From the NCBI GenBank assembly GCA_035276425.1, contig DATELP010000107.1:1-59486 (forward strand): a stretch of 59,486 nucleotides of DNA, written 5' to 3'. The translations under genes and the position numbers were made by a program. Below, piece after piece: positions 1-59,486 of this stretch. The DNA is from Pyrinomonadaceae bacterium (GTDB taxonomy: Bacteria; Acidobacteriota; Blastocatellia; Pyrinomonadales; Pyrinomonadaceae). The notes beneath the pieces were generated by a model. The model was not told the DNA's origin and made no database searches. It worked only from the letters and a program-made list of their open reading frames with translations. Each line of letters starts with the position of its first letter. Positions within the stretch are counted from its first letter, which is position 1.

Positions 1-1
1 G

Positions 2-1711
2 ATCCGGAAGTACATCGAATACGAGCAAACGGAAAACGATGAAGTGCAGATCGTCAGCGCCAGCGGCAGGATCGGATTCTTTCAACAGCTCACCGACAAC
101 AAGATCGTCTTACGCAAAGCTACAGAGCGGTTGACCTACTATCAACGAACAGGCCGGGACTACGACCTTCCGCCGATGAGTTCTTACCAGGCGTTTCAGA
201 TCGAACGCGGAGACACTGACACGCTCGATTACTTCGTCGACGAGTTGATCAAGCGAAACCGTTTTTTGACGCGGCCGGTGGCAACAGATCTCGTGCGAGC
301 GCGTGCGGCTAACATTATGCGCCAGGCGTCGCAATGGGTGCTGAAGACGTTAGGCACGTTGGACCAGGCAATTCGCGACGCCGCGAATCTGCCGGGACGC
401 AAGCTGCTGTTTTTTATCTCCGATGGATTTCTGGTCCATTCAAACTACACGGACATGAGCAACGCGATTAGATCGCTTGCTTCTTCGGCTGCACGCGCAG
501 GTGTTGTGATCTATTCGATCGATGCGCGCGGGTTAGTCGTCACGCTGGTTGACGATGGGACAAGCAGCGATCCGACGGGACGTTTGTTACGCGCGAGCCA
601 GGGCGAAGTGTTTGCTTTTCAGGATCCACTCAATGCGCTCGCGCAAGACAGCGGCGGCCGTGCTCTCTTCAACAACAACGATCTCTACACCGCAGTTGAG
701 AATGGTTTGAAAGAAACGTCGTTCTATTACTTGCTTGGATGGACGCCGGAACGAACCGGCGATAATCCGAACAAGTTTCGTCGCATCGAACTCGCAGTGA
801 CTGGCAGACCTGAATTAACAGTTCGCGTGCGCAAGGGATCTTTCGATCTCGAGAAACCGAAACGACAGGAAACAACAAAGGCACAACCAGTCGAAGCGCA
901 ACTGAAAGAAGCGCTCGTCACGAAAACCACAGTGCGCGAGGTTCCCGTTTCGATGGCGCTCAGTTACGTTGATACGCCTGACAAAGGTCCTTCGTTGAGT
1001 GTGTCGATGGAGATTCCAACAGAAGTGCTCTCATCAAACGTTGAGGACCAGAAGCTTCCGGCGAGTGTTGACTTCGCAGGAGCGGTATTCGATCAGGAAG
1101 GAAAGTCGACGAGTACGTTCGGTCAGAAAGTCACGCTTGGTGAAGCATTGAAGAGTGATGGTCGAAGACTCAAATACACGCACACAGTTTTCCCTCGGCC
1201 TGGTCTGTATCAGGTTCGTGTTGCTGCGCGCGATGCGCTCTCGGGCAGAGTCGGAACAGCGAAGTCGTGGATCGAGATCCCAAACCTCTCGCAAAAGAAA
1301 TTAACACTTAGCAGTATCGTTGTCGGCGAGCGCTTAGCGGCGAGTCCCGCGGAGGTAGGTGGCACACCGCGCTTGTTTTCAAATCAGACTCCGCTAAACA
1401 TCGCGCGACGCTTCAAGCCTGATTCGTTTTTGCGTTGTCTCGTTTTTGTTTACAACGCTTCACGCAGCGGATCCGATCAACTTGCTGACGTCGCGATTCA
1501 GGTGCAGGTGTTGCGCAACAACAAACCGGTCATTACCACCGCCATAAAACAAATAGCCACGCAGCCCGGTCAGGATCAGGACCGGATTCCTTATGCGAGC
1601 GAGATATCACTGCAAGGACTCGCGCCCGGTCGCTACGTCCTGAGCATCAGCGCCATCGACCGCGTGGCGAAGACGAGCGCGTCCGAGCAGACGCGTTTCG
1701 ATATTCAGTAA
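2..1711 (+). CDS. VWA (von Willebrand factor A) domain protein, acidobacterial VWFA-related type; 5' end cut by window edge
   Basis: Reading frame is open from nt 2 into the listed ORF 44..1711. KLLFFISDGF and VVIYSIDARGL resemble a VWA core. The likeness to TIGR03436-type proteins is from memory. Confidence 0.7.
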   Translation: MRKYIEYEQTENDEVQIVSASGRIGFFQQLTDNKIVLRKATERLTYYQRTGRDYDLPPMSSYQAFQIERGDTDTLDYFVDELIKRNRFLTRPVATDLVRARAANIMRQASQWVLKTLGTLDQAIRDAANLPGRKLLFFISDGFLVHSNYTDMSNAIRSLASSAARAGVVIYSIDARGLVVTLVDDGTSSDPTGRLLRASQGEVFAFQDPLNALAQDSGGRALFNNNDLYTAVENGLKETSFYYLLGWTPERTGDNPNKFRRIELAVTGRPELTVRVRKGSFDLEKPKRQETTKAQPVEAQLKEALVTKTTVREVPVSMALSYVDTPDKGPSLSVSMEIPTEVLSSNVEDQKLPASVDFAGAVFDQEGKSTSTFGQKVTLGEALKSDGRRLKYTHTVFPRPGLYQVRVAARDALSGRVGTAKSWIEIPNLSQKKLTLSSIVVGERLAASPAEVGGTPRLFSNQTPLNIARRFKPDSFLRCLVFVYNASRSGSDQLADVAIQVQVLRNNKPVITTAIKQIATQPGQDQDRIPYASEISLQGLAPGRYVLSISAIDRVAKTSASEQTRFDIQ

Positions 1712-1940
1712 CCCGGCTACTGACCCCGTCTCCGTCTCTCCAAGTAAATGGAGCAAAATCCAAATTTGTATATCTTTTGTGTGTCCCGGCTCTGAGCCGT
1801 TGTTCATATCCTTAGACAAAACGCACGTCTGATTGGTCAAACCTACGGCATATCGTTTGCTCCTCCGAAAATCGGTAAATCACGCAACAACACCCTTCAG
1901 CAGTAACCACTACAGCATGCGGAATTCCGGAGGAGCCGAT

Positions 1941-4900
1941 ATGAGGAGATTGTATCTTTCGCCACGCACCCTCTCAGCTACCCGGGCAGTCGCCTACCGC
2001 GCATTGATGGTGACCGCCGTACTAGCTTTGACCTGCTGGCTCTCTCTACCCGTAATGGGTCAATCAACGACGGGTACCCTTACGGGCCTCGTCACAGATC
2101 CACAAGGCGCCATCGTTTCGGGCGCTACCATCACTCTTATTAACAGTGCGACGAGAATCGAACTGAAATCCACTTCGAACGACTCGGGTGAATTCGTTTT
2201 CCCACAAGTGCCCCCGGGAAAATATTCACTCTCGGTTGAAGCGACCAACTTCAAGAAGGCGCTTGCTACTGATCTAACCGTCGAAGTAGGTACCACCTCC
2301 CGCACGACCGTTGTTCTTGAAGTCGGTTCAGTTACTGAACAAGTAACCATCACGGCGACTCAGGACATCGTTAACTCGACCACTCCGACGCTGACCAGCG
2401 TCATCAATACACGCCAGGTGCAAGACCTTCCGTTGCCAACGAGAAATCCTCTTGATTTGGCTGGTCTGCAACCCGGTGTCGCAGTTATTGGAGACGGTAC
2501 TCGCGGTTCATCCATCAGCGGTCTTCGTCAAACGTCAGTTCACTTGACGCAAGACGGCATCAACGCGATGGACAACTTCGTGAAGACGAGTTCGCTGTTC
2601 GCGCTCACTGCGCCGTCGTTGAACTCGACGAGTGAATTCAGTATCACCACCGGCACCAACGATTCAGGTTCCGGACGCGGCGTGGGCCAAGTGCGGCTTG
2701 TTACACGCGGTGGTACGAATGACTTTCACGGCGACGTGTTCTACCTGAACCGTAACGATTACTTCCAGGCCAACTCTTTCTTCAACAACCTGGCCGGTAC
2801 GCCAAGAGCTCGTCAGAACCAGCACTTCTTTGGTTTTGCTCTCGGTGGTCCAATGTTTGGCCCAAGGTTTGGTGAAGGTGGTCCGGCAATCTGGAACGGA
2901 CGCGATCGCGCCTTCTGGTTCTTCTCGTACGAAGGTTTCCGCGAGAACTTCTCGGCCACGCGTAATCGCACCGTGTTGACGGAACAGGCGCGAACGGGAA
3001 TCTTCCGTTACACCGGCGCGAACGGCCAGCTTACGTCAGTCAACCTGTTGACGATTGGCAACGCAGGCGCGCTGAATCCGATCACGTTGGCTCAGCTCAA
3101 CGCGATGCCGTTGCCGAATAACAACCTCAACGGTGACACGCTCAACACAGCGGGCTTCCGCTACAACGTGACCGGCAAAGACGTCAATGACAAATACGTC
3201 TTCCGTTACGATCACGTGCTGGTCCAGGATTCCGCCTGGGGTTCGCACAAACTCGAGTTTGTGTTCAACCGCGCTACGTTCAATCTCTCGCCGGATACCT
3301 TTAACGCGATCGAAGCTCCCTTCCCGGGCGGCATCGATGTGTTCCAGGCTTCGACGAGATCGTTGGCTACTATCGCGTTGCACTCGACATTCGGCAGCGT
3401 CACCAACGAACTCCGATATGGACGTCAGTGGGCTCCGGTTAACTTCCTGAGAGCCGCGCCTCCTGACAAGCCGTTCTTCACCACGTTCGCCGCTGTCACG
3501 AACTTCGACAATGTGCAAATGGGTCAAGGACGCGAAACGATCGTCACGCAGTGGATCGACAACATGGCGATTCCGAAGGGAGCGCACACGTTCCGTTTGG
3601 GTGTCGACTATCAACAGGTTTTCGCTGACACTTTCAACGACGCGGGTATCCACCCCAACGTTACTCTCGGAAGCAACACGCAGAACAGCAGCGGGATCAT
3701 CAATGGTGATTTCCCGAACCTGCCGGCCGGCGCTACGGGAAATAACATCGTGACTCGCGCGCAAAACGTTTTCGCGGACATCACGGGCTTCCTGGCCTCA
3801 GCTACCGCGACCTTCAACGTCACCACTCCGACGTCGGGATTCGTCCCGGGCGCCACTCGCTCTCGCATCTTCAAGCAACGCGACCTCGGTCTCTACGTGC
3901 AGGATCAGTGGAGAGCAAAGCCTAATCTGTCATTGAACTTCGGCGTGCGTTGGGATTACCAGGGCGTGCCGACGATTCCGAACGGCTTGGCGATTCAAGT
4001 CACCAACATCAACGATGTCTTTGGTGTCTCCGGACCGAACAATCTGTTCAATCCGAACGCTGCTCCGGGTTCCCAGGTTACCGGCCAAAAGGCGACGCTC
4101 GATTTTGTCAGCGGCGACACTGGCAAGGGCCTGTGGAATAACGACTGGAATAACTTCGCTCCCTTCTTCGGGTTTGCTTACTCGCCCGATTTCAAGGAAG
4201 GTTTTCTCGCGAAGGTATTTGGTCCAACCGGTACGAGCTCCTTCCGTGGCGGCTATTCCATCAGCTACCTGCACGATGGTTTCACCGTCGTCAGCAACGC
4301 ATTGGGTACTGGTACTACAAATCCTGGCTTGATCCAGGTTTCGTCGAATACCACACCTCAAGGCGTGCTGAGCGGAGGCGGAGTTCCATTAGTGACTCCT
4401 AGCTTCGTGATGCCGATCACCGATCGTCAGAACTTCCTGGCGAATCCAAACAACGCCTTGTGGGCAATCGAACCAAACCTGCGCATTCCATACGTGCAGC
4501 AATGGTCGTTTGGCTACGAGCGTGAGATTACTCGCAACATGGCATTTGAAATTCGCTATGCAGCCAACCACGGCGTTAAGGTTTGGCGCGCGAATAATTT
4601 CAACGAAGTTAACATCTTCGAAAACGGATTCCTCAAAGAGTTCATCAACGCGCAAAAGAACCTCGCAGCCCGCGGTGGCGCCAGCTTCGCGCCGGGTTGT
4701 GGCGGTTGCGTTGCGCTCCCGATCTTCGACAAGTTCTTTACTCAGGGTGGACTGCCGGCCGGCCAAACAACGGCTGGTCAGTATTCCAACGCAACGTCAA
4801 TCAGCAACTTGCTAAACAACAACGTCGGTACGTTGGCGAACACGTTGGCGTTCTCGACGACGTACAGACTGAATCGTGAGAACGTTGCGCTGGGTATTCC

Positions 4901-5780
4901 GGCCAACTTCTTTGCCGCGAATCCGAATGCCGCCGGCATTACCGTTCTCGGCAACGATTCATTCTCCAACTACCACTCGCTGCAAGCCGAAATCCGGCGC
5001 AGGTTCTCGGGTGGTCTCCAGTTCCAGGCTGACTACACGTTCAGCAAGGCAATGACCGACGCTCCGGGCGCGCTGGGCAACAACCAGAGCGACTTGACCT
5101 CGTTCAGAACTCTGCGCGACAAGCACCTGGATTACATGCGTTCGTCGCAGGATCAGACTCACCGCTTCGTGTTCAACTCAATCTACGACCTTCCGATCGG
5201 AAGAGGTCGCAAGTACTTGAGCAATGCGAACGGTTTCGTCGATCGCGTTGTTGGTGGTTGGACCGCGAGCTCGATCGTGGTTTGGGCGACTCGTCCACCA
5301 TGGTTCATCGCTTCGAACCGTGCGACGGTCAACCAGTTCAACGCTGCCAACAATCCTGCCGATCTCGTCGGTATGAGTTTCGAAGAGTTCAAGAGCCATT
5401 TAGGTATCTTCCGTCATCCGACGGGTATCTATTTCATCGATCCGGCTCTCTTGAACATCACGACGACGGCGTCAGGTGCGTTCCAGCAGTCCACAGCTAA
5501 AGCAGGTCTCTTCGCAGCTCCTGCTCCGGGCTTCTTCGGTAATTTCCCGATGAACTCACTAAACGGACCGCGTTACTTCAATATCGACGCGAGCCTTGTG
5601 AAGCGCATCCCGATTACTGAAACAGTCAAGGGCGAACTGAAGACGACGTTCATCAATGTTCTGAACAACCCGAACTTCGTTTACAGTGGTCAGAACTTCG
5701 ATTCGACCAGCTTCGGCCGCATCACGACGACGAGTGGAAGCCCACGCGTTATCCACTTCACGCTGAAAGTCACCTGGTAA
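1941..5780 (+). CDS. TonB-dependent outer-membrane receptor with N-terminal carboxypeptidase-regulatory-like domain
   Basis: ATG at 1941 is preceded by GGAGGAG. There is a signal-like segment, then a GTLTGLVTDPQGAIVSGATITL...PGKYSL Ig-like domain, a plug-like region and a long beta-rich body ending in an aromatic residue (..KVTW). A terminator follows. Confidence 0.85.
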   Translation: MRRLYLSPRTLSATRAVAYRALMVTAVLALTCWLSLPVMGQSTTGTLTGLVTDPQGAIVSGATITLINSATRIELKSTSNDSGEFVFPQVPPGKYSLSVEATNFKKALATDLTVEVGTTSRTTVVLEVGSVTEQVTITATQDIVNSTTPTLTSVINTRQVQDLPLPTRNPLDLAGLQPGVAVIGDGTRGSSISGLRQTSVHLTQDGINAMDNFVKTSSLFALTAPSLNSTSEFSITTGTNDSGSGRGVGQVRLVTRGGTNDFHGDVFYLNRNDYFQANSFFNNLAGTPRARQNQHFFGFALGGPMFGPRFGEGGPAIWNGRDRAFWFFSYEGFRENFSATRNRTVLTEQARTGIFRYTGANGQLTSVNLLTIGNAGALNPITLAQLNAMPLPNNNLNGDTLNTAGFRYNVTGKDVNDKYVFRYDHVLVQDSAWGSHKLEFVFNRATFNLSPDTFNAIEAPFPGGIDVFQASTRSLATIALHSTFGSVTNELRYGRQWAPVNFLRAAPPDKPFFTTFAAVTNFDNVQMGQGRETIVTQWIDNMAIPKGAHTFRLGVDYQQVFADTFNDAGIHPNVTLGSNTQNSSGIINGDFPNLPAGATGNNIVTRAQNVFADITGFLASATATFNVTTPTSGFVPGATRSRIFKQRDLGLYVQDQWRAKPNLSLNFGVRWDYQGVPTIPNGLAIQVTNINDVFGVSGPNNLFNPNAAPGSQVTGQKATLDFVSGDTGKGLWNNDWNNFAPFFGFAYSPDFKEGFLAKVFGPTGTSSFRGGYSISYLHDGFTVVSNALGTGTTNPGLIQVSSNTTPQGVLSGGGVPLVTPSFVMPITDRQNFLANPNNALWAIEPNLRIPYVQQWSFGYEREITRNMAFEIRYAANHGVKVWRANNFNEVNIFENGFLKEFINAQKNLAARGGASFAPGCGGCVALPIFDKFFTQGGLPAGQTTAGQYSNATSISNLLNNNVGTLANTLAFSTTYRLNRENVALGIPANFFAANPNAAGITVLGNDSFSNYHSLQAEIRRRFSGGLQFQADYTFSKAMTDAPGALGNNQSDLTSFRTLRDKHLDYMRSSQDQTHRFVFNSIYDLPIGRGRKYLSNANGFVDRVVGGWTASSIVVWATRPPWFIASNRATVNQFNAANNPADLVGMSFEEFKSHLGIFRHPTGIYFIDPALLNITTTASGAFQQSTAKAGLFAAPAPGFFGNFPMNSLNGPRYFNIDASLVKRIPITETVKGELKTTFINVLNNPNFVYSGQNFDSTSFGRITTTSGSPRVIHFTLKVTW

Positions 5781-5810
5781 GCAACGTAAACTGACCCAAG
5801 GTGAAACCCC

Positions 5811-5846
5811 GGGGAGCGACTCGCAAGGGTCGCTCCTCTTTTTTGT
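5811..5846 (+). terminator. Rho-independent terminator after the receptor gene
   Basis: Stem GGAGCGAC / GTCGCTCC (5813-5820 / 5829-5836) followed by TCTTTTTTG. Confidence 0.75.
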
Positions 5847-5853
5847 AGTGCCT

Positions 5854-6087
5854 CAGTTTGAACTTAGGCTTATTACGCCGAGGCGTTTGCTAATTTCAGC
5901 CCATGGGTTCGAGCATTCGCGAGAACCCTGGGAAAACAGTTCAAAATCGCGACCAAACCCTGAAAGGGTTGGCCAGTTGGCGAACCCTTTCAGGGTTCAA
6001 TGACTATTTTTATGATCTCCCAAGGTTGTCGCTGCGCTCCAACCTTGGGCTAAAACTGGCGAACGCCTTCGGCGTGATTTCAAACTG
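5854..6087. repeat. 234-bp nested pseudo-palindrome (MITE-like element or structured RNA) containing six hairpins
   Basis: Termini are CAGTTTGAA ... TTCAAACTG. The hairpins are mirror-paired: 5875-5886 with 6063-6075 (ACGCC..GGCGT), 5900-5932 with 6019-6049 (CCCAxGGTT..AACCxTGGG), and 5956-5970 with 5983-5997 (AACCCTGAAAGGGTT / AACCCTTTCAGGGTT). Confidence 0.7.
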
Positions 6088-6179
6088 ATGCACCACGCTT
6101 TTTTTGTGCTTTTTGCTCGACTGACTAGTTATACTGCTCGCGAAAGATCTGTTTGAACCTCTACGCGCCCGCTTATCGA

Positions 6180-7268
6180 ATGTCCGCAGCACTTTCGCCA
6201 AATCAACTTCCTCTTGCGCCTCTCGGCGCAGGCGATTTGATTGACCGCGCTGTCAGGTTGTATCGCCGGCATCTGCTGGTGCTGATCCGGACCGCCGCGC
6301 CGCCGGTGATAATCGCGGCCGCGGGTTGGATTGTTTTTGCACTTGCCTTTCGACGTGTGTTTCTAACGTCCGATATGGGAGATCTGTTTGTTTACGTTTT
6401 GCTCAGCATCGTTTCTTTTTGCGTGATGATGGGCGGTTATTTGTTCACGCTGGTAGTAATGGGAGGAGCAACACGTACGTTAGTGGCCCACCTGCTGCGC
6501 AACGAACCGGTTACTGCTCGTGCAACTTACGCAGCCGTGCGCGCGCGTTTTTGGGGCCTGGTGGCTGCGTCGGTGCTCGTATTCTTTTGGGTCTTCATCT
6601 CGCTCAGCGCTGTTTGGGTGGTCTGGTACATACTGGTGTTGATGGTCACGTTGCTGGTCCTCGTGGCGAGCATGATTTCCACGTGGTTGGCAGTCATCGT
6701 CGGGATCATTGTGGGTTTGGCGTCAACCGCAGCAGGTCTTTGGATGTTCTTTTTCATTGTTGGCCGGGTGGCTTATGTGCCGCAGGTAATGCTGGTCGAG
6801 GGCAAGGGCGTCTTCGAGGCGTTTAGCCGCAGTTTTTCTTTAGCTCGCGGCAACGTGCGCCGGCTGATGGCCATGACTCTGTTTACAACCTTCGGAACTT
6901 ACTCCGCGCTGATGGTCCTTTTGCTTCCGCTTGGTTGGTACGGCTATCTCAACGGAATCGATCCATTCAACTCCGCGCAGTGGCCGGCGTGGTATTCGAT
7001 CGCTAACAGCGTGCTTGGTCCGTTGAGCTCAATTCTGCTGAGTCCGGTTTGGATGCTGGGGCTTTCATTGCTTTATGTCGATGAGCGCGTGCGCCACGAG
7101 GGTTACGACATCGAATTGATGGCCGCGCGTCAGCTTGGTGAATTGCCGGATGTAAACGTCTCGTCGCCTTTGGGCACCGCGCTCTCGTCGATCGCCGGCA
7201 AAAAACAACCACCGCCTGCGCCTCCGGGACCGAGATCATCTGGTACTATTCTGAATCTCACTCAATGA
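6180..7268 (+). CDS. Polytopic membrane protein, first gene of the MoxR/DUF58-type cluster (function unknown)
   Basis: Multiple long hydrophobic segments and a conserved-looking C-terminus (YVDERVRHEGYDIELMA). ATG at 6180 lies inside the TTG-initiated ORF at 6153. Its stop overlaps the next start (ATGA). Confidence 0.7.
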   Translation: MSAALSPNQLPLAPLGAGDLIDRAVRLYRRHLLVLIRTAAPPVIIAAAGWIVFALAFRRVFLTSDMGDLFVYVLLSIVSFCVMMGGYLFTLVVMGGATRTLVAHLLRNEPVTARATYAAVRARFWGLVAASVLVFFWVFISLSAVWVVWYILVLMVTLLVLVASMISTWLAVIVGIIVGLASTAAGLWMFFFIVGRVAYVPQVMLVEGKGVFEAFSRSFSLARGNVRRLMAMTLFTTFGTYSALMVLLLPLGWYGYLNGIDPFNSAQWPAWYSIANSVLGPLSSILLSPVWMLGLSLLYVDERVRHEGYDIELMAARQLGELPDVNVSSPLGTALSSIAGKKQPPPAPPGPRSSGTILNLTQ

Positions 7269-8335
7269 TGGTGATGCTTCAGGGCCGAACCAAAATAAAC
7301 TCCCGCTTCCGTTGGTTACTCACCGCGCTTCTCTTGATTGTCCCTGCGACAGCGAGCGCCCAAACGCTGCGGCCGGAGGATTATCAAAGAGAGTTGCAGC
7401 GCGCCATTTCATCGCTCTACGATCTATACGAGATCGACGAAACCGAATACCCCGAGTCTTACCAGGACCAGTTTAACGAAACGATCGCAACGGTTCATGA
7501 AGCACTACCCGAAAAGCAGTCGGTGCAGTCGAGCGACGAAGTTTGCGAAGTCGACAATAGCTGGCTGCACGCCGACCTCGAAGAGTTCAAAAAGTTAACT
7601 CCGGAAAAACGTGTAACGCGGCTCGAGCAGATCATCGCTCGCCTTCAAGCCCTGGACCAACGAGTCGTATATCAACGCAGAGCACCAACAGAAAACGACA
7701 ACAAGGTTTTCACCAAAGGCAAACTCGAAAGCATTCTGTCGCGCCCTGAATATGTAACCCAGGAGCGTGGTCCAAACGCGCTCACGCGATTGCTCCAGGA
7801 TTTCATTCGCTGGATATCGCAGTTTCTGCCCGGACCCGTCAAGATGTCGCCGGGCCGTTCAAGCTGGATGACCGTCGTCGCTCAAGTGCTCGTGTTAATC
7901 GTCGTCCTGGCGGTCGTCTTTTACGTCATCAGGATCTTGTTCAGAAGGTTTGGCCGCAAGCGCCGCAAACGCGCGCCGAAGAAACGCAAAGCGCGTATCG
8001 TGCTCGGCGAGCAATTGAAACCGGAAGACACTTCGACCGATCTGCTCAGCGAAGCAGAAGCACTCGCGCGTCGAGGTGAACTGCGCGCCGCCATTCGCAA
8101 GGCGTACATCGCTTTACTCGTCGAACTCGGCGATCGAAAGGTGATTACGCTCGCACAGCATAAAACCAACCGCGATTATTTGAACTCAGTCAGAAACCTT
8201 TCCGTGCTCCACTCAAACATGCGGGGGCTAACGGATAGTTTCGAACGTCACTGGTACGGTCTCGACGAAGCGACTGACAACGACTGGCAAAACTTCCGTT
8301 TGCGTTACGCAGCAGCGCTGCAAAACCAAAACTGA
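7265..8335 (+). CDS. DUF4129-like domain protein (signal peptide, one TM, basic stretch, C-terminal helical domain)
   Basis: The C-terminal segment AAIRKAYIALLVELGDRKVITLAQHKTNRDYL...FERHWYG matches my recollection of DUF4129. It lies next to DUF4350 and MoxR genes. Confidence 0.65.
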   Translation: MMVMLQGRTKINSRFRWLLTALLLIVPATASAQTLRPEDYQRELQRAISSLYDLYEIDETEYPESYQDQFNETIATVHEALPEKQSVQSSDEVCEVDNSWLHADLEEFKKLTPEKRVTRLEQIIARLQALDQRVVYQRRAPTENDNKVFTKGKLESILSRPEYVTQERGPNALTRLLQDFIRWISQFLPGPVKMSPGRSSWMTVVAQVLVLIVVLAVVFYVIRILFRRFGRKRRKRAPKKRKARIVLGEQLKPEDTSTDLLSEAEALARRGELRAAIRKAYIALLVELGDRKVITLAQHKTNRDYLNSVRNLSVLHSNMRGLTDSFERHWYGLDEATDNDWQNFRLRYAAALQNQN

Positions 8336-8342
8336 TTTCACG

Positions 8343-9779
8343 ATGCGCCAGCGACTCACAATTATTCTAACCTTCATCGTGATCATCGGCGCGCTCGTGG
8401 TGATCAATACGGTCTCTTACGTCAAACAGGAAAAACTTCAGGACTCGGAGTTGTTTCCCAATCGATCCACTTATCACTCCGGACCGACCGGCACGCGCGC
8501 GCTGCACGACTTCTTGAGCGAGTCGGGTTACAAAGTGATTCGCTGGCGTGAAGCTCCGGAGAAGTTGTTGGGCCAGGGGGGTAATAAGGTCTCGACGTTT
8601 GTTGTTATCGCCCCGACTCAGTTGCCGTTCAGTGACGAACAACAAAAGGCTCTGACAGAGTGGATCAGTCGCGGTGGTTGTTTTGTCCTGGTTACACGTG
8701 AGCTTGAACTCACGCACGAGGCGCCACCGGGTAGTTGGGCCGTCACTTCAAGAACAACCGACTTTCCGAACTTCGATACCGATCCCGCCAACGGCGCCCA
8801 GATGACCGAGAACGTGACTGCGCTCAAGCCGGTTCAGCCTACCAGCCTGACGCACAACGTCGCGTCGGTGTTGCCATCGCGTTTTGCCGCGCGCATCACG
8901 CTCACTCCGGTTGATCCCCGACCTGCCAAGGCGGCTGAAAAAGCGCCCACTCCGATCCTCGGAGGATCCGCTGAAGAAGAAGACACCTCGTATCAAGATG
9001 ACGAAGAGGCCGAGCTGCGTGAAGAAGATCCACCACCTCCTGCGGCCGTTCCGGAGCCGAGCGTGCAAGAAAGGTCTATGGCGCCGGTTGTACACATCGC
9101 CGATAAAAACGGAGCGTTACTCGTCGACTATGCCTACGGTCTCGGCCGCATCGTGGTGCTGGCCGATCCCTACATCGTCACCAATGCCGGCATTCGCTCA
9201 AACGACAACTTACAACTCGCAATCAATACGCTGACGTTGTACGACGGACTGATCGCTTTTGACGAATATCATCAGGGACGCGGTGTTACCCGTAACGCGT
9301 TTGCCAGTTACTTTTCGGGCACGCCGGTGCTGGCGATAGGCGCGCAGATAGTTCTTTTGCTGCTGCTGATACTTTGGACCAACGGGCGGCGGTTCGCGCG
9401 TCCGTTACCTCTGCCGCAAGTCGATCGGCGTTCGAGTCTGGAATTCGTCGCTTCGATGGCGGAGCTCCAGGAACGTTCGCGCGCCTACGATCTGGCAATC
9501 GAAAACATCTACGGGCGCACGCGTCGAGTGCTCGCTCGACACGCGGGTCTCAATTACAACAGTTCACGTTCGGAAATCGCTTCGAGCATCGCGTCGCGTG
9601 CGAACATCGATGCTCAGCAACTGGAAACGTTGATGAAGCAATGTGAAGACACCATCAACGGTGAGCCAATCAACTGGCGGCAAGCTGTAGATCTCGTCAG
9701 ACGATTGCGTGAAGTCGAAAGAAAACTTGGCTTGCGGATGCGTTCGCGTGACGCGCGGCAAGCCGCGGAAAATATCTGA
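8343..9779 (+). CDS. DUF4350-like domain protein
   Basis: N-terminal TM, a GGCFVLV / RIVVLADPYIVTNAG pattern and a second TM near residue 340. Its position between DUF4129 and MoxR is typical of this cluster. Confidence 0.6.
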   Translation: MRQRLTIILTFIVIIGALVVINTVSYVKQEKLQDSELFPNRSTYHSGPTGTRALHDFLSESGYKVIRWREAPEKLLGQGGNKVSTFVVIAPTQLPFSDEQQKALTEWISRGGCFVLVTRELELTHEAPPGSWAVTSRTTDFPNFDTDPANGAQMTENVTALKPVQPTSLTHNVASVLPSRFAARITLTPVDPRPAKAAEKAPTPILGGSAEEEDTSYQDDEEAELREEDPPPPAAVPEPSVQERSMAPVVHIADKNGALLVDYAYGLGRIVVLADPYIVTNAGIRSNDNLQLAINTLTLYDGLIAFDEYHQGRGVTRNAFASYFSGTPVLAIGAQIVLLLLLILWTNGRRFARPLPLPQVDRRSSLEFVASMAELQERSRAYDLAIENIYGRTRRVLARHAGLNYNSSRSEIASSIASRANIDAQQLETLMKQCEDTINGEPINWRQAVDLVRRLREVERKLGLRMRSRDARQAAENI

Positions 9780-9803
9780 CGAAACGAGGTCAACAACTAA
9801 CGA

Positions 9804-10757
9804 ATGTCCGAAATCGTCTTCTCCACTGTTGCTCACATCAAAGACGAATTAGCAAAAGTCATCGTCGGCCAGAACGACGCGATCGAACAGATCCTGATCG
9901 CTTTGCTCGCGGAAGGTCACGCGCTCATCGAAGGCGTCCCGGGTACGGCGAAGACGCTGACTGTCAAAACACTCTCGCGCATCATCAACGCCGGCTTCAG
10001 TCGAATTCAGTTCACGCCCGATCTGATGCCGTCGGACATCACCGGCACGAACGTCTTCAACATCGCAAACTCCACTTTCAATCTGCGGCGCGGTCCGATC
10101 TTCACCGACATCCTGCTCGCCGACGAAATCAATCGCACACCGCCAAAGACGCAAGCCGCTTTGCTCGAGGCGATGGAAGAACGACAAGTGACGATCGATG
10201 GCGACGCCTTTCCGTTGTCGCCGATCTTCACAGTACTCGCAACTGAGAACCCGATCGAATACGAAGGAACGTATCCGTTGCCCGAAGCGCAGCTCGATCG
10301 TTTTCAGTTGAAGATACTTTTGGATTATCCGGCTGAAGACGAAGAGCGTGAAGTGTTGGCGCGTTGGGACAGTGGCTTCAACGCGAAGCGACTCGATCAA
10401 GTCGACATTCAACCGCTGGGGGATCCGAGTGCGATCCTGCAATGTCGTGCTGCCGTTTCCCAAACGCGAATGGAACTTGGCGTGCAGCACTACGCAGTCG
10501 ATCTGGTGCGGCGTACGCGCGCACATTCATTCGTTCACTACGGTGCGAGTCCGCGCGCGTCCGTCGCGTTGCTCTTATGTTCGAAAGCGCTCGCCGCGAT
10601 TCGTGGACGAGTATTCACAACTCCGGATGACGTGCGCGACGTGGCGTTGCCGGTGCTTCGTCATCGACTGACCTTGCGCGCCGAGGCGGAGCTCGACGGG
10701 GTCACTCCGGACGCCGTGATTACCGACATTTTGGGGGCGGCGGAGGTCCCTCGGTAG
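9804..10757 (+). CDS. moxR: MoxR-family AAA+ ATPase
   Basis: Walker A is GVPGTAKT and Walker B is LLADEINR. The [20 protein letters not shown] and [22 protein letters not shown] motifs are classic MoxR. Confidence 0.92.
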
Positions 10758-11126
10758 GGCTGTTAGTGGCCCAGGACCGTACAAAATTGCCGAGGCATTA
10801 TTCATAAATGTGAACTGCTCAGGGCTTGCTGGAATTTGAGATTTTGAAAAGAACTTTTGGATTTTGGATGGCCGTCACGGTTTGAACGACTCCTCCGAGC
10901 CGTCGGATCTAGGTATTTCCGCACCTCTCTACTAAAAACCGGATATGGGAACATTCCTTGCATAACAGAGCCACGCTGTGTTGTCTCCCTATGGTTTGTC
11001 GAACTTTTCATCTCACGGATTCCTAACAAGTGAGATTTTGATGATCAAGCCTTCTGGGGCTGCGAGGTACTCGTAAGCGGCTTAGAGAAGGTCCTCCAAC
11101 AAAGTATGTTTCGGGAAGGAGCCCAA

Positions 11127-14100
11127 ATGAAGAAATTGCTTTTTGCCTTCATGCTTGCGGCCCTGACTTTGAGCTTATCCGCAGTGGTGGGATTTGCTCA
11201 GAGCACCGCGGGTGTGACAGGAATAGTTAAGGATAGCAACGGTGCTGTAATTGCCGGGGCTGATGTAAAACTGACAGATACGAAAACCGGCGTTGAGTTG
11301 ACCACCAAGACTAACGATCAAGGTGTGTACAACTTCCCCAAAGTGTTGCCGGGCACTGGCTACAAGCTCACTTTCACTGCTTCGGGTTTTCAAACTCTGG
11401 TAATCAATGAAGTAGCTCTCGGCGTTGGCAACGTGGAAACACATAATGCCGAAATGACTATCGGCGAGGTCTCCGGCACCGTTGTGGTGACGGCCTCCAA
11501 TGAAGTTACGCTGAATACCACCGACGCGAGCGTCGGCAACGTTATCGGAGAACGAAGACTTAAAGAGCTTCCAATTCAGATTCGTAATTCCCCAGCGGCG
11601 CTGATCGGCTTGCAGGCCGGCGTAGTCGGAAACAACGTTGGTACTGCTACCACTAACCGCGTTGGTTCCGTTACCGGTTCACGCGCTGACCAGGGAAACA
11701 TCACGATCGACGGTATCGACGCGAACGATCAGGCCACCGGCCAGTTCGCAGCAACCGTTGGTAATGCTCCGATCGATGCGATTCAGGAGTTCCGCGCGGT
11801 TTCAACAAACCCCGGTGCTGCTGATGGTCGAAGCAGCGGCGGCCAGGTTGAGTTGGTGACCAAGAGTGGTACCAACGAGTTCCACGGCAACCTGCGTGAG
11901 TACAACCGCACGGCAAAAACCGCGGCGAATTCTTTCTTCAATAATCGCGCGGGTGTTGCCAGACCGCAACTGACTCGTAATCAGTTCGGTGGCAGTATTG
12001 GTGGTCCAATCATCAGAGACACGATGTTCTTCTTCTTCGATTATGAAGGACGTCGCGATGCTCAAGGCATTTCTTACTTGCGCGTGGTTCCATTGAATCA
12101 CTTCCGCAATGGCAGCCTTGGCTTTCTCAACAACACAGCAGGTTGCGCCGCCACAGCAAGGTTGAACACCAACCCCAACTGCATCACCATCCTGACTCCA
12201 GCTCAGGTGGCTGCTCTCGATCCGGCCCACATCGGTGGAAGCTCGTCCTTGTTGAGCTTCATCAACAGCCGTTATCCGCAGGCGAACGACTTGACCGCGG
12301 GCGATGGCGTCAACACCGGTGGTTTCCGTTTCAATGCTCCGTCGAAACGTCAAGACAACACGTACACGACCCGCATCGACTGGAACGCCAATTCGAAGCA
12401 GAAATTCTTTGGCCGTTTCAATATCGCTCGTCGTATTCAGACTGACACCGTCAACTCGGTGGCAGCTCAGTTCCCCGGCGATCCTGAAACCGCTCAAATC
12501 ATTGTTCGCGACTACACCTGGGTTGTGGGCCACACCTGGACCGCCAGCCCGAGTTTAGTCAACCAGATCACGGTTGGTGCAGCCCGTTCGGGATTGCTCT
12601 TCCCGAATAACTTCGATCCGGCTTCGCCGAATTCATTCACTTTCGGAATGGGTTTGGCCGCGCCGTTTGCGAGCATCAGTGAGCAGGATCGCTTCGTGCT
12701 CACGCCAACGATCCGCGACGACGTGACTTGGACCAGAGGTGCGCACTCGTTTGAGTTTGGTGGCTCCTTCAAACCCATCAAATCCCGCTCGGGAATCGTG
12801 AACGACTTCAACTTCCCGACCGTCGGTCTTGGTGGTCTGCTGACCTCGCTCGATTCCACTCTCCGACCGGGTACGATCGGATCCGGAACGGCGCGCTCAG
12901 GTAACTACGATGCGGCGTTTGCGTTCCTTCTCGGACGTTACGCTCAGGTCTCGACCAACTTCAACTACGATCAGGACGGTACTCCTTTCGCGCCGGCCAC
13001 CGGCAAACATCGCGATTACCGCTACAACGAGCTCGAACTCTACGTCCAGGATAACTGGAGAGTTCGCAACAACCTGACGTTGAACTTCGGTGTTCGCTGG
13101 CACTTGTATCCGGCGCCTTACGAGGCGAACGGATTCCAGGCCGGTCCGGACGTCGATATGCGCAGTTTGTTCGACATCCGTCAGCTCAACAACGCTGCCG
13201 GAAATGGAACCCAAACCGCCGAGCCTCAGCTCCGCTACGACCTTATCGGCAAGGCGAACAATGCTCGTTCACTTTACGAAACTGACTTGAATAACTTTGG
13301 TCCGCGTTTTGGTTTTGCCTACACGCCGAACTTCAAGAGCGGCGTGCTGAACAGCATCTTCGGCGACAACAAAACAGTGATCCGCGGTGGTGGTTCACTT
13401 GTTTACGATCGTCCAGGCGGCGGTATCACCTTCATTCAGGACCAGGTTTCGTACCTGTTCGACAACTCGTTTACAACGCAATTCCCGGCCTCGTCTCCGA
13501 CGTCGGCCTTGTTGAACAACCCGCGCTTTTCGGGTATCACGACGCTGCCGGTGGTGAACCCCGCGCCAGTAATCACGCGTCCGTTCACTCCGTTCCAGGA
13601 CAACCCGGATTGCCCGTTGCAGCCGACCGGTCTGTGCACGGGTGAATTCAACTATGCAGTTGATCAGAGATTCCGGACCCCGTATTCGATCCAATACAGC
13701 TTCGGGTTCCAGCGCGAGATTCCGGGCAACTTCATCCTGGAAGCCACCTACGTTGGCCGCCAGGGAAGAAAGCTCTTCTCGCAGGCTGACTTGGCCCAGG
13801 TTTTGGACTTCAGGGATCCAGCCTCTGGTCAGATGATGATCGCGGCATTCAACGCTCTGCAGGCTCAGGTTCAAGCCGGACTTACGGGTGGCCAGATCAC
13901 CGCGCAGCCCTGGTTTGAGAACCAGATGTTCCCAGGCGGCACCGCTCTGATGGCCGGCAACGGAACGCTTAGACAGCTCGTGTTGCGTGGAGATACCTCC
14001 GACGCGATTCAGCTCCTCTATGCGAACGGTTTGCTGAACCAGAACGTTGGTATGTCGGCGCAGTTCGGCACCAACATCTACGTGTCCAATCAGGGCGCGT

Positions 14101-14876
14101 CCAGCTACGACGGCATGCTCGTGAGCTTGCGGAAACGCTTCTCACAGGGCTTGCAGTTTGACTTCAACTACACCTGGTCGCACTCGATCGATAATGGATC
14201 GAGTGTTGTGAACACCGTGTCCGGCGGTCTGGTTTGCGATCTTCGCAACCTGCGCGTCTGCCGCGGCGATTCCGACTTCGACATCCGCCACCTCGTCAAC
14301 GCCAACTTCATTTATGAGTTGCCGTTTGGCCGTGGCCGCATGATCGGTAGCGGCGTTCCTGGCTGGGCAAATCACATCATCGGTGGTTGGGAAGTTAGTG
14401 GCATCTTCACTGCTCGCAGTGGACTAGCCTTCAGCACCACGACTACCGCGTTCCCGGTGGGCTTCAACTTCAACAGCCCGGCGGCCTTCAATATCGCCAA
14501 CGCGGCCGCGTTGCAGTCAAGCATTCACGATGCTTCTAATGGGACCATCCAGTTCTTTGCGAACCCAACGGCAGTATTCGATCCAGCCAATCCGACGGCT
14601 GGCGTGATTCGCTTCCCGCACCACGGTGAAGTTGGTAACCGTAACGTTTTCCGCGGACCCGGTTTCTGGAACCTCGACACAGCGTTGTTGAAGAACTTCG
14701 CGATGCCCTGGTCAGAAAGTCAGTCCTTGCAGTTGCGATGGGAAACATTTAATTTGTTCAATCACAACAGCTTTGGCTTACCGGCAGTTGGTATTACCGG
14801 AACGACCTTCGGTACAATCACCACGTCGGCCAGTGCTCCGCGCGAAATGCAATTCGCATTGCGTTACACGTTCTAG
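11127..14876 (+). CDS. TonB-dependent outer-membrane receptor with carboxypeptidase-regulatory-like N-terminus (paralog of 1941..5780)
   Basis: SD GGAAGGAG lies before the ATG at 11127. It has a signal peptide, a GVTGIVKDSNGAVIAGADVKL...PGTGYKL domain and a C-terminal ..ALRYTF. Many blocks are colinear with the first receptor. Confidence 0.85.
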   Translation: MKKLLFAFMLAALTLSLSAVVGFAQSTAGVTGIVKDSNGAVIAGADVKLTDTKTGVELTTKTNDQGVYNFPKVLPGTGYKLTFTASGFQTLVINEVALGVGNVETHNAEMTIGEVSGTVVVTASNEVTLNTTDASVGNVIGERRLKELPIQIRNSPAALIGLQAGVVGNNVGTATTNRVGSVTGSRADQGNITIDGIDANDQATGQFAATVGNAPIDAIQEFRAVSTNPGAADGRSSGGQVELVTKSGTNEFHGNLREYNRTAKTAANSFFNNRAGVARPQLTRNQFGGSIGGPIIRDTMFFFFDYEGRRDAQGISYLRVVPLNHFRNGSLGFLNNTAGCAATARLNTNPNCITILTPAQVAALDPAHIGGSSSLLSFINSRYPQANDLTAGDGVNTGGFRFNAPSKRQDNTYTTRIDWNANSKQKFFGRFNIARRIQTDTVNSVAAQFPGDPETAQIIVRDYTWVVGHTWTASPSLVNQITVGAARSGLLFPNNFDPASPNSFTFGMGLAAPFASISEQDRFVLTPTIRDDVTWTRGAHSFEFGGSFKPIKSRSGIVNDFNFPTVGLGGLLTSLDSTLRPGTIGSGTARSGNYDAAFAFLLGRYAQVSTNFNYDQDGTPFAPATGKHRDYRYNELELYVQDNWRVRNNLTLNFGVRWHLYPAPYEANGFQAGPDVDMRSLFDIRQLNNAAGNGTQTAEPQLRYDLIGKANNARSLYETDLNNFGPRFGFAYTPNFKSGVLNSIFGDNKTVIRGGGSLVYDRPGGGITFIQDQVSYLFDNSFTTQFPASSPTSALLNNPRFSGITTLPVVNPAPVITRPFTPFQDNPDCPLQPTGLCTGEFNYAVDQRFRTPYSIQYSFGFQREIPGNFILEATYVGRQGRKLFSQADLAQVLDFRDPASGQMMIAAFNALQAQVQAGLTGGQITAQPWFENQMFPGGTALMAGNGTLRQLVLRGDTSDAIQLLYANGLLNQNVGMSAQFGTNIYVSNQGASSYDGMLVSLRKRFSQGLQFDFNYTWSHSIDNGSSVVNTVSGGLVCDLRNLRVCRGDSDFDIRHLVNANFIYELPFGRGRMIGSGVPGWANHIIGGWEVSGIFTARSGLAFSTTTTAFPVGFNFNSPAAFNIANAAALQSSIHDASNGTIQFFANPTAVFDPANPTAGVIRFPHHGEVGNRNVFRGPGFWNLDTALLKNFAMPWSESQSLQLRWETFNLFNHNSFGLPAVGITGTTFGTITTSASAPREMQFALRYTF

Positions 14877-14901
14877 CTCGGTTTACTTTGTTTGACTTTT
14901 C

Positions 14902-14933
14902 GGGCTCCTGCGAAAGTGGGAGCCCATTTTTTT
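14902..14933 (+). terminator. Hairpin plus T-run after receptor 2 (terminator or attenuator)
   Basis: GGGCTCC / GGAGCCC stem followed by ATTTTTTT. Only about 30 nt separate it from the next ATG, so read-through transcription is plausible. Confidence 0.65.
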
Positions 14934-14962
14934 AGGCGCCCACCTCAATCGGAGTAAGAACA

Positions 14963-15952
14963 ATGCTGAAACTCTCCCTGGCTTACTTGTCTTTGCTATT
15001 CGTTCTAATCGCAACCTTCCCAGGCACAGCCCAGGCCCAGGGCGGTCAAACGCTCTTTGGCGACGTGCGCATAACAGGTGAGAACAATGAACTGGTGTTC
15101 AAGGAGGTCACCTTAATTCTTCGCAAAGTACCGGACGGAGAGGTCGGCCGCCAAACAGTCTCGAGTCGCGGTCGTTACCGCTTCACGAATTTGAAGGTGG
15201 GAGAATACGAGATCGTAATCGAGGCGGAAGGCAAGGAAATCGGACGTATGGGACAGCTCATGGTCCGGAGTGAGCTTAGTAACAGTCCATACGGCCACCA
15301 ATACGATCTGGAGTTTAAGTGGCATCCGAACGCTGCTGCGACGCAGCCTGTGGCAGGCGTGATCTCGGCGGCTGACGTTTACGAACGGCCCAGTTCAAAT
15401 CGGCCGTTGTTCCAAAAGGCTGAAGAAGCCGTTGGCAAAAAGAAATTCGATCAGGCTGCCGGTCTACTAAAACAGATCCTCGATACAGATAACAACGACT
15501 TTCAAGCGTGGACCGCCCTCGGCACCGTCTACTTCGCACAGGAAAAAGTTGCGGACGCGGAAACCGCGTATATGAAAGCGATCGAAGTTCATCCGACTTC
15601 GGCGCGCGCCCAATTCAATCTCGGCCGCTTACGCTCCTCGCAAAAGAAATTCGAAGAAGCAGTAGAACCACTGACCAAGGCCATCGAACTGCAACCGGAT
15701 TCAGGTGATGCAAACTATCTGTTAGGCGAGTGTTACCTGCAACTCAAGAAAGGTTCGAAAGCGGTTCCGTATTTGAATGAGGCGGCGAAGCTCGGGCGCT
15801 CGGATGCTCATCTGCGGCTCGGCTGGCTCTACAACGCGGCCGGCATGAAAGACAAAGCGGCGATCGAATACGAAGAGTACTTAAGGAAAAACCCTGATTA
15901 TCCCGAGAGCAAGAAGTTGAAAGAGTACATCACGGCCAATAAAAAGAGCTAA
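14963..15952 (+). CDS. Secreted TPR-repeat protein with small carboxypeptidase-regulatory-like N-terminal domain
   Basis: Signal peptide ending AQAQG, then a GRYRFTNLKVGEYEIVIEA beta-sandwich-like segment. The C-terminal half has TPR-like A/Y/L periodicity (AWTALGTVYFAQEK.., ANYLLGECYLQLKK..). Confidence 0.7.
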   Translation: MLKLSLAYLSLLFVLIATFPGTAQAQGGQTLFGDVRITGENNELVFKEVTLILRKVPDGEVGRQTVSSRGRYRFTNLKVGEYEIVIEAEGKEIGRMGQLMVRSELSNSPYGHQYDLEFKWHPNAAATQPVAGVISAADVYERPSSNRPLFQKAEEAVGKKKFDQAAGLLKQILDTDNNDFQAWTALGTVYFAQEKVADAETAYMKAIEVHPTSARAQFNLGRLRSSQKKFEEAVEPLTKAIELQPDSGDANYLLGECYLQLKKGSKAVPYLNEAAKLGRSDAHLRLGWLYNAAGMKDKAAIEYEEYLRKNPDYPESKKLKEYITANKKS

Positions 15953-16027
15953 TAGAAAGTAAGAACGGCCAGTTGACCAGTAGTGCCACGCTTGCTAAGG
16001 TGCGCGTGACCTCAGGAGTACTACGCA

Positions 16028-16552
16028 ATGGGAAAATTTTCAAAATCCGTCGAAGTTATAGCGAATATCCTCATCGTGGTCGTCGCGGTGTTGTGTCTGT
16101 TTTTGCTCTGGCAGAAGTACTTCAGAGCCCAACCACCGGCGACAGCCGAATCCAATCGCCCGGCGCCGAGGGTTCCTGTTGTCGGTAACAAGGTCTCGGC
16201 TGTGGATGTTGATTGGTCGAAGAACAAGAAAAACGTTTTGCTCGTGCTGCAAGTCGGCTGTCGTTTTTGTAGTGAGAGCGCCGGGTTTTACCAGACCCTG
16301 ATCCAGCAGACGAAGGACAAGGGCGTAAGCGTTTTAGCAGTTCTTCCGCAAAGCAAAGAAGAAGCGAGACAATACCTCGACAACCTTCAGCTCTCTAACC
16401 TCGACACTAAACAAGCGGCAATGAGTACCCTCGACGTTAGCGGCACACCCACGCTCATCATCACCGATGACAAAGGTCAGATCACAAACGTGTGGGTCGG
16501 CAAGCTGCCGCCGGAAAAGCAGAACGAGGTTCTGAGTCTATTAACAAGCTAA
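16028..16552 (+). CDS. Membrane-anchored thioredoxin-fold thiol:disulfide oxidoreductase (TlpA/DsbE-like)
   Basis: N-terminal TM (IANILIVVVAVLCLFLLW), a CxxC motif in VLQVGCRFCSES and a cis-Pro-like GTPT. Confidence 0.7.
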   Translation: MGKFSKSVEVIANILIVVVAVLCLFLLWQKYFRAQPPATAESNRPAPRVPVVGNKVSAVDVDWSKNKKNVLLVLQVGCRFCSESAGFYQTLIQQTKDKGVSVLAVLPQSKEEARQYLDNLQLSNLDTKQAAMSTLDVSGTPTLIITDDKGQITNVWVGKLPPEKQNEVLSLLTS

Positions 16553-16617
16553 CTCAGTTTCTTCCTCTTCCCCCTTAAGTTACTAAACACCCCCTTACCC
16601 AAAAGAAAGGTATACGT

Positions 16618-17013
16618 ATGTTCAATAAACCTCTCGTGCGGTGTAGTGTGCGCATACTCGCGTTAGCCATCATGGTTGGAATGTTGGGTTTTCTTACAGC
16701 TACTGAAAAAGTAGAGGCCGGAACACTCGAACAGTGCGAGCAAGGCTTTGCTTTTTGTCTCTACGAAAATTGCAGAGGACTTTTTGGCCCCGACTATGAA
16801 GCCTGTCGTGATAGTTGCGATCTCTCATACGAATCGTGCCGGCTCGACAATAATTATCAACCGCCTCCGGCGCCATTTCCGGTGGAAGACCACAGCCGGG
16901 AAACCTGCATGCTCGCTACTAATGCTTGCGGGGAGCTTGAGGATTATCCCGATTCTTTGACCTGTTTCATGGAAATTCGCGCCTACTGTATTGCGACTTA
17001 TCCCAAACCCTAA
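16618..17013 (+). CDS. Secreted acidic 10-cysteine protein, paralog 1 of 3 (unrecognised family)
   Basis: Strong SD (AAAGAAAGG), a signal/anchor ending KVEAG, and Cys spacing conserved in all three paralogs. Confidence 0.8.
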   Translation: MFNKPLVRCSVRILALAIMVGMLGFLTATEKVEAGTLEQCEQGFAFCLYENCRGLFGPDYEACRDSCDLSYESCRLDNNYQPPPAPFPVEDHSRETCMLATNACGELEDYPDSLTCFMEIRAYCIATYPKP

Positions 17014-17046
17014 CTAAACATTTCTCGTCCAAAGGAAGGTGCAGTT

Positions 17047-17442
17047 ATGTTCAATAAACCTCTCGTGCGATGTACTCTGCGGCTATTCACGTTAGCTGTC
17101 ATGGTTGGCCTGCTGGGTTTTCTTGCCACTACTCAAAAGGTAGAGGCTGGAACACTCGAAGAGTGCAACCGAGCGTTCGGCCTCTGCCTTGTCACAGAGT
17201 GCAGGGGACTATCTGGCCAGGACTATTTGAACTGCCGCGATGCCTGCGATCGCTCTTATGAAGATTGCCGGTTTGACGATGATTATCATCCGGATCCGGT
17301 GCCGCTGCCGGTCGAAGACCATAGTCTGTCAGGTTGTTTGGAAGCTTGTCAGGCTTGCTTTGATCTACCCGACCAGATTGACGGTTTCTTCTGTAATGTC
17401 GAATGCCGGAAATACTGTTTTGACACTTATCCCAAACCCTGA
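17047..17442 (+). CDS. Secreted acidic 12-cysteine protein, paralog 2 of 3
   Basis: SD AAAGGAAGG. Same length and Cys framework as paralog 1, plus two extra Cys (positions 101 and 120). Confidence 0.8.
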   Translation: MFNKPLVRCTLRLFTLAVMVGLLGFLATTQKVEAGTLEECNRAFGLCLVTECRGLSGQDYLNCRDACDRSYEDCRFDDDYHPDPVPLPVEDHSLSGCLEACQACFDLPDQIDGFFCNVECRKYCFDTYPKP

Positions 17443-17495
17443 CCGTTACGGCATGACAAACTAAACAATCGCCCGTTCAAGAAAGGAAGGTACAG

Positions 17496-17888
17496 ATGTT
17501 TAAACCTCTCGTGCGGTGTACTCTGCGGCTCTTCACGTTAGCCGTTATGGTTGGCATGTTGGGCTTTCTTGTAACTACCGAAAAAGTAAAGGCTGGAACA
17601 CTCGAAGAGTGCGAACAAGCGTTCGCTTTCTGTCTTTACGAAAACTGTCCGGGACTTACTGGTCAAGCCTATGAGGATTGCCGTGATGCCTGCGACCTCA
17701 CTTACGAATCATGCCGTTGGAACGGTGATTACCAACCCGGTCCGGCGCCATTTGCAGTGGAAGACGATCGTTGGGAAACCTGTATGTCGGCCACTCAGAA
17801 TTGCTGGCTGCTCGAACAGCCAATCGATAGACTGATGTGTGATAAGGAAATCAGCGACTATTGCGATGAACACTACCCCAGACCCTGA
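17496..17888 (+). CDS. Secreted acidic 10-cysteine protein, paralog 3 of 3
   Basis: SD AAAGGAAGG and the same framework as the other two. Ends in YPRP where the others end in YPKP. Confidence 0.8.
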   Translation: MFKPLVRCTLRLFTLAVMVGMLGFLVTTEKVKAGTLEECEQAFAFCLYENCPGLTGQAYEDCRDACDLTYESCRWNGDYQPGPAPFAVEDDRWETCMSATQNCWLLEQPIDRLMCDKEISDYCDEHYPRP

Positions 17889-17912
17889 CGGTGACGGCGT
17901 TCACGATTAAGC

Positions 17913-17949
17913 AAAGCGGCGCGGAGACAATCCAGCGCCGCTTTTTTTG
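17913..17949 (+). terminator. Rho-independent terminator closing the Cys-rich gene triplet
   Basis: AAAGCGGCGC / GCGCCGCTTT stem followed by TTTTTTTG. Confidence 0.75.
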
Positions 17950-17953
17950 TGAC

Positions 17954-19306
17954 ATGCCGTCCCGCGTTGGTCTACAATTCTCCACGTTGCGCTTCGTCTT
18001 CACTAAATTCTTCTACTTCCTGGCGGCGCTCGCTTTTGTCCCGCTTTCACTCTCGTGGCAGCGCCCGTGGCTGGCGTGGGTCGCACTCGCTTACGACGTC
18101 CTGCTCATCATCGCGGCAATCGTCGACGCAAAGTTGAGCCATCTGCCGAAAGGTTTTCAGGTCACGCGGCACTTCGACGGCCGCTTCGCGATGGGCGCGG
18201 AAACCGAAGTAAAGATTCATCTTCACAACGCGTCAAACCGCGCGGTCTTGTTGATTGTCAAAGACGAGTATCCGCCGCAGATGATTCTCAAAGGTGAACG
18301 CGAGGGTGAAGTGAAAGTCGACGCGCACAGCACTGCGACGCTGATCTACGCCGTGACGCCGCCACGACGCGGCCGCTTTGAGTTTGGTTACGTAGCGTTA
18401 CGGTTTCGTTCGCGGCTTAATCTCGTTTGGTGCGACGCGCGTGTTGCCGAACCGATGGCGGTTAAAGTCTATCCAAACATGCGCCGCGCGCGTGAAGCGG
18501 AGTTGAAAGCACTCGGCGCGCGTTCGATGGTTGCGTCTCATCGGAAAACATCGTGGCGTGGCGAAGGACGCGAGTTTGAATCCATGCGCGACTACGTTCG
18601 CGGCGACGAACTGCGTCACATCTCCTGGACCGCCACCGCGCGACGCGGAAAACTCACGACGCGCCAGTATCAAATCGAACGCGATCAAACCATCCTTGTT
18701 GCACTCGATTCCGGCCGCTTGATGACCGCGCGTATCGAACAGGAAACCAAACTCGACTCCGCGGTACACGCGACGCTCGCGCTTTTTTCCGCCGCCGCGC
18801 GCGCCGGCGACAACGCAGGTCTGATCGTGTTTGGCCGGCGCATCAAGAGTTACTTGCCGCCGAGTCGCGGCCGCGATCACATTGATGCGGCGCTCGAATC
18901 GCTTTACGCGGTCGAACCGGAGATGATCGAGCCTTCGTACCCCCACGCGTTTGAGTTCATCGCCGCCAACAGCAAACGTAGATCGCTCGTGATTCTGCTT
19001 ACCGATCTGGTGGATGAAGAAGGTTCAAAAGAATTACTGACGTCGCTTCATCTGCTTCGTCCGCGTCATTTGCCGCTCGTGGTCACGATTGCGGATCGAG
19101 ATCTCAAGGCTGTAGTGCAGGGAGTTCCTGCGACAGTGCAGGATCTGTTTGCGCAATCAGTGTCCGAAGAGATCATTCACCATCGTGAGGCGGCGTTGAG
19201 AATGGTTGAATCGGTCGGCGGGCTCGCGCTCGACGTGACCGCAGCAGCGCTGGCGCCGGCATTGCTGGAAACGTATTTGAAGGTGAAGGAACGCGGCTTT
19301 CTCTGA
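17954..19306 (+). CDS. DUF58 domain protein (MoxR-associated, VWA-like)
   Basis: Two N-terminal TM segments, then FESMRDYVRGDELRHISWTATARRGKLTTRQY, the motif I associate with DUF58. The ATG at 17954 follows the terminator; the listed ORF starts at a GTG at 17891. Confidence 0.85.
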   Translation: MPSRVGLQFSTLRFVFTKFFYFLAALAFVPLSLSWQRPWLAWVALAYDVLLIIAAIVDAKLSHLPKGFQVTRHFDGRFAMGAETEVKIHLHNASNRAVLLIVKDEYPPQMILKGEREGEVKVDAHSTATLIYAVTPPRRGRFEFGYVALRFRSRLNLVWCDARVAEPMAVKVYPNMRRAREAELKALGARSMVASHRKTSWRGEGREFESMRDYVRGDELRHISWTATARRGKLTTRQYQIERDQTILVALDSGRLMTARIEQETKLDSAVHATLALFSAAARAGDNAGLIVFGRRIKSYLPPSRGRDHIDAALESLYAVEPEMIEPSYPHAFEFIAANSKRRSLVILLTDLVDEEGSKELLTSLHLLRPRHLPLVVTIADRDLKAVVQGVPATVQDLFAQSVSEEIIHHREAALRMVESVGGLALDVTAAALAPALLETYLKVKERGFL

Positions 19307-19319
19307 TTCCGGTTTTGAA

Positions 19320-19394
19320 CCCTCGTTTTGAGTTCAAGCTTTAGCTTGCATTGGTCAGCAAAGAACAACCTAAAGGTTGAACTCAGAACGAGGG
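19320..19394 (+). repeat. REP-like Y-shaped element, copy A
   Basis: ccctcGTTTTGAGTTCAAGCTTTAGCTTG-17 nt-CAACCTAAAGGTTGAACTCAGAACgaggg, lying between convergent 3' ends. Confidence 0.8.
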
Positions 19395-19416
19395 CGCTAT
19401 TTTAGAAAATTGAGAA

Positions 19417-20385
19417 CTATTCTGCTGGCGCCGGTTCGTGACCGACGAAGAGCAGGTAACTGTACAACGCGAGTCCGGTCAGCGCCGCGATGCTGTACTT
19501 GATTCGCGGATCGATCGCCGCCGGTGAGACAAACCCTTCAATAGTTCCCGCGACCACCAGCAACAGCGCAACTCCGATCATCAAACGAACCGCTTCCATC
19601 CCGCGCGTCCGCAACGCATCAGCGCGCGTCAAATCGCCCGGCATGATCATCGCGCTGCCGATCAATAACCCCGCGCCCCCGGCAATAAAAATACACGACA
19701 GTTCGACAACTCCGTGCGCCACCATGAACGTCACGAGGTCCTTGCCGAAACCGGCTTTGTAAGTCAGCGCGAGCACGGACGCGATGTTGGCGCCGTTGAA
19801 GGCCATGTAAAAAAGCGTGCCGACACCAGCCAACGCGCCGAAAGCAAACGTGTAGATCGTGACCTGAATGTTGTTGGTCATGATCGCGCTGGCGCCGACC
19901 TGATTACTCTGGTTCAGTGATTCCCACCAGTGTGTTTTGGTTTCGATGTACAACTCGCGAAAGGCCGGATCGACGCCGACGAGTTCCGAAAAGTCGGGAT
20001 CGTATTTGGTAGCCACGAAGCTCAGCACTGCGAAAAGCGCGAAAGTGGCGAACGCGACGAACGTGTAACGCCACGTGCGGCGAAACGTCTGCGGCAGCTC
20101 GTGCGTGAAGTAGCGGCGAATTCGTTTGCCACCCTGCGCGTCGGCGCGATAGATGCGGCCGTGCGCGCGGATGACGAGACTGTTGAGGTAATTAACGAGC
20201 CGCGGATCTCGCGACTCCGCGCGGGCGATGGCCAGATCGGAAGCCGTGCGCCGATAAATGCGGCCGAGCTCGCGTACTTCCTCGCGGCCCAAACGTCTCA
20301 ACGAAGCGTGGTCGAGCAGCTTGAGCAGATCTTCGAGCCGTTGCCAGGCGTTTTTGCGTTGACTGATGAAACGGTCGGAAGGAAT
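19417..20385 (-). CDS. SpoIIM-like (DUF95) polytopic membrane protein; start codon uncertain
   Basis: N-terminal F-I-x-x-R-x-x-x-W-x-x-L-E-x-L-L and YRRTASDLAIA motifs followed by about 6 TM segments. There is no ATG or GTG near the conserved N-terminus. The candidates are ATT at 20385 or TTG at 20460. Confidence 0.65.
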   Translation of the reverse strand: MPSDRFISQRKNAWQRLEDLLKLLDHASLRRLGREEVRELGRIYRRTASDLAIARAESRDPRLVNYLNSLVIRAHGRIYRADAQGGKRIRRYFTHELPQTFRRTWRYTFVAFATFALFAVLSFVATKYDPDFSELVGVDPAFRELYIETKTHWWESLNQSNQVGASAIMTNNIQVTIYTFAFGALAGVGTLFYMAFNGANIASVLALTYKAGFGKDLVTFMVAHGVVELSCIFIAGGAGLLIGSAMIMPGDLTRADALRTRGMEAVRLMIGVALLLVVAGTIEGFVSPAAIDPRIKYSIAALTGLALYSYLLFVGHEPAPAE

Positions 20386-20389
20386 TGTG

Positions 20390-20475
20390 CTTTGTCCTTT
20401 GAGCTTTGTACTTTGGCGTTCAAATATCCGCGAACGTAGTGTAACTTTGCAAAGTACCAAGCTCAAAGAACAAAG
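20390..20475. repeat. ACAAAG-heptad hairpin element, copy A
   Basis: Arms CTTTGTCCTTTGAGCTTTGTACTTTG (20390-20415) and CAAAGTACCAAGCTCAAAGAACAAAG (20450-20475) are complementary at 24 of 26 positions. The loop contains ACGTAG. Confidence 0.8.
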
Positions 20476-20482
20476 TTCAAAG

Positions 20483-21394
20483 ATGCGTCCACTCGTCGAA
20501 TGTGTTCCCAATTTCAGTGAAGGGCGAAAGCCCGCGACGGTGCAGGCGATTGCTGAGGCAATCGCGGCGGTTGAGACGGCGTGCGTGCTGGACACGCATA
20601 TCGATCCGGATCACAACCGTTCGGTGATTACGTTTGTGGCGACACCCGAGAATGTAGTTGAAGCAGCGGTGCGCGCGGTGAAACGCGCGTCGGCACTGAT
20701 CGACATGCGCACGCATCAGGGCGAACACCCGCGACTGGGCGCGACGGACGTGTTGCCGTTCGTGCCGGTCCATGCAGTGACGATGGACGACTGCGTTCGG
20801 TTGGCCCATGAAGCAGGCAAGCGCATCGCGAGCGAGTTGTCTATTCCGGTTTACTTTTACGAGCAGGCCGCACGGCGTTCCGATCGAATCAATTTAGAGG
20901 ACGTGCGGCGTGGTGCTTTGGAGTTGTTACGCGAACAGATCACCACCAACCCCGAACGCGCGCCCGATGAAGGCACGGCGGTGGTCCACGACACCTCGGG
21001 CGCGATCGCAGTGGGTGCGCGTCCGTTCCTGATCGCGTTCAACGTCGTGCTGCGCAGTGACGACATCGCGATCGCACGCCAGATCGCGAAAAGCATCAGA
21101 GCACGCAACGGCGGTTTGCCGTTTCTCAAGGCGTTGGGCTTTCGCTTATCGACGCGGAGTTGTGTGCAGGTGTCTATGAACCTGGTGAATTATGAAGTCA
21201 CCGGAATGGACGCTGCTTACAATGCGATACGTCGCGAGGCGTCGCGCTTGGGCGTCGAGATCGACAGCACCGAGATCGTCGGTCTCGTACCGCGCAACGC
21301 ATTGGATCCTGAAGCCGAGTATTTCAGCAAACTGGAAAACTTTTCCGAGGCGAAGATTTTGGAGAACCAAATCGCTAACTGCCCGGATCGTTAA
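20483..21394 (+). CDS. ftcD: Glutamate formimidoyltransferase
   Basis: MRPLVECVPNFSEGR at the N-terminus is characteristic, and the length of about 303 aa fits. The upstream part of the listed ORF is encoded by the repeat. Confidence 0.8.
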   Translation: MRPLVECVPNFSEGRKPATVQAIAEAIAAVETACVLDTHIDPDHNRSVITFVATPENVVEAAVRAVKRASALIDMRTHQGEHPRLGATDVLPFVPVHAVTMDDCVRLAHEAGKRIASELSIPVYFYEQAARRSDRINLEDVRRGALELLREQITTNPERAPDEGTAVVHDTSGAIAVGARPFLIAFNVVLRSDDIAIARQIAKSIRARNGGLPFLKALGFRLSTRSCVQVSMNLVNYEVTGMDAAYNAIRREASRLGVEIDSTEIVGLVPRNALDPEAEYFSKLENFSEAKILENQIANCPDR

Positions 21395-22941
21395 CTACCA
21401 AGCCTGATGATCTCCGCGCGTAACCGCTCGTGCCGTTGCATCAACTTCAAGTACGTCATCTCTTCAGCCGCGCGCTTTGCACTCACGATTCGTTCTAACA
21501 TCTGTCTTTCATCCGTGTTCCAACTGGCCTCACGTACCAACGACGCCAACGATTCAAACCTGCGCCCCTGCACTCTGAGTCCAATCTTTCTTACCTGAAA
21601 CCGATCCCAATCGCCCACACGCTTCTGATCGAGTTCTAAAATCATCGGACTCTCCGCCAGCTTCCGCAGCGTACGTGCTGAAGTCCGATAACCTTTTCGC
21701 TCCGCGATCTTCTGTTCTTCTCTTTCCGTCAGACGCAAAGCATCCCGCTCCGTCGGACGAAAACCAAGCTTGCGATAAAACCAAAACGCGCCCGATTCGA
21801 TTCCTTCTTCGTTCTCATGCCCGATCTGATACGGCTCGATCGCAAACGCCGTTACGCCCACGAAGTGACGCATCACGTTCAGTATTCGCGCATACAACCA
21901 CGCGGTCTCACCATCGCGAAACGTGTAATAAAGATTGAACCCGCTCTCCATTCGTTCAAACAGCGAGAGCCCTTCGAAGTAACCGATCGGCACACCGTTT
22001 TTGTAGATCATCGTCGCGTGAGACGCGCGTAGCGGCAGACGCTTCTCGGGCGGTAAACCGAAGAGATGCAGTTGAACGCCGCGGCCCAAGTCTGTTTGAT
22101 AGACGTGCGCCGGATCGCCGTGCGTAAAGCCGTAAAGCTCACGATAACGAATCGTCGAGGCTTCAAGCGCCAGGTTCAAAGCACGTTCGCCGTCTTGCCG
22201 AGATAACTTAACGAACGTCGGCGGTGGCGCGTTCAACTCATCGCGGAAATTTACATCGCGGCGTTGAATAAAAGGGTCGCGATGATAAAACATACTGCTT
22301 CCTGGCGCGCGCAGACCGGTTCGTGTCGAACGAAAACGCGGCGTCCACTGCACGTAGATCTGTTGCGAGTCGTAGAGCTCCGCTTTTTCTTTATCGGGTT
22401 GGGCTAGCTCGTCGAAGCGTTCGACCAGCCACGAGATCTCCGATTGACGCCCACGCGCCGCCGCCAGCCACTTTCGATAAGGAACATTCGCTTCGACGTT
22501 CGCGTCTTCTTCAAGCAGCGGCATAAAACGCGGCCACGTTTCAGCCAAACGATTTTCATTCTCAAACCACTCCCAATAGATCGCGAGTTGTGTTGAGAAA
22601 TGTTCGACCAGCCAACGAACGATGTAAAAGCCAAACGTGTCCGTCACGGACGTACCGGCGATACCCGAGATGCTCGGGTGTTCGAGACTCGACAGATCCA
22701 CCTCACGCTCGCGCAGTGCCGAAACTCTGTCGGCAAAAGCGCGAAGTTGCTCCTCAGCAAGCCGCGCCACCGTGGCGTTGTGAGGATACGCGCGAACAAA
22801 CATCAGCAACTCGTGAAGCCGAATCAGCTCCTCGGGATCATTTACCCGCTTCCGCTCGAGGCGCTCAAGCAGCGACTGCATTCGCTTCGCATCATGCTCA
22901 CCGAAACTGGTTTTTAGTTTGTCGAGTTGATTGAGAGCCAC
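21391..22941 (-). CDS. Hypothetical 516-aa protein; possible GNAT-like segment near residues 330-400
   Basis: Long ORF with normal amino-acid composition. The only hint of a fold is ..GAFWFYRKLGFRP. Its GTG start lies inside the GTGGC end of a repeat. Its stop overlaps the ftcD stop by 3 nt on the opposite strand. Confidence 0.55.
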   Translation of the reverse strand: MALNQLDKLKTSFGEHDAKRMQSLLERLERKRVNDPEELIRLHELLMFVRAYPHNATVARLAEEQLRAFADRVSALREREVDLSSLEHPSISGIAGTSVTDTFGFYIVRWLVEHFSTQLAIYWEWFENENRLAETWPRFMPLLEEDANVEANVPYRKWLAAARGRQSEISWLVERFDELAQPDKEKAELYDSQQIYVQWTPRFRSTRTGLRAPGSSMFYHRDPFIQRRDVNFRDELNAPPPTFVKLSRQDGERALNLALEASTIRYRELYGFTHGDPAHVYQTDLGRGVQLHLFGLPPEKRLPLRASHATMIYKNGVPIGYFEGLSLFERMESGFNLYYTFRDGETAWLYARILNVMRHFVGVTAFAIEPYQIGHENEEGIESGAFWFYRKLGFRPTERDALRLTEREEQKIAERKGYRTSARTLRKLAESPMILELDQKRVGDWDRFQVRKIGLRVQGRRFESLASLVREASWNTDERQMLERIVSAKRAAEEMTYLKLMQRHERLRAEIIRLGS

Positions 22942-23020
22942 GGACTTTCACAGACTAACACGGATTTCTTTTGGGCTTTAGGTATTTCTCTTGTCCGTGG
23001 TTTCCGTGTCTGTCTGTGGC
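22937..23020. repeat. Pseudo-palindrome built from 10-nt CACnGAy units
   Basis: Left arm GCCACGGACtttCACAGACtaaCACGGATttc. Right arm GTCCGTGgtttCCGTGtctGTCTGTGGC. Outer GCCAC/GTGGC clamps. Confidence 0.65.
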
Positions 23021-23030
23021 CGATTTGAAC

Positions 23031-23858
23031 TTACGCGCGCCGAATGAACTTCGCGGCGATCCAGCCGGCGAGCACGAGTGCGGAAAGAATGATCCAGTTG
23101 TAACGATCGCCGTACGTCACACCGGGATAGTGATTGCTGATCATAATGAACACGACCGGCACAGCCATGAACGTGTTCTGTTTGGACCGCAACTTCGCGC
23201 GCGCGGCGAGGCGTTCGTCAGGTTTGCGTCCTTCGTTCAGCGCCGCGATCATCTTTCGTTGCGACGGCAGGATGTGCATCCAAACATTCGCGGCCATGAT
23301 CGTGCCGAAGATCGCGCCGAGATGAATGTAAGCCGCGCGCGCACTGAATACCTGCGTCAGCCCGTAAGCAAGCGCCACGATCAGAACGTAAGCAACGACT
23401 GCAAACGCTTTTTCATGTCGGCCCAGCGGCGACGACATCATCACGTCGTAAACAAAACCCGAAGCGAGAATCACGCCGATGCCCAGCACTACCGCCCAAC
23501 CGAGACTGATGTCATAAACATCGCGGTCGATCAACGCGCCGCCGCCGAGATAATAAACGAGCACCAGCAACGCGAAACCGCTGAGCCACGTCACGCCGGC
23601 TTCCCAACGAAACCAGTGCAACGTGCGCGACGCGAGGTCCGGCACTTTCCGTCGTTCGACAACGTAGAAACCGCCGCTATGGACCATCCAAATCTGTGCG
23701 GACGCGCCGGTGGCTGCGACGGCCTTTTCTTCTTCAGTCAAACGCGCGTCGAGCCAGGTGAAATAGTACGTCGTACCTACCCACATGATGCCGGCGAAGA
23801 CGTGTGTCCAACGAAACAGAAGGTTGAGCCATTCGTTGAGAGTCGGATCGAGAATCAT
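23031..23858 (-). CDS. puuD: PuuD-like integral-membrane urate hydroxylase homolog (membrane domain only, no cytochrome c domain)
   Basis: LLFRWTHVFAGIMWVGTTYYFTWLD and HWFRWEAGVTWLSGFALL resemble the COG3748/PuuD membrane domain (from memory). The protein contains no cysteine, so it has no CxxCH. The context is a urate catabolism operon. Confidence 0.6.
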   Translation of the reverse strand: MILDPTLNEWLNLLFRWTHVFAGIMWVGTTYYFTWLDARLTEEEKAVAATGASAQIWMVHSGGFYVVERRKVPDLASRTLHWFRWEAGVTWLSGFALLVLVYYLGGGALIDRDVYDISLGWAVVLGIGVILASGFVYDVMMSSPLGRHEKAFAVVAYVLIVALAYGLTQVFSARAAYIHLGAIFGTIMAANVWMHILPSQRKMIAALNEGRKPDERLAARAKLRSKQNTFMAVPVVFIMISNHYPGVTYGDRYNWIILSALVLAGWIAAKFIRRA

Positions 23859-23873
23859 CTGTAGTTGTGCTTG

Positions 23874-23935
23874 GTGCTTTGTACTTTGTTCTTGTGACGT
23901 AGCAACAATTCGACAAAGAACAAAGAACAAAGCAC
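23874..23935. repeat. ACAAAG-heptad hairpin element, copy B
   Basis: GTGCTTTGTACTTTGTTCTTG (23874-23894) pairs with CAAAGAACAAAGAACAAAGCAC (23914-23935). The loop contains ACGTAG. Confidence 0.75.
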
Positions 23936-23962
23936 TAAGATCCAAGACCTACGATCTAAGTA

Positions 23963-24307
23963 CTAACTTCCGCGATAGGTCGAATAGCCGTAAGGACTGA
24001 TCAGCAACGGTACGTGGTAATGCTGCGATGCGTCGTCGACATTGAACACGACCGTCACTTGCGGATAGAAGCAGGCAAGACTCAGCGAAGAAAAATACGG
24101 TTCAGTGTCGAAGACCAGCCGGTAGGTTCCGTTTGCCACCGGACGATCGACGAGAAAAAAAGGCTTTACGCGGCCGTCGTCGTCGGTCCATGCGTGGCTC
24201 ATCTCGGTCCAACTCTCGTCGTTGTTCTGAACTTCGAGAGAAACGGCCACGCCACTTGCGGGCGCGCCGCGCGAGGTGTCGAGTATGTGGGTGGAAATCG
24301 TGCTCAT
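23963..24307 (-). CDS. uraH: 5-hydroxyisourate hydrolase (transthyretin-like)
   Basis: N-terminal STHILDTSRGAPASGV, YHVPLLISPYGYSTYRGS at the C-terminus, and 114 aa in length. Confidence 0.92.
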   Translation of the reverse strand: MSTISTHILDTSRGAPASGVAVSLEVQNNDESWTEMSHAWTDDDGRVKPFFLVDRPVANGTYRLVFDTEPYFSSLSLACFYPQVTVVFNVDDASQHYHVPLLISPYGYSTYRGS

Positions 24308-24316
24308 GAAATCCGC

Positions 24317-24829
24317 TTATAAATAGTCGACTAGTTTTCGAAGTCTTAGTTCGGTGATCTTTGCTTGCTCGGCGGCTGCAATCGGCAACTCCCGGGACGC
24401 GTCGTTTGGCAGTCGCTGTTCGAGCAGCGCCAGTATCTCATCAGATGACTTGCCAGTGGCACAAACTATGAAAATAAAACCGAATTTCTTTTCGTAATCG
24501 AGGTTTAGCTGCGCCAGTTTGTCGATCGTTTGCTGTGCGGCGTTCTGGACTCCCTGTTGTTCCTGCGCCGACCACTGCTGCGATTGTGCAGAAACTGCGT
24601 TCGCGGCTTTCCGCTCGCCGATCCTGGGATGACTGCGAAACGCTTCGAGCCAATCGGTTTCGTTCAACGACCACCAAACGTCGGTTGCTTTCGCGAGCAG
24701 TTGTTCGAGCGACGCGTAAGGCCGATCACGTTCGACTGCTTCCGCCCAGCCTGTCGCGCCGCAGCATTTCAACAATTCCGTGCGCACTGCTTCGGGATCG
24801 AGTTCGTTCAACCACGCGAGATCGTGCAT
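24317..24829 (-). CDS. uraD: OHCU (2-oxo-4-hydroxy-4-carboxy-5-ureidoimidazoline) decarboxylase
   Basis: HPRIGE and FGFIFIVCATGKS motifs. The ATG at 24829 lies 5 nt after the allantoicase stop. Confidence 0.88.
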   Translation of the reverse strand: MHDLAWLNELDPEAVRTELLKCCGATGWAEAVERDRPYASLEQLLAKATDVWWSLNETDWLEAFRSHPRIGERKAANAVSAQSQQWSAQEQQGVQNAAQQTIDKLAQLNLDYEKKFGFIFIVCATGKSSDEILALLEQRLPNDASRELPIAAAEQAKITELRLRKLVDYL

Positions 24830-24834
24830 CGTTG

Positions 24835-25821
24835 TCACTCTGCCAACGTTCCGTACACGCGCAAACGACTTACGCCGCCGTCCGGAAAGATGTTGAATCG
24901 CAGGTGCGAAACGACGCCGGCGTCGGTCAGTTCGCGATCGAAGTAATGTTGCGTGTGTGCCTGGAGTTTGGTGCGCGTCAGAACGCTGGTCCACACCAGT
25001 TCGTTAAGATCCGCGGCGCCGGAAACGTTGCACGCCTCGAGCGAACAGCTCTCGGGGAAGTTGCCTTTGAAGTGCGACGTGTCTACTTCGATCGCTTGTA
25101 TCTGTCCCGGCCGGGCGAGTTTGATGATGGCCCAATCGTGTCCTGGACCACGTCGCCGCTTTGTTTCCCATCCATCGCTCATGTCCGCGGCACGGCCCGG
25201 CATGATCAGATTGTGACGATGACCAAAGAACATGTCACTGCACGAGAGTACAAGCGCGCCGTTCTCCGCCGCCGCGAGATCGATGTGACCACCCGCGCGT
25301 TTGAGCCGTTCCCAATCGGGCACGACCTCACCATAAACGCGCAGCCGCGCGACACCGCCGTCGGGAAAAATTCGGAAACGAAGATGTGTGATGCGTTCGT
25401 TGTGTTCGATCGCAAACTCATTGCGCGAATCGCCGGCTAGCGGCGACTGCGGTAACAACGGCGCCCATTGGACCGACTCAGCAAGCAATTCTTCTTCGGT
25501 CGGCAGTCCTTCGAACGCAGCTCCGTCAAGCGAGCAATGCTCGGGATAGTTGCCGCGGAAAAAACTTGTATCAACTACGACGCCACGAATGATCCCCGCC
25601 AATCCCAAACGCAGGATGCACCAATCAAAGCCGGGTGTGCGGCGGCGACGGCTCTCCCAACCGTCCATCCACTTGCCACGGTCGGTGTACTTGCCTTCGA
25701 TAAAGATCGGGTCGCTCGCCTTTAACAAATTCTCTTTCGGCGCAAAGAAGTCATCGTTAGCGACGAGCACCGCACCGCCAACCTTTTCAGAAGCGAGATC
25801 GATAAGTTCTGTGAAGTTCAT
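24835..25821 (-). CDS. alc: Allantoicase
   Basis: Two internal repeats carrying GWESRRRR and GWETKRRR. The ATG at 25821 directly abuts the 20-nt repeat. Confidence 0.88.
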   Translation of the reverse strand: MNFTELIDLASEKVGGAVLVANDDFFAPKENLLKASDPIFIEGKYTDRGKWMDGWESRRRRTPGFDWCILRLGLAGIIRGVVVDTSFFRGNYPEHCSLDGAAFEGLPTEEELLAESVQWAPLLPQSPLAGDSRNEFAIEHNERITHLRFRIFPDGGVARLRVYGEVVPDWERLKRAGGHIDLAAAENGALVLSCSDMFFGHRHNLIMPGRAADMSDGWETKRRRGPGHDWAIIKLARPGQIQAIEVDTSHFKGNFPESCSLEACNVSGAADLNELVWTSVLTRTKLQAHTQHYFDRELTDAGVVSHLRFNIFPDGGVSRLRVYGTLAE

Positions 25822-26288
25822 AGCCACAAAAAGGCACAAAAAGACTTGTGTTAACTAACGATATACTTCCGTATTTCGAGCTTCGGAGCGCCGAAATTGA
25901 TTAACAGGCCATGCGTGATACGTGCGGCACGAAGATAACCCAGGAGTTGCGCTGTGTGGGCATTGATCAAGGCGTCACAACCCTTTATTTCACAGATTAG
26001 GCAATTTTCCACGAAGAGATCAGCGATTAGTAGACCAAGTATTGTTCCATCTTCGTCAAACACCTTCATTCGTTGCTGTTGTTCAGCTCGTATGCCCCTT
26101 TTCCGGAGTCGGTTTGCGAGAGCGTTCTCGTAGATCTTCTCGTTAAATCCGCTTCGCAAGTAATTGTGAATATCAAAGCTGGTTTCTCGAATTACGTCGC
26201 ATAGTGTGAAGATGCTATGGCTGTGAGGATCTGCCGCCATACAAGATACTTCCTTTTTCTAACTGATTTTGTGCCTCTTTGTGGCTAT
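25822..26288 (-). mobile_element. Putative miniature insertion: GxxExxY gene bracketed by 20-22 nt inverted repeats
   Basis: AGCCACAAAAAGGCACAAAAAG (25822-25843) and TTTTGTGCCTCTTTGTGGCT (26267-26286) are inverse complements at 19 of 20 positions and enclose only the 129-aa gene. Confidence 0.4.
25851..26240 (-). CDS. GxxExxY protein (PD-(D/E)XK nuclease superfamily-like)
   Basis: GFNEKIYENAL gives the GxxExxY motif. DLFVENCLICEIKG and the C-terminal GLLINFG fit the family as I remember it. It has its own SD (AAGGAAG). Confidence 0.8.
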   Translation of the reverse strand: MAADPHSHSIFTLCDVIRETSFDIHNYLRSGFNEKIYENALANRLRKRGIRAEQQQRMKVFDEDGTILGLLIADLFVENCLICEIKGCDALINAHTAQLLGYLRAARITHGLLINFGAPKLEIRKYIVS

Positions 26289-27576
26289 CATATATTTTTC
26301 TCCCACGAAGAAAAGTTTTTTCTACAACTCCGCTTAATGATTCACCTTCATAAGGCGTGAGTTTGTGGCGATGTTCCAGGTGCGCTGCGTCGACGATGAA
26401 TTCTTTATTCGGGTTCCAGAGGATGATGTCTGCGTCGCAACCCACAGCGATCGAGCCTTTGCGAGACGTTAAAGAGACTTGGCGCGCGGTATTTGTGCAA
26501 AGCCAGTTCGTTAAGTCGCGCAACGAAAAGCCGCGGCATTGTGCTTCGGTCCAGGTCACCGGGAGACGCAGTTGCAACGACGCGATGCCGCCCCACGCCG
26601 TCATGAAATCGCCGGACTCACGCAGCTTCATGCTCACAGGACAGGGCGAATGGTCCGACACGACCATGTCGATCGTTCCATCAGCGAGACCCCGCCAAAG
26701 CTTTTCGCGGTTCTCACTCTCGCGGATCGGCGGACAACACTTGAACTCCGTAGCACCATGCGGAATCGTCTCCGCCGCGAAGTGAAGATAGTGTGGACAC
26801 GTTTCGGCAGTAATCTTCACACCCGCAGCCTGCGCCTCGCACAGCAGCGGCAACGCATCCGACGAAGAAAGATGAACGATGTGTACGCGCGTACCGAATT
26901 CACGACTCAAACGAATCATCAATTCGATGGCTTCATTCTCCATCGAGCGCGGCCGCGAATTAAGAAACGCTTCGTAATCAGTTCCTTCGGTAGCCTTCAC
27001 CGGTACCGGAAGCTCAGCATGCACGATCAGCATCGCCCCAATCCGTGAAAGTTCCGGCATCGCGACGCGTAGATTGTCTTCAGTGACGTGCGGAAACTCA
27101 TCCACACCTGACGGAACCAGAAAGCACTTGAACCCAACAACACCCGCCGCAAACATCGGCGCCAGTTCCGACGTGTTCCCCGGCACAACACCACCCCAAA
27201 ACCCGACGTCGACGAAACAGTCATCCTTTGCTGTATCGAGTTTTGTTTTAAGTCCAGCCAGTGTTGTTGTCGGAGGAATCGAGTTGAGCGGCATGTCGAT
27301 CAGCGTCGTGACGCCACCCGCAGCCGCTGCGCGCGTTGCGGTGCGAAATCCTTCCCACTCAGTGCGTCCCGGAGAGTTGATGTGAACGTGCGTATCAACC
27401 AAACCCGGCATCACCACCGCATCATCATCGGCCTCGACGATCTCACAGTTTTCCAAAACGTCGTCAAACGGCCGCACCGCAACGATCTTCTCGCCGCTGA
27501 CATGAATCGACGCTGGACCAATCGCGTCCGCCGACACCACCGTTCGCCCACGTATGATCAGATCGACAGTCGACAT
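26215..27576 (-). CDS. allB: Allantoinase (cyclic amidohydrolase)
   Basis: GLVDTHVHINSPGRTEWEGFRTATRAAAAGGVTT plus later His/Asp metal-ligand regions. The last ~23 codons run through the repeat and overlap the GxxExxY start. Confidence 0.88.
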   Translation of the reverse strand: MSTVDLIIRGRTVVSADAIGPASIHVSGEKIVAVRPFDDVLENCEIVEADDDAVVMPGLVDTHVHINSPGRTEWEGFRTATRAAAAGGVTTLIDMPLNSIPPTTTLAGLKTKLDTAKDDCFVDVGFWGGVVPGNTSELAPMFAAGVVGFKCFLVPSGVDEFPHVTEDNLRVAMPELSRIGAMLIVHAELPVPVKATEGTDYEAFLNSRPRSMENEAIELMIRLSREFGTRVHIVHLSSSDALPLLCEAQAAGVKITAETCPHYLHFAAETIPHGATEFKCCPPIRESENREKLWRGLADGTIDMVVSDHSPCPVSMKLRESGDFMTAWGGIASLQLRLPVTWTEAQCRGFSLRDLTNWLCTNTARQVSLTSRKGSIAVGCDADIILWNPNKEFIVDAAHLEHRHKLTPYEGESLSGVVEKTFLRGRKIYDSHKEAQNQLEKGSILYGGRSSQP

Positions 27577-27582
27577 GCAATC

Positions 27583-28326
27583 TCAAAAAGACGGCGGCGG
27601 TGGCGGCAGGTTCGAAGCCACCTGAGTAGGATCGCTCAGTCCAAACACCCGTTCATACGCAACTGCGATCGCGCCGTACTGAATCGGAATCACCAGAAAC
27701 GCGCCGACATAACACAGCAGCAAACCGACGAAAGATAGAAGACCGGTCAACAGCGTCATTCCCAGAATGCGCCAGAAGTTTGCCATCGCCGCTTTGAAGC
27801 TCAACTTGATCGCGTCCATGGCTTGCAGTTTTCGATCGACAATCAACGTGTAGCTAAACGTGAATCCGATCGAGATGAAGATGATGAGAATGATCATCAC
27901 AAACCAGAAGATCGCAAACATGCCCATCACACCGAGCATTGCGGCCGGGTTCGGCTCGTTACCCTGCACGGCGATCGACAGCACGAAGCCGACGTAGAAC
28001 ACGATGTATGACGGAACAACGATCATCAGAACCGGAATCATGTGCAGCAGCGTGGCCACCAGGCTTGGTCCAAAGAAGTCGAACCCTTTGAAGAGCATCC
28101 CAAACTCAAATGGCTCATTGCGCATCTTCTTGAAGAAGATCATGTAAATGCCGCACATCATCGGCCCCATCAGAATGCCGAAAGGCACGGCCGAGGCGAC
28201 CAAAAGTCCTACCGCACAGATACCAACAAACAGCCAGTACTGATCCCTGATCAGCTCGTACGCGTCTTTAATGCATTGAACCGGTTGTATAGCGTTTCGG
28301 CGAAATTCGATTAGAGGGGTCGACAT
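27583..28326 (-). CDS. Polytopic membrane protein of unknown function (Pro-rich C-terminus)
   Basis: About 5-6 hydrophobic segments, tightly packed inside the urate operon. Confidence 0.6.
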   Translation of the reverse strand: MSTPLIEFRRNAIQPVQCIKDAYELIRDQYWLFVGICAVGLLVASAVPFGILMGPMMCGIYMIFFKKMRNEPFEFGMLFKGFDFFGPSLVATLLHMIPVLMIVVPSYIVFYVGFVLSIAVQGNEPNPAAMLGVMGMFAIFWFVMIILIIFISIGFTFSYTLIVDRKLQAMDAIKLSFKAAMANFWRILGMTLLTGLLSFVGLLLCYVGAFLVIPIQYGAIAVAYERVFGLSDPTQVASNLPPPPPSF

Positions 28327-28353
28327 TCAGATTTTCCTTAGGGGTCAGGATAT

Positions 28354-29232
28354 TTACGATCTTGCAGTTACGAGAAAATCGACAAGCAGATTCGCGGCAA
28401 CGCGGAGTCGATAGTCCGCAGTTGAGCGTATATCGTCGATCGGAACGATCTCGCGCAGCAGAGTTTCGCGAGCGAGTTTCACGGTGTCGTCGTTGATCTG
28501 TTGGCCACGGATCGCGGCTTCCGTTTGTTTGCAGCGAAGAACGATCGGCGCAACGCTGCCGAGTACGACGCGCACATCCGCGACGCGCGTGTCTTCCATT
28601 CTCGCAACGCCGGCGAAGCAGACTTTCGAGATCGCCTGTGCTTTGCGCGTGCCGACTTTGCGATAGTAATGAAGAATAGGTCGTATCGGACCGATAGGAC
28701 CTATGCGCGGCAGTCGAATGCGCGACAGCAATTCATCAGCGCGCATCGTCATCTGCTTGTAGCCGGTGTGAAAGCCGTCATAAGGAAGCCACCGTGAGCC
28801 ACTGCTCGAGACCAGCTCAATCTCCGCGTCGTAAGCCAACAGCGCCGGTGGCGAATCGGCCGCGGGTGAAGCATTGACGACGTTTCCACCAAGCGTGCCC
28901 CGGTTTTGAATTGCTAGCCCGCCCGTTTCACTCGCCGCCTGACAAAGCATCGGAAACTCACGCTGCAACACCTCGTTCGCCTGCACTTCCGTGTACGTTG
29001 TCAAAGCGCCCAGCGTCACGTATTCGTCCGTGATCTCAATGCCGCGCAATTCGCGCAAAGGCCAGATATTGACGTAATTGCGATGCGACAGTTTGCCGGC
29101 TTCGAGCAGGACCATCAGATCCGTCCCGCCCGCAAATGGTTTCCAAACACCCGGTTCGTTGCCGATAAGAGCGAGAGCGTCGTGGAGTGAAGCGGGTGTG
29201 GTTAGTTGATAGCCGGGAACGTAAGCTCTCAT
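28354..29232 (-). CDS. Xanthine dehydrogenase / CO dehydrogenase family FAD-binding (medium) subunit
   Basis: FAGGTDLMVLLEAG and TLGGNVVNASPAADS motifs. Its ATG overlaps the stop of the FeS subunit (ATGA). Confidence 0.85.
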   Translation of the reverse strand: MRAYVPGYQLTTPASLHDALALIGNEPGVWKPFAGGTDLMVLLEAGKLSHRNYVNIWPLRELRGIEITDEYVTLGALTTYTEVQANEVLQREFPMLCQAASETGGLAIQNRGTLGGNVVNASPAADSPPALLAYDAEIELVSSSGSRWLPYDGFHTGYKQMTMRADELLSRIRLPRIGPIGPIRPILHYYRKVGTRKAQAISKVCFAGVARMEDTRVADVRVVLGSVAPIVLRCKQTEAAIRGQQINDDTVKLARETLLREIVPIDDIRSTADYRLRVAANLLVDFLVTARS

Positions 29233-29693
29233 TTTTGACAGGCCTGAACAACCGACTCGAAAATTTTCATGTAGCCGGTGCAGCGGCAAAGATTGCCGGC
29301 GAGTCCGGTGCGAATGTCGGCTTCAGTGGGCGACGGGTTGCGTTCGAGCAGATCGATCGCCGCCAGAATCATCCCCGGAGTACAAATACCACATTGCGCG
29401 CCGCCGTGGTCGATAAATGCTTGTTGCACGGCGTGCAGTTGGTCGCCATTCGCGACGCCTTCAATCGTCGTGATGTCAGCGCCGTTAACCTGAGCCACCG
29501 GTACGAGACACGAATTCACGATCTGCCCGTCGAGCTTCACCGTACACGCGCCGCATTCGCCTTCGCCGCAACCTTCTTTCGTTCCGGTCAGATGCAGCTC
29601 TTCACGCAACACGTCCAACAGCCGCGCCATCGGAAACACTTCGAGTTTGTGTGACTCGCCGTTCACCTTAAACTCGATTTCGGTTTTGGTCAT
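29229..29693 (-). CDS. Xanthine dehydrogenase family (2Fe-2S)-binding small subunit
   Basis: GCGEGECGACTV and GAQCGICTPGM..NLCRCTGY motifs, giving two [2Fe-2S] sites. Confidence 0.9.
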   Translation of the reverse strand: MTKTEIEFKVNGESHKLEVFPMARLLDVLREELHLTGTKEGCGEGECGACTVKLDGQIVNSCLVPVAQVNGADITTIEGVANGDQLHAVQQAFIDHGGAQCGICTPGMILAAIDLLERNPSPTEADIRTGLAGNLCRCTGYMKIFESVVQACQK

Positions 29694-30809
29694 TTAGTTT
29701 ATGTGCAGCGCTTTCCCGACCGTTGGGTCGCGGCGCACGCGCCAGATTTTGGAGTCGAGATAGTAGTGGATAAATGCGTAGCCCCAAAGAAACGAAATGC
29801 CCAACTGAATCGCGAATGATTGTTCGACACCGGCAGCGGCATTCTGCAAACCGAGATAACCGAGCAACTGTCGCGGGCCTTGATAGAGCACACCGAAAAT
29901 GATGCCGAACGCGACGTAGTAAAACACGCGCCGACTGATCAACTCGGCCGCGCCATACTTGTCACGCTTGTCCGCGTACTTCTGATTGTGAAACCAGATC
30001 AACCGGTGATACTGAAAGTTGTGATAGATGGTTAGAATCGCGACGATGGCGATAGGCTTGTGCGGCATCGGCGTCAACAAGACGATCCAGTGCATCGGAA
30101 TCGCGGCCGCGAGCAGCAGGTATTTCGGCACGTCCAACGGCTCGCCTGTGATTGCGCGTTGCACCTGTCGTCCCAGCCAAAGAACGAATAACAGAATCGT
30201 ACCCGTGAGTAGTATTTTCGAAAGACCATTCACGCCGCCGTGCAACACTGCGGGCACACGCGCCATCGCTTCCGGATCGCGTGCGATGAACTCGACGAAC
30301 GGATAGTTAAATGCAAACAGCAGCAACAACCGATCGAGCGCGTTATCGATCCGTGCGAGATCGCCGTTCTTCTTTTTGTACAGCACCATGAAACCGTAGT
30401 GCTGTTTGACGAGATGGTAGTAAGCCCACAGCGCCGCGACAAAGAAAAACACAAGACCGGCGCCCGCGAGCACCATCACTGGACCGATCGCAAAGAACAG
30501 CAGCGAACCCCAAAGCAACCGGCTGCGGTTCTGTCGTTCACTGCGATCGAAATAAGTGCGCGAGAAAGTTCCGAAGACGTGCGGCGCGTCGATGAGTATG
30601 GCCCAAAGCGCCACCATCGGCACGAGCGGCACGAGCCCGCTCACGTAAAGCACGAGCAGTAAATAGCTCGAAACAACCGAACCGATAAACCAAACGAGAT
30701 CGTCGCGCGCGCCGATGATCCAACGCAACGAGATTGCACTGGCGACGGGTTTGGCAACGATTTCGGCAGTGGCGGCCATGGCGAAGTTTGGTTTCGGGGC
30801 TCGCGGCAT
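29694..30809 (-). CDS. Polytopic His-rich membrane protein of unknown function (start 30809 or 30779)
   Basis: About 9 hydrophobic segments with His clusters YYHLVKQH, HNFQYHRLIWFH and IHYY. Its stop codon directly abuts the FeS-subunit start. Confidence 0.6.
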   Translation of the reverse strand: MPRAPKPNFAMAATAEIVAKPVASAISLRWIIGARDDLVWFIGSVVSSYLLLVLYVSGLVPLVPMVALWAILIDAPHVFGTFSRTYFDRSERQNRSRLLWGSLLFFAIGPVMVLAGAGLVFFFVAALWAYYHLVKQHYGFMVLYKKKNGDLARIDNALDRLLLLFAFNYPFVEFIARDPEAMARVPAVLHGGVNGLSKILLTGTILLFVLWLGRQVQRAITGEPLDVPKYLLLAAAIPMHWIVLLTPMPHKPIAIVAILTIYHNFQYHRLIWFHNQKYADKRDKYGAAELISRRVFYYVAFGIIFGVLYQGPRQLLGYLGLQNAAAGVEQSFAIQLGISFLWGYAFIHYYLDSKIWRVRRDPTVGKALHIN

Positions 30810-30862
30810 TCTATCATCGCACGCCGGAATGTTCCGAAGCATTCGAGCTTTTGAAGGATTGC

Positions 30863-30915
30863 GGCCACAAAGAAGCACAAAGATTTGGTGAACACCTTTG
30901 TGCCTTTTAGTGGCT
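30863..30915. repeat. Inverted pair of the 20-nt TTTGTGCC..GTGGCT motif with a 14-nt spacer
   Basis: GGCCACAAAGAAGCACAAAG (30863-30882) and TTTGTGCCTTTTAGTGGCT (30897-30915) match at 15 of 19 positions as an inverted repeat. The right copy abuts the ATG at 30916. Confidence 0.75.
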
Positions 30916-31551
30916 ATGAATTCAACAACTATGGAGAAACAACTCTTTCAAGCGCATCCGTGGCATGGCGTGAGTCCGGGACCGAGAAGTCCCGAATCGC
31001 TCAATGCTTACATCGAGATCGTCCCGACCGATGCAGTGAAGTACGAGCTCGACAAAATATCAGGCCACTTGCGGGTCGATCGTCCGCAGCGTTTCTCGTC
31101 GATGTGCCCGACGCTTTACGGTTTCATCCCGCAAAGCTATTGCGGCCGTGAGGTGGGCGAACTGGTTGAACGGCGCACCGGACGAACCGGCATCGACGGC
31201 GACAAAGATCCGATGGACATCTGCGTATTGTCTGAGAAGACTTTCGCCCAGGGAAATTTCTTCGTGCGCGCGCGGCCGATCGGCGGGTTACGGATGATCG
31301 ATGGAAACCAGGCTGACGACAAGATCATCGCTGTGCTGGAAGACGATCTTGCTTACGGTCGCATTATGGAAGTTTGCGACGTGCCGCAGGGACTCGTCGA
31401 TCGGTTAAAGCACTACTTTCTGAGTTACAAACAGCTTCCGGGTGACGAGCCGAAGAAAGTTGAGATCACGCACGTTTACGATCGGACAGAGGCGCTCGAC
31501 GCGATCACGCGCAGCTTCCGTGATTACAAAGAAGAGTTTGGCCACGGATAG
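30916..31551 (+). CDS. ppa: Inorganic pyrophosphatase (family I)
   Basis: HPWHG, YIEIVPTDAVKYELD, DGDKDPMDICVL and DDKIIAV motifs. An alternative start exists at 30931 (MEKQ). Confidence 0.85.
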   Translation: MNSTTMEKQLFQAHPWHGVSPGPRSPESLNAYIEIVPTDAVKYELDKISGHLRVDRPQRFSSMCPTLYGFIPQSYCGREVGELVERRTGRTGIDGDKDPMDICVLSEKTFAQGNFFVRARPIGGLRMIDGNQADDKIIAVLEDDLAYGRIMEVCDVPQGLVDRLKHYFLSYKQLPGDEPKKVEITHVYDRTEALDAITRSFRDYKEEFGHG

Positions 31552-31570
31552 ACACGGATTTAACGGATCG
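31541..31570 (+). repeat. Three tandem 10-nt CACGGAT units overlapping the ppa stop codon
   Basis: GCCACGGATAGACACGGATTTAACGGATCG. Confidence 0.6.
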
Positions 31571-31576
31571 GGCCGG

Positions 31577-31789
31577 TTAGAAACGCCGCCTGAAGTGTTC
31601 TTCGATCCCGCAGCGGGGACATATCAAACCGCTGCGGGATTCGTCTGTCCACTTGGCGAACGCCAAAGGTTGTGGGTGATGAACGGCGTGGTTATGCCGG
31701 TCCTGCTGCTTTTGCTCAGCAGCCGCCGAACTACAGTGTTTACATAGCCAGCCGTAACCCACGTTGAAGAAGTGGGTAGTCTGGTGCAT
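31577..31789 (-). CDS. Possible small zinc-ribbon protein (70 aa)
   Basis: CKHC ... CPRC pairs. The 3' part coincides with a perfect 12-bp hairpin (31605-31640), so the coding status is doubtful. Confidence 0.3.
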   Translation of the reverse strand: MHQTTHFFNVGYGWLCKHCSSAAAEQKQQDRHNHAVHHPQPLAFAKWTDESRSGLICPRCGIEEHFRRRF

Positions 31790-31815
31790 AAATCAACTGA
31801 TACATAACTGCTTAC

Positions 31816-32964
31816 TTACCTGGCGCTATTGCTCGATTCCATCAACCGCACCGGAACCGACATCCTCCGCCCGTTGCGCCAGATTTGCACTTGCACGACT
31901 TCGCCGATCTGATGTTTGTCGAGGACACGGAACAGATCGTCTGAGTTTCCCACCTTGTCGTTGTCGATGCCCACAATGATATCACCCAATTCGTAATCGC
32001 CCATCTCCGTGGCCGCCATTCCGCGCAGTCCCGCCGTGGCAGCGCCACTGCCGCGTGCGACCTGAATGATCAGCACACCGTCGGTAACCGGAAGATCGAC
32101 TTGATTGCGAAACGCCGCAACGTCGCGTGTGCTGATGCCGAGTTTGGGACGTCGTACCGAACCGAATTTCACGATCTGCGGCACGACTCGTTTCGCAATT
32201 CCGACGGGAACAGCAAAGCCAACACCCGCCGAACTGCCGGACGGCGAAAGAATCTGCGAGTTGATTCCGATCATGCGGCCGCGCGAGTCGAGCAATGGAC
32301 CACCTGAGTTACCGGGATTGATCGACGCGTCGGTTTGAATCGCGCCTTCGATGAGGCGATTGTTACGCGCGCGAATCGGGCGTTGCAGACCGCTGATCAC
32401 GCCGGTCGTTAACGTGCGGTCCAAACCAAACGGATTACCGATCGCCAGAACTTTTTGTCCGACGACCAACTTTTCGGAATCACCCAACGGAATCACGGTT
32501 AGCGGTCCGGCCGGTTTCTCCGTGAGACGAATTACTGCGAGGTCCGTGTCGGGATCGCCACCGACGACTTCCGCCGGATAATCTTTCTTGCCACCGAGAC
32601 TAACCGAAAGCTTTTGCGCGCCTTCGATGACGTGATAGTTCGTCAGGATATTTCCTTCCTGGTCCAGAATCGAACCAGAGCCGGAGCCTTCCTGTTGCTC
32701 GACGTAGCCGAAGAAGTCGCGGGCGTAGGAAGTTGAATGAATGAAGACGACGCCCGGGCTGAGCGTGCGATAGACTTCGATGTTGTTTTGTTCGTCAGTC
32801 GCGGTCGAGGGATCGGTGATTCCCGCCGGCGCATTTTCTGAGAACGCAGCCTCGGAAGACTGCATGCGATTGTTGAAACGATCGACAAGGGTAACGATTC
32901 CGGCGGCGAATATTCCTGAAATAAGAGCGATTAATAAGACCTGGCGTGTGGAAAGTCTGTACAT
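31816..32964 (-). CDS. HtrA/DegP-family serine protease with PDZ domain
   Basis: TNYHVI (His), DLAVI (Asp) and GNSGGPL (Ser) form the catalytic triad, followed by a C-terminal PDZ-like segment. The N-terminal TM follows the ATG at 32964. Confidence 0.88.
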   Translation of the reverse strand: MYRLSTRQVLLIALISGIFAAGIVTLVDRFNNRMQSSEAAFSENAPAGITDPSTATDEQNNIEVYRTLSPGVVFIHSTSYARDFFGYVEQQEGSGSGSILDQEGNILTNYHVIEGAQKLSVSLGGKKDYPAEVVGGDPDTDLAVIRLTEKPAGPLTVIPLGDSEKLVVGQKVLAIGNPFGLDRTLTTGVISGLQRPIRARNNRLIEGAIQTDASINPGNSGGPLLDSRGRMIGINSQILSPSGSSAGVGFAVPVGIAKRVVPQIVKFGSVRRPKLGISTRDVAAFRNQVDLPVTDGVLIIQVARGSGAATAGLRGMAATEMGDYELGDIIVGIDNDKVGNSDDLFRVLDKHQIGEVVQVQIWRNGRRMSVPVRLMESSNSAR

Positions 32965-33100
32965 GGAACTTCTTCCCTCTTTCGGTAGACTCTTTTGCGA
33001 CATCGGCAGCATGGCGCTAGGATGCCTTTCGACCGGGCACTCGTTGTGTCACTCAGTGTTGAACTGGGCCAGAGCGACACAACTTTAAAACGGGTGGCGC

Positions 33101-33161
33101 CTTGAGTTCAAGCTTTAGCTTGTCCGAAAAGCGGCAGCCTAAAGGCTGAACTCAAAACGAG
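33101..33161 (+). repeat. REP-like Y-shaped element, copy B
   Basis: TTGAGTTCAAGCTTTAGCTTG-12 nt-CAGCCTAAAGGCTGAACTCAAAAC. Confidence 0.8.
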
Positions 33162-33193
33162 TAAGTTCTTACTGAAAATCGCCGGGAAGAGTT

Positions 33194-33562
33194 TCACGCA
33201 AACAGCGAAACGAAAGCGCCGGGAAGGCTGCTGACGTACGCAATCACCTGCACCGGCTCCTGCCAGCCGAGCGCGTAACAGCCGGTTGCTGCGTGAATGA
33301 CCATCAGCGCGGCATAGACAACGAGTGCGGCGGAAAGTCCGCGTCTGGCGAGCGGCAAATGCGAGCAGCGGTAAAGTACGAAAGCCGCGAAGCCGCCGAT
33401 GGCGAGTTTGAAAAGCATAAACGAGAGTTCGCTGTGATCGAGCAGGTTGGCCATCAGTGCGTTGCCTTCGGTGGCGACGTTCAGGCGTACCCAAATGATT
33501 GTCAGTTGGGCGTCGAGCCAGTTGAGACCAAAGAGGAGCAAGCTTTTTGAAAGTGTACCCAC
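33194..33562 (-). CDS. Small membrane protein (DUF5658-like)
   Basis: Four hydrophobic segments. LNWLDAQLTIIWV...ATEGNALMANLL resembles DUF5658 from memory. Chosen over the Arg-rich overlapping frame 33108..33578. Confidence 0.55.
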   Translation of the reverse strand: MGTLSKSLLLFGLNWLDAQLTIIWVRLNVATEGNALMANLLDHSELSFMLFKLAIGGFAAFVLYRCSHLPLARRGLSAALVVYAALMVIHAATGCYALGWQEPVQVIAYVSSLPGAFVSLFA

Positions 33563-33719
33563 GTGTACCCCTGTTCAAACTTTGTTTAAACTCGTTCCCT
33601 ATTTACGTCAGAACCCTCAAGCTTGGGGCTCGAGGGTTCATGACGCCACGGGAGGAACGAGACTCGTTCTTATGCTTTATTTAGACGGCGAATTATAACT
33701 CAATTCCGAAAAGCTGGTT

Positions 33720-33781
33720 CGCGTTTTGAGTTCCGCCTTTAGGCGGCATCTGACGAGCAAGCTAAAGCTTGAACTCAGAGC
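33720..33781 (-). repeat. REP-like Y-shaped element, copy C (inverted relative to copy B)
   Basis: The reverse complement reads CTGAGTTCAAGCTTTAGCTTG-11 nt-CCGCCTAAAGGCGGAACTCAAAAC. It ends 1 nt before the prmC ATG. Confidence 0.8.
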
Positions 33782-34636
33782 ATGACGATAATTTCAATAG
33801 CAGAAGCTTTAAAGCGCGCGTCGCGGGAGTTAGACCAGGGTGGCGTGGCGGACGCGCGGCGCGAAGCGAGTGCATTGTTGGAGCATGTGATTAATAAAGA
33901 CCGGACGTTTCTCATCAGTCATGCGGAAGATCAGCTTGGCGAAGAGGAATCGAAACGTTTTGAAAACGCGGTCGCGCGCCGTGCGGCGGGTGAGCCGTCG
34001 CAGTACATCACTGGAACGCAGGATTTTTTCGGACGCGCGTTTCGCGTTACGCCGGACGTGCTGATTCCGCGTCCGGAAACTGAGTTGCTGGTTGAAGCGG
34101 CGTTGGAGTTGATGAAAAGTGATTCTTTGATTTGCGACGTTGGAACTGGATCGGGATGCATCGCGATCACGTTGCTGTGCGAACGTGAGGATGCACGCGC
34201 TGTGGCTGTCGATGTTTCTCAAGCCGCCTTGGAAGTTGCGCGAGAGAATGCGCGCAACCTCCTGGTTCACGACAGAATAGAGTTCAAACTTTCAGACTGT
34301 TTTGCAGCGTTAAGAGCAGGTGAAGATCTGTTTGACGTGATCCTTTCTAACCCGCCCTATGTCTCCGCGAACGCGCTTTCCGGCTTACAGCGCGAAGTCC
34401 GCGATCACGAACCGCTGGTCGCGCTATCACCCGGCGACGACGGCCTAACCGTCATTCGACGTTTACTCAACGACTCACCACGTTTCCTCAGCGAACACGG
34501 CCATCTGCTGATGGAAATCGGTTTCGATCAAGGCGAAACAATCCAACATCTCATCGACCCAAACATCTGGACTCTCAAAGAAATTCGCCCGGACTTACAA
34601 GGCATTCCGCGAATCGTCATCCTCCAAAAGAACTGA
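33782..34636 (+). CDS. prmC: Release-factor glutamine N5-methyltransferase
   Basis: Contains the DVGTGSGCIAI SAM-binding motif and the SNPPY motif. Confidence 0.88.
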   Translation: MTIISIAEALKRASRELDQGGVADARREASALLEHVINKDRTFLISHAEDQLGEEESKRFENAVARRAAGEPSQYITGTQDFFGRAFRVTPDVLIPRPETELLVEAALELMKSDSLICDVGTGSGCIAITLLCEREDARAVAVDVSQAALEVARENARNLLVHDRIEFKLSDCFAALRAGEDLFDVILSNPPYVSANALSGLQREVRDHEPLVALSPGDDGLTVIRRLLNDSPRFLSEHGHLLMEIGFDQGETIQHLIDPNIWTLKEIRPDLQGIPRIVILQKN

Positions 34637-34730
34637 TTTTCCTGTCACAACCCTCAACCTTGTGGTGTTTACGATTCAGAACCGCGAACTGACAAATAAA
34701 CCCCAGACGATGCAAAAGGAGACCGACGTT

Positions 34731-35570
34731 ATGTTGAGGTTTTTAGGACGTAGTGTGCTCGTGGCAGCACTTGTGGCCACTGTCGGCATTTCCGGCCTGG
34801 CCCAAAAGGGCGATAAGCTCAAAATTAAAAAAGATGGTTCGCTCGAGTGCCGCGATAGTTGGTACAACGACCGGCTCGTCGGCAACTGCGAAATTCGCGA
34901 ACAGACGCTCGCGCTCAGCGGCGGCACGATCGCGATCGACGGCAAGCAAAACGGCGGCGTTTCAGTGAAGGGTTGGGACCAGAACCAGGTGTTGGTGCGC
35001 GCACGCGTGCAAACCGGCGCACCAACCGCGGCGGAAGCCGAGTCGCTGTCAAAGGAGATCAGAATCGAAACCAGTGGCGCGAAGATTTATGCGAACGGTC
35101 CTGAGAACCGGCAAAACTACCACTGGGACGTGAGTTACGAAATTTTTGTACCGCGCCGCGCGGACCTTTCGATCGAAACTCACAACGGCGGCATCGCCAT
35201 CAACGAAGTAAACGGCCGCATTGATTTCAGTGCGACAAACGGTGGCGTCGTGCTCCGTCGCGTTGGCGGAACCGTTAAAGGTTCGACCACGAACGGCGGA
35301 TTAGTTATCGAGCTTACCGGCGACCGTTGGGACGGCGAAACACTCGACGTCAGCACGACCAACGGCGGCGTGGTCATGTCGATTCCCGAAAACTATTCGG
35401 CGCACCTGCAAACCGGAACGGTCAACGGCGGCATCAGCATCGACTTTCCGGTCGCCATGGAAGGACGCCGGAAGGAACTCGCCGTGAATCTCGGCGCCGG
35501 CGGCGCGACCGTCAAAGCGATGACCACCAACGGCGGCATACGTATCCAAAAAGCATCGGGAAATCAGTAA
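34731..35570 (+). CDS. DUF4097-like beta-repeat protein (putative adhesin fold), secreted
   Basis: Repeated (T/H)NGG(I/V) strands occur seven times. SD AAGGAG lies 9 nt before the ATG at 34731. Confidence 0.65.
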   Translation: MLRFLGRSVLVAALVATVGISGLAQKGDKLKIKKDGSLECRDSWYNDRLVGNCEIREQTLALSGGTIAIDGKQNGGVSVKGWDQNQVLVRARVQTGAPTAAEAESLSKEIRIETSGAKIYANGPENRQNYHWDVSYEIFVPRRADLSIETHNGGIAINEVNGRIDFSATNGGVVLRRVGGTVKGSTTNGGLVIELTGDRWDGETLDVSTTNGGVVMSIPENYSAHLQTGTVNGGISIDFPVAMEGRRKELAVNLGAGGATVKAMTTNGGIRIQKASGNQ

Positions 35571-35597
35571 AAGTTAACAAGGAAGAGAGCGGTGGTC

Positions 35598-35632
35598 AGG
35601 TGCGACGGGGCGAAATCCTGTCGCACCTTTTC
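35598..35632 (+). terminator. Rho-independent terminator
   Basis: AGGTGCGACGGG / CCTGTCGCACCT stem followed by TTTT. Confidence 0.65.
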
Positions 35633-35635
35633 GTT

Positions 35636-35709
35636 GGAGCGCGGGCGGCTCGCCCGCAAAGGATCAAACCGGGCGCGGTTGTAACTTGCGGGCGAGCCGC
35701 CCGCGCTCC
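35636..35709. repeat. Perfect 24-bp GC-rich inverted repeat with nested hairpins
   Basis: GGAGCGCGGGCGGCTCGCCCGCAA (35636-35659) and TTGCGGGCGAGCCGCCCGCGCTCC (35686-35709). Each arm is itself a 7-bp hairpin (GCGGGCG / CGCCCGC). Confidence 0.8.
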
Positions 35710-35734
35710 GTTGGCTAGGCGCGACCTTTAATGC

Positions 35735-35755
35735 CTCTTGTGCCTTTTGGTGGCT
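35735..35755 (+). repeat. 20-nt TTGTGCC..GTGGCT motif copy, 22 nt upstream of murA
   Basis: The sequence is CTCTTGTGCCTTTTGGTGGCT. Confidence 0.7.
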
Positions 35756-35776
35756 TCATTTAATCTGTCGGGAATC

Positions 35777-37087
35777 GTGGACAAGTTTCGTATCGTCGGG
35801 GGCCAACCTCTTCAGGGCCGAGTCTCGATCAGTGGCGCCAAGAATTCTGCGTTGCCATGCATGGCGGCGGCGTTGCTCACGTCGGAGACTGTCACGCTGC
35901 ACAACATTCCGTACGTGCGCGACATCATCACACAACGGCGCTTACTTGAGGACATCGGCGCCACCGTGCTGACCCCTGAACTGCGGACGCACAAGATCTC
36001 CGCGTCGCACATCGAGGTTTTTGAGGCGCCGTACGAACTCGTCAAAACGATGCGCGCGTCGGTGCTGGCGCTTGGTCCATTACTGGCGCGGTTTGGTAAA
36101 GCGAAGGTTTCGTTACCGGGCGGCTGCGCGATCGGCACGAGGCCGATCGATCTGCACCTGAGCGGTTTTGAGAAGTTTGGTGCGCAAGTGAAACTCGAAG
36201 CCGGTAACGTTGTTGCACGCGCGCCCGCGGATGGACGTTTGCGAGCTGCCGACGTCCATTTCAACAAGGTCACTGTCACCGGAACGGAAAACCTGATGAT
36301 GGCCGCGACGCTAGCACGCGGAACTACAACGCTGTACAACGCCGCGCGCGAACCCGAGATCGTCGATCTCGCAGACCTGCTCAACAAGATGGGCGCACGC
36401 GTCAACGGCGCCGGTTCCGAAACGATTCAAATCGAAGGCGTCGAGGCGCTCGGCGGCGCGGAGCACACGATCATTCCCGATCGAATCGAAACCGGAACGT
36501 TTATCGTGGCGGCGGCGCTGACCGGCGGTGAACTCGAGATAAAAGACTGCCGGCCGGATCATCTCACGAGCGTTATCGAGAAGTTGCGTCACGCCGGCGT
36601 TGTGATTCAGGAACTGAATCCGACAACATTGGCCGTGTCATGTCCCGATGGGCTTGTCGCCGGCGACGTTACAACTGAGCCGCATCCGCAGTTTCCGACA
36701 GATATGCAGGCGCAGTACATGGTCCTGATGACGCAGGCCCGCGGGCGTTCCGAGATCATCGAAACGGTTTTCGAAAATCGCTTCATGCACGCGTCGGAAC
36801 TGCAACGCATGGGCGCGCAAATTCATATTGACGGGCGTAGCGCGATCGTCGATGGTCCAACTCCGCTGACCGGTACGAAAGTGATCGCATCGGATCTGCG
36901 TGCGTCGGCATCGCTGGTGCTGGCGGGATTGATCGCAAAAGGTGAGACGCTGATCGATCGCGTTTATCACATCGACCGCGGCTACGAGAAGATCGAAGCG
37001 AAGCTATCGAATGTCGGCGCGGAGATAGAACGAATCAGAGCGCCAGTGACGACGAGTCAGCTTCAGGAAATTGTCGAACCGGTTTGA
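35777..37087 (+). CDS. murA: UDP-N-acetylglucosamine 1-carboxyvinyltransferase
   Basis: GTG start gives (M)[26 protein letters not shown]. The active-site loop is [13 protein letters not shown]. Confidence 0.93.
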
Positions 37088-37109
37088 GGTTTTGAGTTAA
37101 GGAGAAGTA

Positions 37110-37460
37110 ATGGCAAACGAGAGTTGTCTGTTTTGTAAGATCATCGCGGGAACGGTACCGGCGGAAATTGTGCAGCAGGACGAGCGTTGCGTGGTGATTC
37201 GCGACATCAATCCGCAGGCGCCGACGCACGTGTTGGTGATCCCGCGAGAACACCTCGAATCACTTGACGATGCTACGCAGAAGAACGAACCGTTGTTGGG
37301 GCATTTGCTTCGTGTGGGTGCGAGAGTCGCGAACGACGAAGGCCACGATGAGGGTGGCTATCGCACAGTGATCAATACGGGCGCCGGGGCAGGGCAGTCA
37401 GTGTTTCACCTGCACGTTCACGTGCTTGCAGGCCGTCCCTTTAGCTGGCCTCCAGGTTAA
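37110..37460 (+). CDS. HIT-family (histidine triad) protein
   Basis: CLFCKI near the N-terminus and the HLHVHVL triad motif. Confidence 0.88.
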   Translation: MANESCLFCKIIAGTVPAEIVQQDERCVVIRDINPQAPTHVLVIPREHLESLDDATQKNEPLLGHLLRVGARVANDEGHDEGGYRTVINTGAGAGQSVFHLHVHVLAGRPFSWPPG

Positions 37461-37472
37461 AACCAAAAAGCA

Positions 37473-37509
37473 ATCCACAGATTACACAGATTCTGCGTAA
37501 TCTGTGGAT
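37473..37509. terminator. Bidirectional terminator hairpin between convergent HIT and pckA genes
   Basis: Perfect 13-bp stem ATCCACAGATTAC / GTAATCTGTGGAT, with an A-run upstream and a T-run downstream. The arm is made of CACAGAT units. Confidence 0.75.
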
Positions 37510-37513
37510 GGTT

Positions 37514-39139
37514 TTATGCTTTTGGAGCTACAGCTCGAACCGCTTCCGAAACGCCCGCCTCGTACTTCTTGAAGTTCTCATTGAACCGCCGCGCGAGATC
37601 CTGCGCCTGACGATCGTAAGCATCTTTATCCGTCCACGTATTACGCGGTTGCAGCACTTCAGTCGGAACGTCAGGACACGAAACCGGAATCCCAACACCA
37701 AAAATCGGATCGGGCGTCGTATCGGTCTGAGCCAGCGTACCGTTGAGTATCGCGCGAATCATCGCGCGCGTGTAGGCGATCTTCATCCGATTCCCAACAC
37801 CGTATGGACCACCGCTCCAACCGGTGTTCACCAGCCAACAAGCCGATTGATGCTCGTTCATTTCTCTACCAAGCAGATCCGCGTAAACACCCGGATGCAA
37901 CACCATGAACGGCGCGCCGAAGCACGTCGAGAAAGTCGCTTCCGGTTCTTTAATACCTTTTTCAGTTCCCGCAACCTTCGCCGTGTAGCCCGACAGGAAG
38001 TGATACATCGCCTGTTCCGGAGTTAACCGCGCAACCGGCGGCAACACTCCAAACGCATCCGCCGTCAACATGATGATGTTTCGCGGATGACCGGCGCGTC
38101 CTTCGGGAACGATGTTGTCGATGCTGGTGAGCGGATACGACGCCCGCGTGTTTTCGGTCTTGCGCGGATCGTCGAGATCGACCACGCGCGTTACCGGATC
38201 GTAAACAACATTCTCGAGCAACGTGCCAAACATCTTCGTCGTGCGATAAATGTCCGGCTCTGCTTCCGCCGACAGCTTGATCACCTTTGCATAACAACCG
38301 CCTTCGAAATTGAAGACGCCGTTATCGGACCAGCCGTGTTCGTCGTCGCCGATCAAACGTCTTTCCGGATCTGCGGAGAGCGTTGTCTTACCGGTGCCGG
38401 AGAGACCGAAGAAGATCGCCACGTCGCCTTCAGCGCCGACGTTCGCCGAGCAGTGCATGCTCATCACGTCGCGTTGCGGCAACAGGTAGTTCATGATCGT
38501 AAACGCACTCTTCTTGGTTTCGCCGGCGTAGGAAGTGCCGCCGATCAAAACGAGCCGCTGGCTGAAGTCCATCAGGATGAACGTTGGCGAGCGCGTGCCG
38601 TCGCGTTGGGGATCGGCCTGGAAACTCGGGAAGTTGATAATCGTGAACTCGGGTTTGTGACCCGCGGCCTCAGTCTGGCTGATGAACATCGTACGCGCGA
38701 AGAGCGAGTGCCACGCGAGCTCGTTGATAACGCGAATCGGCAACCGGTACTGCGGATCCGCGCCGACAAACGTGTCCTGCACGAAAAGATCGCGGCCTTT
38801 CGCATGGGCCATCATGCGTTCTTTCAACGCGTTGAACTTCGCCTGTGGGAAGTCTTTGTTGACGTCGCCCCAAAAAACTTTGTCTTCACTGCCGGGTTCG
38901 CGCACTATGGCTTTGTCTTTCGCAGCGCGTCCGGTGTGTTCGCCGGTGTCGACCAGGATCACGCCATGATTTGAAAATACACCTTCACTGCGGCGGACGA
39001 TCTCTTCGTAGAGTTCTGGTGTGTTGAGATTCCAGTAAACGCGCGCGGGCTCTTTAATGCCGTACGCGTCCAACTCGACGGAAGTATTCTTACGGCCGAG
39101 GTGTTCGGTCGTTCGTTCAGTGCGCATGGAAGTCATCAA
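37514..39139 (-). CDS. pckA: Phosphoenolpyruvate carboxykinase (ATP)
   Basis: The [11 protein letters not shown] kinase-1a motif, and the length and overall sequence are typical. Confidence 0.93.
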
Positions 39140-39151
39140 GTTTTCTCCAAT

Positions 39152-39181
39152 AAAAAAGACGGCGAACGCTTCAAACCGTCT
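39152..39181 (-). terminator. Rho-independent terminator (minus strand) after the small coiled-coil gene
   Basis: The minus strand reads AGACGG-13 nt-CCGTCT followed by TTTTTTATT. Confidence 0.55.
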
Positions 39182-39196
39182 ACTGCTAAAGTTGTA

Positions 39197-39448
39197 CTAA
39201 GATTCGTCGGTGGCCCTGCGTTGTTGGGCCAATTCGCGCAGTGCGACAGACAGATCGCGTGCGGCGCGTTCGATTCGATCGGCGGCGGTCTGCAACGCGT
39301 CAAACTCGTCTGGCGAGCGTTGGGCGACGATAGACAAAGCTGCCTCCACTTGCTCTCTCAAGCGGTTTGCTTCGGTCTCGGTTTCTTGTTCTGCGCGGGA
39401 TTTTTGTGAAGCTGCGGCCTGCTGGTTCATGCTGGAAGTCATATTCAA
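39197..39448 (-). CDS. Small hypothetical helical protein (83 aa)
   Basis: Charged and Ala-rich, coiled-coil-like. TTG start at 39448, or ATG at 39442. Followed by a terminator. Confidence 0.45.
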   Translation of the reverse strand: MNMTSSMNQQAAASQKSRAEQETETEANRLREQVEAALSIVAQRSPDEFDALQTAADRIERAARDLSVALRELAQQRRATDES

Positions 39449-39543
39449 AAGATTTATTAATCGCGCTATAAACTCTAGCGACGTGTAAGTCTGACATTTG
39501 CGAGTGATTCAGGCAAGTGGGGCTTCAAGCTTTTGTCATATCC

Positions 39544-40188
39544 ATGAACAAAGTATCTCGAAAAGCCTTCACTGCGGCTGAGTGGAAGCTCGTACAACGG
39601 CTCAATACTCCGCTAAGAGTACAACGGTACTTCAGTTCTCTACCGTACAATTGGGAAAAAATTGGTCCGACCATGCGATCGTTCCGCGAATTGATTAAAC
39701 ATGGCGAGGCGCATTGTCTGGAGTGCGCTGTTGGGGCGGCGGTGATTATGGAGCAGCACGGGTATCCGCCGTTGCTGCTGGATCTCGAGTCGCAGGATTT
39801 GCTGGACCACGTGGTTTTTGTTTTCAAGCAGAACGGCGGATGGGGAGCGATCGGGCGTTCGCGCGATATCGGGCTTCACGGACGCAAGCCGGTTTACCGT
39901 TCGCTGCGGGATTTAGCGTGGAGTTATTTCGACCCGTTTGTTGATTTTTCGGGCCGGTTGAAGGGTTATGCAGTTACGAGTCTTTACGATCTCGGCGATT
40001 ACGACTGGCGCTTTTCACCGCGAAACATGCGCAAAATCGAAGACCACCTGCGCGCCATTCCGCACCGTCAGATTCGCTCTTCGGATGCGCGCTACGAGAA
40101 ACTGCTCGCGCGTTTTCAACAATACAAGAAGCGTTATCCCGAACGCTCGCCGAGCTATTACGACAGCCGTCCTAAATGGATGCTTTAG
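39544..40188 (+). CDS. Hypothetical protein, possibly transglutaminase/cysteine-protease-like fold
   Basis: GEAHCLECAVGAAVIMEQHGYP followed by later His/Asp residues. This is only weak recognition. Confidence 0.5.
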   Translation: MNKVSRKAFTAAEWKLVQRLNTPLRVQRYFSSLPYNWEKIGPTMRSFRELIKHGEAHCLECAVGAAVIMEQHGYPPLLLDLESQDLLDHVVFVFKQNGGWGAIGRSRDIGLHGRKPVYRSLRDLAWSYFDPFVDFSGRLKGYAVTSLYDLGDYDWRFSPRNMRKIEDHLRAIPHRQIRSSDARYEKLLARFQQYKKRYPERSPSYYDSRPKWML

Positions 40189-41068
40189 ACCATTGCTTGG
40201 CGGATTTCTTCAACCGCGCGTCGAGGAGCATGTGAATGATGACTGCGGCGACGATGATCGCGCCGCCGAGTAGCGCCCAACGCGAAGGTTGTTCGCCTAA
40301 AACGAGAAAGACCCAGACGGGATTCAGCACCGGTTCGACGTAGCAAATAATTCCCGCGTCCAGCGACCTCACGCCGCGCGCCATCGCGAAGGTGAAGAGT
40401 GCGTAAGCAATTCCGAGCTGAACCACGCCCAGGTAGACGACACTGAACGTATCGTGGAAAGTGAGACTCGGGATCGCTGCGAGTCCCCACGGCGCGGTGA
40501 TGATCACCGCGAGGATGTTGCCGTAAATCACTGATGAAGCTCGATTCACTTCGCGCGCTTGTGGATGGCGCAGCGACAGAAAATAAAGCGCGAAACACAA
40601 ACCCGAAGCGAGCGCGAGCAAGTTGCCGGTGACGTCCTGCGGCCGCAGTTGGCCCACAAAAAACAGCGCCATGCCGCCGACGCACACGAGCACCGTGATC
40701 AGGTCGCGCGAGCGAAACTTTTCCTTGTAGATCAGTGGTTCGAGGACGAGCAGATAAACCGGGGCGGTGTATTGAAGAAAAATCGCATTCGCGGCGGTCG
40801 TCTCTTTCGTCGCGAGGACAAACAGAATCAACAGCACCGCATACAGCACCGAGGCAAACGCCGTCACCCGATTCAACCCAAACCCCTCATGGCGGGTGAC
40901 AATCGCCACCGTTATCGCGGCAAAGAACGAACGACAAAACGACAGCTCTAATCCACTAAGACTGGTCCACTTAATAAAAAGCCCACCCGTGCTCCACAAC
41001 AAAGCAGCGGCAAGCACAAAAAGTAGAGGCGGCGCATGCGCACCGGCTTTGCGTTCTGGTCCAGGCAT
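40172..41068 (-). CDS. EamA/DMT-family transporter
   Basis: About 10 TM segments in two halves, with composition typical of EamA proteins. Confidence 0.75.
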   Translation of the reverse strand: MPGPERKAGAHAPPLLFVLAAALLWSTGGLFIKWTSLSGLELSFCRSFFAAITVAIVTRHEGFGLNRVTAFASVLYAVLLILFVLATKETTAANAIFLQYTAPVYLLVLEPLIYKEKFRSRDLITVLVCVGGMALFFVGQLRPQDVTGNLLALASGLCFALYFLSLRHPQAREVNRASSVIYGNILAVIITAPWGLAAIPSLTFHDTFSVVYLGVVQLGIAYALFTFAMARGVRSLDAGIICYVEPVLNPVWVFLVLGEQPSRWALLGGAIIVAAVIIHMLLDARLKKSAKQWSKASI

Positions 41069-41130
41069 CGAAGAGTTACGAAGGCGTCAAGATAGCATGT
41101 TTAGAGCAGCACCGCAGCGAAGTGTACTCA

Positions 41131-41193
41131 GTTTGGAGTTCAAGCTTTAGCTTGGTCGCTAAACGGCAGCCTGAAGGCTGAACTCAAAACGCG
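41131..41193 (+). repeat. REP-like Y-shaped element, copy D
   Basis: GTTTGGAGTTCAAGCTTTAGCTTG-12 nt-CAGCCTGAAGGCTGAACTCAAAAC. Confidence 0.8.
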
Positions 41194-41290
41194 TTATCAA
41201 ACTGAACAGTACGCGGCGAAGTTGACGCGATACTTTTGACTTGGCTCTCGGAACGTTAAGCTGTATTTTGAAACAGGCAGGAGTGAAACT

Positions 41291-41518
41291 GTGAAGAAGT
41301 ACCTAATCATCATTGAAGAGACTGAGACCGGATACTCAGCTTACTCACCTGATTTACCGGGCTGCGCTTCAACCGGCGACACGCGACAAGAGGTTGAAAC
41401 TAACATGCGGGACGCAATTCAGTTTCACATCGACGGCTTGAAGCAGGAAGGGTATGAGGTTCCTGAACCAAGCACCGACCCGAGTCCCGACTCTACTTTC
41501 GTTCAGGTCGCAGCCTAA
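41291..41518 (+). CDS. hicB: HicB-like antitoxin-fold protein (UPF0150), no adjacent HicA
   Basis: YLIIIEETETGYSAYSPDLPGCASTGDTRQE...AIQFHIDGL is the typical HicB N-terminal domain. GTG start preceded by AGGAG. Confidence 0.75.
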   Translation: MKKYLIIIEETETGYSAYSPDLPGCASTGDTRQEVETNMRDAIQFHIDGLKQEGYEVPEPSTDPSPDSTFVQVAA

Positions 41519-42480
41519 CTTTCAGACTCACGTTTCTTAGCTTTCAAATACTTCCCGAACACACCGTTCCACGGTGGGATGACGATGGAGACGGCGCCGT
41601 GGGCCTGGGCCTGGCAGGCGAGGCGGATGAGGGGTTTGGATTCGGTCGTGTCGATGTAGCCGAACTCTTTGATCTTCTTGCCTTCGCGCGCCGCGACGTC
41701 TGAGAGTTTTTCGGCGCCGCCGAGAACTCCAACCCAACACGTCCCGCACGACGCGGAGCGACACTCAACCGGAATCGGTCCCTCGACTCGCCGCGGATCG
41801 ATCTCGCGCCAGTTTTTCGAACGATCGTCAGCCGCGCCCCACGCGAGATCCTGAACGTGGTTCAAACGATACTTCGCCGCATCGTCGTTCTCGTCGTAAG
41901 TCACAGTCCATTTCTTATTCACCGTGCGCAAAAACCCGAATAGCCCCTGACTGTCGTCCTTGGCACGTTCGCGTAAAACATCTTCCGCCGACCTGCGCGC
42001 GTGCTTCTTGTCGATCATCACTTTCCCGGGCGACTGTTCAAACGCTTCAAGTCCAACCTGCCGGATCGTCATAAACGCCACCGCCGTGATCCCAACAACC
42101 AGCGACACATCGGCCTTCGCCGCAACCTTCTGCGCTACCGATAAAATCTGATCGGAAAGCGAACCCTGACCACCGAACTCCCGCGCATGTTTCAGCGTCT
42201 CCCGTTTCACTTCCGGCCAGAACCGATGCCCGTAAAGAAACGTGTGCGACGAATCGATCTGGTCGCGCAGAACGTAATTGCCCTGCATCAGTAGCTGTTG
42301 CGCGAGTTTCTGCGGATCCTCCGCGCGTTCCAAAGCCTGAAACAGCCCGAGCGGATAAAACGAAAACCAGATCTGCGTGGCGTTGCGATCCACTTCATGA
42401 ATCGACCGCAAAAGCGTCGTCAACGCCGCCGACCACGCCTCTTCGTCATGTTCGTTAAGAAAGTTTTCGAAAGGAGTCAT
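41515..42480 (-). CDS. Hypothetical protein with C-terminal plant-type [2Fe-2S] ferredoxin-like domain
   Basis: The Cys pattern is CRSASCGTCWV...LACQ. The N-terminal ~230 aa are unrecognised. Confidence 0.6.
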   Translation of the reverse strand: MTPFENFLNEHDEEAWSAALTTLLRSIHEVDRNATQIWFSFYPLGLFQALERAEDPQKLAQQLLMQGNYVLRDQIDSSHTFLYGHRFWPEVKRETLKHAREFGGQGSLSDQILSVAQKVAAKADVSLVVGITAVAFMTIRQVGLEAFEQSPGKVMIDKKHARRSAEDVLRERAKDDSQGLFGFLRTVNKKWTVTYDENDDAAKYRLNHVQDLAWGAADDRSKNWREIDPRRVEGPIPVECRSASCGTCWVGVLGGAEKLSDVAAREGKKIKEFGYIDTTESKPLIRLACQAQAHGAVSIVIPPWNGVFGKYLKAKKRESES

Positions 42481-42557
42481 ATTTGCCAGAGACTAGCACG
42501 GAAGGCCCGGATCTGTGGTAAAGTCCGTGCTACAACCACCCTCCAGGAGGTCTTCAA

Positions 42558-42920
42558 ATGAATCAGGATAGACCGGAAGTTGCAAAGCCCGGCCGCACTT
42601 TCGACAGTGCTTATAGTTTCTCATTCAGCATTGCTCTCGGCCTCGTACTCTTCCTTGCCGGCCTGATTATCAGCCTGACATTCGGCCAAAGCGCTACGAT
42701 CGGTCTCATTTTCGGCATTCCGCTGCTGCTCGCGGGCCTGATCCTGCCCGTGTTCATGATGCGCGACCTGTTTCAACGCAACGAGGTCGATGGCGTCTGC
42801 CCGTACTGTGGCGCGCCGATCAAAACGTCTGACGCCACGATTCGGCTCAACTGTCCATCCTGTAAACGGTTGATCGAGGTGAAAGAGGCGTCGCTACATC
42901 GCAGCGACATGCCTCATTAG
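42558..42920 (+). CDS. Small membrane protein with C-terminal zinc ribbon
   Basis: Two TM segments followed by CPYC...CPSC. SD is AGGAGG. Confidence 0.6.
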   Translation: MNQDRPEVAKPGRTFDSAYSFSFSIALGLVLFLAGLIISLTFGQSATIGLIFGIPLLLAGLILPVFMMRDLFQRNEVDGVCPYCGAPIKTSDATIRLNCPSCKRLIEVKEASLHRSDMPH

Positions 42921-43216
42921 TAGCCGATCGAGAGCCAGCCGCGGGTGAAGTAATCGCTGAACGTAAAAGCGAACAGAATCCCCATCCAAAACAACGCCGA
43001 AGCCACGATCACCCAAACGAGTCGCGGGCTGTAACGCACGTGCATGAAATAAAGCACGACCAGCGTCGCCTTCACTGACGCGATGGTGAGGGCCACAATC
43101 GTATTAAACCGCCACGGAAAATCGACGAAGGCAGCGAGAACCGTCAGCGCCGTGCCCACCAGCAGCGCCAGAAAGATCGCAAAGTAAATTTTTACCGGAA
43201 CAATGTGTTCGCTCAT
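42917..43216 (-). CDS. Cytochrome c oxidase subunit IV-family small membrane protein
   Basis: Three TM segments and 99 aa, located at the end of the oxidase operon. Confidence 0.75.
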   Translation of the reverse strand: MSEHIVPVKIYFAIFLALLVGTALTVLAAFVDFPWRFNTIVALTIASVKATLVVLYFMHVRYSPRLVWVIVASALFWMGILFAFTFSDYFTRGWLSIGY

Positions 43217-43222
43217 ACCAAA

Positions 43223-43966
43223 CTATCCGTGCTCAAAGTGTCGCCCGAGCAGGTACAGCAACGGAAACAGAAAAATCCACACGATGTCGACGAAGTGCCA
43301 GTAAAGCCCGATGATCTCAACCGGCCCGTGATACTCCGGATCGAAGCGCCCCCTGAGTGAAAAGATAATCAGATACGTCAACAATCCCGCACCGATGATC
43401 ATGTGCAGCGCGTGCATGCCGGTCATTGCGAAGTAGATCCAGTAAAACATCTCGACCTGCCGCACCGTCGCCCCCGGCAACAGGTGCAACTTGTGGTGAT
43501 CGAGCGGTTGTCCCTCTTCCTGCACGGCCGGACCAAACGGCCTGCTCGGAATCAGGTGGCCCGGAATCAGGTGATCGGTGTACTTGTCGTGATACTCGAC
43601 CGCTTTGATACCCAAAAACGTCAGGCCCAGAATCAACGTCAACACGAGACAGATGATCTGCGGCCGAGTCTTGCCGACTTGCGTGAAATAGACCGCCATC
43701 GCCATCGTGAAGCTGCTGACGATCAGCACACCCGTGTTCACCGCGCCGAGCGTGATGTCGAGGTGGTTGCTGGCCGACGCAAACGCCGCCGGATTAAAAC
43801 TCCGATACAGCGCATAGGCGAGAAACATCCCGCCGAAGAACATGAGCTCGGTGACGAGGAAGACCCACATGCCGATCGTGCCCGCCTCGCGCTGCTGCTC
43901 CATGTTTTCAAAATGGTGCTGGAGCGCCGGATGGCCGTGGGCGTCTTGTGTTGCTGCGTGGCTCAA
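43223..43966 (-). CDS. ctaE: Cytochrome c oxidase subunit III
   Basis: Typical subunit III segments (FFGGMF, YWHFVDIVWIFLF). Confidence 0.9.
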   Translation of the reverse strand: MSHAATQDAHGHPALQHHFENMEQQREAGTIGMWVFLVTELMFFGGMFLAYALYRSFNPAAFASASNHLDITLGAVNTGVLIVSSFTMAMAVYFTQVGKTRPQIICLVLTLILGLTFLGIKAVEYHDKYTDHLIPGHLIPSRPFGPAVQEEGQPLDHHKLHLLPGATVRQVEMFYWIYFAMTGMHALHMIIGAGLLTYLIIFSLRGRFDPEYHGPVEIIGLYWHFVDIVWIFLFPLLYLLGRHFEHG

Positions 43967-43978
43967 GTTAACTCCTAA

Positions 43979-45658
43979 CTAAATCCGTTCGAGTTCCGGA
44001 CCAAACTTTCCGACTACTTCCGTCTCTTCAGGCGGCGCAAATTCGTAAGCTTCCCACGTGACGATCGGCGTGACTTCGAAGTTCTCGGTCGGCGGCGGCG
44101 ACTGTGTGCGCCACTCGAGTCCCGGCAAGTGCCACGGGTTTGCTTCCGCAATTTTGCCGTAACGCATCGACCACACGAAGTAGATCGCGGGAATCAACAT
44201 TCCGAAACCGAGTATCGAAGCGCCCGCGGTGGAAAGCACGTTGAACACCTGAAACTCCGGCGGGTACGCGTGATAACGACGCGGCATACCCAGGTAACCG
44301 GCGATGAACTGCGGCAGGAACGTCAGATTAAACCCGACGAAGATCACGAGCGCACTGAAACGTCCCCAACCTTCCGGATACATGCGTCCACTAATTTTCG
44401 GCCACCAGTAGTGCAGGCCGCCGAGGTAACCCATCAGCGCTCCGCCGACCATGATGTAGTGGAAGTGCGCAACGACGAAGTACGTGTCGCTCAGGTGAAC
44501 GTCGACCGCTAACGAAGCCAGAAACAATCCGGTCATGCCGCCGATCGTAAACAGGCCGATGAAACCGAGCGCGTAGAGCATCGGCGTGTCGTAGGAGATC
44601 GACGACTTGTAAAGCGTCGCCGTCCAGTTAAACACCTTGATCGCCGACGGTATCGCGACCGCGAAACTCAGGAACGAGAAGATCATTCCCGCGTAAACGG
44701 ACTGGCTCGCCACGAACAGGTGATGTCCCCACACCAGAAACCCGAACACCGCAATCGCGAGGCTCGAAAACGCGACGAAGCTGTAGCCGAAGATGTTCTT
44801 GCGCGAGAAGTTTGCGATCAGTTCACTGATCACGCCCATCGACGGCAAGACCATGATGTAGACGGCCGGATGCGAGTAGAACCAGAACAGATGCTGAAAC
44901 AGTACCGGGTCGCCGCCGAGTGCGGGGTTGAAAATGCCGACACCTGCGAGCCGTTCAAACGCCAGCAACACGACAGTGATCGCGATCACCGGCGTGCCGA
45001 GGATCATGATCAGGCTGGTGGCGTAGTGCGACCACAGGAAGAGCGGCATGCGAAACCACGTCATTCCCGGCGCGCGCATAGTGTGGATCGTGACGATGAA
45101 ATTGAGTCCGGTCAGGATCGACGAGAAGCCGTTGATAAAGATTCCGAGACCCGTGGCGACCACGTACGAGTTTGAAAACGTCGTGCTGAAGGGCGTGTAG
45201 AAAGTCCAACCCGTATCAACGCCGCCGGCGAGCAAAGCGTAGATTGTTACGATGCCGCCGAGCAGATAAATGTACCAACTGAGCAGATTTATCCTGGGAA
45301 ACGCGAGATCTTTTGCTCCGATCATCATTGGGATCAGGAAGTTTCCCAACGTCGCCGGTATCGACGGGATCAGAAAGAAAAAGATCATTATGATGCCGTG
45401 CTGAGTGAAGACCTTGTTGTAGGTGGTCGACTGCAAAAGATCGCCCTGCGGAGTTAGCAGCTCCAGGCGAATCATCATGGCGTAAAGACCGCCGATGAAG
45501 AAGAAGAACGTGATCGAACCGAGGTAGAGCAGCGCGATGCGCTTGTGGTCCTTGGTCAACAACCACGACTTCAACCCGTATTTGGCGTTGATGTAGTTGA
45601 CCTTCGGTGGTGCCGGTACTTCGAATGACTCTATTGGTTGCATAAAAACTTCCCCCAC
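43979..45658 (-). CDS. ctaD: Cytochrome c oxidase subunit I
   Basis: Haem-copper oxidase motifs [14 protein letters not shown] and HFHY. Confidence 0.95.
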
Positions 45659-45661
45659 GCG

Positions 45662-46684
45662 CTAGCGAATGTTTTGCGTAGGTGAACCTGATGCCCGTGG
45701 CGATGGAAGCGGGTTTGCAGCCGCAGGCGATGCGCCTGGGGTCGCTCCGGTTCCGCCCGGCAACGATTTAATAAATGCGACTAACTGTACTAACTGATCC
45801 TCAGTAACCTGTCCCTGGAACGTCGGCATGATCGGCTGGAAGCCCGCGACGATCTTTGCGCCGGGATTAAGAATCGACTCGCGAATGTAAGCCTCATCGG
45901 CGCGTACTGTTTGTCCGCCTTCGAGCGGTGTATCACGGCCGACAAGTCCGGCGAGTGTCGGACCGCGTCCGCCTTCGCCGTTTGCGCCGTGACACGAAGC
46001 GCAGCCGAGCGTTTGGAACAACTGCTGTCCCGCTGCGGCTGGACTGGTGTTACTCGTGTTTCCGGCGAGCCAGTTATCAAACTCGCGCGGTTCCATCACG
46101 TAAACCGAACCAGTCATTCCCGAGTGGTTCATGCCGCAGTATTCAGCGCAGAACAGGTGATACTTGCCCGGCTTTGTCGCTTCGAACCACAGCGTTGTGT
46201 AGCGGCCCGGCACGACGTCGGCCTTGGTGCGAAACGCGGGCACAAAGAAATCGTGAATCACGTCTTCGGACGTCATGATCAACTTGATCTTGCGTCCGAC
46301 GGGTACGTGCAGTTCGTTGATCTCGCGTTGGCCGGTGGCGTGTTGCAGTTTCCACATCCACTGCTTGCCGACGACATAAACCTCAACCGCATTTGCGGGT
46401 GGCTTGTACTGTTCGAAATAAAGCTTGGCGCCCCAACCAAACATCGTCATCGCGATGAGGAAGGGAATGATCGTCCAGAGCGTTTCGAGCTTGTGCGAAC
46501 CGGCGATCGGCCGGGGAATCTCGTAGGGCGTGCGGCGGCGATAACGAACCGTAAAGAAAATCAGGACGCCCGAGATCAGCAACGTAAAGAACAGCGTCAC
46601 GCCCGACAAGTAGAAATAGAGCGCGTCGACGTGCCACGAAAACGAGGAGGCACTTTCAGGAACTAATGGAATCCATCCCTGCAT
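45662..46684 (-). CDS. ctaC: Cytochrome c oxidase subunit II with fused C-terminal cytochrome c domain (caa3-type)
   Basis: The CuA site is HDF...CAEYCGMNHSGM. The C-terminal haem c motif is CASCH. Confidence 0.92.
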   Translation of the reverse strand: MQGWIPLVPESASSFSWHVDALYFYLSGVTLFFTLLISGVLIFFTVRYRRRTPYEIPRPIAGSHKLETLWTIIPFLIAMTMFGWGAKLYFEQYKPPANAVEVYVVGKQWMWKLQHATGQREINELHVPVGRKIKLIMTSEDVIHDFFVPAFRTKADVVPGRYTTLWFEATKPGKYHLFCAEYCGMNHSGMTGSVYVMEPREFDNWLAGNTSNTSPAAAGQQLFQTLGCASCHGANGEGGRGPTLAGLVGRDTPLEGGQTVRADEAYIRESILNPGAKIVAGFQPIMPTFQGQVTEDQLVQLVAFIKSLPGGTGATPGASPAAANPLPSPRASGSPTQNIR

Positions 46685-47592
46685 TACAGAGCCGCTCCTC
46701 CGGACGTTGTCGGTGTGGCGGCAGTATTTCGTGCTTTCAGTAGCAGCAACATCGCAGCGATACCCAACAAAGTAATCACACCGGCAATCCGCATGATGTT
46801 CATCACGACCGCGCCGTATTTACCCGTAGCCGGATCGTAGTGATAGCAATAAAGCAGTAACTGATCGACCGGCGAACCGATCTTGTTTGCCGACGATTCG
46901 ATCAAACCGAGGCGCAGGTCGCGAGCCGGATACTCGATGCCGTAGTAGTAACGTGAAAGTTTTCCGTGCGGCGTCGTTACCATCACGGCGCTGGCGTGCG
47001 CAAACTGTTGCGTCTTCTCGTCCCAGCGATAACGAAATCCGGCGGCATCAGTGATCTTTGCGATGTTTTCCTGATCTCCGGTCAGGAAGTGCCAGCCATT
47101 CTCGGCGCCGGCGCGCATCTTCTCCGGCAGATAGTCGACGTAAACTTTTTTCTTCTTCGCGGCGAGCTCTGGTGTTTCGCGCGGGTCGAAGCTGATCGTC
47201 ACCACGTCGTACTCTTTGCTCATCTGAAACGGCAACACCCGAAACGAAGTCACCATGCCGTTGAGCACCTGCGTGCAGAGCATCGGGCAGTCGTAGTAAA
47301 CAAACGCGAGCACCACCGGTTTATGTCCGAAGTACTGGCCGAGCTTAACTTCGCGGCCGCTTTCATCACGAAACGTGAGATCGAGCGGAAGCTGTTGATC
47401 GAGCTTCTGATCGATGCGCACTTCTTGCAAAGCCTGTGGTAATCCCGTCGAAGGATTTCCGCTTGCCGGCCGCGCGCCGTAAAGCGGCGAACTCGGTCCC
47501 GGCGGCGCTTGCGCGGGCACGTTGGACCACGCCAGCACCACAAACAAAATCGCTAACAAGAACTTTGGTAAAACTTTCCCGCCTGATTTCAT
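46684..47592 (-). CDS. SCO-family copper chaperone-like protein with C-terminal TM
   Basis: Thioredoxin-like fold with CPMLC (CxxxC). It sits between the ACIII and oxidase genes. Confidence 0.75.
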   Translation of the reverse strand: MKSGGKVLPKFLLAILFVVLAWSNVPAQAPPGPSSPLYGARPASGNPSTGLPQALQEVRIDQKLDQQLPLDLTFRDESGREVKLGQYFGHKPVVLAFVYYDCPMLCTQVLNGMVTSFRVLPFQMSKEYDVVTISFDPRETPELAAKKKKVYVDYLPEKMRAGAENGWHFLTGDQENIAKITDAAGFRYRWDEKTQQFAHASAVMVTTPHGKLSRYYYGIEYPARDLRLGLIESSANKIGSPVDQLLLYCYHYDPATGKYGAVVMNIMRIAGVITLLGIAAMLLLLKARNTAATPTTSGGAAL

Positions 47593-48158
47593 TGCAACTT
47601 CTTCTCAGTCTCGCGCGCGGAACTCCAGGCCGTCGGCATGCTGATCGCGTAGTCCGTCAGTTTGCCGGGCGCGCTCTGTGCTCGCGTTGGCAAGCCACCG
47701 CCGGAAACAACCTTATCGATCGCCTGGTCAATCGGAATCGCAACTGGATTGCCGGATTGATCCTTCATTTCACCGCTCAGTATTTTTTCCCACTCTTGTC
47801 GCAAAACCCGGTATTCCGCTTGTGGCTCCCGGTTCTGTAGATTGACTCGCTGTCCGTCTTCCAACGTCACTGCAAAGCCCGGAGCCGCCTGCAAACGCGG
47901 TTCGGGCGGCAGTCGTTCTTTATCTGACAACGCCATCGGACCCGGCTGACGCTCTTTCGCTGCCTGTGCGTCGAAGTATTTGAAAAGCACAACCATGCCC
48001 AATGAAATCGCGATCGTCGCGATTGTCAGCACTGCCACAAACGTCGCGACTCCGGACACACTGACGTCGCTCGCTTCGTGTTCGACCTCGACGTTTCGAA
48101 TGTGCGAAACGTCCGGCGTTTCAGTTTTATGACCGTTACTCTTTCCGTTCCGTGTCAT
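47589..48158 (-). CDS. Single-pass membrane protein coupled to actF and SCO (possible accessory subunit)
   Basis: One TM (VATFVAVLTIATIAISLGMVVLF). ATGA overlaps at both ends. No family recognised. Confidence 0.6.
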   Translation of the reverse strand: MTRNGKSNGHKTETPDVSHIRNVEVEHEASDVSVSGVATFVAVLTIATIAISLGMVVLFKYFDAQAAKERQPGPMALSDKERLPPEPRLQAAPGFAVTLEDGQRVNLQNREPQAEYRVLRQEWEKILSGEMKDQSGNPVAIPIDQAIDKVVSGGGLPTRAQSAPGKLTDYAISMPTAWSSARETEKKLQ

Positions 48159-49330
48159 CTGTGTACATCCGTAGCCATTACTGACTCAAACTGCGGATCG
48201 TTGATCGGAATCAACGCTCGCTTGCTCAACTGCCACGCCAGCAGTCCGAGCCACAATCCACCAAAACCGAGTAGCGCAATCACATCGAGCCAGATCCAGT
48301 GATGCTCCTTAAACGCGGGCACCAGCATCCACAACAGATCGACCATGCGCATGACGATAATCAACAACGCGACCAGCACCAGCCGCTGCGGATTTCGTTT
48401 CAGACTGCGCGAGAGCAGAAACAGAAATGGCGCCGCGAAGTGGAGCAGCCCGATGGTGATAATCACCGCGCCCCACAAGCCGTGCGTGCGTTCGAGGTAA
48501 TAACCGATCTCTTCCGGCAGATTTCCCGACCAGATGATCAGGTACTGCGAAAACGCGAAATACGCCCATAACATCACGAGCGCGAGCAGCAGCTTTCCGA
48601 GATCGTGGAAGTGCAGCGGCTTTACGACGTGTTTCAGTGGTTCATCTCTCGTCAGAAACGCCAGCATCGCGATCACGAAAGCCAGAGCGCTCAAACTCCA
48701 CGATGCGACGAAGATGAAACCGTAAATCGTCGAGAACCATTCCGGCTCGAGCGACATGTACCAGTCGACCGAAGCAAACGTGACGCTGAAAATCACCGCG
48801 ACCATGCCGCCACCGCTCAACACGCGCATCTTTTTCGTGTAGCGATTGTCGGCGGTGCGATCCTGTTCGAGCGACCAGCGATTCAAAAAGTAGGCGAGCG
48901 CGATCCAGACGGCGAAGTAAATAACCGTGCGCACGATGAAGAACGACACGTTCAAATAAGGCGTCTTGAACGCCACGACCGCATCGTGCTCCAGCACCTC
49001 GTGATCGCTCCACGGGTAGATCGAGTGCGCGCCGATTATGACCGGAATGAACAACAGCGCCATTATCGGCAGCAATCGCGTCGCCGCTTCCAAAATGCGC
49101 CGGATGACAAAACCCCAACCGCCGCCGGTCAGGTGTTGCAACATCAAAAGCGCGAGCGAGCCGACGCCGATGCCGGTCCAGAACGTCCAGCCGAGAAGGT
49201 ACGCCTGGAAAAATTGTCGCCAATCGAGAAACGCCGATCCGAGCAGCAAAACCAGGAACGAGCCGCCCACCAGGAGTGCCGGTTGCCGGATCGATACAAT
49301 CTGCGGCGGAGGATTGAATGATTGACTCAT
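48155..49330 (-). CDS. actF: Alternative complex III subunit ActF (NrfD-like membrane subunit)
   Basis: About 10 TM segments, paralog-like to ActC, at the expected position in the act operon. Confidence 0.8.
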   Translation of the reverse strand: MSQSFNPPPQIVSIRQPALLVGGSFLVLLLGSAFLDWRQFFQAYLLGWTFWTGIGVGSLALLMLQHLTGGGWGFVIRRILEAATRLLPIMALLFIPVIIGAHSIYPWSDHEVLEHDAVVAFKTPYLNVSFFIVRTVIYFAVWIALAYFLNRWSLEQDRTADNRYTKKMRVLSGGGMVAVIFSVTFASVDWYMSLEPEWFSTIYGFIFVASWSLSALAFVIAMLAFLTRDEPLKHVVKPLHFHDLGKLLLALVMLWAYFAFSQYLIIWSGNLPEEIGYYLERTHGLWGAVIITIGLLHFAAPFLFLLSRSLKRNPQRLVLVALLIIVMRMVDLLWMLVPAFKEHHWIWLDVIALLGFGGLWLGLLAWQLSKRALIPINDPQFESVMATDVHR

Positions 49331-49998
49331 TGATGTCCTCCGGCGGCTGGTGTTGGTGACGGCAATGGCGAACTGCCAGGCACTGGCGCCGTCAGTTGCA
49401 CGTTTTGCTGGCTCAGTTGCAGTGCGCGGACGTAGGCGATAATGGCCCAGCGATCCTGCACGGGAATCTGTGATGCGTAGGACGGCATCGCGCCCCAGCC
49501 GTTGGTGATCGCGTCGAAGTAGTGGCCCACGGGCGCCTGGCGCAAACGATCGTCATTGAACGAAGCGGCGCGGCGAAAGCCACGGCGCACGATCATGCCG
49601 TCGCCGTTGCCGGTCAGGCCGTGACAAACGCTACAGAAGATCTCGTAACGCTGTCGTCCGCGTTCGACAGTCTCTTTAGTGATCGGAAATGGGAAAGTAT
49701 CCGTGTCATCCGTGTACGGGTTTGTGGTTGAAGGAGCAGTAGACACGGATGAAGAGGAGTTCGATTTCTTACCCGTGAAGAGCTCAGTATCCGTGCGCAG
49801 AAAACCGCGCGGCACAGTTCCCGGAATCGGTTGCCGCATCGAAAGCCCGTCACCAAAGAACGACGTCCCGCGATACGGCTTCATCTTCGGCTGATCCTGC
49901 ATGTCTCGCCGACACGCCGTGCCAGCCGACACGCCGATCAACAGAACCCCAATCCCGAGAATTTGCTTAAACCTCGACATCACTAACTTCGATCGCAT
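49327..49998 (-). CDS. actE: Alternative complex III subunit ActE (monohaem cytochrome c, lipoprotein-like signal)
   Basis: A single CSVCH motif and a signal ending AGTAC. Confidence 0.8.
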   Translation of the reverse strand: MRSKLVMSRFKQILGIGVLLIGVSAGTACRRDMQDQPKMKPYRGTSFFGDGLSMRQPIPGTVPRGFLRTDTELFTGKKSNSSSSVSTAPSTTNPYTDDTDTFPFPITKETVERGRQRYEIFCSVCHGLTGNGDGMIVRRGFRRAASFNDDRLRQAPVGHYFDAITNGWGAMPSYASQIPVQDRWAIIAYVRALQLSQQNVQLTAPVPGSSPLPSPTPAAGGHQ

Positions 49999-50536
49999 GC
50001 AAACTTTTCAACAACTGCACCACCGCGTCGTGATCGAACTTCGGATCGTTTGCCTCAACCGCCAGAAAGAACCGGTCGCGCGTCGCGAGCGCGAAGTTCG
50101 GCGCGTTGAAGACCGGGTGATACGGTTGCGGCAGCTTGTTCAGCACCAGCATTCCCAAAACCGCCGAGAACGCCGCGAACAGCACCGTCATTTCAAAAGT
50201 AATCGGAATGAAAGCAGGCCAACTGTTGTAAGGCTTACCGCCGACGTTGAGCGGATAGTCGATCACTTCTATCCAGTACTGCATGAAAAACCCGCTCAAT
50301 CCACCGATCACGCCGCCGATAAAAACGATCAGCGGCAAACTCGTGTGCGTGAACCCGATCGCTTCCGAAAGCTCTTCAATCGGATACGGCGAATAGCCAT
50401 TAATGCGCCGGTAGCCCGCTTCGTAAACCTTTTCCGCGGCATGGACCAACTCGTTCGGACCCTCAAACTCCGCGATCACGCCGTACAGTGGCGGCGCATG
50501 ACGCGGGTGATGAATGAGTGGTGGCCGAGCAGACAT
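49967..50536 (-). CDS. actD: Alternative complex III subunit ActD
   Basis: About 189 aa with two TM segments, positioned between actC and actE. Confidence 0.75.
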   Translation of the reverse strand: MSARPPLIHHPRHAPPLYGVIAEFEGPNELVHAAEKVYEAGYRRINGYSPYPIEELSEAIGFTHTSLPLIVFIGGVIGGLSGFFMQYWIEVIDYPLNVGGKPYNSWPAFIPITFEMTVLFAAFSAVLGMLVLNKLPQPYHPVFNAPNFALATRDRFFLAVEANDPKFDHDAVVQLLKSLHAIEVSDVEV

Positions 50537-50539
50537 CGC

Positions 50540-51928
50540 TTATTCCTCAACCTCTGCTTCCGGCAGGATCGTGCGCATCTCAAAAATCGAAATCATCGGC
50601 AGGAACCGGATGAACAGGAACAGCAGCGTAAAGAAGAAGCCGATCGTGCCGATGAACATGGCCCAGTCCCACTGCGTCGGCTGATACATGCCCCACGACG
50701 ACGGCAGAAAATCGCGGTGCAAACTCGTCACCACGATCACGAAGCGCTCGAGCCACATGCCGATACTGACGATGAACGAAATGATCCACAGCCAAACCAG
50801 ATTCGAGCGAATCTTCTTGAACCACAAAAACTGCGGCGTGATGATGTTGCACAAGATCAACGCCCAGTAATAAAGGTGGTAGGGACCGTGCATGCGGTTC
50901 CAGATCATGAAGCGTTCGTACTTGTTGCCGCTATACCAGCCGAAGAACGCCTCCATCGTGTAGCCGTAACCGACGATCAATCCGGTCGCGAGCATCACCT
51001 TCGCCATGTTGTGCATGTGGCGCATGGTGATGAAGCCTTCCAGGCCGTAAAACTTGCGCAGCGGAATCGTCAGCAGCAGCACCATCGCGAAGCCCGCGTA
51101 GATCGCGCCGGCGACGAAGTACGGCGGGAAGATCGTCGCGTGCCAACCAGGAAGTATGCCGACGGCGAAGTCGAAACTGACGATCGTGTGTACTGAAAGC
51201 ACGAGCGGCGTCGCGAGACCTGCGAGCAGCAGATACGCCATTTCGTAGCGATGCCAGTGACGGGCGGAACCGCGCCAGCCCATTGCGAGCAAGCCGTAGA
51301 GCATTTGAAACGGTTTGCTACGGGCGCGATCGCGCAGTGTCGCGAAGTCGGGAATCAAACCGACGAACCAGAACATCGCGGAAACCGTCGCGTACGTCGA
51401 AACCGCAAACACGTCCCACATCAGCGGGCTGCGAAACTGCGGCCAGATTCCCATCGTGTTTGGATAGGGAAACAGCCAGTACATCAACCACGGACGACCC
51501 AGGTGGAAAATCGGATACATGCCGGCTTGGGCGACGGCGAAGAGCGTCATCGCTTCGGCGAAGCGGTTGATGGACGTGCGCCAGCGTTGGCGCAGGAGCA
51601 ACAGGATTGCGGAGATCAGTGTGCCGGCGTGACCGATTCCGATCCACCAGACGAAGTTGAGAATGTCGATGCCCCACGCGACGGGAACGTTGACGCCCCA
51701 CAAACCGATACCGACGAAGACGAGGTTCGTGATCGCCAGCAACATGAGTTGGAAGAGCGCGAAGGAGATCGCGAAACCGAAGAACCACGCGATCGACGTC
51801 TTGCGTTTCAAGACGATCGAGCTGATTTTGTCGGTCACTGAGGCAAACGTCAGCCCGGGATCGATCACGGGCGCCGTCGAGTGCATCGGACCTTCGGTGT
51901 AGGGTTTCTTTGGTTCTTCGTCGGCCAT
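50540..51928 (-). CDS. actC: Alternative complex III subunit ActC (NrfD/PsrC-like quinol-interacting membrane subunit)
   Basis: About 10 TM segments and 462 aa, following actB. Confidence 0.85.
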   Translation of the reverse strand: MADEEPKKPYTEGPMHSTAPVIDPGLTFASVTDKISSIVLKRKTSIAWFFGFAISFALFQLMLLAITNLVFVGIGLWGVNVPVAWGIDILNFVWWIGIGHAGTLISAILLLLRQRWRTSINRFAEAMTLFAVAQAGMYPIFHLGRPWLMYWLFPYPNTMGIWPQFRSPLMWDVFAVSTYATVSAMFWFVGLIPDFATLRDRARSKPFQMLYGLLAMGWRGSARHWHRYEMAYLLLAGLATPLVLSVHTIVSFDFAVGILPGWHATIFPPYFVAGAIYAGFAMVLLLTIPLRKFYGLEGFITMRHMHNMAKVMLATGLIVGYGYTMEAFFGWYSGNKYERFMIWNRMHGPYHLYYWALILCNIITPQFLWFKKIRSNLVWLWIISFIVSIGMWLERFVIVVTSLHRDFLPSSWGMYQPTQWDWAMFIGTIGFFFTLLFLFIRFLPMISIFEMRTILPEAEVEE

Positions 51929-51937
51929 TTCTTATAA

Positions 51938-51997
51938 GCCACAGACAAACACGGATGACACTGAGAAAGTCAGTGTCAGTCTGTGTTCATCCGTGGC
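51938..51997. repeat. Pseudo-palindrome of CACnGAy units in the actB-actC junction
   Basis: GCCACAGACaaaCACGGATgaCACTGA-gaaag-TCAGTGTCAGTCTGTGTTCATCCGTGGC. The right arm contains the actB stop codon. Confidence 0.7.
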
Positions 51998-54900
51998 TGA
52001 TTTCCGGATTCGGGTTCTTCAACTGCGTCAAATAAGTCGTGCGCGGCTTGGTGTTCAATTCACCCAGCAGCGAATAATTCCGCTGATTTTCCTTCAGCTT
52101 CGACACGCGGCTGTTCGGATCGTTAGTGTCACCAAAAACAATCGCCTCAGTCGGGCAAACGGCCTGACACGCAGTCACGATCTCGCCGTCGCGCACTTTT
52201 CTGTCTTCAAGTTCCGCGGTGATCTTCGCGTTCTGAATGCGCTGCACGCAGTAAGTGCATTTCTCCATCACGCCGCGGCTGCGCACCGAAACTTCCGGGT
52301 TGCGCATCAACTGGTACGTCGGCGTGTCCCAATCCTGATAAAGGAAGAAATTGAAGCGGCGCACTTTGTACGGGCAGTTGTTCGAACAATACTTCGTGCC
52401 GACACAGCGGTTGTAAACCATGTCGTTCAGACCTTCAGCGCTGTGGACCGTCGCGTGAACCGGACAAACGGGCTCACACGGCGCGTTCTCGCAGTGCATA
52501 CACGGCACCGGCATGAAATTCATGCCTTTCACATCATTCGGATCGAAGCCCTGGAAATAGGTGTCGACGCGGATCCAGTGCATCTCGCGGCTGCGAACGA
52601 CTTCGTGCTTGCCGACGACCGGAATGTTGTTTTCAGACTGGCAGGCGATGGTGCAGCCGTTGCAACCGATGCAATTGTTCAGATCGATCGCCATGCCCCA
52701 CGCGTAGTTGGGCGCGTTCTCTGCCTGGTTCTTATAGTCGTACTCGGGATAAATCGTCGGATGTTCGTGCTCGTCGTGTTTCGGATGGTTCAGAAACTCT
52801 TCGAGCGTTTCGGAGCGAACGACGTCGCGCTGCTCGGTGCTGAAGTTTGGATCTTCGAGATTGAAGTGAAGCTGGGTCGTTGCGAGCAGATGTTGTCCGT
52901 TGGTGGCGCGGATCTGAACACCGCTATTGAACCACGGCTCGTACGACGTGCGAATGCTGTAAGCGTCAAAGCCGACGCGTTCATCCGGATTCGCCGCACC
53001 GCCAACGCGTCCGGCGAGGCGACGGCCGTAGCCAAGATGCACCGTGATGACGTTATCGGGCTGGCCGGGCATGACCCAAACGGGCACGCCGCGCAACGTG
53101 CGTCCCTGTTGATCGACGATATCGATCATGGGAACGTAGTGCTCGCGGCCGTGGGCGGCGTTTTCCGGTCGCGGACCGAGCGTGAGCGCTTGCGACGAAT
53201 TCGGGCTCACAATAGCGACGTTGTCCCACGTGATCTTGGTTAACGGTTTCGGCAGTTCCTGAAGCCAGCCGTTGTTTGCGAAGCGTCCGTCATAGACTGA
53301 CGGGTCGGTGCGGAAAACAACTTCGAAGCCACCCGCAGCGGCTTGCGCAGGTTGATTTTGCGGCTGGTTTCCGAGATTCGCGCTGAGCGAAACAGTTTTT
53401 GTTTGAAAGGTCGAGTTGGGGATAAATCCGTCGTGAATCGACTGGCGCCACCAGGTTTCAAAATCGGTTGTAGCGCTCGGCGTTGGTGCTGAAGCAGCCG
53501 CGGGACTAGCTGCCGGACTCGCGCTTGGCGCAGGAACAGCGCCGAGTTTTGTGCGCTCCTGCGTCCAGAAAGCCTTCACGATGTCGTAAGGCTTGCGATC
53601 GTACTGGTCCGAGAAGACTGCGAGCAGTTCGAGCGCGGTCTTGCCTTCGTAAAGCGGCTCGATCAGCGGTTGCACTATGGTGACTGTGCCGTCGTAAGAA
53701 CGCGCGTCGCCCCACGATTCGAGGTAGTGCGCGGCCGGCACGTGCCAATGACACAACTCGGAAGTCTCGTCTTTGTACTCGCTGAGATGAACGCGAAGTT
53801 TGGCTTTCTTCAGCCGCTCGAAATCCAGTTTTAGATCCGCCGGCGTGTTGTAAACGGGATTGCCGCCGATCATGACCAGCAACTCCACACGTCCTGCATC
53901 GAGATCGTCAACCAAAGCTTTTAAGGATTCACGTTGGCCTTCCGATCTCACTTCCAGCGGATCGGTGTAAAAAACCGTCTTGCCGACGTTCCCGAGCGCG
54001 TTGTTCATCGCATGCGCCATCGCATGAACGATCGGCGGCTGACTCTCACCCGCGATTACGATGCTTGCGCCTTTGTGCTGCTGAAGATCACGCATGACGG
54101 CGTCGAGCGGAACACCATCGGCGCTCTGCACTCTTACGTCGTACTGCTCGGTGCCCGACGCTCCACTGCCTTTAGCCAGGAGACTCGCGATACCAACCAT
54201 CTGACTCGGCTTCACGTTCCATGTGTGATCCGCCATCGCGCCCGTGTTGGTCGGCGTCGTCTCGATCACGTAAAGACGATTCATCTCGCGATTGTTTTCC
54301 GTGACGCGTCTGCGCGCGATAAATTCTCGCGAATAACGCAAATATCCCGGCATCACCGGCGACAGAAAATCAGCATCTAGCGAGAGAACTCGCTGCGCGA
54401 GATCGAACCGATACGTCGTGTTCACCGGCTGGCTAAACGCCATCACTGCGCCCGCCCGCGAGTTGTCGTGATTCGCAGGCTCGTACTGGTGCCACTTCGC
54501 TCCCGGAAACGCCGTCAGCAACTCGTTCATCTGCGCGCCCAGCGTCGGCGACGTGATCGTTTCTGTCAGAAAACGAATGCCCGCGCCCTGTTTCGCGCGT
54601 TGTTCGTCCAACGCCGAACGCATCTCGCCGACAAACGCGGTCCACGTGCGAATGTCTTCACGAAACGTGAGCGTTTGCGAACGATCGGGATCGTACAAAC
54701 TCAAAATCGACGCTTGCGAAAAGATGTCTGTGGCGCTCGAACCGCGCGGATCGCGATACGGATCTTCAGCCGGAAAATCAACGGGACGGTTATTCGGATG
54801 GTCCGGATTGCCTTCGATTTTGGTAGGCCGGCCTTCGTTGCTGCGCACGAGAACCGGTATCGCGGCGCCAAAGAGCGGCGCGGCAGTCGCGAAGAAAAGT

Positions 54901-55223
54901 GCTTTGCCTGGAACGTATTCTTCCGGTTGTTTGACGTAGGGAACGATCTTCTCGGGCGGTTGAAAGACGCACCCACTCAAACCGGCGAGTGCCAGCGACG
55001 CACCCATCAACTTCAAAAACGTGCGGCGCTCGACCGGATCGTTCCAACCTTCCGCCTGTTGCGGAAACTCGCGGGCAACAAACTCGCGAAACACCGGCGT
55101 GTCCGCCAGTTCTTCCAGACTTCGCCAATACTTCTTACCACTGCGCGGCGCTTCATCATCCTGTAAAGCAAGAATGTGATCGCGCATTAGTTGGAAGTTT
55201 ATGTGACGATCGCTATCGCTCAT
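51987..55223 (-). CDS. actB: Alternative complex III subunit ActB (molybdopterin-oxidoreductase-like plus 4Fe-4S ferredoxin-like fusion)
   Basis: Tat-like signal RRTFLKLMGASLALAGLSGC. The C-terminal third has multiple CxxCxxCxxxCP clusters. 1078 aa. Confidence 0.88.
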   Translation of the reverse strand: MSDSDRHINFQLMRDHILALQDDEAPRSGKKYWRSLEELADTPVFREFVAREFPQQAEGWNDPVERRTFLKLMGASLALAGLSGCVFQPPEKIVPYVKQPEEYVPGKALFFATAAPLFGAAIPVLVRSNEGRPTKIEGNPDHPNNRPVDFPAEDPYRDPRGSSATDIFSQASILSLYDPDRSQTLTFREDIRTWTAFVGEMRSALDEQRAKQGAGIRFLTETITSPTLGAQMNELLTAFPGAKWHQYEPANHDNSRAGAVMAFSQPVNTTYRFDLAQRVLSLDADFLSPVMPGYLRYSREFIARRRVTENNREMNRLYVIETTPTNTGAMADHTWNVKPSQMVGIASLLAKGSGASGTEQYDVRVQSADGVPLDAVMRDLQQHKGASIVIAGESQPPIVHAMAHAMNNALGNVGKTVFYTDPLEVRSEGQRESLKALVDDLDAGRVELLVMIGGNPVYNTPADLKLDFERLKKAKLRVHLSEYKDETSELCHWHVPAAHYLESWGDARSYDGTVTIVQPLIEPLYEGKTALELLAVFSDQYDRKPYDIVKAFWTQERTKLGAVPAPSASPAASPAAASAPTPSATTDFETWWRQSIHDGFIPNSTFQTKTVSLSANLGNQPQNQPAQAAAGGFEVVFRTDPSVYDGRFANNGWLQELPKPLTKITWDNVAIVSPNSSQALTLGPRPENAAHGREHYVPMIDIVDQQGRTLRGVPVWVMPGQPDNVITVHLGYGRRLAGRVGGAANPDERVGFDAYSIRTSYEPWFNSGVQIRATNGQHLLATTQLHFNLEDPNFSTEQRDVVRSETLEEFLNHPKHDEHEHPTIYPEYDYKNQAENAPNYAWGMAIDLNNCIGCNGCTIACQSENNIPVVGKHEVVRSREMHWIRVDTYFQGFDPNDVKGMNFMPVPCMHCENAPCEPVCPVHATVHSAEGLNDMVYNRCVGTKYCSNNCPYKVRRFNFFLYQDWDTPTYQLMRNPEVSVRSRGVMEKCTYCVQRIQNAKITAELEDRKVRDGEIVTACQAVCPTEAIVFGDTNDPNSRVSKLKENQRNYSLLGELNTKPRTTYLTQLKNPNPEISHG

Positions 55224-55238
55224 TTCAAAAATTCAATT

Positions 55239-55907
55239 CTAACGGTGGCAAGTAGAACAGCTTTCCAAAACTCTTCGGCCCTGAATCTTGTATTCGGCCT
55301 TTAATCGAAGACCTTCGGCCAGTTGCTCCTGGCCCTTGTTTTCCCGCGGCCAGGTCATGTCGAAAATCTTGTCTTTCGGCCGCACGAAGCGCTCCGGCGC
55401 ACGGTGGCATTCCAAACACCATTCCATTTGCAGCGACGCCGCCTGATACATGATCGGTTGATCGTCGACGCGGCCGTGACACGTCGAACAACCGACGCCT
55501 TTCTTGATGTGAATACTGTGATTGAAGTAGGCGTAATCAGGCAGGTCGTGAACGCGAATCCATTCGAGCGGTTTGTTGGTGCGGAAACTTGCGCGAACCG
55601 GTTCCAGATACGGGCTGTCGGCCCAAATTTGCTTGTGACAGTTCATGCAGGTCGTCGTCGAAGGCAGACCTGCGGTTGCGGAAGTTTCCACAGACGTATG
55701 GCAATAACGGCAGTCGATGCCGTCGTCACCTACGTGATGCTTGTGACTGAATTGGACCGGTTGCTGACGTTCGACCCACTGGCCGGTATTCCATGACGAG
55801 CGATTCAATTCGACGGCGACCCAAAGGAGGGCGACTATGATAAAAACCGCGCCGTAGATAGTAATCTTCGCCAAAGCATTAGTGCTGTGGTGGAATATCT
55901 GTGGCAT
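55239..55907 (-). CDS. actA: Alternative complex III subunit ActA (pentahaem cytochrome c)
   Basis: Five CxxCH motifs (CRYCH, CMNCH, CSTCH, CLECH, CSTCH) after an N-terminal TM. Confidence 0.88.
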   Translation of the reverse strand: MPQIFHHSTNALAKITIYGAVFIIVALLWVAVELNRSSWNTGQWVERQQPVQFSHKHHVGDDGIDCRYCHTSVETSATAGLPSTTTCMNCHKQIWADSPYLEPVRASFRTNKPLEWIRVHDLPDYAYFNHSIHIKKGVGCSTCHGRVDDQPIMYQAASLQMEWCLECHRAPERFVRPKDKIFDMTWPRENKGQEQLAEGLRLKAEYKIQGRRVLESCSTCHR

Positions 55908-55970
55908 TGGAAAGAACGCACTTTATCAAATAGATCAAGAAATTCAAATTGGGCCACAGAACTGTGAGAC

Positions 55971-56918
55971 TTAGTTATCTTCTGCGTCACGAGCGAGGAG
56001 GGCCGCGCCGATAACCGCGGCGTCTGTTCCGAGTGTCGCAGCGACGATCTGCGTCGCGTCAAAACAGGGTTGAAAGGCGCGCCGCTTTGCTTCTTGTATG
56101 ATGGGGTTGAGGATTAGTGATCCGGCGTCCATGACGCCGCCGCCGAGCACGATGCAGTCGATATTCAGCAGATTAATAACGCTGGCGACGCCCGTGCCGA
56201 TGTATTTTCCGGTGCGTTCGATCATCATGGCCGCGAAATCGTCACCTTCGCGGGCTTCGCGGGCTAGATCGTCGGCAGTGAAATTTTTATTAAGAGCCAG
56301 GCGCGACAACGATGAGGTGTTATCGCGATAGAGGCGTTCGCGGGCTCGTCTGACGATACTCGGCGCGGAAGCGACTGTTTCGAGACAGCCGGTGTTGCCG
56401 CAAACACATTCGAGTCCTTCAGTGTCGATCGTGATATGTCCGACTTCGCCTGCGAATCCTGAAGCGCCGGTCCAGAGTTTTCCGTCGAGGATGATTGCAC
56501 CGCCGATGCCGTCGCCGATCATCATGTAAAAAAGATTGCGACTGCCGCGGCCGGCGCCGACCATGAACTCGCCGTAGGCAGCGGCGTTTGCGTCGTTTTC
56601 GAGTTCGACGCGCAAACCGGTGGCGCGTGTCAGTTCGGCATGAAGGTTTTCAACCATCGGCGAGGGCATGCCGCGCGGATCGACGACGCGATCGGTTTGT
56701 CGATTGACCAGACCGGGCAGTGCGACGCCGAGAGCGACGACGGTTCCGAGCGCGGGTCGCAAATCTCCGGCGAGCGTCGCAAGCTGCGGGACGATGTTTT
56801 CGGACGAAACCTGGCTCTCGACGCGCTCGATTATGCGGCCCTGATCGTCGACCAACGCGGCGCGAACCTTCGAACCGGAGACATTAATTCCGATGAAGTT
56901 TTTTCTCGGAGTAGTCAT
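55971..56918 (-). CDS. ROK-family sugar kinase / regulator-like protein (probably glucokinase)
   Basis: GINVSGSKVRAALVD is the ATP-binding N-terminus and CVCGNTGCLE is the ROK zinc motif. The ATG at 56918 lies inside the longer listed ORF. Confidence 0.82.
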   Translation of the reverse strand: MTTPRKNFIGINVSGSKVRAALVDDQGRIIERVESQVSSENIVPQLATLAGDLRPALGTVVALGVALPGLVNRQTDRVVDPRGMPSPMVENLHAELTRATGLRVELENDANAAAYGEFMVGAGRGSRNLFYMMIGDGIGGAIILDGKLWTGASGFAGEVGHITIDTEGLECVCGNTGCLETVASAPSIVRRARERLYRDNTSSLSRLALNKNFTADDLAREAREGDDFAAMMIERTGKYIGTGVASVINLLNIDCIVLGGGVMDAGSLILNPIIQEAKRRAFQPCFDATQIVAATLGTDAAVIGAALLARDAEDN

Positions 56919-56942
56919 ATCAGCAAGCCAAGGGGTAGAATT

Positions 56943-56972
56943 GTGCCACAAAAAGGCACAAGAGGCACAAGG
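56943..56972 (-). repeat. Three-unit copy of the CACAAAr motif family upstream of the ROK gene
   Basis: The plus strand reads GTGCCACAAAAAGGCACAAGAGGCACAAGG. On the gene strand it reads CCTTGTGCCTCTTGTGCCTTTTTGTGGCAC, 25 nt before the ATG. Confidence 0.7.
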
Positions 56973-57004
56973 CAGGTTGTAAAACAGGACCAGGCAAGAC
57001 CGGT

Positions 57005-57472
57005 ATGCAGATTCGCACCATTCTTTTGCCGACTGATTTTAGCGATTGTGGCAACTATGCGCTTTCGTATGCCGCGTCGTTGGCCCGTACCTTTAAAGCC
57101 TCCATCATTTGTGTGAACGTGATCGAACCGATCGTGCCGACGGTCGGGTATTCCGGAATGACGGAGCCGTTGCCGATCGCCGACATTACCGAACAACTCG
57201 AAGACTCCGCTGAACGTGAACTGCCGAAACTAGCTGAGTGCGATGAGTGTTCGGGTATTGAAGTTGAAGAATTGGTAGTTCATGGCGAAGCGGCTTCGGA
57301 GATCGTGCGGGTGGCGGATGAGCGAAACGTCGACTTGATCGTAATTTCGTCTCACGGCCGCACCGGTTTGGGTCGAATTCTCTTTGGTTCTACAGCGGAA
57401 TCGGTCGTACGACACGCGCCGTGTCCGGTTCTGGTAGTCAAGCCCCCGCAACAGGAGGAAACAGAACAGTAG
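57005..57472 (+). CDS. Universal stress protein (UspA family)
   Basis: ILLPTDFS near the N-terminus and the C-terminal SHGRTGL..GSTAESVVRHAPCPVLVV motif. Confidence 0.88.
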   Translation: MQIRTILLPTDFSDCGNYALSYAASLARTFKASIICVNVIEPIVPTVGYSGMTEPLPIADITEQLEDSAERELPKLAECDECSGIEVEELVVHGEAASEIVRVADERNVDLIVISSHGRTGLGRILFGSTAESVVRHAPCPVLVVKPPQQEETEQ

Positions 57473-57564
57473 TCAACAGTGTCCCCTCCAGTTTATCCTT
57501 ACCCGCCGACTGATTTGTGCTCCCAGGCTTTCTCGGACTTGAGTTTCATGGCCCTGGTTTCTTC

Positions 57565-58290
57565 ATGCACCTCGACTTTCTCTACGAACTCATAGGTCAG
57601 TACGGGTTATACGCAATCTTTTTTCTGGTAATGCTGGAGGGCGACATTACTCTCCTGATTAGCGGAGTGCTGGCCCACAGCGGGTTTTTTGGCGAGTGGA
57701 GTTTTGCGCAGCTTTTAATCTGGGCGACGCTGGGCGGGTGTTTGAGTGACAACATTGCTTATTTCGCCGGTCGCGGGTTTTGCGAGGGCGTGAAGCAGTT
57801 TCGGTTTTACCGTGCGGCAAAGCCGAGGTTAGAACGGCTGACGAACAAGTTTGGCGTGCTTTCGATCTTTCTTTCGAAATACATTTACGGGTTGCGGTGG
57901 GCGTCGTGTGTGTTTTACGGCGTCGGGCGGATGCCTTACCCGCGGTTTTTAATAGTTTCGTTCTTTAGTTGTTTTCTGTGGGTCTTCATTCTCGCGGGCG
58001 CGGGATATTTCTTCAGCGGCGCCGTGATGGGTTTGATTGGCGACTTCCAGCGGCTCGGCAAAGTGTTGCTCGTGATCGTGGTGCTGGGGATCGTCGCGTT
58101 TTATCTGGCCGAACGATATTGGCTGTCGCCGAGAGTTGAAGAAGCTAACCCGGAACGCGTCCGGGAGCTGGAACACGCGGCCGCCGAGAAGTTGCAGGAC
58201 TTGCGCGAGGAAATTCAGGAACACAATCCGTTCAGCCATCGCGGTGAGGAAAAGAAACGCGTAGCCAAGCGAGAAGGGGATGGCGATTAA
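57565..58290 (+). CDS. DedA-family membrane protein
   Basis: YGLYAIFFLVMLEGDITLLISG is the typical DedA N-terminus. It is followed by a charged C-terminal tail. Confidence 0.78.
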   Translation: MHLDFLYELIGQYGLYAIFFLVMLEGDITLLISGVLAHSGFFGEWSFAQLLIWATLGGCLSDNIAYFAGRGFCEGVKQFRFYRAAKPRLERLTNKFGVLSIFLSKYIYGLRWASCVFYGVGRMPYPRFLIVSFFSCFLWVFILAGAGYFFSGAVMGLIGDFQRLGKVLLVIVVLGIVAFYLAERYWLSPRVEEANPERVRELEHAAAEKLQDLREEIQEHNPFSHRGEEKKRVAKREGDGD

Positions 58291-58292
58291 GT

Positions 58293-58373
58293 CTTTGAGC
58301 TTTGTGCTTGGTTCTTGGTACTTTGTGGTTGGCAAAGCACCAAGAACAAAGTACAAAGAACAAACTAGACTAC
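58293..58373. repeat. ACAAAG-heptad hairpin element, copy C
   Basis: CTTTGAGCTTTGTGCTTGGTTCTTGGTACTTTGTGG-ttgg-CAAAGCACCAAGAACAAAGTACAAAGAAC. The inner 14-bp stem matches at 13 of 14 positions. Confidence 0.75.
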
Positions 58374-58380
58374 GACCAAC

Positions 58381-59394
58381 ATGATCATCGAATCTTCAGC
58401 ACCTCCCAGAGTTGACCTCGAGGGCGGCACTATCGACATCTGGCCGCTTTATCTTTTTCACCCAGGCGCTACGACAGTTAATTTTGCGCTTTCACTTTAT
58501 GCGCGCTGCCGCATCGAGACGAATGACGATGGGCGCATCGTGCTCGAATCGCGCGATCGGAAAGTTTCGTTTGAAACGCATCTTTCAGCGCTCGAAGATT
58601 TGTTGCTCGAAGAGCGTTTGGAACTGATCTCGAAACTGGTCCACTTCTTCAAACCGACCACTGGATTTCATCTCGTTGCTGAGAGCACTGTGCCTGCCGG
58701 AGCGGGTTTGGGTGGTTCGTCGGCGTTGGCGATTGCGTGCATCGGCGCGTTGAATCGACTCGTGGGCAATCGTTATGAGGAAGGGAAGTTTGTCGAGCTT
58801 GCGGCGAATGTCGAGTCGACAGTAATCAAAGTGCCGGCTGGTTTTCAGGATTACTATCCGCCGCTTTACGGTGCGGTTTCGTGCGTGCATTTTCGGACGG
58901 ACGGAATGGATCGCGAGGCGCTGGATATCAATTACGCGGAGTTGGAACGCCGGATTGCGATCTGTTACACGGGCGAGCCGCGTATGTCCGGGATCAATAA
59001 CTGGGAAGTTTACAAGCGTCACATCGACGGCGATCCGGAATTGTTTGAGTTGTTTGAAGGGATTCGCGACGCCGCGCGTGATGTGCGGGCGGCGCTGTTG
59101 GCGGACGATTGGGATCAGGTGGCCGCGGTGATGAAGCGGGCGTATCCGATTCGCAAACGGCTCGCGCCGACGATCACGACACCGCAGATGGATATGCTGG
59201 TGGAGAAAGCGCTGGCGAATGGTGCTGAAGCGGCGAAGGTTTGTGGCGCGGGTGGTGGTGGATGTATCGCGTTTTTCTGTGCGGCCGGGCGGCGTGCGGA
59301 TGTTGAAGCTGCGCTGGCGGCGGAGGAAGGCGTGGAAGTGCTGAGCTGGAAGCTCGCGCAGGACGGGCTGACGGTTACTGAACGCTTCGATTAA
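58381..59394 (+). CDS. GHMP-family kinase (sugar or sugar-phosphate kinase type)
   Basis: Contains the PAGAGLGGSSALAIA GHMP motif II and a C-terminal KVCGAGGGG. Confidence 0.8.
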   Translation: MIIESSAPPRVDLEGGTIDIWPLYLFHPGATTVNFALSLYARCRIETNDDGRIVLESRDRKVSFETHLSALEDLLLEERLELISKLVHFFKPTTGFHLVAESTVPAGAGLGGSSALAIACIGALNRLVGNRYEEGKFVELAANVESTVIKVPAGFQDYYPPLYGAVSCVHFRTDGMDREALDINYAELERRIAICYTGEPRMSGINNWEVYKRHIDGDPELFELFEGIRDAARDVRAALLADDWDQVAAVMKRAYPIRKRLAPTITTPQMDMLVEKALANGAEAAKVCGAGGGGCIAFFCAAGRRADVEAALAAEEGVEVLSWKLAQDGLTVTERFD

Positions 59395-59396
59395 GT

Positions 59397-59420
59397 AGCC
59401 ACAAAGAGGCACAAAAAAGG
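59397..59420 (-). repeat. Solo copy of the 20-nt motif, 2 nt after the GHMP kinase stop
   Basis: The plus-strand sequence is AGCCACAAAGAGGCACAAAAAAGG. Confidence 0.7.
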
Positions 59421-59423
59421 GCG

Positions 59424-59486
59424 CTCGTTTTGAGTTCAACCTTCAGGTTGTCTTCTTAAGAGCAAGCTAAAGCTTGAACTCAAAAC
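59424..59486 (-). repeat. REP-like Y-shaped element, copy E (touches window end)
   Basis: The reverse complement reads GTTTTGAGTTCAAGCTTTAGCTTG-12 nt-CAACCTGAAGGTTGAACTCAAAACgag. Confidence 0.8.

Follow-up and report, generated by a model that had tools for sequence, protein, structure and literature searches.

The window, meaning the whole stretch of 59,486 nt analysed here from a Pyrinomonadaceae genome, carries a large near-palindrome with nested local hairpins between the terminator of an outer-membrane receptor gene and the start of a MoxR cluster, and the locus raises the question of what kind of structure this is and how it came to lie there. A sequence reading of positions 5500–6400 together with a repeat finder establishes that the palindrome is real. 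The first-pass annotation offered three explanations for it, a MITE, a composite of REP units or a structured noncoding RNA; the first two are upheld by the evidence below, and the third is not. Very probably, the structure is a 252-bp two-layer non-autonomous element, in which a RAYT-associated core is enclosed by IS1-like ends, and which was inserted into the T-run of the terminator by DDE-type transposition.

Limits, fold and insertion site of the element

The true unit extends from 5845 to 6096. The palindrome had previously been delimited as a 234-bp span at 5854–6087, and its limits have to be moved outwards by 9 nt on each side, giving 252 bp. Likewise, the previously assigned termini, CAGTTTGAA and TTCAAACTG, do form an inverted repeat, but they make up only the inner half of the ends, which form a terminal inverted repeat of 18 nt. 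The left terminal repeat, of the IS1-like type (5845–5862, plus strand), is common to the copies C226 and C130 of the same genome and to many copies in the relatives G010 and G006, and the right one (6079–6096, minus strand) is present in six copies of the own genome and in a contig-end fragment (C166:38017). This outer repeat starts with GTAGTG and ends with TTTGAA, and its two copies are complementary at 16 of 18 positions in the window and at 18 of 18 in C226. A 12-nt spacer (5863–5874, plus strand), defined by the alignment of copies, separates the left terminal repeat from a REPIN-like core (5875–6075, no strand assigned), which is made up of two ~100-nt arms in inverted orientation, with the hairpins H1–H3 in the left arm and H4–H6 in the right.

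All six local hairpins described before are confirmed, and each is given here on the plus strand with the share of cells that are paired in an alignment of 52 distinct copies from the own genome (G000) and its relatives. H1 (5875–5886) is a terminal 5-bp hairpin that has lost one loop base in the window copy (100%). H2 (5900–5932) has a stem of 9–10 bp and a variable loop (97.2%, with two covarying pairs), and H3 (5956–5970) is a 6-bp hairpin, into whose loop an IS110-family element has inserted in relatives (99.0%). The right arm mirrors this order: H4 (5983–5997) is the mirror of H3 (97.4%), H5 (6019–6049) is the mirror of H2 with a perfect, 100% complementary 10-bp stem (96.3%), and H6 (6063–6075) is the mirror of H1 (99.2%). 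Over the six local stems together, 97.9% of cells are paired and six pairs show double-sided changes, with covariation at the middle pair of H3 (C-G/G-C, 29:19), in H4 (33:14) and at one pair of H5 (A-T/G-C, 25:18). Pairing of the same positions between the two arms reaches 95.3%, with two covarying pairs. Both foldings are thus largely preserved, and the alignment leans only slightly, and not decisively, towards local hairpins over a single long hairpin. Folded as RNA, 5845–6096 forms one long hairpin with free energies of −132.8 kcal/mol (z = −12.2) for the plus strand and −144.6 kcal/mol (z = −14.9) for the minus strand, and none of 200 shuffled sequences folds as stably.

No gene explains the region, as had been stated before. 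A 61-aa ORF (5903–6088, plus strand) and a 63-aa ORF (6010–6201, minus strand) exist within it, inside a repeat with non-triplet indels among close copies; these copies differ by indels of 1–5 nt, and the 252 bp have no conserved coding capacity.

Upstream of the element lies a gene for a 1315-aa outer-membrane receptor with OMP_b-brl_4 and CarboxypepD_reg domains. Its intrinsic terminator (5811–5844, plus strand) comprises a stem-loop of 12 pairs at 5811–5838, followed by a T-run. The element does sit between this terminator and the start of the MoxR cluster, in agreement with the position first reported, and the T-run itself is the insertion target. For the search of empty sites, positions 5000–7000 of the window were compared with 80 congeners, among which the unpublished genomes G047, G050 and G053 are counted in the tally only and support no claim. 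Orthologous regions without the element occur in G058, with flanks that are 90% and 88% identical, and in G004, with flanks that are 80% and 75% identical; in both, the flanks are directly joined, and nothing interrupts the terminator hairpin or its T-run, both of which are intact. Between the terminator stem and GTGC, these empty sites contain 9 nt (T, C and seven T). At the filled site, by comparison, 8 nt of T-run stand to the left of the element (5837–5844) and 9 nt to its right (6097–6105), which amounts to a net duplication of 8–9 bp. This base-by-base comparison indicates that 252 bp entered the T-run of the terminator and duplicated 8–9 bp, and the T-run duplication speaks against deletions as the origin of the G058 and G004 sites. 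The target duplication of the window copy is imperfect, matching at 7 of 8 positions, and lies in a homopolymer run. The duplications at other copies with outer repeats match at 9 of 9 positions in C130, at 8 of 9 in C226, and at 9 of 9, 10 of 10 and 9 of 9 in three copies of G010. The window element is a real insertion with the exact limits 5845–6096 and a duplication of its target.

The insertion keeps the terminator hairpin and six T's upstream of the element, and it lengthens the distance from the receptor stop codon (5780) to the next ORF (6153 or 6180) from ~120–150 nt to 372–400 nt. The gap between the element and the next gene, previously put at about 90 nt, is 57 nt to a TTG at 6153 and 84 nt to an ATG at 6180. 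A scan for sigma-70-like promoters, ill suited to Acidobacteria, detected none in either part of this interval. The reading of the MoxR genes and of the receptor is unchanged by the element. At E ≤ 0.001, Pfam gives no match for the first ORF after it (6153–7268, 371 aa), which stands at the head of the DUF4129/DUF4350/MoxR AAA_3 cluster.

The core family and its Y1/HUH transposase

The genome that contains the window, G000, is a fragmented MAG of 4.08 Mb in 290 contigs and is 79% complete. Further copies, whose presence the first-pass annotation had left to a genome-wide search, are abundant in it: the 252-nt BLAST query yields 93 matches, and five further near-full copies are 87–92% identical to the window copy. 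When ten copies are aligned with their flanks, the ~201-nt core (5875–6075) is found in all of them, and the outer layer is limited to a young subfamily. C107 (the window copy), C226 and C130 carry the outer repeat at both ends, C20, C217 and C56 carry the right one only, and two more outer-repeat ends lie at contig breaks (C33 and C166). A profile built from the ten copies detects 36 core loci in G000, mostly intergenic and in many unrelated contexts; 28 loci are full length, and the 8 partial ones include half-elements of ~95 nt. The IS1-type ends are confined to six young copies of this genome, and about 22 of the 28 full-length copies are without them. Several copies that have no outer repeats carry extra tandem units of the terminal hairpin outside the core, in a BIME-like arrangement.

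Of 24 congeners searched by BLAST, 17 have the core, and the 16 genomes that represent six other families of the class have none. A public locus with both an outer repeat and a core (L114) is labelled Pyrinomonadaceae. Two arrays were observed in relatives: in G010, an array of the terminal hairpin unit with a period of 40 nt lies beside a core copy (L042:1501–1660; C5:624205...), and in G007 at least five whole cores are arrayed with a period of ~240 nt (C3:40551–41697).

The core is tied to a Y1 transposase gene. A search of G000 for Y1/HUH transposases (PF01797) returns five loci, the best of which, C111:18577–19032 (76 bits), lies between a full core copy (18190–18394) and a right-arm copy (19036–19171). 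In the protein sequence, the HUH motif (HTH) and the context of the catalytic-type Tyr (GGYGAF) are visible, and its score of 47 bits on NCBIfam transpos_IS200, against a cut-off of 55, would fit a divergent RAYT-like enzyme. Orthologues occur in 7 of 24 congeners, one per genome, at 77–89% identity. With the core profile, each of the eight orthologue loci has core arms flanking the gene to the left and right (8 of 8), a count that is not one of independent cases, as the loci possibly share ancestry. The usual order is H1-H2-H3, ~45 nt with a ribosome-binding site, the gene, its stop codon and then H4-H5-H6. Among the paralogous Y1 genes (≤54% identity), 0 of 22 loci have a core match at E < 1e-4. 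Since the arms flank the Y1 gene in orthologous loci, the ~200-nt repeat corresponds to that unit minus the gene. The interior of the window element agrees with the REP-composite option: it is an inverted dimer of a ~100-nt three-hairpin unit, and that unit elsewhere flanks a RAYT-like gene. The core is a genus-restricted repeat of the REPIN/TIRtron type from soil Acidobacteria of the Pyrinomonadaceae, and its cognate enzyme is the single-copy Y1/HUH RAYT-like transposase. The Y1 orthologue was not found in the repeat-rich genomes G004 (99% complete) and G020. Two microsatellites, with units of 6 nt (CATCGT) and 7 nt (GTTCGCA), separate the promoter region of the Y1 gene in G000 from the repeat copy upstream of it (C111:18425–18510).

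On the contig of the window, the family profile finds no second copy. The recurrence formerly placed at 33616–33644 is a hairpin with no more than a 7-nt stem word in common and is rejected as a family member; in the window, the exact pattern is seen a single time. Kinship with the 75-nt REP-like family (19320–19394) is not supported either; the two families are distinct. Use of the C111 transposase by that REP-like family was considered as well and rejected, as 0 of its 121 matches lie on the C111 contig.

Six copies without outer repeats (C87, C118, C99, C15, C177 and C229) have no counterpart at the corresponding positions in G058, G057 or G004, so the family as a whole is insertion-polymorphic. 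The comparison of C15 with G004 provides one clean junction, with an insert of 245 nt and no duplication. At C87, the junction shows an imperfect direct repeat matching at 9 of 11 positions, and the remaining junctions are mostly too diverged to read. These sites are compatible with, and are not proof of, a different and duplication-free route for the copies without outer repeats. A TA-dinucleotide duplication of the Tc1/IS630 style was also considered for the core and rejected; it is inconsistent across copies and finds no support in the empty sites. At the position of the G000 C15 copy, G058 has a different hairpin repeat of 55 nt with GCCAC/GTGGC ends (L265, C14:13853–13907), which indicates that one intergenic spot has been hit by different repeat families.

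The outer ends and IS1-like elements

The 18-nt outer repeat also bounds elements with other interiors. In G007, the 18-mer, with two variable positions, encloses a 120-bp MITE that has an unrelated palindromic interior and duplications of 8–11 bp (L043:1501–1620, L052, L056, L040 and L060). An exact-pattern scan with one genome per species finds the 18-mer at a minimum of 120 loci in many phyla. A related ORF of 280–320 aa is present at 27 of these 120 loci, and at 15 or more loci it is bracketed by two inverted 18-mers that are 1.1–4.6 kb apart and accompanied by duplications of 9–10 bp. The top match of these ORFs is DDE_Tnp_IS1 (PF03400; E = 1.6e-5 to 1e-3; 19.8–25.7 bits against a cut-off of 24.1). 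On NCBIfam transpos_IS1 (NF033558), they score 55–62 bits, below the 100-bit cut-off, and the models of IS6 and IS1595 score lower than those of IS1. Because the transposases score below the NCBIfam cut-off, their assignment to the IS1 family is a best match only. The element ends read GG-nnn-TG when they are preceded by G, and such ends together with duplications of 8–9 (8–10) bp are what we take to be the IS1 signature, following ISfinder/TnCentral.

Several of the full-length elements (L112, L148, L097 and L106) contain passenger genes, for a SocA/Panacea antitoxin, an IrrE-like peptidase with an HTH and a P63C-domain protein. Furthermore, on a Pyrinomonadaceae chromosome (OY970256.1; L101), one such end lies beside a truncated transposase of the IS1-like type. 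As sequences, the outer repeats of the window element and of these IS1-like elements are identical. Terminal inverted repeats, a target duplication, empty sites in relatives and many copies together bear out the MITE option for the window element.

A search for the partner of these ends detects no intact IS with such outer repeats in G000 (79% complete, 290 contigs), G010, G007, G006, G058 and G045. In G000, a pattern search for the outer repeats with up to three mismatches returns only MITE ends and chance matches, and among five congeners only distant homologues appear, one each in G010 and G045, in unrelated DNA. The only IS1-like gene detected in G000 by tblastn (C208:22203–23156; L201) encodes ~318 aa with 37–44% identity to the reference transposases and an N-terminal CxxC...CxxC motif. 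No such outer repeat lies near it within five mismatches, nor does any notable inverted repeat flank it, and the gene may be domesticated or decayed.

From these two layers, a sequence of events can be proposed. A core copy would have come between two IS1-type ends, for example by inserting into a small MITE like that of G007. An IS1-like transposase supplied in trans may then have moved the window copy via its outer repeats, and the Y1/RAYT-like enzyme would spread and maintain the copies that have no outer repeats. At the receptor/MoxR locus, the element is presumably without host function. A simple two-ended DDE transposition does not explain the three young copies (C20, C217 and C56) that have the right outer repeat only. 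A bolder proposal, which we put forward tentatively and with less than even confidence, is that a REPIN-type repeat has been freed from its sole dependence on a domesticated, RAYT-like Y1 transposase by acquiring IS1-like ends, so that two mechanistically unrelated transposases can move one 250-bp unit, and that this double-keyed subfamily has recently been amplified across several species of the genus (G000, G010, G006, G045 and others).

Alternative origins, known systems and insertions into the core

An ordinary REPIN, moved by the RAYT-like Y1 enzyme alone, would make the outer repeats mere parts of the arms of a subfamily and the direct repeats a product of chance or target preference. 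Such an origin would accommodate the clear link between the core and the Y1 gene, the fact that the majority of full-length copies (~22 of 28) have no outer repeats and yet are polymorphic between species, and the three young copies with one outer repeat each. It is nevertheless improbable, as perfect duplications of 9–10 bp stand at no fewer than four copies with outer repeats and the limits of the window element coincide exactly with the repeat ends; moreover, the same 18-mer ends elements with DDE transposases in unrelated phyla, as well as a MITE with a different interior. Transposition of the IS200/IS605 and RAYT types is not known to produce a target duplication.

A still smaller probability attaches to a structured cis-regulatory element or small RNA that the host keeps for a function of its own, for instance to stabilise transcripts, to terminate them or to control the MoxR operon. 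Such a function would be in keeping with the very stable fold, with local hairpins that are 98% paired over 52 copies and include six covarying pairs, and with the position between a terminator and an operon start. Passages of PMC3733652 also describe bacterial MITEs and REPs as able to affect neighbouring transcripts. Conservation and covariation of the hairpins, however, are to be expected just as much under recognition by a single-strand transposase, and conservation alone is no sign of a role as RNA. G058 and G004, the closest relatives, lack the element at this intergenic site, where the same genes are adjacent, and copies lie in many unrelated intergenic contexts. An Rfam 15 scan of 5300–6700 at E ≤ 10 gives no family match, its best hit reaching 18.7 bits against a gathering score of 40 (E = 1.3), and the noncoding-RNA option of the first-pass annotation has no support in these results. 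Finally, a one-off palindrome or an assembly artefact, conceivable in a MAG fragmented into 290 contigs, is refuted by 36 loci in G000 and dozens in independent assemblies of congeners, including the near-closed G010 (9 contigs) and G007 (6 contigs).

The two-layer element, a RAYT-associated core within IS1-like ends, has counterparts among known systems for each of its layers. With REPIN-RAYT systems (PMC3116915 and PMC2817692), it shares the pairing of hairpin units in an inverted doublet, which folds into a long hairpin, a copy number in the tens per genome together with half-copies ("singlets") and clusters, a lineage-restricted distribution, and one cognate Y1/HUH transposase gene per genome that is flanked by the same repeat. 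The unit here, however, is ~100 nt long with three hairpins, whereas a REP is a single unit of 20–40 nt, and the subfamily of the window has DDE-type terminal repeats and target duplications, which are absent from REPINs. A GTAG or CGTC tag beside H1–H6 is not present in the alignment of 52 copies. With a three-hairpin unit of ~100 nt and no tag, the looser description of TIRtrons fits better than that of REPIN-RAYT.

TIRtrons/TIRYTs (Di Nocera et al. 2013, PMC3733652) likewise have a RAYT-like gene flanked by long inverted repeats of a dispersed family, often in dimers or clusters, and the same paper singles out an Acidobacteria group of such transposases, with examples of the Terriglobia type. 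They differ in that no further layer of IS-type ends is described for them, and they are likened to the present family by their description. DDE-derived bacterial MITEs (Correia/NEMIS, RUP, ERIC and MITEAba12) resemble the window element in being short, non-coding and intergenic with a strong hairpin, and in having terminal inverted repeats of ~18 nt that match a transposase-encoding IS and a fixed target duplication of ~9 bp; the interior here, in contrast, is a complete RAYT-associated repeat and not the deletion remnant of an IS. To the IS1 family, the associated transposases are linked by their best matches, and the C208 homologue by its N-terminal CxxC...CxxC motif. They depart from that family in scoring under the curated cut-off, in having the transposase in a single ORF of 280–320 aa and in the passenger genes of many elements.

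A literature search for REP-inside-MITE chimeras found nothing specific. Both component systems are known, and the new part is a large three-hairpin REPIN in Pyrinomonadaceae together with its DDE-type ends; there is no new RNA or gene. REPIN-RAYT systems have been studied mostly in Proteobacteria, and the present family adds a very large REPIN from Acidobacteria, with three hairpins per arm and the transposase gene located exactly at the dyad. One subfamily has ends of the DDE type along with target duplications, which raises the prospect that a single non-autonomous element may be acted on by two transposition systems. For annotation, a mystery palindrome and two spurious small ORFs are removed, and a repeat class that breaks Pyrinomonadaceae MAG assemblies is explained.

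The core itself also serves as a landing site. A 1.9-kb unit of G010 (L067, 1077–2997; G010:C5:725576–727496) was considered as the autonomous parent of the MITE and rejected, its insert being an IS110-family element that entered an already existing copy at the loop of H3. This element, of ~1.7 kb, encodes a 509-aa transposase (NF033542, E = 2e-79), and all four copies of it that were found, three in G010 and one in G045 (L067, L252, L253 and L255), lie inside a core copy, which each of them splits at the loop of H3 or at that of the mirror hairpin H4. No such location was seen for a paralogue that is 49% identical. With 4 of 4 copies in core hairpin loops, the repeat appears to be a specific target of that recombinase, and the repeat and the IS110-family (bridge-RNA-type) element in relatives form a natural pair of target and recombinase for study. 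Elsewhere in G010 (C5, L045:1218–1538), a core copy is interrupted by an unrelated palindromic element of ~180 nt, which indicates that these genomes carry several MITE-like families nesting in one another.

Follow-up and report, generated by a model that had tools for sequence, protein, structure and literature searches.

A triplicated gene for small, exported, cysteine-rich proteins beside a membrane-anchored redoxin in Pyrinomonadaceae

Our goal was to understand what three tandem genes, for small cysteine-rich proteins, might do beside a gene for a thioredoxin-fold protein. The genes are in a stretch of chromosomal DNA, 59,486 nucleotides long, from a soil Pyrinomonadaceae bacterium. We refer to the whole of this stretch as the window. 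A preliminary description, made from the sequence alone, had proposed secreted proteins stapled by disulfides, and a dedicated oxidative-folding partner.

Layout of the unit

The genes and terminators of this section are all on the forward strand. The first gene of the unit (14963..15952) encodes an exported 329-aa TPR protein. This has an N-terminal signal peptide, recognised by reading the translation, then a weak CarboxypepD_reg-like beta-sandwich (Pfam, 1.5e-5, below the cut-off), and TPR repeats (TPR_16 at 2.7e-26). Next is the gene for a membrane-anchored, ResA/TlpA-like redoxin of 174 aa (16028..16552), classified by comparison with Pfam, NCBIfam and PDB. The cysteine-rich genes follow, as defined by their ORFs and alignment: paralog 1 (16618..17013; 131 aa, 10-Cys type), paralog 2 (17047..17442; 131 aa, 12-Cys type) and paralog 3 (17496..17888; 130 aa, 10-Cys type). 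The arrangement has the signs of an operon, with a single strand, gaps between genes of 33-75 nt, and a terminator at each end. The intrinsic terminator at the 5' boundary (14902..14933) has a 10-bp stem that includes 7 GC pairs and precedes ATTTTTTT. That closing the unit (17913..17948) is followed by T7 and has a dG of -37 kcal/mol (z = -5 against shuffles, with 0/200 shuffles equally stable). Hence, gene order and closing terminator are as first described. A strong Shine-Dalgarno sequence had been claimed for each gene; AAAGGAAGG is present only in paralogs 2 and 3, while paralog 1 has AAGAAAGGT.

The upstream terminator divides the unit from a gene for a 1256-aa outer-membrane barrel (11106..14876; CarboxypepD_reg plus OMP_b-brl_4, the latter at 5.4e-165), which is syntenic in Pyrinomonadaceae. 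Beyond this is a MoxR-type AAA+ ATPase (9804..10757; AAA_3 at 1.3e-62). The usual partner gene of MoxR, encoding a DUF58/VWA protein, sits on the opposite side of the cassette (17987..19306; DUF58 at 2.3e-33). The same arrangement of MoxR, cassette and DUF58 is found at loci L002, L009 and L016. Note that the DUF58/VWA gene probably starts at TTG 17987, since the mechanical GTG start at 17891 would overlap the terminator. Orthologs in L009-L011 begin MRFVFTK, and there is a promoter-like site at 17949-17978. Orthologs of the TPR gene hold the same position in L001, L002, L005, L009-L011 and L016. The TPR gene is not beside the redoxin in L012, L017, L018, L020 or L023. We conclude that the TPR gene and barrel are linked to the module in the Pyrinomonadaceae locus only.

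Cysteine pairs, predicted fold and family

The three paralogs share 59-65% protein identity and, at the DNA level, form a three-copy direct repeat with spacing of 429 and 446 nt. Each n-h-c leader terminates in a V-x-A cleavage motif, consistent with a Sec-type signal peptide, and the mature protein (~97 aa) is acidic, with a pI of 4.0-4.2. Cysteines 40, 47, 52, 63, 67, 74, 97, 104, 116 and 124 are invariant among the three, as is Cys9 of the leader. The resulting spacings are 6,4,10,3,6 / 22 / 6,11,7. Paralog 2 has an extra Cys101 and Cys120, so that its C-domain spacing is 3,2,11,3,3. This 12-Cys type is ancestral. Alignment bears out the Cys frameworks, together with a linker rich in Pro and YP(K/R)P at the C-terminus. 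Among the paralogs of the window, aa identity is highest in the leader (71-88%) and lowest in the C-domain (37-50%), as originally stated. The pattern does not extend to the family, where the C-terminal hairpin and its flanks (PxPWPVIDxSRSxC...YCxETYPKP) are most conserved.

AF2 models of full-length paralog 1 and mature paralog 2 concur on fold. For the former, helices span 37-52, 57-76, 94-106 and 110-127, with block-mean pLDDT of 75-91 over the hairpin regions. The latter, run with a 29-sequence alignment, has a pLDDT of 86.6 and helices at 3-17, 23-42, 59-72 and 76-93; hairpin blocks score 83-96 (mostly 89-96) and the linker 67-71. Since pTM is only 0.46 for mature paralog 2, the two hairpin units are likely to be independently oriented. 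Each protein is therefore predicted to be two helix-loop-helix units, with a flexible Pro-rich linker. The Cys spacings are palindromic and so fit antiparallel helices. Predicted disulfides are nested: 40-74, 47-67 and 52-63 in the first hairpin, with 97-124, 104-116 and, in paralog 2, 101-120 in the second.

Across 44 homologs, the cysteines behave as these pairs would suggest. Both members of N3-N4 are present in 35 sequences and neither in 9. For C2-C5, the third staple (101-120) of paralog 2, the equivalent numbers are 36 and 8, and for C3-C4 they are 38 and 6. Mixed cases number 0 for all three. An extra pair, Nx-Lx, is complete in 14 homologs and missing from 28; Nx alone occurs in 0 and Lx alone in 2, both of which have one more Cys outside the assigned pairs. 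The mature part has an even number of cysteines in 42/44 homologs. On an NJ tree, independent co-losses number at least 2 for C2/C5 and at least 4 for C3/C4, and no single-Cys loss was seen within N3-N4, C2-C5 or C3-C4. We infer that the Cys pairs are disulfides in vivo. The double stapled hairpin, and the third staple of paralog 2, were both anticipated in the preliminary description.

Alternatively, the redoxin might be a reductase of the ResA, TlpA or StoA kind, and keep the cysteine-rich proteins reduced or cycling. They might then be a periplasmic thiol buffer, an oxidant scavenger, or Cu(I)/Zn/Cd thiolate binders similar to metallothionein or Csp proteins. Reversible disulfides would likewise couple Cys pairs, and the cysteines of any one helix share a single face, a feature of Cys-lined bundles. 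Copper storage proteins Csp1 and Csp3 (DUF326) are small and helical, and have many cysteines at i, i+3/4/7 intervals within the helices. The likeness is in the Cys-rich helices; Foldseek matches to three Cys-rich helical proteins of the Csp family, B. subtilis Csp3, PA2107 and Nmul_A1745, are all non-significant (E 5-8). However, no Pfam Cys-rich metal-binding profile, DUF326 included, matched the family up to E 1, and AF2 places two separate hairpins where Csp proteins have a compact four-helix bundle. Furthermore, strictly paired gain and loss, with even Cys counts, argue for disulfide partners rather than Csp-type thiolate clusters. Hence metal binding, one of the functions first suggested, is disfavoured.

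The cysteine-rich proteins have no match in Pfam, NCBIfam, PADLOC or PDB. An exhaustive profile search, among 1.84 billion proteins, recovered only ~37 family representatives, and all members with an organism name are from Pyrinomonadaceae MAGs. Vicilin_N matched 1/44 family members, at E 0.0057. We conclude that this is a real family, described in none of the libraries searched, in line with the initial failure to place it. Copy number is 1, 2 or 3 according to strain. P0001, 90% identical to paralog 1, is the sole copy in L002-L004; P0002, 89% identical to paralog 3, is the sole copy in L007. Hence, L002 has only the paralog 1 type and L007 only the paralog 3 type. The window locus is best explained by triplication, specific to the lineage, of a gene whose product is small, acidic and exported by Sec.

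Differences between strains, in copy number and paralog content, could also be the mark of an arms race. In this case, the stapled hairpins would be Sec-dependent bacteriocin-like or antagonistic molecules (similar to glycocins, sublancin or alpha-hairpinins) that the redoxin matures. The architecture is like that of antimicrobial hairpins in glycocins and plant alpha-hairpinins, and the best local Foldseek match, though non-significant, is the vicilin-leader alpha-hairpin 7uv4 (TMt 0.52). Cargos also vary among redoxin loci, some of which are near conflict-type genes (RHS, CHAT, TIR, ParE). Conversely, genes for a glycosyltransferase, peptidase-containing ABC transporter, immunity protein or radical-SAM enzyme were not found among the large ORFs of the window. 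The strong acidity contrasts with most membrane-active antimicrobial peptides, the position in the core chromosome is fixed across Pyrinomonadaceae, and there is no obvious means of crossing the outer membrane. Similarly, dN/dS between paralogs is 0.11-0.74, and so below 1 in all regions; the earlier suggestion of diversifying paralogs is not upheld. We consider a bacteriocin-like identity quite unlikely.

Redoxin linkage and direction of action

The redoxin scores 38.2 bits with Pfam Redoxin (cut-off 26.6), and matches Thioredoxin_2 and AhpC-TSA as well. A single TM helix at the N-terminus is followed by the active site, GCRFCSES, and a cis-Pro loop, GTPT. Across its clade C78, C81 and T140-P141-T142 are invariant. 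Within the TM anchor, this is also true of N13 and I16, and E9 is near-invariant. The active-site motif, C-[RH]-[FY]-C, lacks Pro. A single-sequence phmmer search against PDB gave no match, while the clade profile found ResA (4nmu, E 5e-6), then StoA and DsbE-like proteins. The best NCBIfam match is the ResA subfamily, at 33.8 bits, far under the cut-off of 170.

The redoxin gene is directly 5' of a cysteine-rich gene in 12/12 Pyrinomonadaceae loci, many of which are syntenic close relatives and not independent observations. The same order occurs in another context at L012 and L017, with a divergent ECF sigma/anti-sigma pair adjoining, and redoxin and cargo are duplicated jointly in L001. Elsewhere, a 40%-identical redoxin precedes a relative with 8 cysteines and just one hairpin (hhalign probability 96%, E 2e-9). 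More redoxins, 45% and 51% identical, adjoin other small, exported, cysteine-rich ORFs, unrelated to the family. At the redoxin locus of a Luteitalea MAG, the cargos are two hydrophobic 50-aa peptides with 6 cysteines.

Such adjacency could be without function. The redoxin might serve the TPR protein and barrel, for example in envelope biogenesis, with the cysteine-rich genes an unrelated insertion that uses general disulfide machinery. Consistent with this, the syntenic site in L016 keeps MoxR, barrel, TPR, redoxin and DUF58, with no cysteine-rich gene. For three members of the distant Nx-Lx subfamily, the contigs, short at 1.7-5.6 kb, carry no redoxin, and most loci bearing the pair are close relatives in shared synteny. 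However, L012 and L017 have the pair without TPR gene and barrel, the two are co-duplicated in L001, and three further contexts have distant redoxins beside small, exported, cysteine-rich ORFs. By rough reckoning, such ORFs are so rare that four of the five contexts are very unlikely to arise by chance. We regard adjacency without function as highly improbable. We conclude that the redoxin clade recurrently adjoins varied small, exported, cysteine-rich cargos in Acidobacteriota, but not universally. Hence, the dedicated partner proposed initially is linked beyond local synteny, but is not seen on the three short contigs of the distant subfamily. Lack of the thioredoxin-fold neighbour in other genomes had been named at the outset as a refutation, and this applies in part. 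Since the cargos differ, the conserved unit is "redoxin plus stapled cargo"; the best explanation is that cargo is free to vary, also in copy number among strains. Note that the redoxin clade, with 208 clusters at E below 1e-10, is much larger than the cargo family. Most of its members must therefore act on other clients, or on cargos that escape sequence searches.

In which direction would the redoxin act? Oxidative folding was an assumption of the preliminary description, and the nearest solved relatives include ResA and StoA, which are extracytoplasmic reductases. This favours the reductive explanation, as does the ECF sigma/anti-sigma pair at two loci, suggesting envelope-stress regulation. 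The clients of such a reductase could instead be Sco/CoxB or apocytochromes, with the cysteine-rich proteins as bystanders. Sco and Cox proteins are classical TlpA clients, and SCO1/SenC, COX2 and COX1 are encoded in the window at 43979-47592. However, those genes are 26 kb away, the redoxin adjoins cysteine-rich ORFs in five distinct contexts, and no gene for a CcdA or DsbD electron donor is nearby. Furthermore, reductases of the redoxin fold typically have Pro in their active sites (ResA CEPC, TlpA CVPC, StoA CPPC), and here the dipeptide is R/H then F/Y. Oxidases and isomerases typically have an aromatic second residue (DsbA CPHC, DsbC CGYC, PDI CGHC). That of the redoxin may, by analogy, point to an oxidase or isomerase. 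The fold of SdbA, from S. gordonii, is TlpA-like. This thiol-disulfide oxidoreductase makes disulfides in secreted proteins (PMC5112981), which shows that such an enzyme is capable of it. Overall, a reductive role seems unlikely to us, and the redoxin would more probably oxidise or isomerise the cysteine-rich proteins.

Proposed pathway and comparison with known systems

We favour, with a probability of roughly 0.6 for the explanation as a whole, a pathway in which a triplicated, stapled double-hairpin cargo is handled by a cognate redoxin. The cysteine-rich genes would be co-transcribed with the ResA/TlpA-like oxidoreductase, the catalytic domain of which would face the periplasm. Following Sec export of the precursor, the redoxin would form, or proof-read by isomerisation, its closely spaced disulfides on the outer side of the inner membrane. 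Signal peptidase I could then cut past V-x-A, setting free a very stable mini-protein. Our best guess is that this resists proteases and serves outside the cytoplasm in binding or inhibition, or else in antagonism. In a diderm, Sec takes proteins only as far as the periplasm, and a route over the outer membrane is not evident.

Like ResA, TlpA, StoA and CcmG, and oxidase-type relatives such as SdbA, the redoxin has a TlpA-like thioredoxin fold, N-terminal membrane anchor, CxxC motif and cis-Pro loop, and appears to serve specific extracytoplasmic clients. It differs in its remote sequence (33.8 against 170 for ResA), its C-[RH]-[FY]-C motif and the invariant polar residues of its anchor. Furthermore, the putative clients are small, exported and cysteine-rich, rather than cytochromes, Sco or SpoVD.

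The Cys pattern of glycocin F and sublancin is C-x6-C...C-x6-C. The outer pairs of the cysteine-rich proteins, C40-x6-C47...C67-x6-C74, are alike. Glycocins (sublancin 168, glycocin F, thermoglycocin) have a helix-loop-helix core held by nested disulfides, and their clusters include dedicated thioredoxin-like genes (PMC12457901), namely Bdb, GccC/D and ThgC/D. Some members also have a third disulfide. In contrast, the locus described here is from a diderm Acidobacterium, not a Firmicute, and has neither glycosyltransferase nor C39-peptidase ABC transporter. The proteins have a Sec signal peptide instead of a double-Gly leader, and two hairpins in one acidic 97-aa chain. No sequence similarity to glycocins was detected.

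Plant alpha-hairpinins and vicilin-buried peptides are also antiparallel helical hairpins stapled by disulfides, and tandem modules are possible in one precursor. They act as antimicrobials or trypsin inhibitors, and their motifs are CX3C...CX3C and 6C (PMC11591084). The 6C motif, C-x3-C-x3-C-x(4-20)-C-x3-C-x3-C (PMC11591084), is close to C-x3-C-x2-C-x11-C-x3-C-x3-C in the C-domain of paralog 2. Significant homology to the cysteine-rich family was not found, with weak structural and profile echoes only (7uv4 and Vicilin_N). Unlike the proteins described here, alpha-hairpinins are eukaryotic, cut from storage-protein precursors, and have no dedicated redoxin gene. Convergence on a simple fold most likely accounts for the resemblance.

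Three tandem genes for a Cys-rich family

Three tandem open reading frames, at 16618-17013, 17047-17442 and 17496-17888, encode Cys-rich paralogs 1, 2 and 3 (131, 131 and 130 aa respectively), as given in the preliminary description. The proteins are 59-65% identical and their DNA forms a three-copy direct repeat, with spacing of 429 and 446 nt. The two upstream genes described earlier are also present. The first (16028-16552) encodes a 174 aa Redoxin/thioredoxin-fold protein, with one N-terminal transmembrane helix and the active site GCRFC, hereafter the redoxin. The second (14963-15952) encodes a 329 aa protein with a signal peptide and TPRs. Since the intergenic gaps across the TPR, redoxin and three Cys-rich genes are 33-75 nt, these look like a single transcription unit. 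A strong intrinsic terminator 3' of paralog 3 (17913-17948; dG -37 kcal/mol, z = -5) ends the unit, and a second terminator separates the TPR gene from an outer-membrane barrel gene (11106-14876). The Shine-Dalgarno sequence AAAGGAAGG, previously ascribed to each Cys-rich gene, was found for paralogs 2 and 3; paralog 1 does not have that sequence.

The surroundings are as follows. The next gene, DUF58, has a mechanical start at GTG 17891 that overlaps the terminator; its orthologs start MRFVFTK, which points to TTG 17987. A sigma-70-like site (GTGACA-18-TACAAT, 17949-17978) lies between the terminator and this TTG. DUF58 is the usual partner of a MoxR AAA+ gene. Here, MoxR (9804-10757) and DUF58 (17987-19306) are split by a cassette of ~7 kb containing the barrel, TPR, redoxin and Cys-rich genes. 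The same split is seen in each Pyrinomonadaceae contig spanning the site (the window and loci L002, L009 and L016). DUF4129 and DUF4350 are upstream of the cassette and a SpoIIM-like gene is downstream, on the opposite strand. An inverted repeat at 20385-20480 (31-nt arms, 87% complementary, 34-nt loop) lies in the region from which the SpoIIM-like and formiminotransferase genes diverge. Spurious miRNA-like Rfam matches on both strands stem from this repeat, and there were no others in 9500-21000. The barrel gene has a large paralog at 1833-5780, less than 10 kb away; both encode CarboxypepD_reg and OMP_b-brl_4 domains, and expansion of this barrel family is typical of Acidobacteriota. Elsewhere, the window carries ordinary core-chromosome genes, for purine catabolism, PEPCK, cytochrome oxidase and an NrfD/Fe-S complex.

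Cys residues 40, 47, 52, 63, 67, 74, 97, 104, 116 and 124 are invariant in paralogs 1-3. The spacings are thus 6,4,10,3,6 in the N-terminal part and 6,11,7 in the C-terminal part, with 22 residues between. Paralog 2 alone has the extra Cys101 and Cys120. All details of the Cys frameworks in the preliminary description were verified. The mature parts are strongly acidic (pI 4.05-4.20). The leader is a Sec-type n-h-c signal with V-x-A at its end. We rejected a lipoprotein reading; there is no lipobox, and Cys9 is in the n-region and present in only 16 of 44 family members.

The family is unannotated in all libraries searched and its distribution is very narrow. No model in Pfam, NCBIfam or PADLOC matches paralogs 1-3, a Pfam scan assigned none of the 44 family members, and the family profile returned nothing from PDB sequences, even at E up to 10. 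The earlier difficulty in assigning the proteins to a known family was borne out in these libraries. Sub-threshold matches to Defensin_beta (0.098), TIGR04117 (0.0021) and Vicilin_N (0.0057) are noise. A word-indexed search of 5.8 billion proteins found six clusters, an underestimate of the family. An exhaustive HMMER search over 1.84 billion representatives (50% identity) gave 38 matches with E no higher than 1e-3, of which protein P0041 is spurious. Scanning 185,579 species-representative genomes identified four loci, all in Pyrinomonadaceae metagenome-assembled genomes (MAGs) from the Acidobacteriota. A metagenome locus scan with a sub-alignment of the family detected one locus only.

Copy content varies between strains. 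Three copies are found in the window and nowhere else among the loci compared. Loci L002-L004 have only the paralog 1 type (protein P0001, 90% identical to paralog 1) and L007 has only the paralog 3 type (P0002, 89% identical to paralog 3). L005 and L006 carry a 124-aa type plus a 132-aa type, L001 has two modules of redoxin and adjacent Cys-rich protein, or cargo, and four MAGs have a single copy. Therefore, the paralogs pre-date these strains and have been retained differentially. The paralogs had been called diversifying, and this is unsupported. Nei-Gojobori dN/dS values between paralogs are 0.11-0.74, and so below 1 in all regions, with the highest in the C-domain of paralog 1 versus paralog 2. 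Hence, diversifying selection is not demonstrated. For the leader-coding 5' ends (16618-16722, 17047-17151 and 17496-17597) dS is 0.38-0.51, and for the mature parts it is 0.70 or higher, with saturation in some comparisons. The low leader dS suggests gene conversion, a constraint on the nucleotide sequence of the 5' ends, or selection acting on either mRNA or leader.

Predicted disulfide-stapled hairpins

The AlphaFold2 model of full-length paralog 1, made from 8 sequences, has a leader helix followed by helices at 37-52, 57-76, 94-106 and 110-127. For mature paralog 2, where 29 sequences were used, mean pLDDT is 86.6. The latter model has helices 3-17 and 23-42, then 59-72 and 76-93, with block-mean pLDDT of 83-96 over both hairpins. 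The Pro-rich linker has pLDDT 67-71 and pTM is 0.46. Given the low confidence of the linker and this pTM, the models predict two helical hairpins oriented independently, rather than one four-helix bundle. Foldseek comparison of both models with the PDB yielded nothing at or below E 0.001. The top local echo, non-significant at E 5.8 (TMt 0.52), was 7uv4, an alpha-hairpin from a plant vicilin leader, and would fit convergence, the fold being very simple.

Covariation of Cys pairs is, we consider, stronger evidence for the predicted staples than AlphaFold2. Using the 44-sequence family alignment, variable Cys columns were scored as present or absent (N and C denote columns in the N-terminal and C-terminal hairpins). 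For the pair N3-N4, both residues were present in 35 sequences and both absent in 9, with no mixed cases. Likewise, C2-C5 (residues 101 and 120) gave 36 present, 0 mixed and 8 absent, and C3-C4 gave 38, 0 and 6. In one subfamily, hairpin 1 is shut at its open end by an extra pair, Nx-Lx; both residues occur in 14 of the 44 sequences, Nx alone in 0, Lx alone in 2 and neither in 28. The Cys count of the mature part is even in 42/44 proteins. A neighbour-joining tree implies at least 2 losses of the C2/C5 pair and at least 4 of the C3/C4 pair; no lone Cys loss occurred within the N3-N4, C2-C5 and C3-C4 pairs. Paralog 2 is the ancestral 12-Cys form; the other two paralogs fall in a derived clade in which C2/C5 was lost.

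Such strict pairwise presence and absence supports the proposed disulfide map (40-74, 47-67, 52-63; 97-124, 101-120, 104-116), and argues against a metallothionein- or Csp-like thiolate protein. A Csp/DUF326 copper store had been raised by three weak Foldseek matches (E 5-8). Such proteins form a single four-helix bundle with a Cys-lined core. This reading was rejected on the lack of a Pfam match for any of the 44 proteins, the Cys-pair covariation, the even Cys count and the two-unit AlphaFold2 model (pTM 0.46). As a prediction, the double disulfide-stapled hairpin of the preliminary description is therefore upheld, by both the modelled hairpins and the covariation.

A membrane redoxin and its putative cargos

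The redoxin gene scores 38.2 with Pfam Redoxin (threshold 26.6). Throughout its clade, the CxxC active site and a cis-Pro loop, GTPT, are kept. The active-site dipeptide is R or H then F or Y, with Pro absent (C-[RH]-[FY]-C). In the transmembrane anchor, Asn13 and Ile16 are invariant and Glu9 is near-invariant across 28 sequences, with identity down to 39%. Conserved polar residues of this kind appear unusual for a passive anchor. When searched against the PDB, the clade profile matched ResA (E 5e-6), StoA and a DsbE-like protein. The best NCBIfam match is ResA PRK03147, at 33.8 bits against a cut-off of 170, and no ccm or res genes adjoin the redoxin. By these profile comparisons, the redoxin is a TlpA/ResA-like superfamily member outside the ResA subfamily.

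The direction of its chemistry had been assumed to be oxidative folding. The main rival is a reductive, or redox-cycling, role, since the ResA, StoA and DsbE-like relatives are extracytoplasmic reductases. Note that genes for SCO1/SenC, COX2 (fused to cytochrome c) and COX1, the classical clients of TlpA-type reductases, are at 43979-47592 on the minus strand. At ~26 kb from the redoxin they do not indicate a link to it, yet they are relevant to this rival. Against a reductase, the non-Pro dipeptide is closer to the motifs of oxidases and isomerases than to the x-Pro type seen in ResA, TlpA and StoA; hence, we infer a more oxidase- or isomerase-like active site. The redoxin-type fold is also shared by SdbA of S. 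gordonii. SdbA is reported to be a thiol-disulfide oxidoreductase that forms disulfides in secreted proteins (PMC5112981). Similarly, glycocin clusters encode thioredoxin-like isomerases for nested-disulfide hairpins (PMC12457901). Together, these two precedents and the non-Pro dipeptide favour a redoxin that forms or isomerises structural disulfides.

Gene order in Pyrinomonadaceae is fixed: MoxR, barrel, TPR, redoxin, Cys-rich gene(s), DUF58, SpoIIM-like (minus strand) and FTCD. Synteny among close relatives is weak evidence for a dedicated thioredoxin-fold partner, as had been proposed, and linkage was therefore sought in other contexts. At loci L012 and L017, the redoxin/Cys-rich pair is divergent from an ECF sigma/anti-sigma pair, and the 329 aa TPR and barrel genes are absent. 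At L001, redoxin and cargo have been duplicated together as a block. In addition, a search seeded with the redoxin gave 208 clusters at E < 1e-10, and five contexts were examined. At L020, a 40%-identical redoxin with the active site CHFC lies before an 80-aa ORF (4567-4809), which L021 and L022 carry in identical form. The mature part of the product is a single acidic hairpin of 46 aa, its 8 Cys spaced 3,6,3 | 5 | 3,6,3, and the ORF is homologous to the leader and N-hairpin of the family (hhalign probability 96%, E 2e-9). At L018, from Luteitalea MAG GCA_009377605.1, a CRFC redoxin (45% identity) is preceded by tandem ORFs (5244-5480 and 5560-5808). Each encodes a signal peptide and a hydrophobic peptide of ~50 aa, with 6 Cys spaced 3,10 | 12 | 10,3; from these sequences, the products look like a different family of stapled-hairpin, bacteriocin-like peptides. 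At L023, a 51%-identical redoxin is preceded by an 81-aa ORF of unrelated type (3573-3818), with a signal peptide and 9 Cys. The fourth context was the ECF sigma locus L017. The fifth, L016, is syntenic and has no Cys-rich gene, with a 256-bp spacer only. Conversely, the (short) contigs of 3 distant members, all from the Nx-Lx subfamily, lack a redoxin.

We conclude that the link between redoxin and cargo reaches beyond local synteny. Because of L016 and the three Nx-Lx contigs, it is not universal. The TPR and barrel genes are linked to the pair in the Pyrinomonadaceae locus only. Hence, a single membrane-redoxin clade in Acidobacteriota repeatedly adjoins small exported Cys-rich cargos of differing kinds. 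The palindromic Cys spacing in several such cargos would imply stapled hairpins.

Other features of these loci are as follows. The ECF sigma and putative anti-sigma genes are at 3190-4613 in L012 and 3721-5624 in L017, with a gene for a large CHAT-TPR protein beyond. RHS and TIR-NTPase genes are close by in L017. These surroundings hint at envelope-stress or conflict-related regulation. The L001 segmental duplication (6487-7826) comprises a 3'-end fragment of the TPR gene, a full redoxin gene (6847-7389) and a 124-aa Cys-rich gene (7452-7826); the leader of this second Cys-rich copy is without Cys9.

A proposed folding system and its known counterparts

One wider reading is that Acidobacteriota have an unrecognised, leader-guided, oxidative-folding system that yields stapled mini-proteins used as antagonistic or inhibitor molecules. 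We consider this speculative, with a probability of roughly 0.15. The redoxin, with its C-[RH]-[FY]-C active site and a Glu and Asn in the transmembrane helix, would dock within the membrane on the signal-anchor leader of the cargo, where the motif R-L-F-x-L-A-x-M-x-G is unusually conserved. It would then install nested disulfides, before signal peptidase frees the product. Such leader-guided folding would parallel, for Sec-dependent products, the recognition of leaders in RiPPs. The products would be diverse and strain-variable: double hairpins, single hairpins and hydrophobic 6-Cys peptides.

In soil, Acidobacteriota rank among the most abundant bacteria. To our knowledge, their exported proteins are poorly understood and few natural products of the phylum have been characterised. 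Our analysis defines a protein family that no searched library describes, with an architecture predicted with confidence and a disulfide map drawn from evolutionary coupling of Cys pairs alone. It also indicates a recurrent two-gene module, of a specialised membrane redoxin and a variable disulfide-stapled cargo. Should the redoxin prove cargo-specific, this would add a new case of client-dedicated disulfide catalysis among diderm bacteria, and the module would serve as a compact and genetically portable means of making hyper-stable helical mini-proteins, useful as peptide-engineering scaffolds. If the cargos are antagonistic or inhibitory, Sec-dependent ribosomal products would gain a new class.

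Several known systems were compared. Twin-CX9C/CHCH and twin-CX3C proteins have two C-x9-C, or C-x3-C, motifs on antiparallel helices. They were rejected because the spacings here are 6,4 | 3,6 and 6 | 7 (or 3,2 | 3,3) and there is no Pfam CHCH match. The radical-SAM Cys-repeat target TIGR04117 was also rejected, matching paralog 2 only, at 18.1 bits against a cut-off of 50. The ORFs scanned in the window include no radical SAM gene, and a sactipeptide cluster was rejected on this basis. Plant alpha-hairpinins have the motif C-x3-C-x(n)-C-x3-C or, in the 6C form, C-x3-C-x3-C-x(4-20)-C-x3-C-x3-C (PMC11591084). The paralog 2 C-domain, C-x3-C-x2-C-x11-C-x3-C-x3-C, is one residue off the 6C form. 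Conversely, the paralog N-domain has spacings of x6/x4...x3/x6, and sequence and structure matches are non-significant. The predicted fold would be common to both groups, which differ in sequence and taxonomic origin.

Glycocin clusters encode an S- or O-glycosyltransferase, an ABC transporter containing a C39 peptidase (PCAT) and a double-Gly-type leader (PMC12457901). Pfam detected no glycosyltransferase, and no ABC/C39 gene, among locus ORFs of any size and ORFs of ~200 aa or more in the rest of the window; the leader is Sec-type, rather than double-Gly. Because these components are absent, the locus is not a glycocin cluster. The closest functional analogy would still be the glycocin/sublancin theme, where a nested-disulfide helical hairpin has dedicated thioredoxin-like genes. 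Here, helix-loop-helix units with nested disulfides are predicted by AlphaFold2 and Cys covariation and, as in glycocin clusters, there is a thioredoxin-like gene, the redoxin at 16028-16552, directly upstream. More generally, the pairing of a disulfide-rich peptide with an oxidoreductase of its own is already an established theme.

Follow-up and report, generated by a model that had tools for sequence, protein, structure and literature searches.

TA-duplicating MITEs and their autonomous partners (IS630/Tc1-mariner type; Correia/NEMIS elements of Neisseria) carry 20- to 30-nt terminal inverted repeats with ends at TA, and their gene-less copies lie at gene boundaries, where they are co-transcribed. 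In 23S rRNA intervening sequences, a small ORF lies within inverted repeats that are inserted in a transcribed, essential context without destroying it. The REPIN/RAYT system pairs an enzyme gene with a repeat population: as set out in PMC5581495 and PMC8266576, RAYT is a vertically inherited, usually single-copy gene flanked by its own inverted repeats, and REPINs form a far larger, intergenic population of gene-less inverted doublets whose repeat sequence co-varies with the RAYT clade. The GxxExxY protein family has been listed as "Unknown" with multiple transfers (PMC3424549), and elsewhere CRISPRone called Cas4 where the paper's own pipeline gave only a GxxExxY domain (PMC8934634).

The window, by which we mean the whole 59,486-nt stretch of DNA analyzed here, carries a single GxxExxY gene and no second copy (Table 1). 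A preliminary description had placed this gene, with nothing else, between inverted repeats, and both statements were confirmed: the flanking arms (25820-25841 and 26267-26288) are 22 nt long, 95% complementary, and 425 nt apart, and GxxExxY is the only ORF between them. The element has a GC content of 0.43 to 0.47, against 0.55 to 0.60 in its flanks. Instead of one 20-mer, each arm comprises tandem units of 9 to 10 nt (AGCCACAAAR, AGGCACAAAA, and often a third, GxCACAAAA). The 20-mer AGCCACAAAAAGGCACAAAA has six matches in the window at ≤3 mismatches (0.00 expected from 100 shuffles), and the arm at 30863-30882 is a seventh copy that completes the hairpin at 30863-30915; in all, five sites besides the gene-bearing element carry the same arm. 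The inverted pair and solo copies of the earlier account were recovered, with a spacer of 13 nt instead of 14. Chance or a local artifact is ruled out: none of the shuffles (0/100) gave any match, and the same contig was independently assembled twice (L001, L002). The arm type of a second doublet (37473..37509) flanks other GxxExxY clades elsewhere. No integrase was found among the window ORFs or the called genes of L001.

Table 1. Coordinates of the gene-bearing element, its neighboring genes, and other arm sites in the window
Feature	Position	Strand	Remarks
Allantoinase (allB)	26215..27576	-	native C-terminal tail and stop lost next to arm; ORF ends inside element
Allantoicase (alc)	24835..25821	-	ATG (25821) adjoins arm; in empty-site relatives the ATG comes straight after the allB stop (TAA, then ATG)
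Entire gene-bearing element (469 bp), from arm through GxxExxY gene to inverted arm	25820..26288	-	
GxxExxY protein, 129 aa	25851..26240	-	PF13366 and TIGR04256 profile matches
Upstream arm (gene sense), AT-AGCCACAAAG-AGGCACAAAA	26267..26288	-	allantoinase ORF reads through; encodes ..SHKEAQ..
Downstream arm, inverted copy, 2 units	25820..25843	+	GTGGCT end (gene strand), then allantoicase ATG
Gene-less doublet, same arms, 13-nt spacer	30863..30915	.	between divergent xdh-like and ppa genes; right end GTGGCT-ATG
Unpaired arm, third type (TTGGCCACGGAT AGACACGGAT TTAACGGAT)	31538..31568	+	ppa stop codon TAG inside arm
Unpaired arm, same type, 3 units	35730..35755	-	~25 nt upstream of murA start
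Doublet, different arm type (ATCCACAGAT TACACAGAT, then inverted)	37473..37509	.	exactly between stop codon and next ATG
Unpaired arm, same type, 3 units	56944..56975	+	divergent intergenic region, 25 nt upstream of minus-strand gene starting at 56919
Unpaired arm, same type	59397..59416	+	2 nt past GHMP-kinase gene stop; 70 nt before window end, partner possible beyond

The encoded protein belongs to the GxxExxY/PDDEXK_3 family, with whole-protein HMM scores above the curated cut-offs for both PF13366 (E, 2.5e-30; 105.6 bits, cut-off 22) and TIGR04256 "GxxExxY" (E, 8e-33; 113.2 bits, cut-off 35). Its ATG is preceded, at a distance of 9 nt, by a Shine-Dalgarno-like AAGGAAG, in agreement with the earlier report that the gene has an SD of its own. 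Across an 86-sequence alignment, residues G31, E34, Y37, D74, E84, K86, Q98, and Y102 are invariant, and the window protein has both the GxxExxY motif and the PD-(D/E)XK catalytic residues. A structure model built with 86 diverse sequences has an alpha-alpha-beta-beta-beta-alpha-beta-beta fold at pLDDT 92.9 (31 close homologues gave only pLDDT 58), and the closest folds to it, all weak matches (TM, 0.45 to 0.58), are Cas4, lambda exonuclease, and AddAB/AdnAB nuclease domains; no solved structure matched by sequence at E≤1. In the model, the protein is a minimal RecB/Cas4-like nuclease whose active site is intact. This 129-aa core has no obvious DNA-recognition module or strand-transfer chemistry, and most of its structural relatives are nucleases that process ends or act on single strands. 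The dN/dS of the gene at the allB-alc locus is 0.03 to 0.09, and from this purifying selection, the invariant active-site residues, and the confident model we conclude that the gene is functional. PF13366 is the only domain detected: the protein matches no transposase family, it has no PHROG match and no credible PADLOC match that would assign it to a phage or defense system, none of 50,697 phage records matches it, and only 5 of 72,556 plasmid records do. The GxxExxY/PF13366 family is large, with 6,924 clusters at 50% identity reaching E≤1e-3.

The order allB-GxxExxY-alc is conserved across Pyrinomonadaceae-like lineages and recurs in a further MAG from Acidobacteriota. Ten places of P0051 lie between allB and alc, P0289, L149, L184, and L190 lie there too, and we did not find several GxxExxY loci of the window's arm type in Pyrinomonadaceae among these. 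This conservation counts in part against the preliminary description, which had itself named a conserved arrangement with identical junctions as contrary evidence, though the junctions are not identical. In the window the junctions are as first described, with the allantoicase ATG adjoining one arm and the allantoinase ORF passing through the other to overlap the GxxExxY start by 26 nt. The resulting allantoinase tail (..SHKEAQNQLEKGSILYGGRSSQP) is indeed non-native, relatives ending in ..DDGAFAPRPNGVLLL or ..DDGPGGWANTPMGHLLL before the stop codon. Empty junctions, a comparison that the preliminary description had proposed, are present in two relatives, L207 (TAA directly followed by ATG) and L210 (with a 10-nt spacer), which fall among filled lineages in the allantoicase tree. 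Comparing empty with filled alleles places the insertion point at the TA of the allB stop codon, and the empty alleles (..CTCTTGTAA followed by ATGGAC..) share nothing with the insertion sites of other lineages. Divergence of the GxxExxY gene broadly tracks that of its neighbors, with synonymous divergence about 3-fold higher in two pairs. The element's entry at the TA of that stop codon, between two genes coupled in translation, predates the radiation of the Pyrinomonadaceae-like lineages, and the element has since been inherited mostly vertically; a recent arrival at this site is not borne out, the arrangement being old and the gene diverging broadly as its neighbors do. Purifying selection has maintained it, it has been transcribed together with the operon, and at least two lineages have lost or replaced it cleanly. 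In the clade of the window, the native allB tail was removed afterwards by a deletion adjoining the arm. Over a long time, the gene has not moved from this locus.

Enclosure by inverted repeats recurs across the family. Flank inverted-repeat scores exceed the 99th percentile of 632 control positions at 56 of 68 GxxExxY loci from more than ten phyla, and these 56 are flanked by inverted tandem-unit arrays; they include homologues only 30 to 48% identical, from many phyla, and arm-flanked genes also occur in Sphingomonas (where the gene lies between fabD and fabG) and in Bacteroides, both as RefSeq genomes. The types of unit (CRCAAAR, CGCGAAT, CGCAGAT, CGCCGAT, CACAGAT, and a Prevotella type) match the protein clade regardless of host phylum. 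Arms are 85% identical across phyla, against 63% for gene nucleotides, and the same protein clade with near-identical arms is seen in many phyla at unrelated sites (between allB and alc, between fabD and fabG, and between radA and an FAD gene). Gene GC is below host flank GC in 50 of 52 loci. Premature stops interrupt the GxxExxY copies of L013, L051, L063, L073, and L074, and 3′ gene remnants lie between the arms in L011 and L020, so truncated and pseudogenized copies do exist; low GC and decayed copies are signs of foreign or selfish origin. Other cargo between arms was seen in two cases only, DUF4279 (L016) and DUF6928 (L105, with a degenerate second arm). In CGCGAAT-type lineages, matching arms were seen only at the gene, with none beyond it within ±10 kb (105 kb).

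Gene-less copies, which the preliminary description had suspected, are far commoner than gene-bearing ones. In a sample of 120 soil Acidobacteria contigs (624 kb) fetched by the arm motif, contigs and not whole genomes, we counted 76 gene-less doublets, 79 unpaired arms, and 3 gene-bearing copies. Arm pairs 300 to 700 nt apart number three, all with a full GxxExxY gene and all between allB and alc. A profile search of 40 spacers of ≥40 nt gave no match beyond the three full genes, which rules out that the doublets are GxxExxY genes in decay. Because the doublets have spacers of unrelated sequence, nothing points to a recent replicative burst from one master, in contrast to typical MITEs and REPINs. 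At orthologous intergenic sites, a doublet is present in L107 where L189 is empty, and another is present in L160 and absent in L092; the fetched loci contain no region orthologous to the window's other arm sites.

We regard as moderately probable a REPIN/RAYT-like reading built on a PD-(D/E)XK nuclease, in which one master nuclease gene would be accompanied by dispersed matching palindromes, the 469-bp unit being the single gene-bearing ("master") member of an inverted-repeat element family. The nuclease would recognize its own repeat units, conceivably with several subunits binding sites one helical turn apart, and would cut at extruded hairpins or at, or close to, the ends of the arms; these could then be spread, homogenized, and maintained through repair or recombination by the host, giving one vertically inherited enzyme gene flanked by repeats and a dispersed gene-less population. 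The preliminary description had cast GxxExxY as cargo of the repeats, which is probably the wrong role: the nuclease is probably their partner or driver and not a passenger, because unit sequence co-varies with protein clade and every 300- to 700-nt arm pair in the unbiased, motif-fetched sample holds GxxExxY. The evidence for recognition or cutting of the arms by the protein is all comparative. The small core and its structural relatives, the unrelated doublet spacers, the long immobility between allB and alc, the gene-confined CGCGAAT-type arms, a TA that may be duplicated or merely extend the inverted repeat, and the loci with other arm layouts weigh against this reading. A wider proposal, possible in our view though we hold it only tentatively, is that GxxExxY could be the catalytic core of prokaryotic selfish elements of a hitherto unrecognized class: without any DDE, HUH, serine, or tyrosine recombinase, a hydrolytic nuclease that is RecB/Cas4-like and ~125 aa long would recognize inverted arrays of 9- to 10-bp units and, with host repair, excise, spread, and homogenize its arms, leaving gene-less doublets where genes adjoin, in at least ten phyla, with ~7,000 clusters at 50% identity and a repeat "code" for each clade. 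Literature searches on GxxExxY/PF13366/TIGR04256/PDDEXK_3, nuclease-type REPIN/RAYT, PDDEXK proteins with inverted repeats, and the arm sequences returned no description of such a system.

The abundance of doublets relative to gene-bearing copies would also be expected if the doublets were an independent repeat family moved by another factor and GxxExxY a selfish invader homing into them, either by cutting and repair from a gene-bearing copy or as a circle recombining with a doublet. Homing endonucleases include a PD-(D/E)XK enzyme of comparable size (I-Ssp6803I), and one site has both filled and clean empty alleles. Arm layouts at some loci fit as well: "> < gene > <" (L007, L034) is the expected product of recombination between a circle and a doublet, and arms are nested or multiplied around other genes (five ">" and six "<" arms in L062; "> > > > gene < <" in L029). 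A further layout, "< gene >", also occurs. Yet the empty allB-alc site in relatives (TAA followed by ATG) has no doublet or arm, so the gene-bearing unit needed no resident doublet there; the CGCGAAT-type arms are seen only beside the gene, and all gene-bearing copies of the window arm type sit at one locus despite plentiful target doublets. We consider such homing unlikely.

The anatomy of the arms bears on a second alternative, that they act at the RNA level. Arms consist of two to four tandem units of 9 to 10 nt ending in (T)TA before GCC, spaced by 10 nt in 181 cases and by 9 nt in 70, and arm-to-arm identity is 88.5% (49 cassettes). TA precedes GCC at 48% of 236 arm ends, a self-complementary TA that is inseparable from extension of the inverted repeat by 2 nt; beyond this possible TA, the target-site duplications that the preliminary description had suggested looking for are not demonstrable. 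In 23S rRNA intervening sequences carrying small ORFs, the stem is cut by RNase III, and a stem in the polycistronic transcript might likewise be cut here to release or insulate the ORF, the doublets being leftover processing or stabilizing hairpins. A consensus scan found no promoter-like or terminator-like site of the element's own, so it must be co-transcribed; elements sit precisely where one stop codon ends and the next start codon begins, arms can form 20- to 30-bp stems, and doublets fold as single-stranded DNA (−21.6 to −22.9 kcal/mol; z, −8 to −10), with −12.4 kcal/mol (z, −2.9) for the window's own doublet. Nevertheless, about half of the arm sites are unpaired. Tandem units and a specific outer end are needless for a stem but are needed for a protein-binding array, and Rfam gave no match in the window (gathering threshold), in the element (E≤1), or in nine other loci. 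Constraint on the arms appears to act on DNA and not on RNA pairing, with no sign of selection for pairing, because the 190 arm mismatches comprise 50 wobble-compatible transitions, 51 pairing-breaking transitions (no wobble excess), and 89 transversions. A role in RNA is in our judgment quite improbable. Less probable still is a nonmobile host DNA-binding or nuclease factor whose regulon is marked by operator-like arms, its own copies being autoregulatory: it would suit a stable, vertically inherited locus under strongly purifying selection, arms close to start and stop codons, and a doublet retained at one orthologous site (L092, L160) while its spacer turned over, but not the recurrence of one clade with near-identical arms in many phyla at unrelated sites inside conserved operons, gene GC lower than host GC at 50 of the 52 loci, pseudogenes and truncated copies, close relatives (L207, L210) without the gene, or doublets present or absent at orthologous sites.

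Through its matching repeat arrays, a large orphan family, GxxExxY/PF13366, gains a concrete, testable hypothesis of function, and the REPIN/RAYT-like reading would provide a second case of an enzyme paired with a population of repeats, independent of REPIN/RAYT and different in chemistry. It would also explain odd annotations: small genes that interrupt conserved operons (allB and alc, fabD and fabG), extended or truncated C-termini of neighboring genes, and spurious ORFs through arms. Co-variation of clade and 9- to 10-nt unit offers a ready-made series of recognition variants for decoding.

Each of the known systems shares part of this picture. GxxExxY has the fold and the motif set (E, D, ExK, QxxxY) of the Cas4/RecB/lambda-exonuclease clade, but at ~125 aa it is roughly half the size, lacks Fe-S cluster cysteines, and has no CRISPR or helicase context. 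As in integron cassettes and attC sites, the palindromes that the doublets form are imperfect, conserved at their ends and variable in the sequence and length of their center, and the genes are promoter-less single-gene units between palindromes; in contrast, the gene here is bracketed by two opposed arms instead of a single attC at its 3′ end, and the window and the loci examined hold no integrase, attI, or cassette array. Homing endonuclease genes, including I-Ssp6803I, are likewise small nuclease genes of foreign base composition, present or absent at an exact site with clean empty alleles, but a dispersed gene-less repeat population is not their feature, and insertion sites of our element across lineages share nothing beyond its own arms. 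The 23S rRNA intervening sequences also enclose a small ORF in inverted repeats in a transcribed context; here, insertion is between protein genes, there is no RNA-pairing signature, and the ORF family is another. With MITEs the element shares terminal inverted repeats, ends next to TA, small gene-less copies co-transcribed with neighbors, internally deleted derivatives of the gene-bearing copy, and presence or absence at orthologous sites (L107/L189 and L160/L092, with the gene-bearing unit absent in L207 and L210). It differs in that there is no DDE or other transposase domain, arm pairs at 300 to 700 nt hold only GxxExxY genes, copies share tandem-unit arms and no internal sequence, and TA duplication is inseparable from a 2-nt extension of the inverted repeat. 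RAYT is an HUH/Y1 (IS200/IS605-like) transposase and GxxExxY a RecB/Cas4-like PD-(D/E)XK nuclease; REP sequences are self-complementary with a GTAG-type head, whereas our arms are tandem 9- to 10-nt unit arrays that singly remain unfolded (−2.2 kcal/mol; z, −0.15), and doublet spacers here are not conserved. As in REPIN/RAYT, however, the enzyme gene is flanked by matching inverted repeats, gene-less doublets (76) and unpaired arms (79) accompany one vertically inherited locus (3 copies, all between allB and alc), and arm sequence and GxxExxY clade co-vary.

The element lies between the genes for allantoinase (allB) and allantoicase (alc) and consists of a GxxExxY gene between two inverted arms, as the preliminary description had read it: one arm is directly adjoined by the alc ATG, and the other is read through by the allB ORF, which overlaps the GxxExxY start. 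The 20-mer AGCCACAAAAAGGCACAAAA has six matches in the window at up to three mismatches, versus none in any of 100 dinucleotide-preserving shuffles. The element is AT-richer than its surroundings (GC, 0.43 to 0.47 versus 0.55 to 0.60), and the window holds no second GxxExxY gene. Upstream of the alc ATG there is only the pyrimidine-rich arm (25822-25843), with no Shine-Dalgarno-like sequence; in relatives with an empty site (locus L207), allB and alc join as TAA|ATG, which suggests that the two genes are translationally coupled.

Arms, genes, and other features located in the window
Feature	Position	Orientation	Remarks
Arm pair of the element	25820-25841 and 26267-26288	inverted	22 nt each, 95% complementary, 425 nt between
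GxxExxY gene, sole ORF inside the element	25851-26240	-	PF13366, E 2.5e-30; TIGR04256 "GxxExxY protein", E 8e-33
Allantoinase, neighbor of the element			TIGR03178, E 2e-172
Allantoicase, neighbor of the element			TIGR02961, E 2e-136
Hairpin with a seventh, more diverged arm	30863-30915 (arm at 30863)		
Unpaired arm of a further type	31538-31568		contains the ppa stop codon
Doublet (gene-less inverted arm pair) of another arm type	37473-37509		
Perfect 24-bp GC-rich inverted repeat	35636-35709		GGAGCGCGGGCGGCTCGCCCGCAA ... TTGCGGGCGAGCCGCCCGCGCTCC; intergenic, upstream of murA, beside an unpaired arm
13-nt inverted repeat	59429-59486		GTTTTGAGTTCAA ... TTGAACTCAAAAC; after the arm at 59397, reaching the very end of the window
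Three tandem ORFs (131, 131, and 130 aa)	16618-17888	+	between a thioredoxin-like gene and a DUF58/VWA gene; no Pfam match; same trio called in L001, an assembly of this contig

Scanning a single genome from each species yielded 74 loci with relatives of the GxxExxY protein. The preliminary description was right about an inverted-repeat-bounded unit with gene-less relatives, and the arrangement is much more general than a single contig could reveal. All relatives of 55 to 91% identity carry the motif AGCC[A/G]CAAAAAGGC[A/G]CAAAA, forward shortly upstream of the gene and reversed shortly downstream, in hosts including Acidobacteriota, Verrucomicrobiota, Planctomycetota (Scalindua and Phycisphaerae among them), Geomonas, Desulfatiglandales, Acidimicrobiia, Kiritimatiellota, Armatimonadota, and Caldithrix. 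Relatives of 30 to 48% identity (from Chloroflexota, Nitrospirales, Prevotella, Geobacteraceae, Omnitrophota, Elusimicrobia, and others) also have inverted tandem-unit arrays, with other unit sequences (e.g., GAACGCGAAT, GRCGCAGAT, GAACGCAAAT, ACGCCGAT, GAACACAGAT, and AGAACAWAAG). Within ±220 nt, 56 of 68 genes exceeded the 99th percentile of the inverted-repeat score at 632 random control positions in the same loci, and for several of the rest the arms lie farther out. Grouping in a neighbor-joining tree of the proteins follows unit type, not host phylum. Across phyla, noncoding arms of the window's type (CRCAAAR, or type A) are 85% identical to those of the window, versus 63% for the nucleotides of the gene. 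RefSeq records of Sphingomonas parapaucimobilis (gene between fabD and fabG) and Bacteroides finegoldii (between radA and an FAD-protein gene) each show the gene with its own inverted arms. The same arm type that flanks GxxExxY genes also surrounds members of other families of unknown function, DUF4279 beside a GxxExxY cassette (L016, 3812-4361) and DUF6928 (L105, 1610-2582; second arm degenerate).

Alignment of many loci resolves the arm into a tandem array of two to four units of 9 to 10 nt, with a maximum of 12 in one arm (L057, 9806-9924). Successive units are spaced by 10 nt in 181 cases and by 9 nt in 70, and the outermost unit (AGCC/AACC/ATCC) is distinct from those farther in (AGGC/GAAC). 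Among 236 ends of arms of the window's type, GCC is preceded on its outer side by TA in 48% (T at -2 in 64%, A at -1 in 69%), and conservation fades past -3. In some clades the upstream arm doubles as N-terminal coding sequence, e.g., MNANEREL.. from ATGAACGCGAATGAA... Arms themselves can be amplified, as L057 illustrates together with two further loci: L029 has 61-nt direct repeats with an arm in each (4169-4371 and 6125-6265), and L062 has five and six arm copies on the two sides of its gene (3172-3418 and 4250-4482) at intervals of about 38 nt.

Gene-less copies far outnumber the gene. Scanning metagenome contigs for GCCACAAANAGGCACAA gave at least 120 stretches (624 kb); among the matches listed, there are at least 76 inward-facing doublets shorter than 300 nt, at least 79 unpaired arms, and three arm pairs 300 to 700 nt apart, each of the three with a complete GxxExxY gene and each between allantoinase and allantoicase. 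The arms occur as one master locus and many gene-less copies. Doublets span 43 to 196 nt (47 inspected), and their spacers, among the matches listed, are mutually unrelated and contain no recognizable GxxExxY remnant. Element ends abut genes: very often the stop codon of a converging ORF is a TAG made up of a T and the first AG of the arm, and at other ends a gene starts within 0 to 40 nt. Arms in the window lie likewise against ppa, murA, the gene starting at 56919, and a GHMP kinase gene. At distances above 900 nt from the gene, matching arms number 13 in 382 kb of loci of the window's type and 10 in 25 kb of the Prevotella type, with none in 105 kb of CGCGAAT-type loci. Doublets are also polymorphic: at corresponding sites of related genomes, a doublet is present in L107 and absent from L189, the L160 doublet corresponds in L092 to a different GC-rich palindrome, and a third site carries doublets in both genomes, with unrelated spacers. 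The long L092 palindrome (approximately 3650-3770, opposite a type-A doublet in the orthologous L160) resembles the GC-rich repeat upstream of murA, and the two may belong to a second family of intergenic palindromes.

The allB-GxxExxY-alc arrangement recurs in three Pyrinomonadaceae MAGs and another Acidobacteriota MAG (L003 to L006), at ten metagenome sites encoding one 81%-identical protein, and in L209 and L213. GxxExxY and allantoicase identities to the window fall together (91/91, 81/85, 78/89, 72/80, 69/81, and 69/80%), and GxxExxY dN/dS (0.03 to 0.09) is the same as that of allantoicase, indicating purifying selection. Synonymous divergence is 0.52 versus 0.50 for the neighbor in the closest pair and about threefold above the neighbor's in two other pairs, an excess that could reflect weaker codon constraint or occasional gene replacement. 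Comparing the junction among relatives, as the preliminary description had proposed, revealed empty sites: L207/L208 read ..HLLL-TAA|ATG.. with the native allantoinase tail (allantoicase 86% identical to the window's), and L210 to L212 have a 10-nt spacer and no arm (80%). The allantoicase tree has filled lineages on either side of its root; it pairs L210 with the filled L209 as sisters and nests L207 among filled lineages. The simplest history is one old gain, after which the element was cleanly lost or exchanged by allelic replacement at least twice; alternatively, it was gained repeatedly and site-specifically. Where the native allB tail survives (L005, L006, L209, and L190), its stop is the TAG or TAA that opens the arm, and TAA stands at the same position in the empty site, which places the insertion point at the stop-codon TA. 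The window's clade lacks the native tail, with a breakpoint, GATGAG|AGCC, shared by L077, L078, L184, and L004 and lying 3 nt shorter in the window and L003; this sharing points to a single deletion beside the arm, after insertion, that produced the read-through. Allantoinase in the window (26215-26283), L003, L004, and L077 consequently ends in a non-native tail (..SHKEAQ..) encoded by the arm and the first part of the inserted gene. This tail replaces about 15 native residues in a gene still under purifying selection, and allantoinase apparently does not need the final stretch of its native tail.

Eleven residues are invariant in 86 diverse GxxExxY sequences (G31, E34, Y37, D74, E84, K86, Q98, Y102, N115, F116, and G117), which correspond to the E/D/ExK/QxxxY motif set of RecB-like nucleases. 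An AlphaFold model from the 86-sequence alignment is confident (pLDDT, 92.9; pTM, 0.85), and its best PDB neighbors, all weak (TMq, 0.45 to 0.58; E, about 1e-3), are Cas4 SSO0001, lambda exonuclease, MGME1, and the AdnAB/AddAB nuclease domains. The protein has no sequence match to solved structures and no PADLOC or PHROG family match. The family comprises 6,924 clusters at 50% identity (E ≤ 1e-3). In 50 of 52 loci, GC is lower in the gene than in the host flank. Decay is visible as premature stops in five loci and as a second arm pair around only the 3′ end of a gene in L011 and L020. Several predicted proteins of 250 to 390 aa have two GxxExxY-like stretches, and one of 1,811 aa (P0431) has 12; these may be tandem gene copies or ORFs miscalled across repeats.

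The best-supported reading sees one nuclease gene in partnership with its matching inverted repeats, which form a dispersed population. The nuclease would bind and cut the arms, and this activity would drive their spread or maintenance. The proposal that GxxExxY genes travel as cargo finds no support at allB|alc, and the gene is more likely the partner enzyme of the repeats. A rival reading has the gene homing into pre-existing doublets, another assigns the arms a purely host regulatory role, and a third gives them an RNA-stem role. No promoter-like or terminator-like site was found in the element. Doublets, but not single arms, fold strongly as single strands, as an RNA-stem role would have it, yet if arms were kept for mRNA pairing their mismatches should lean toward G·U-compatible changes, and no such lean appears in 49 cassettes (1,463 of 1,653 aligned positions identical; 50 wobble-compatible transitions, 51 pairing-breaking transitions, and 89 transversions). 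Each arm therefore tracks the consensus rather than its partner. Together with the regular 9- to 10-nt unit spacing and the co-variation of unit and protein clade, this pattern suggests that the GxxExxY protein recognizes arm DNA, as far as sequence comparison can indicate.

PF13366 has been listed as "Unknown" with multiple transfers (PMC3424549). Our literature search, which covered subscription journals in part, found no description of a gene with matching arms, though an earlier one is possible; the term GxxExxY was used in other senses and never for such an arrangement, and the arm sequences were not found printed in any paper. We see appreciable, though less than even, odds that the gene with its matching arms is a categorically new type of mobile element. 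The element is neither an integron cassette nor a known RNA family. It resembles MITEs such as Correia elements in its terminal inverted repeats, possible TA target, and co-transcribed small copies and differs from them in lacking a transposase and shared internal sequence. Closest in working is REPIN/RAYT, in which, according to two papers (PMC5581495 and PMC8266576), a gene present in single copy and inherited vertically sits between its repeats and is accompanied by dispersed doublets. The GxxExxY system shares that plan but fails the defining features of the family: its enzyme is not an HUH/Y1 transposase, its arms are not REP palindromes, and its doublet spacers are not conserved.
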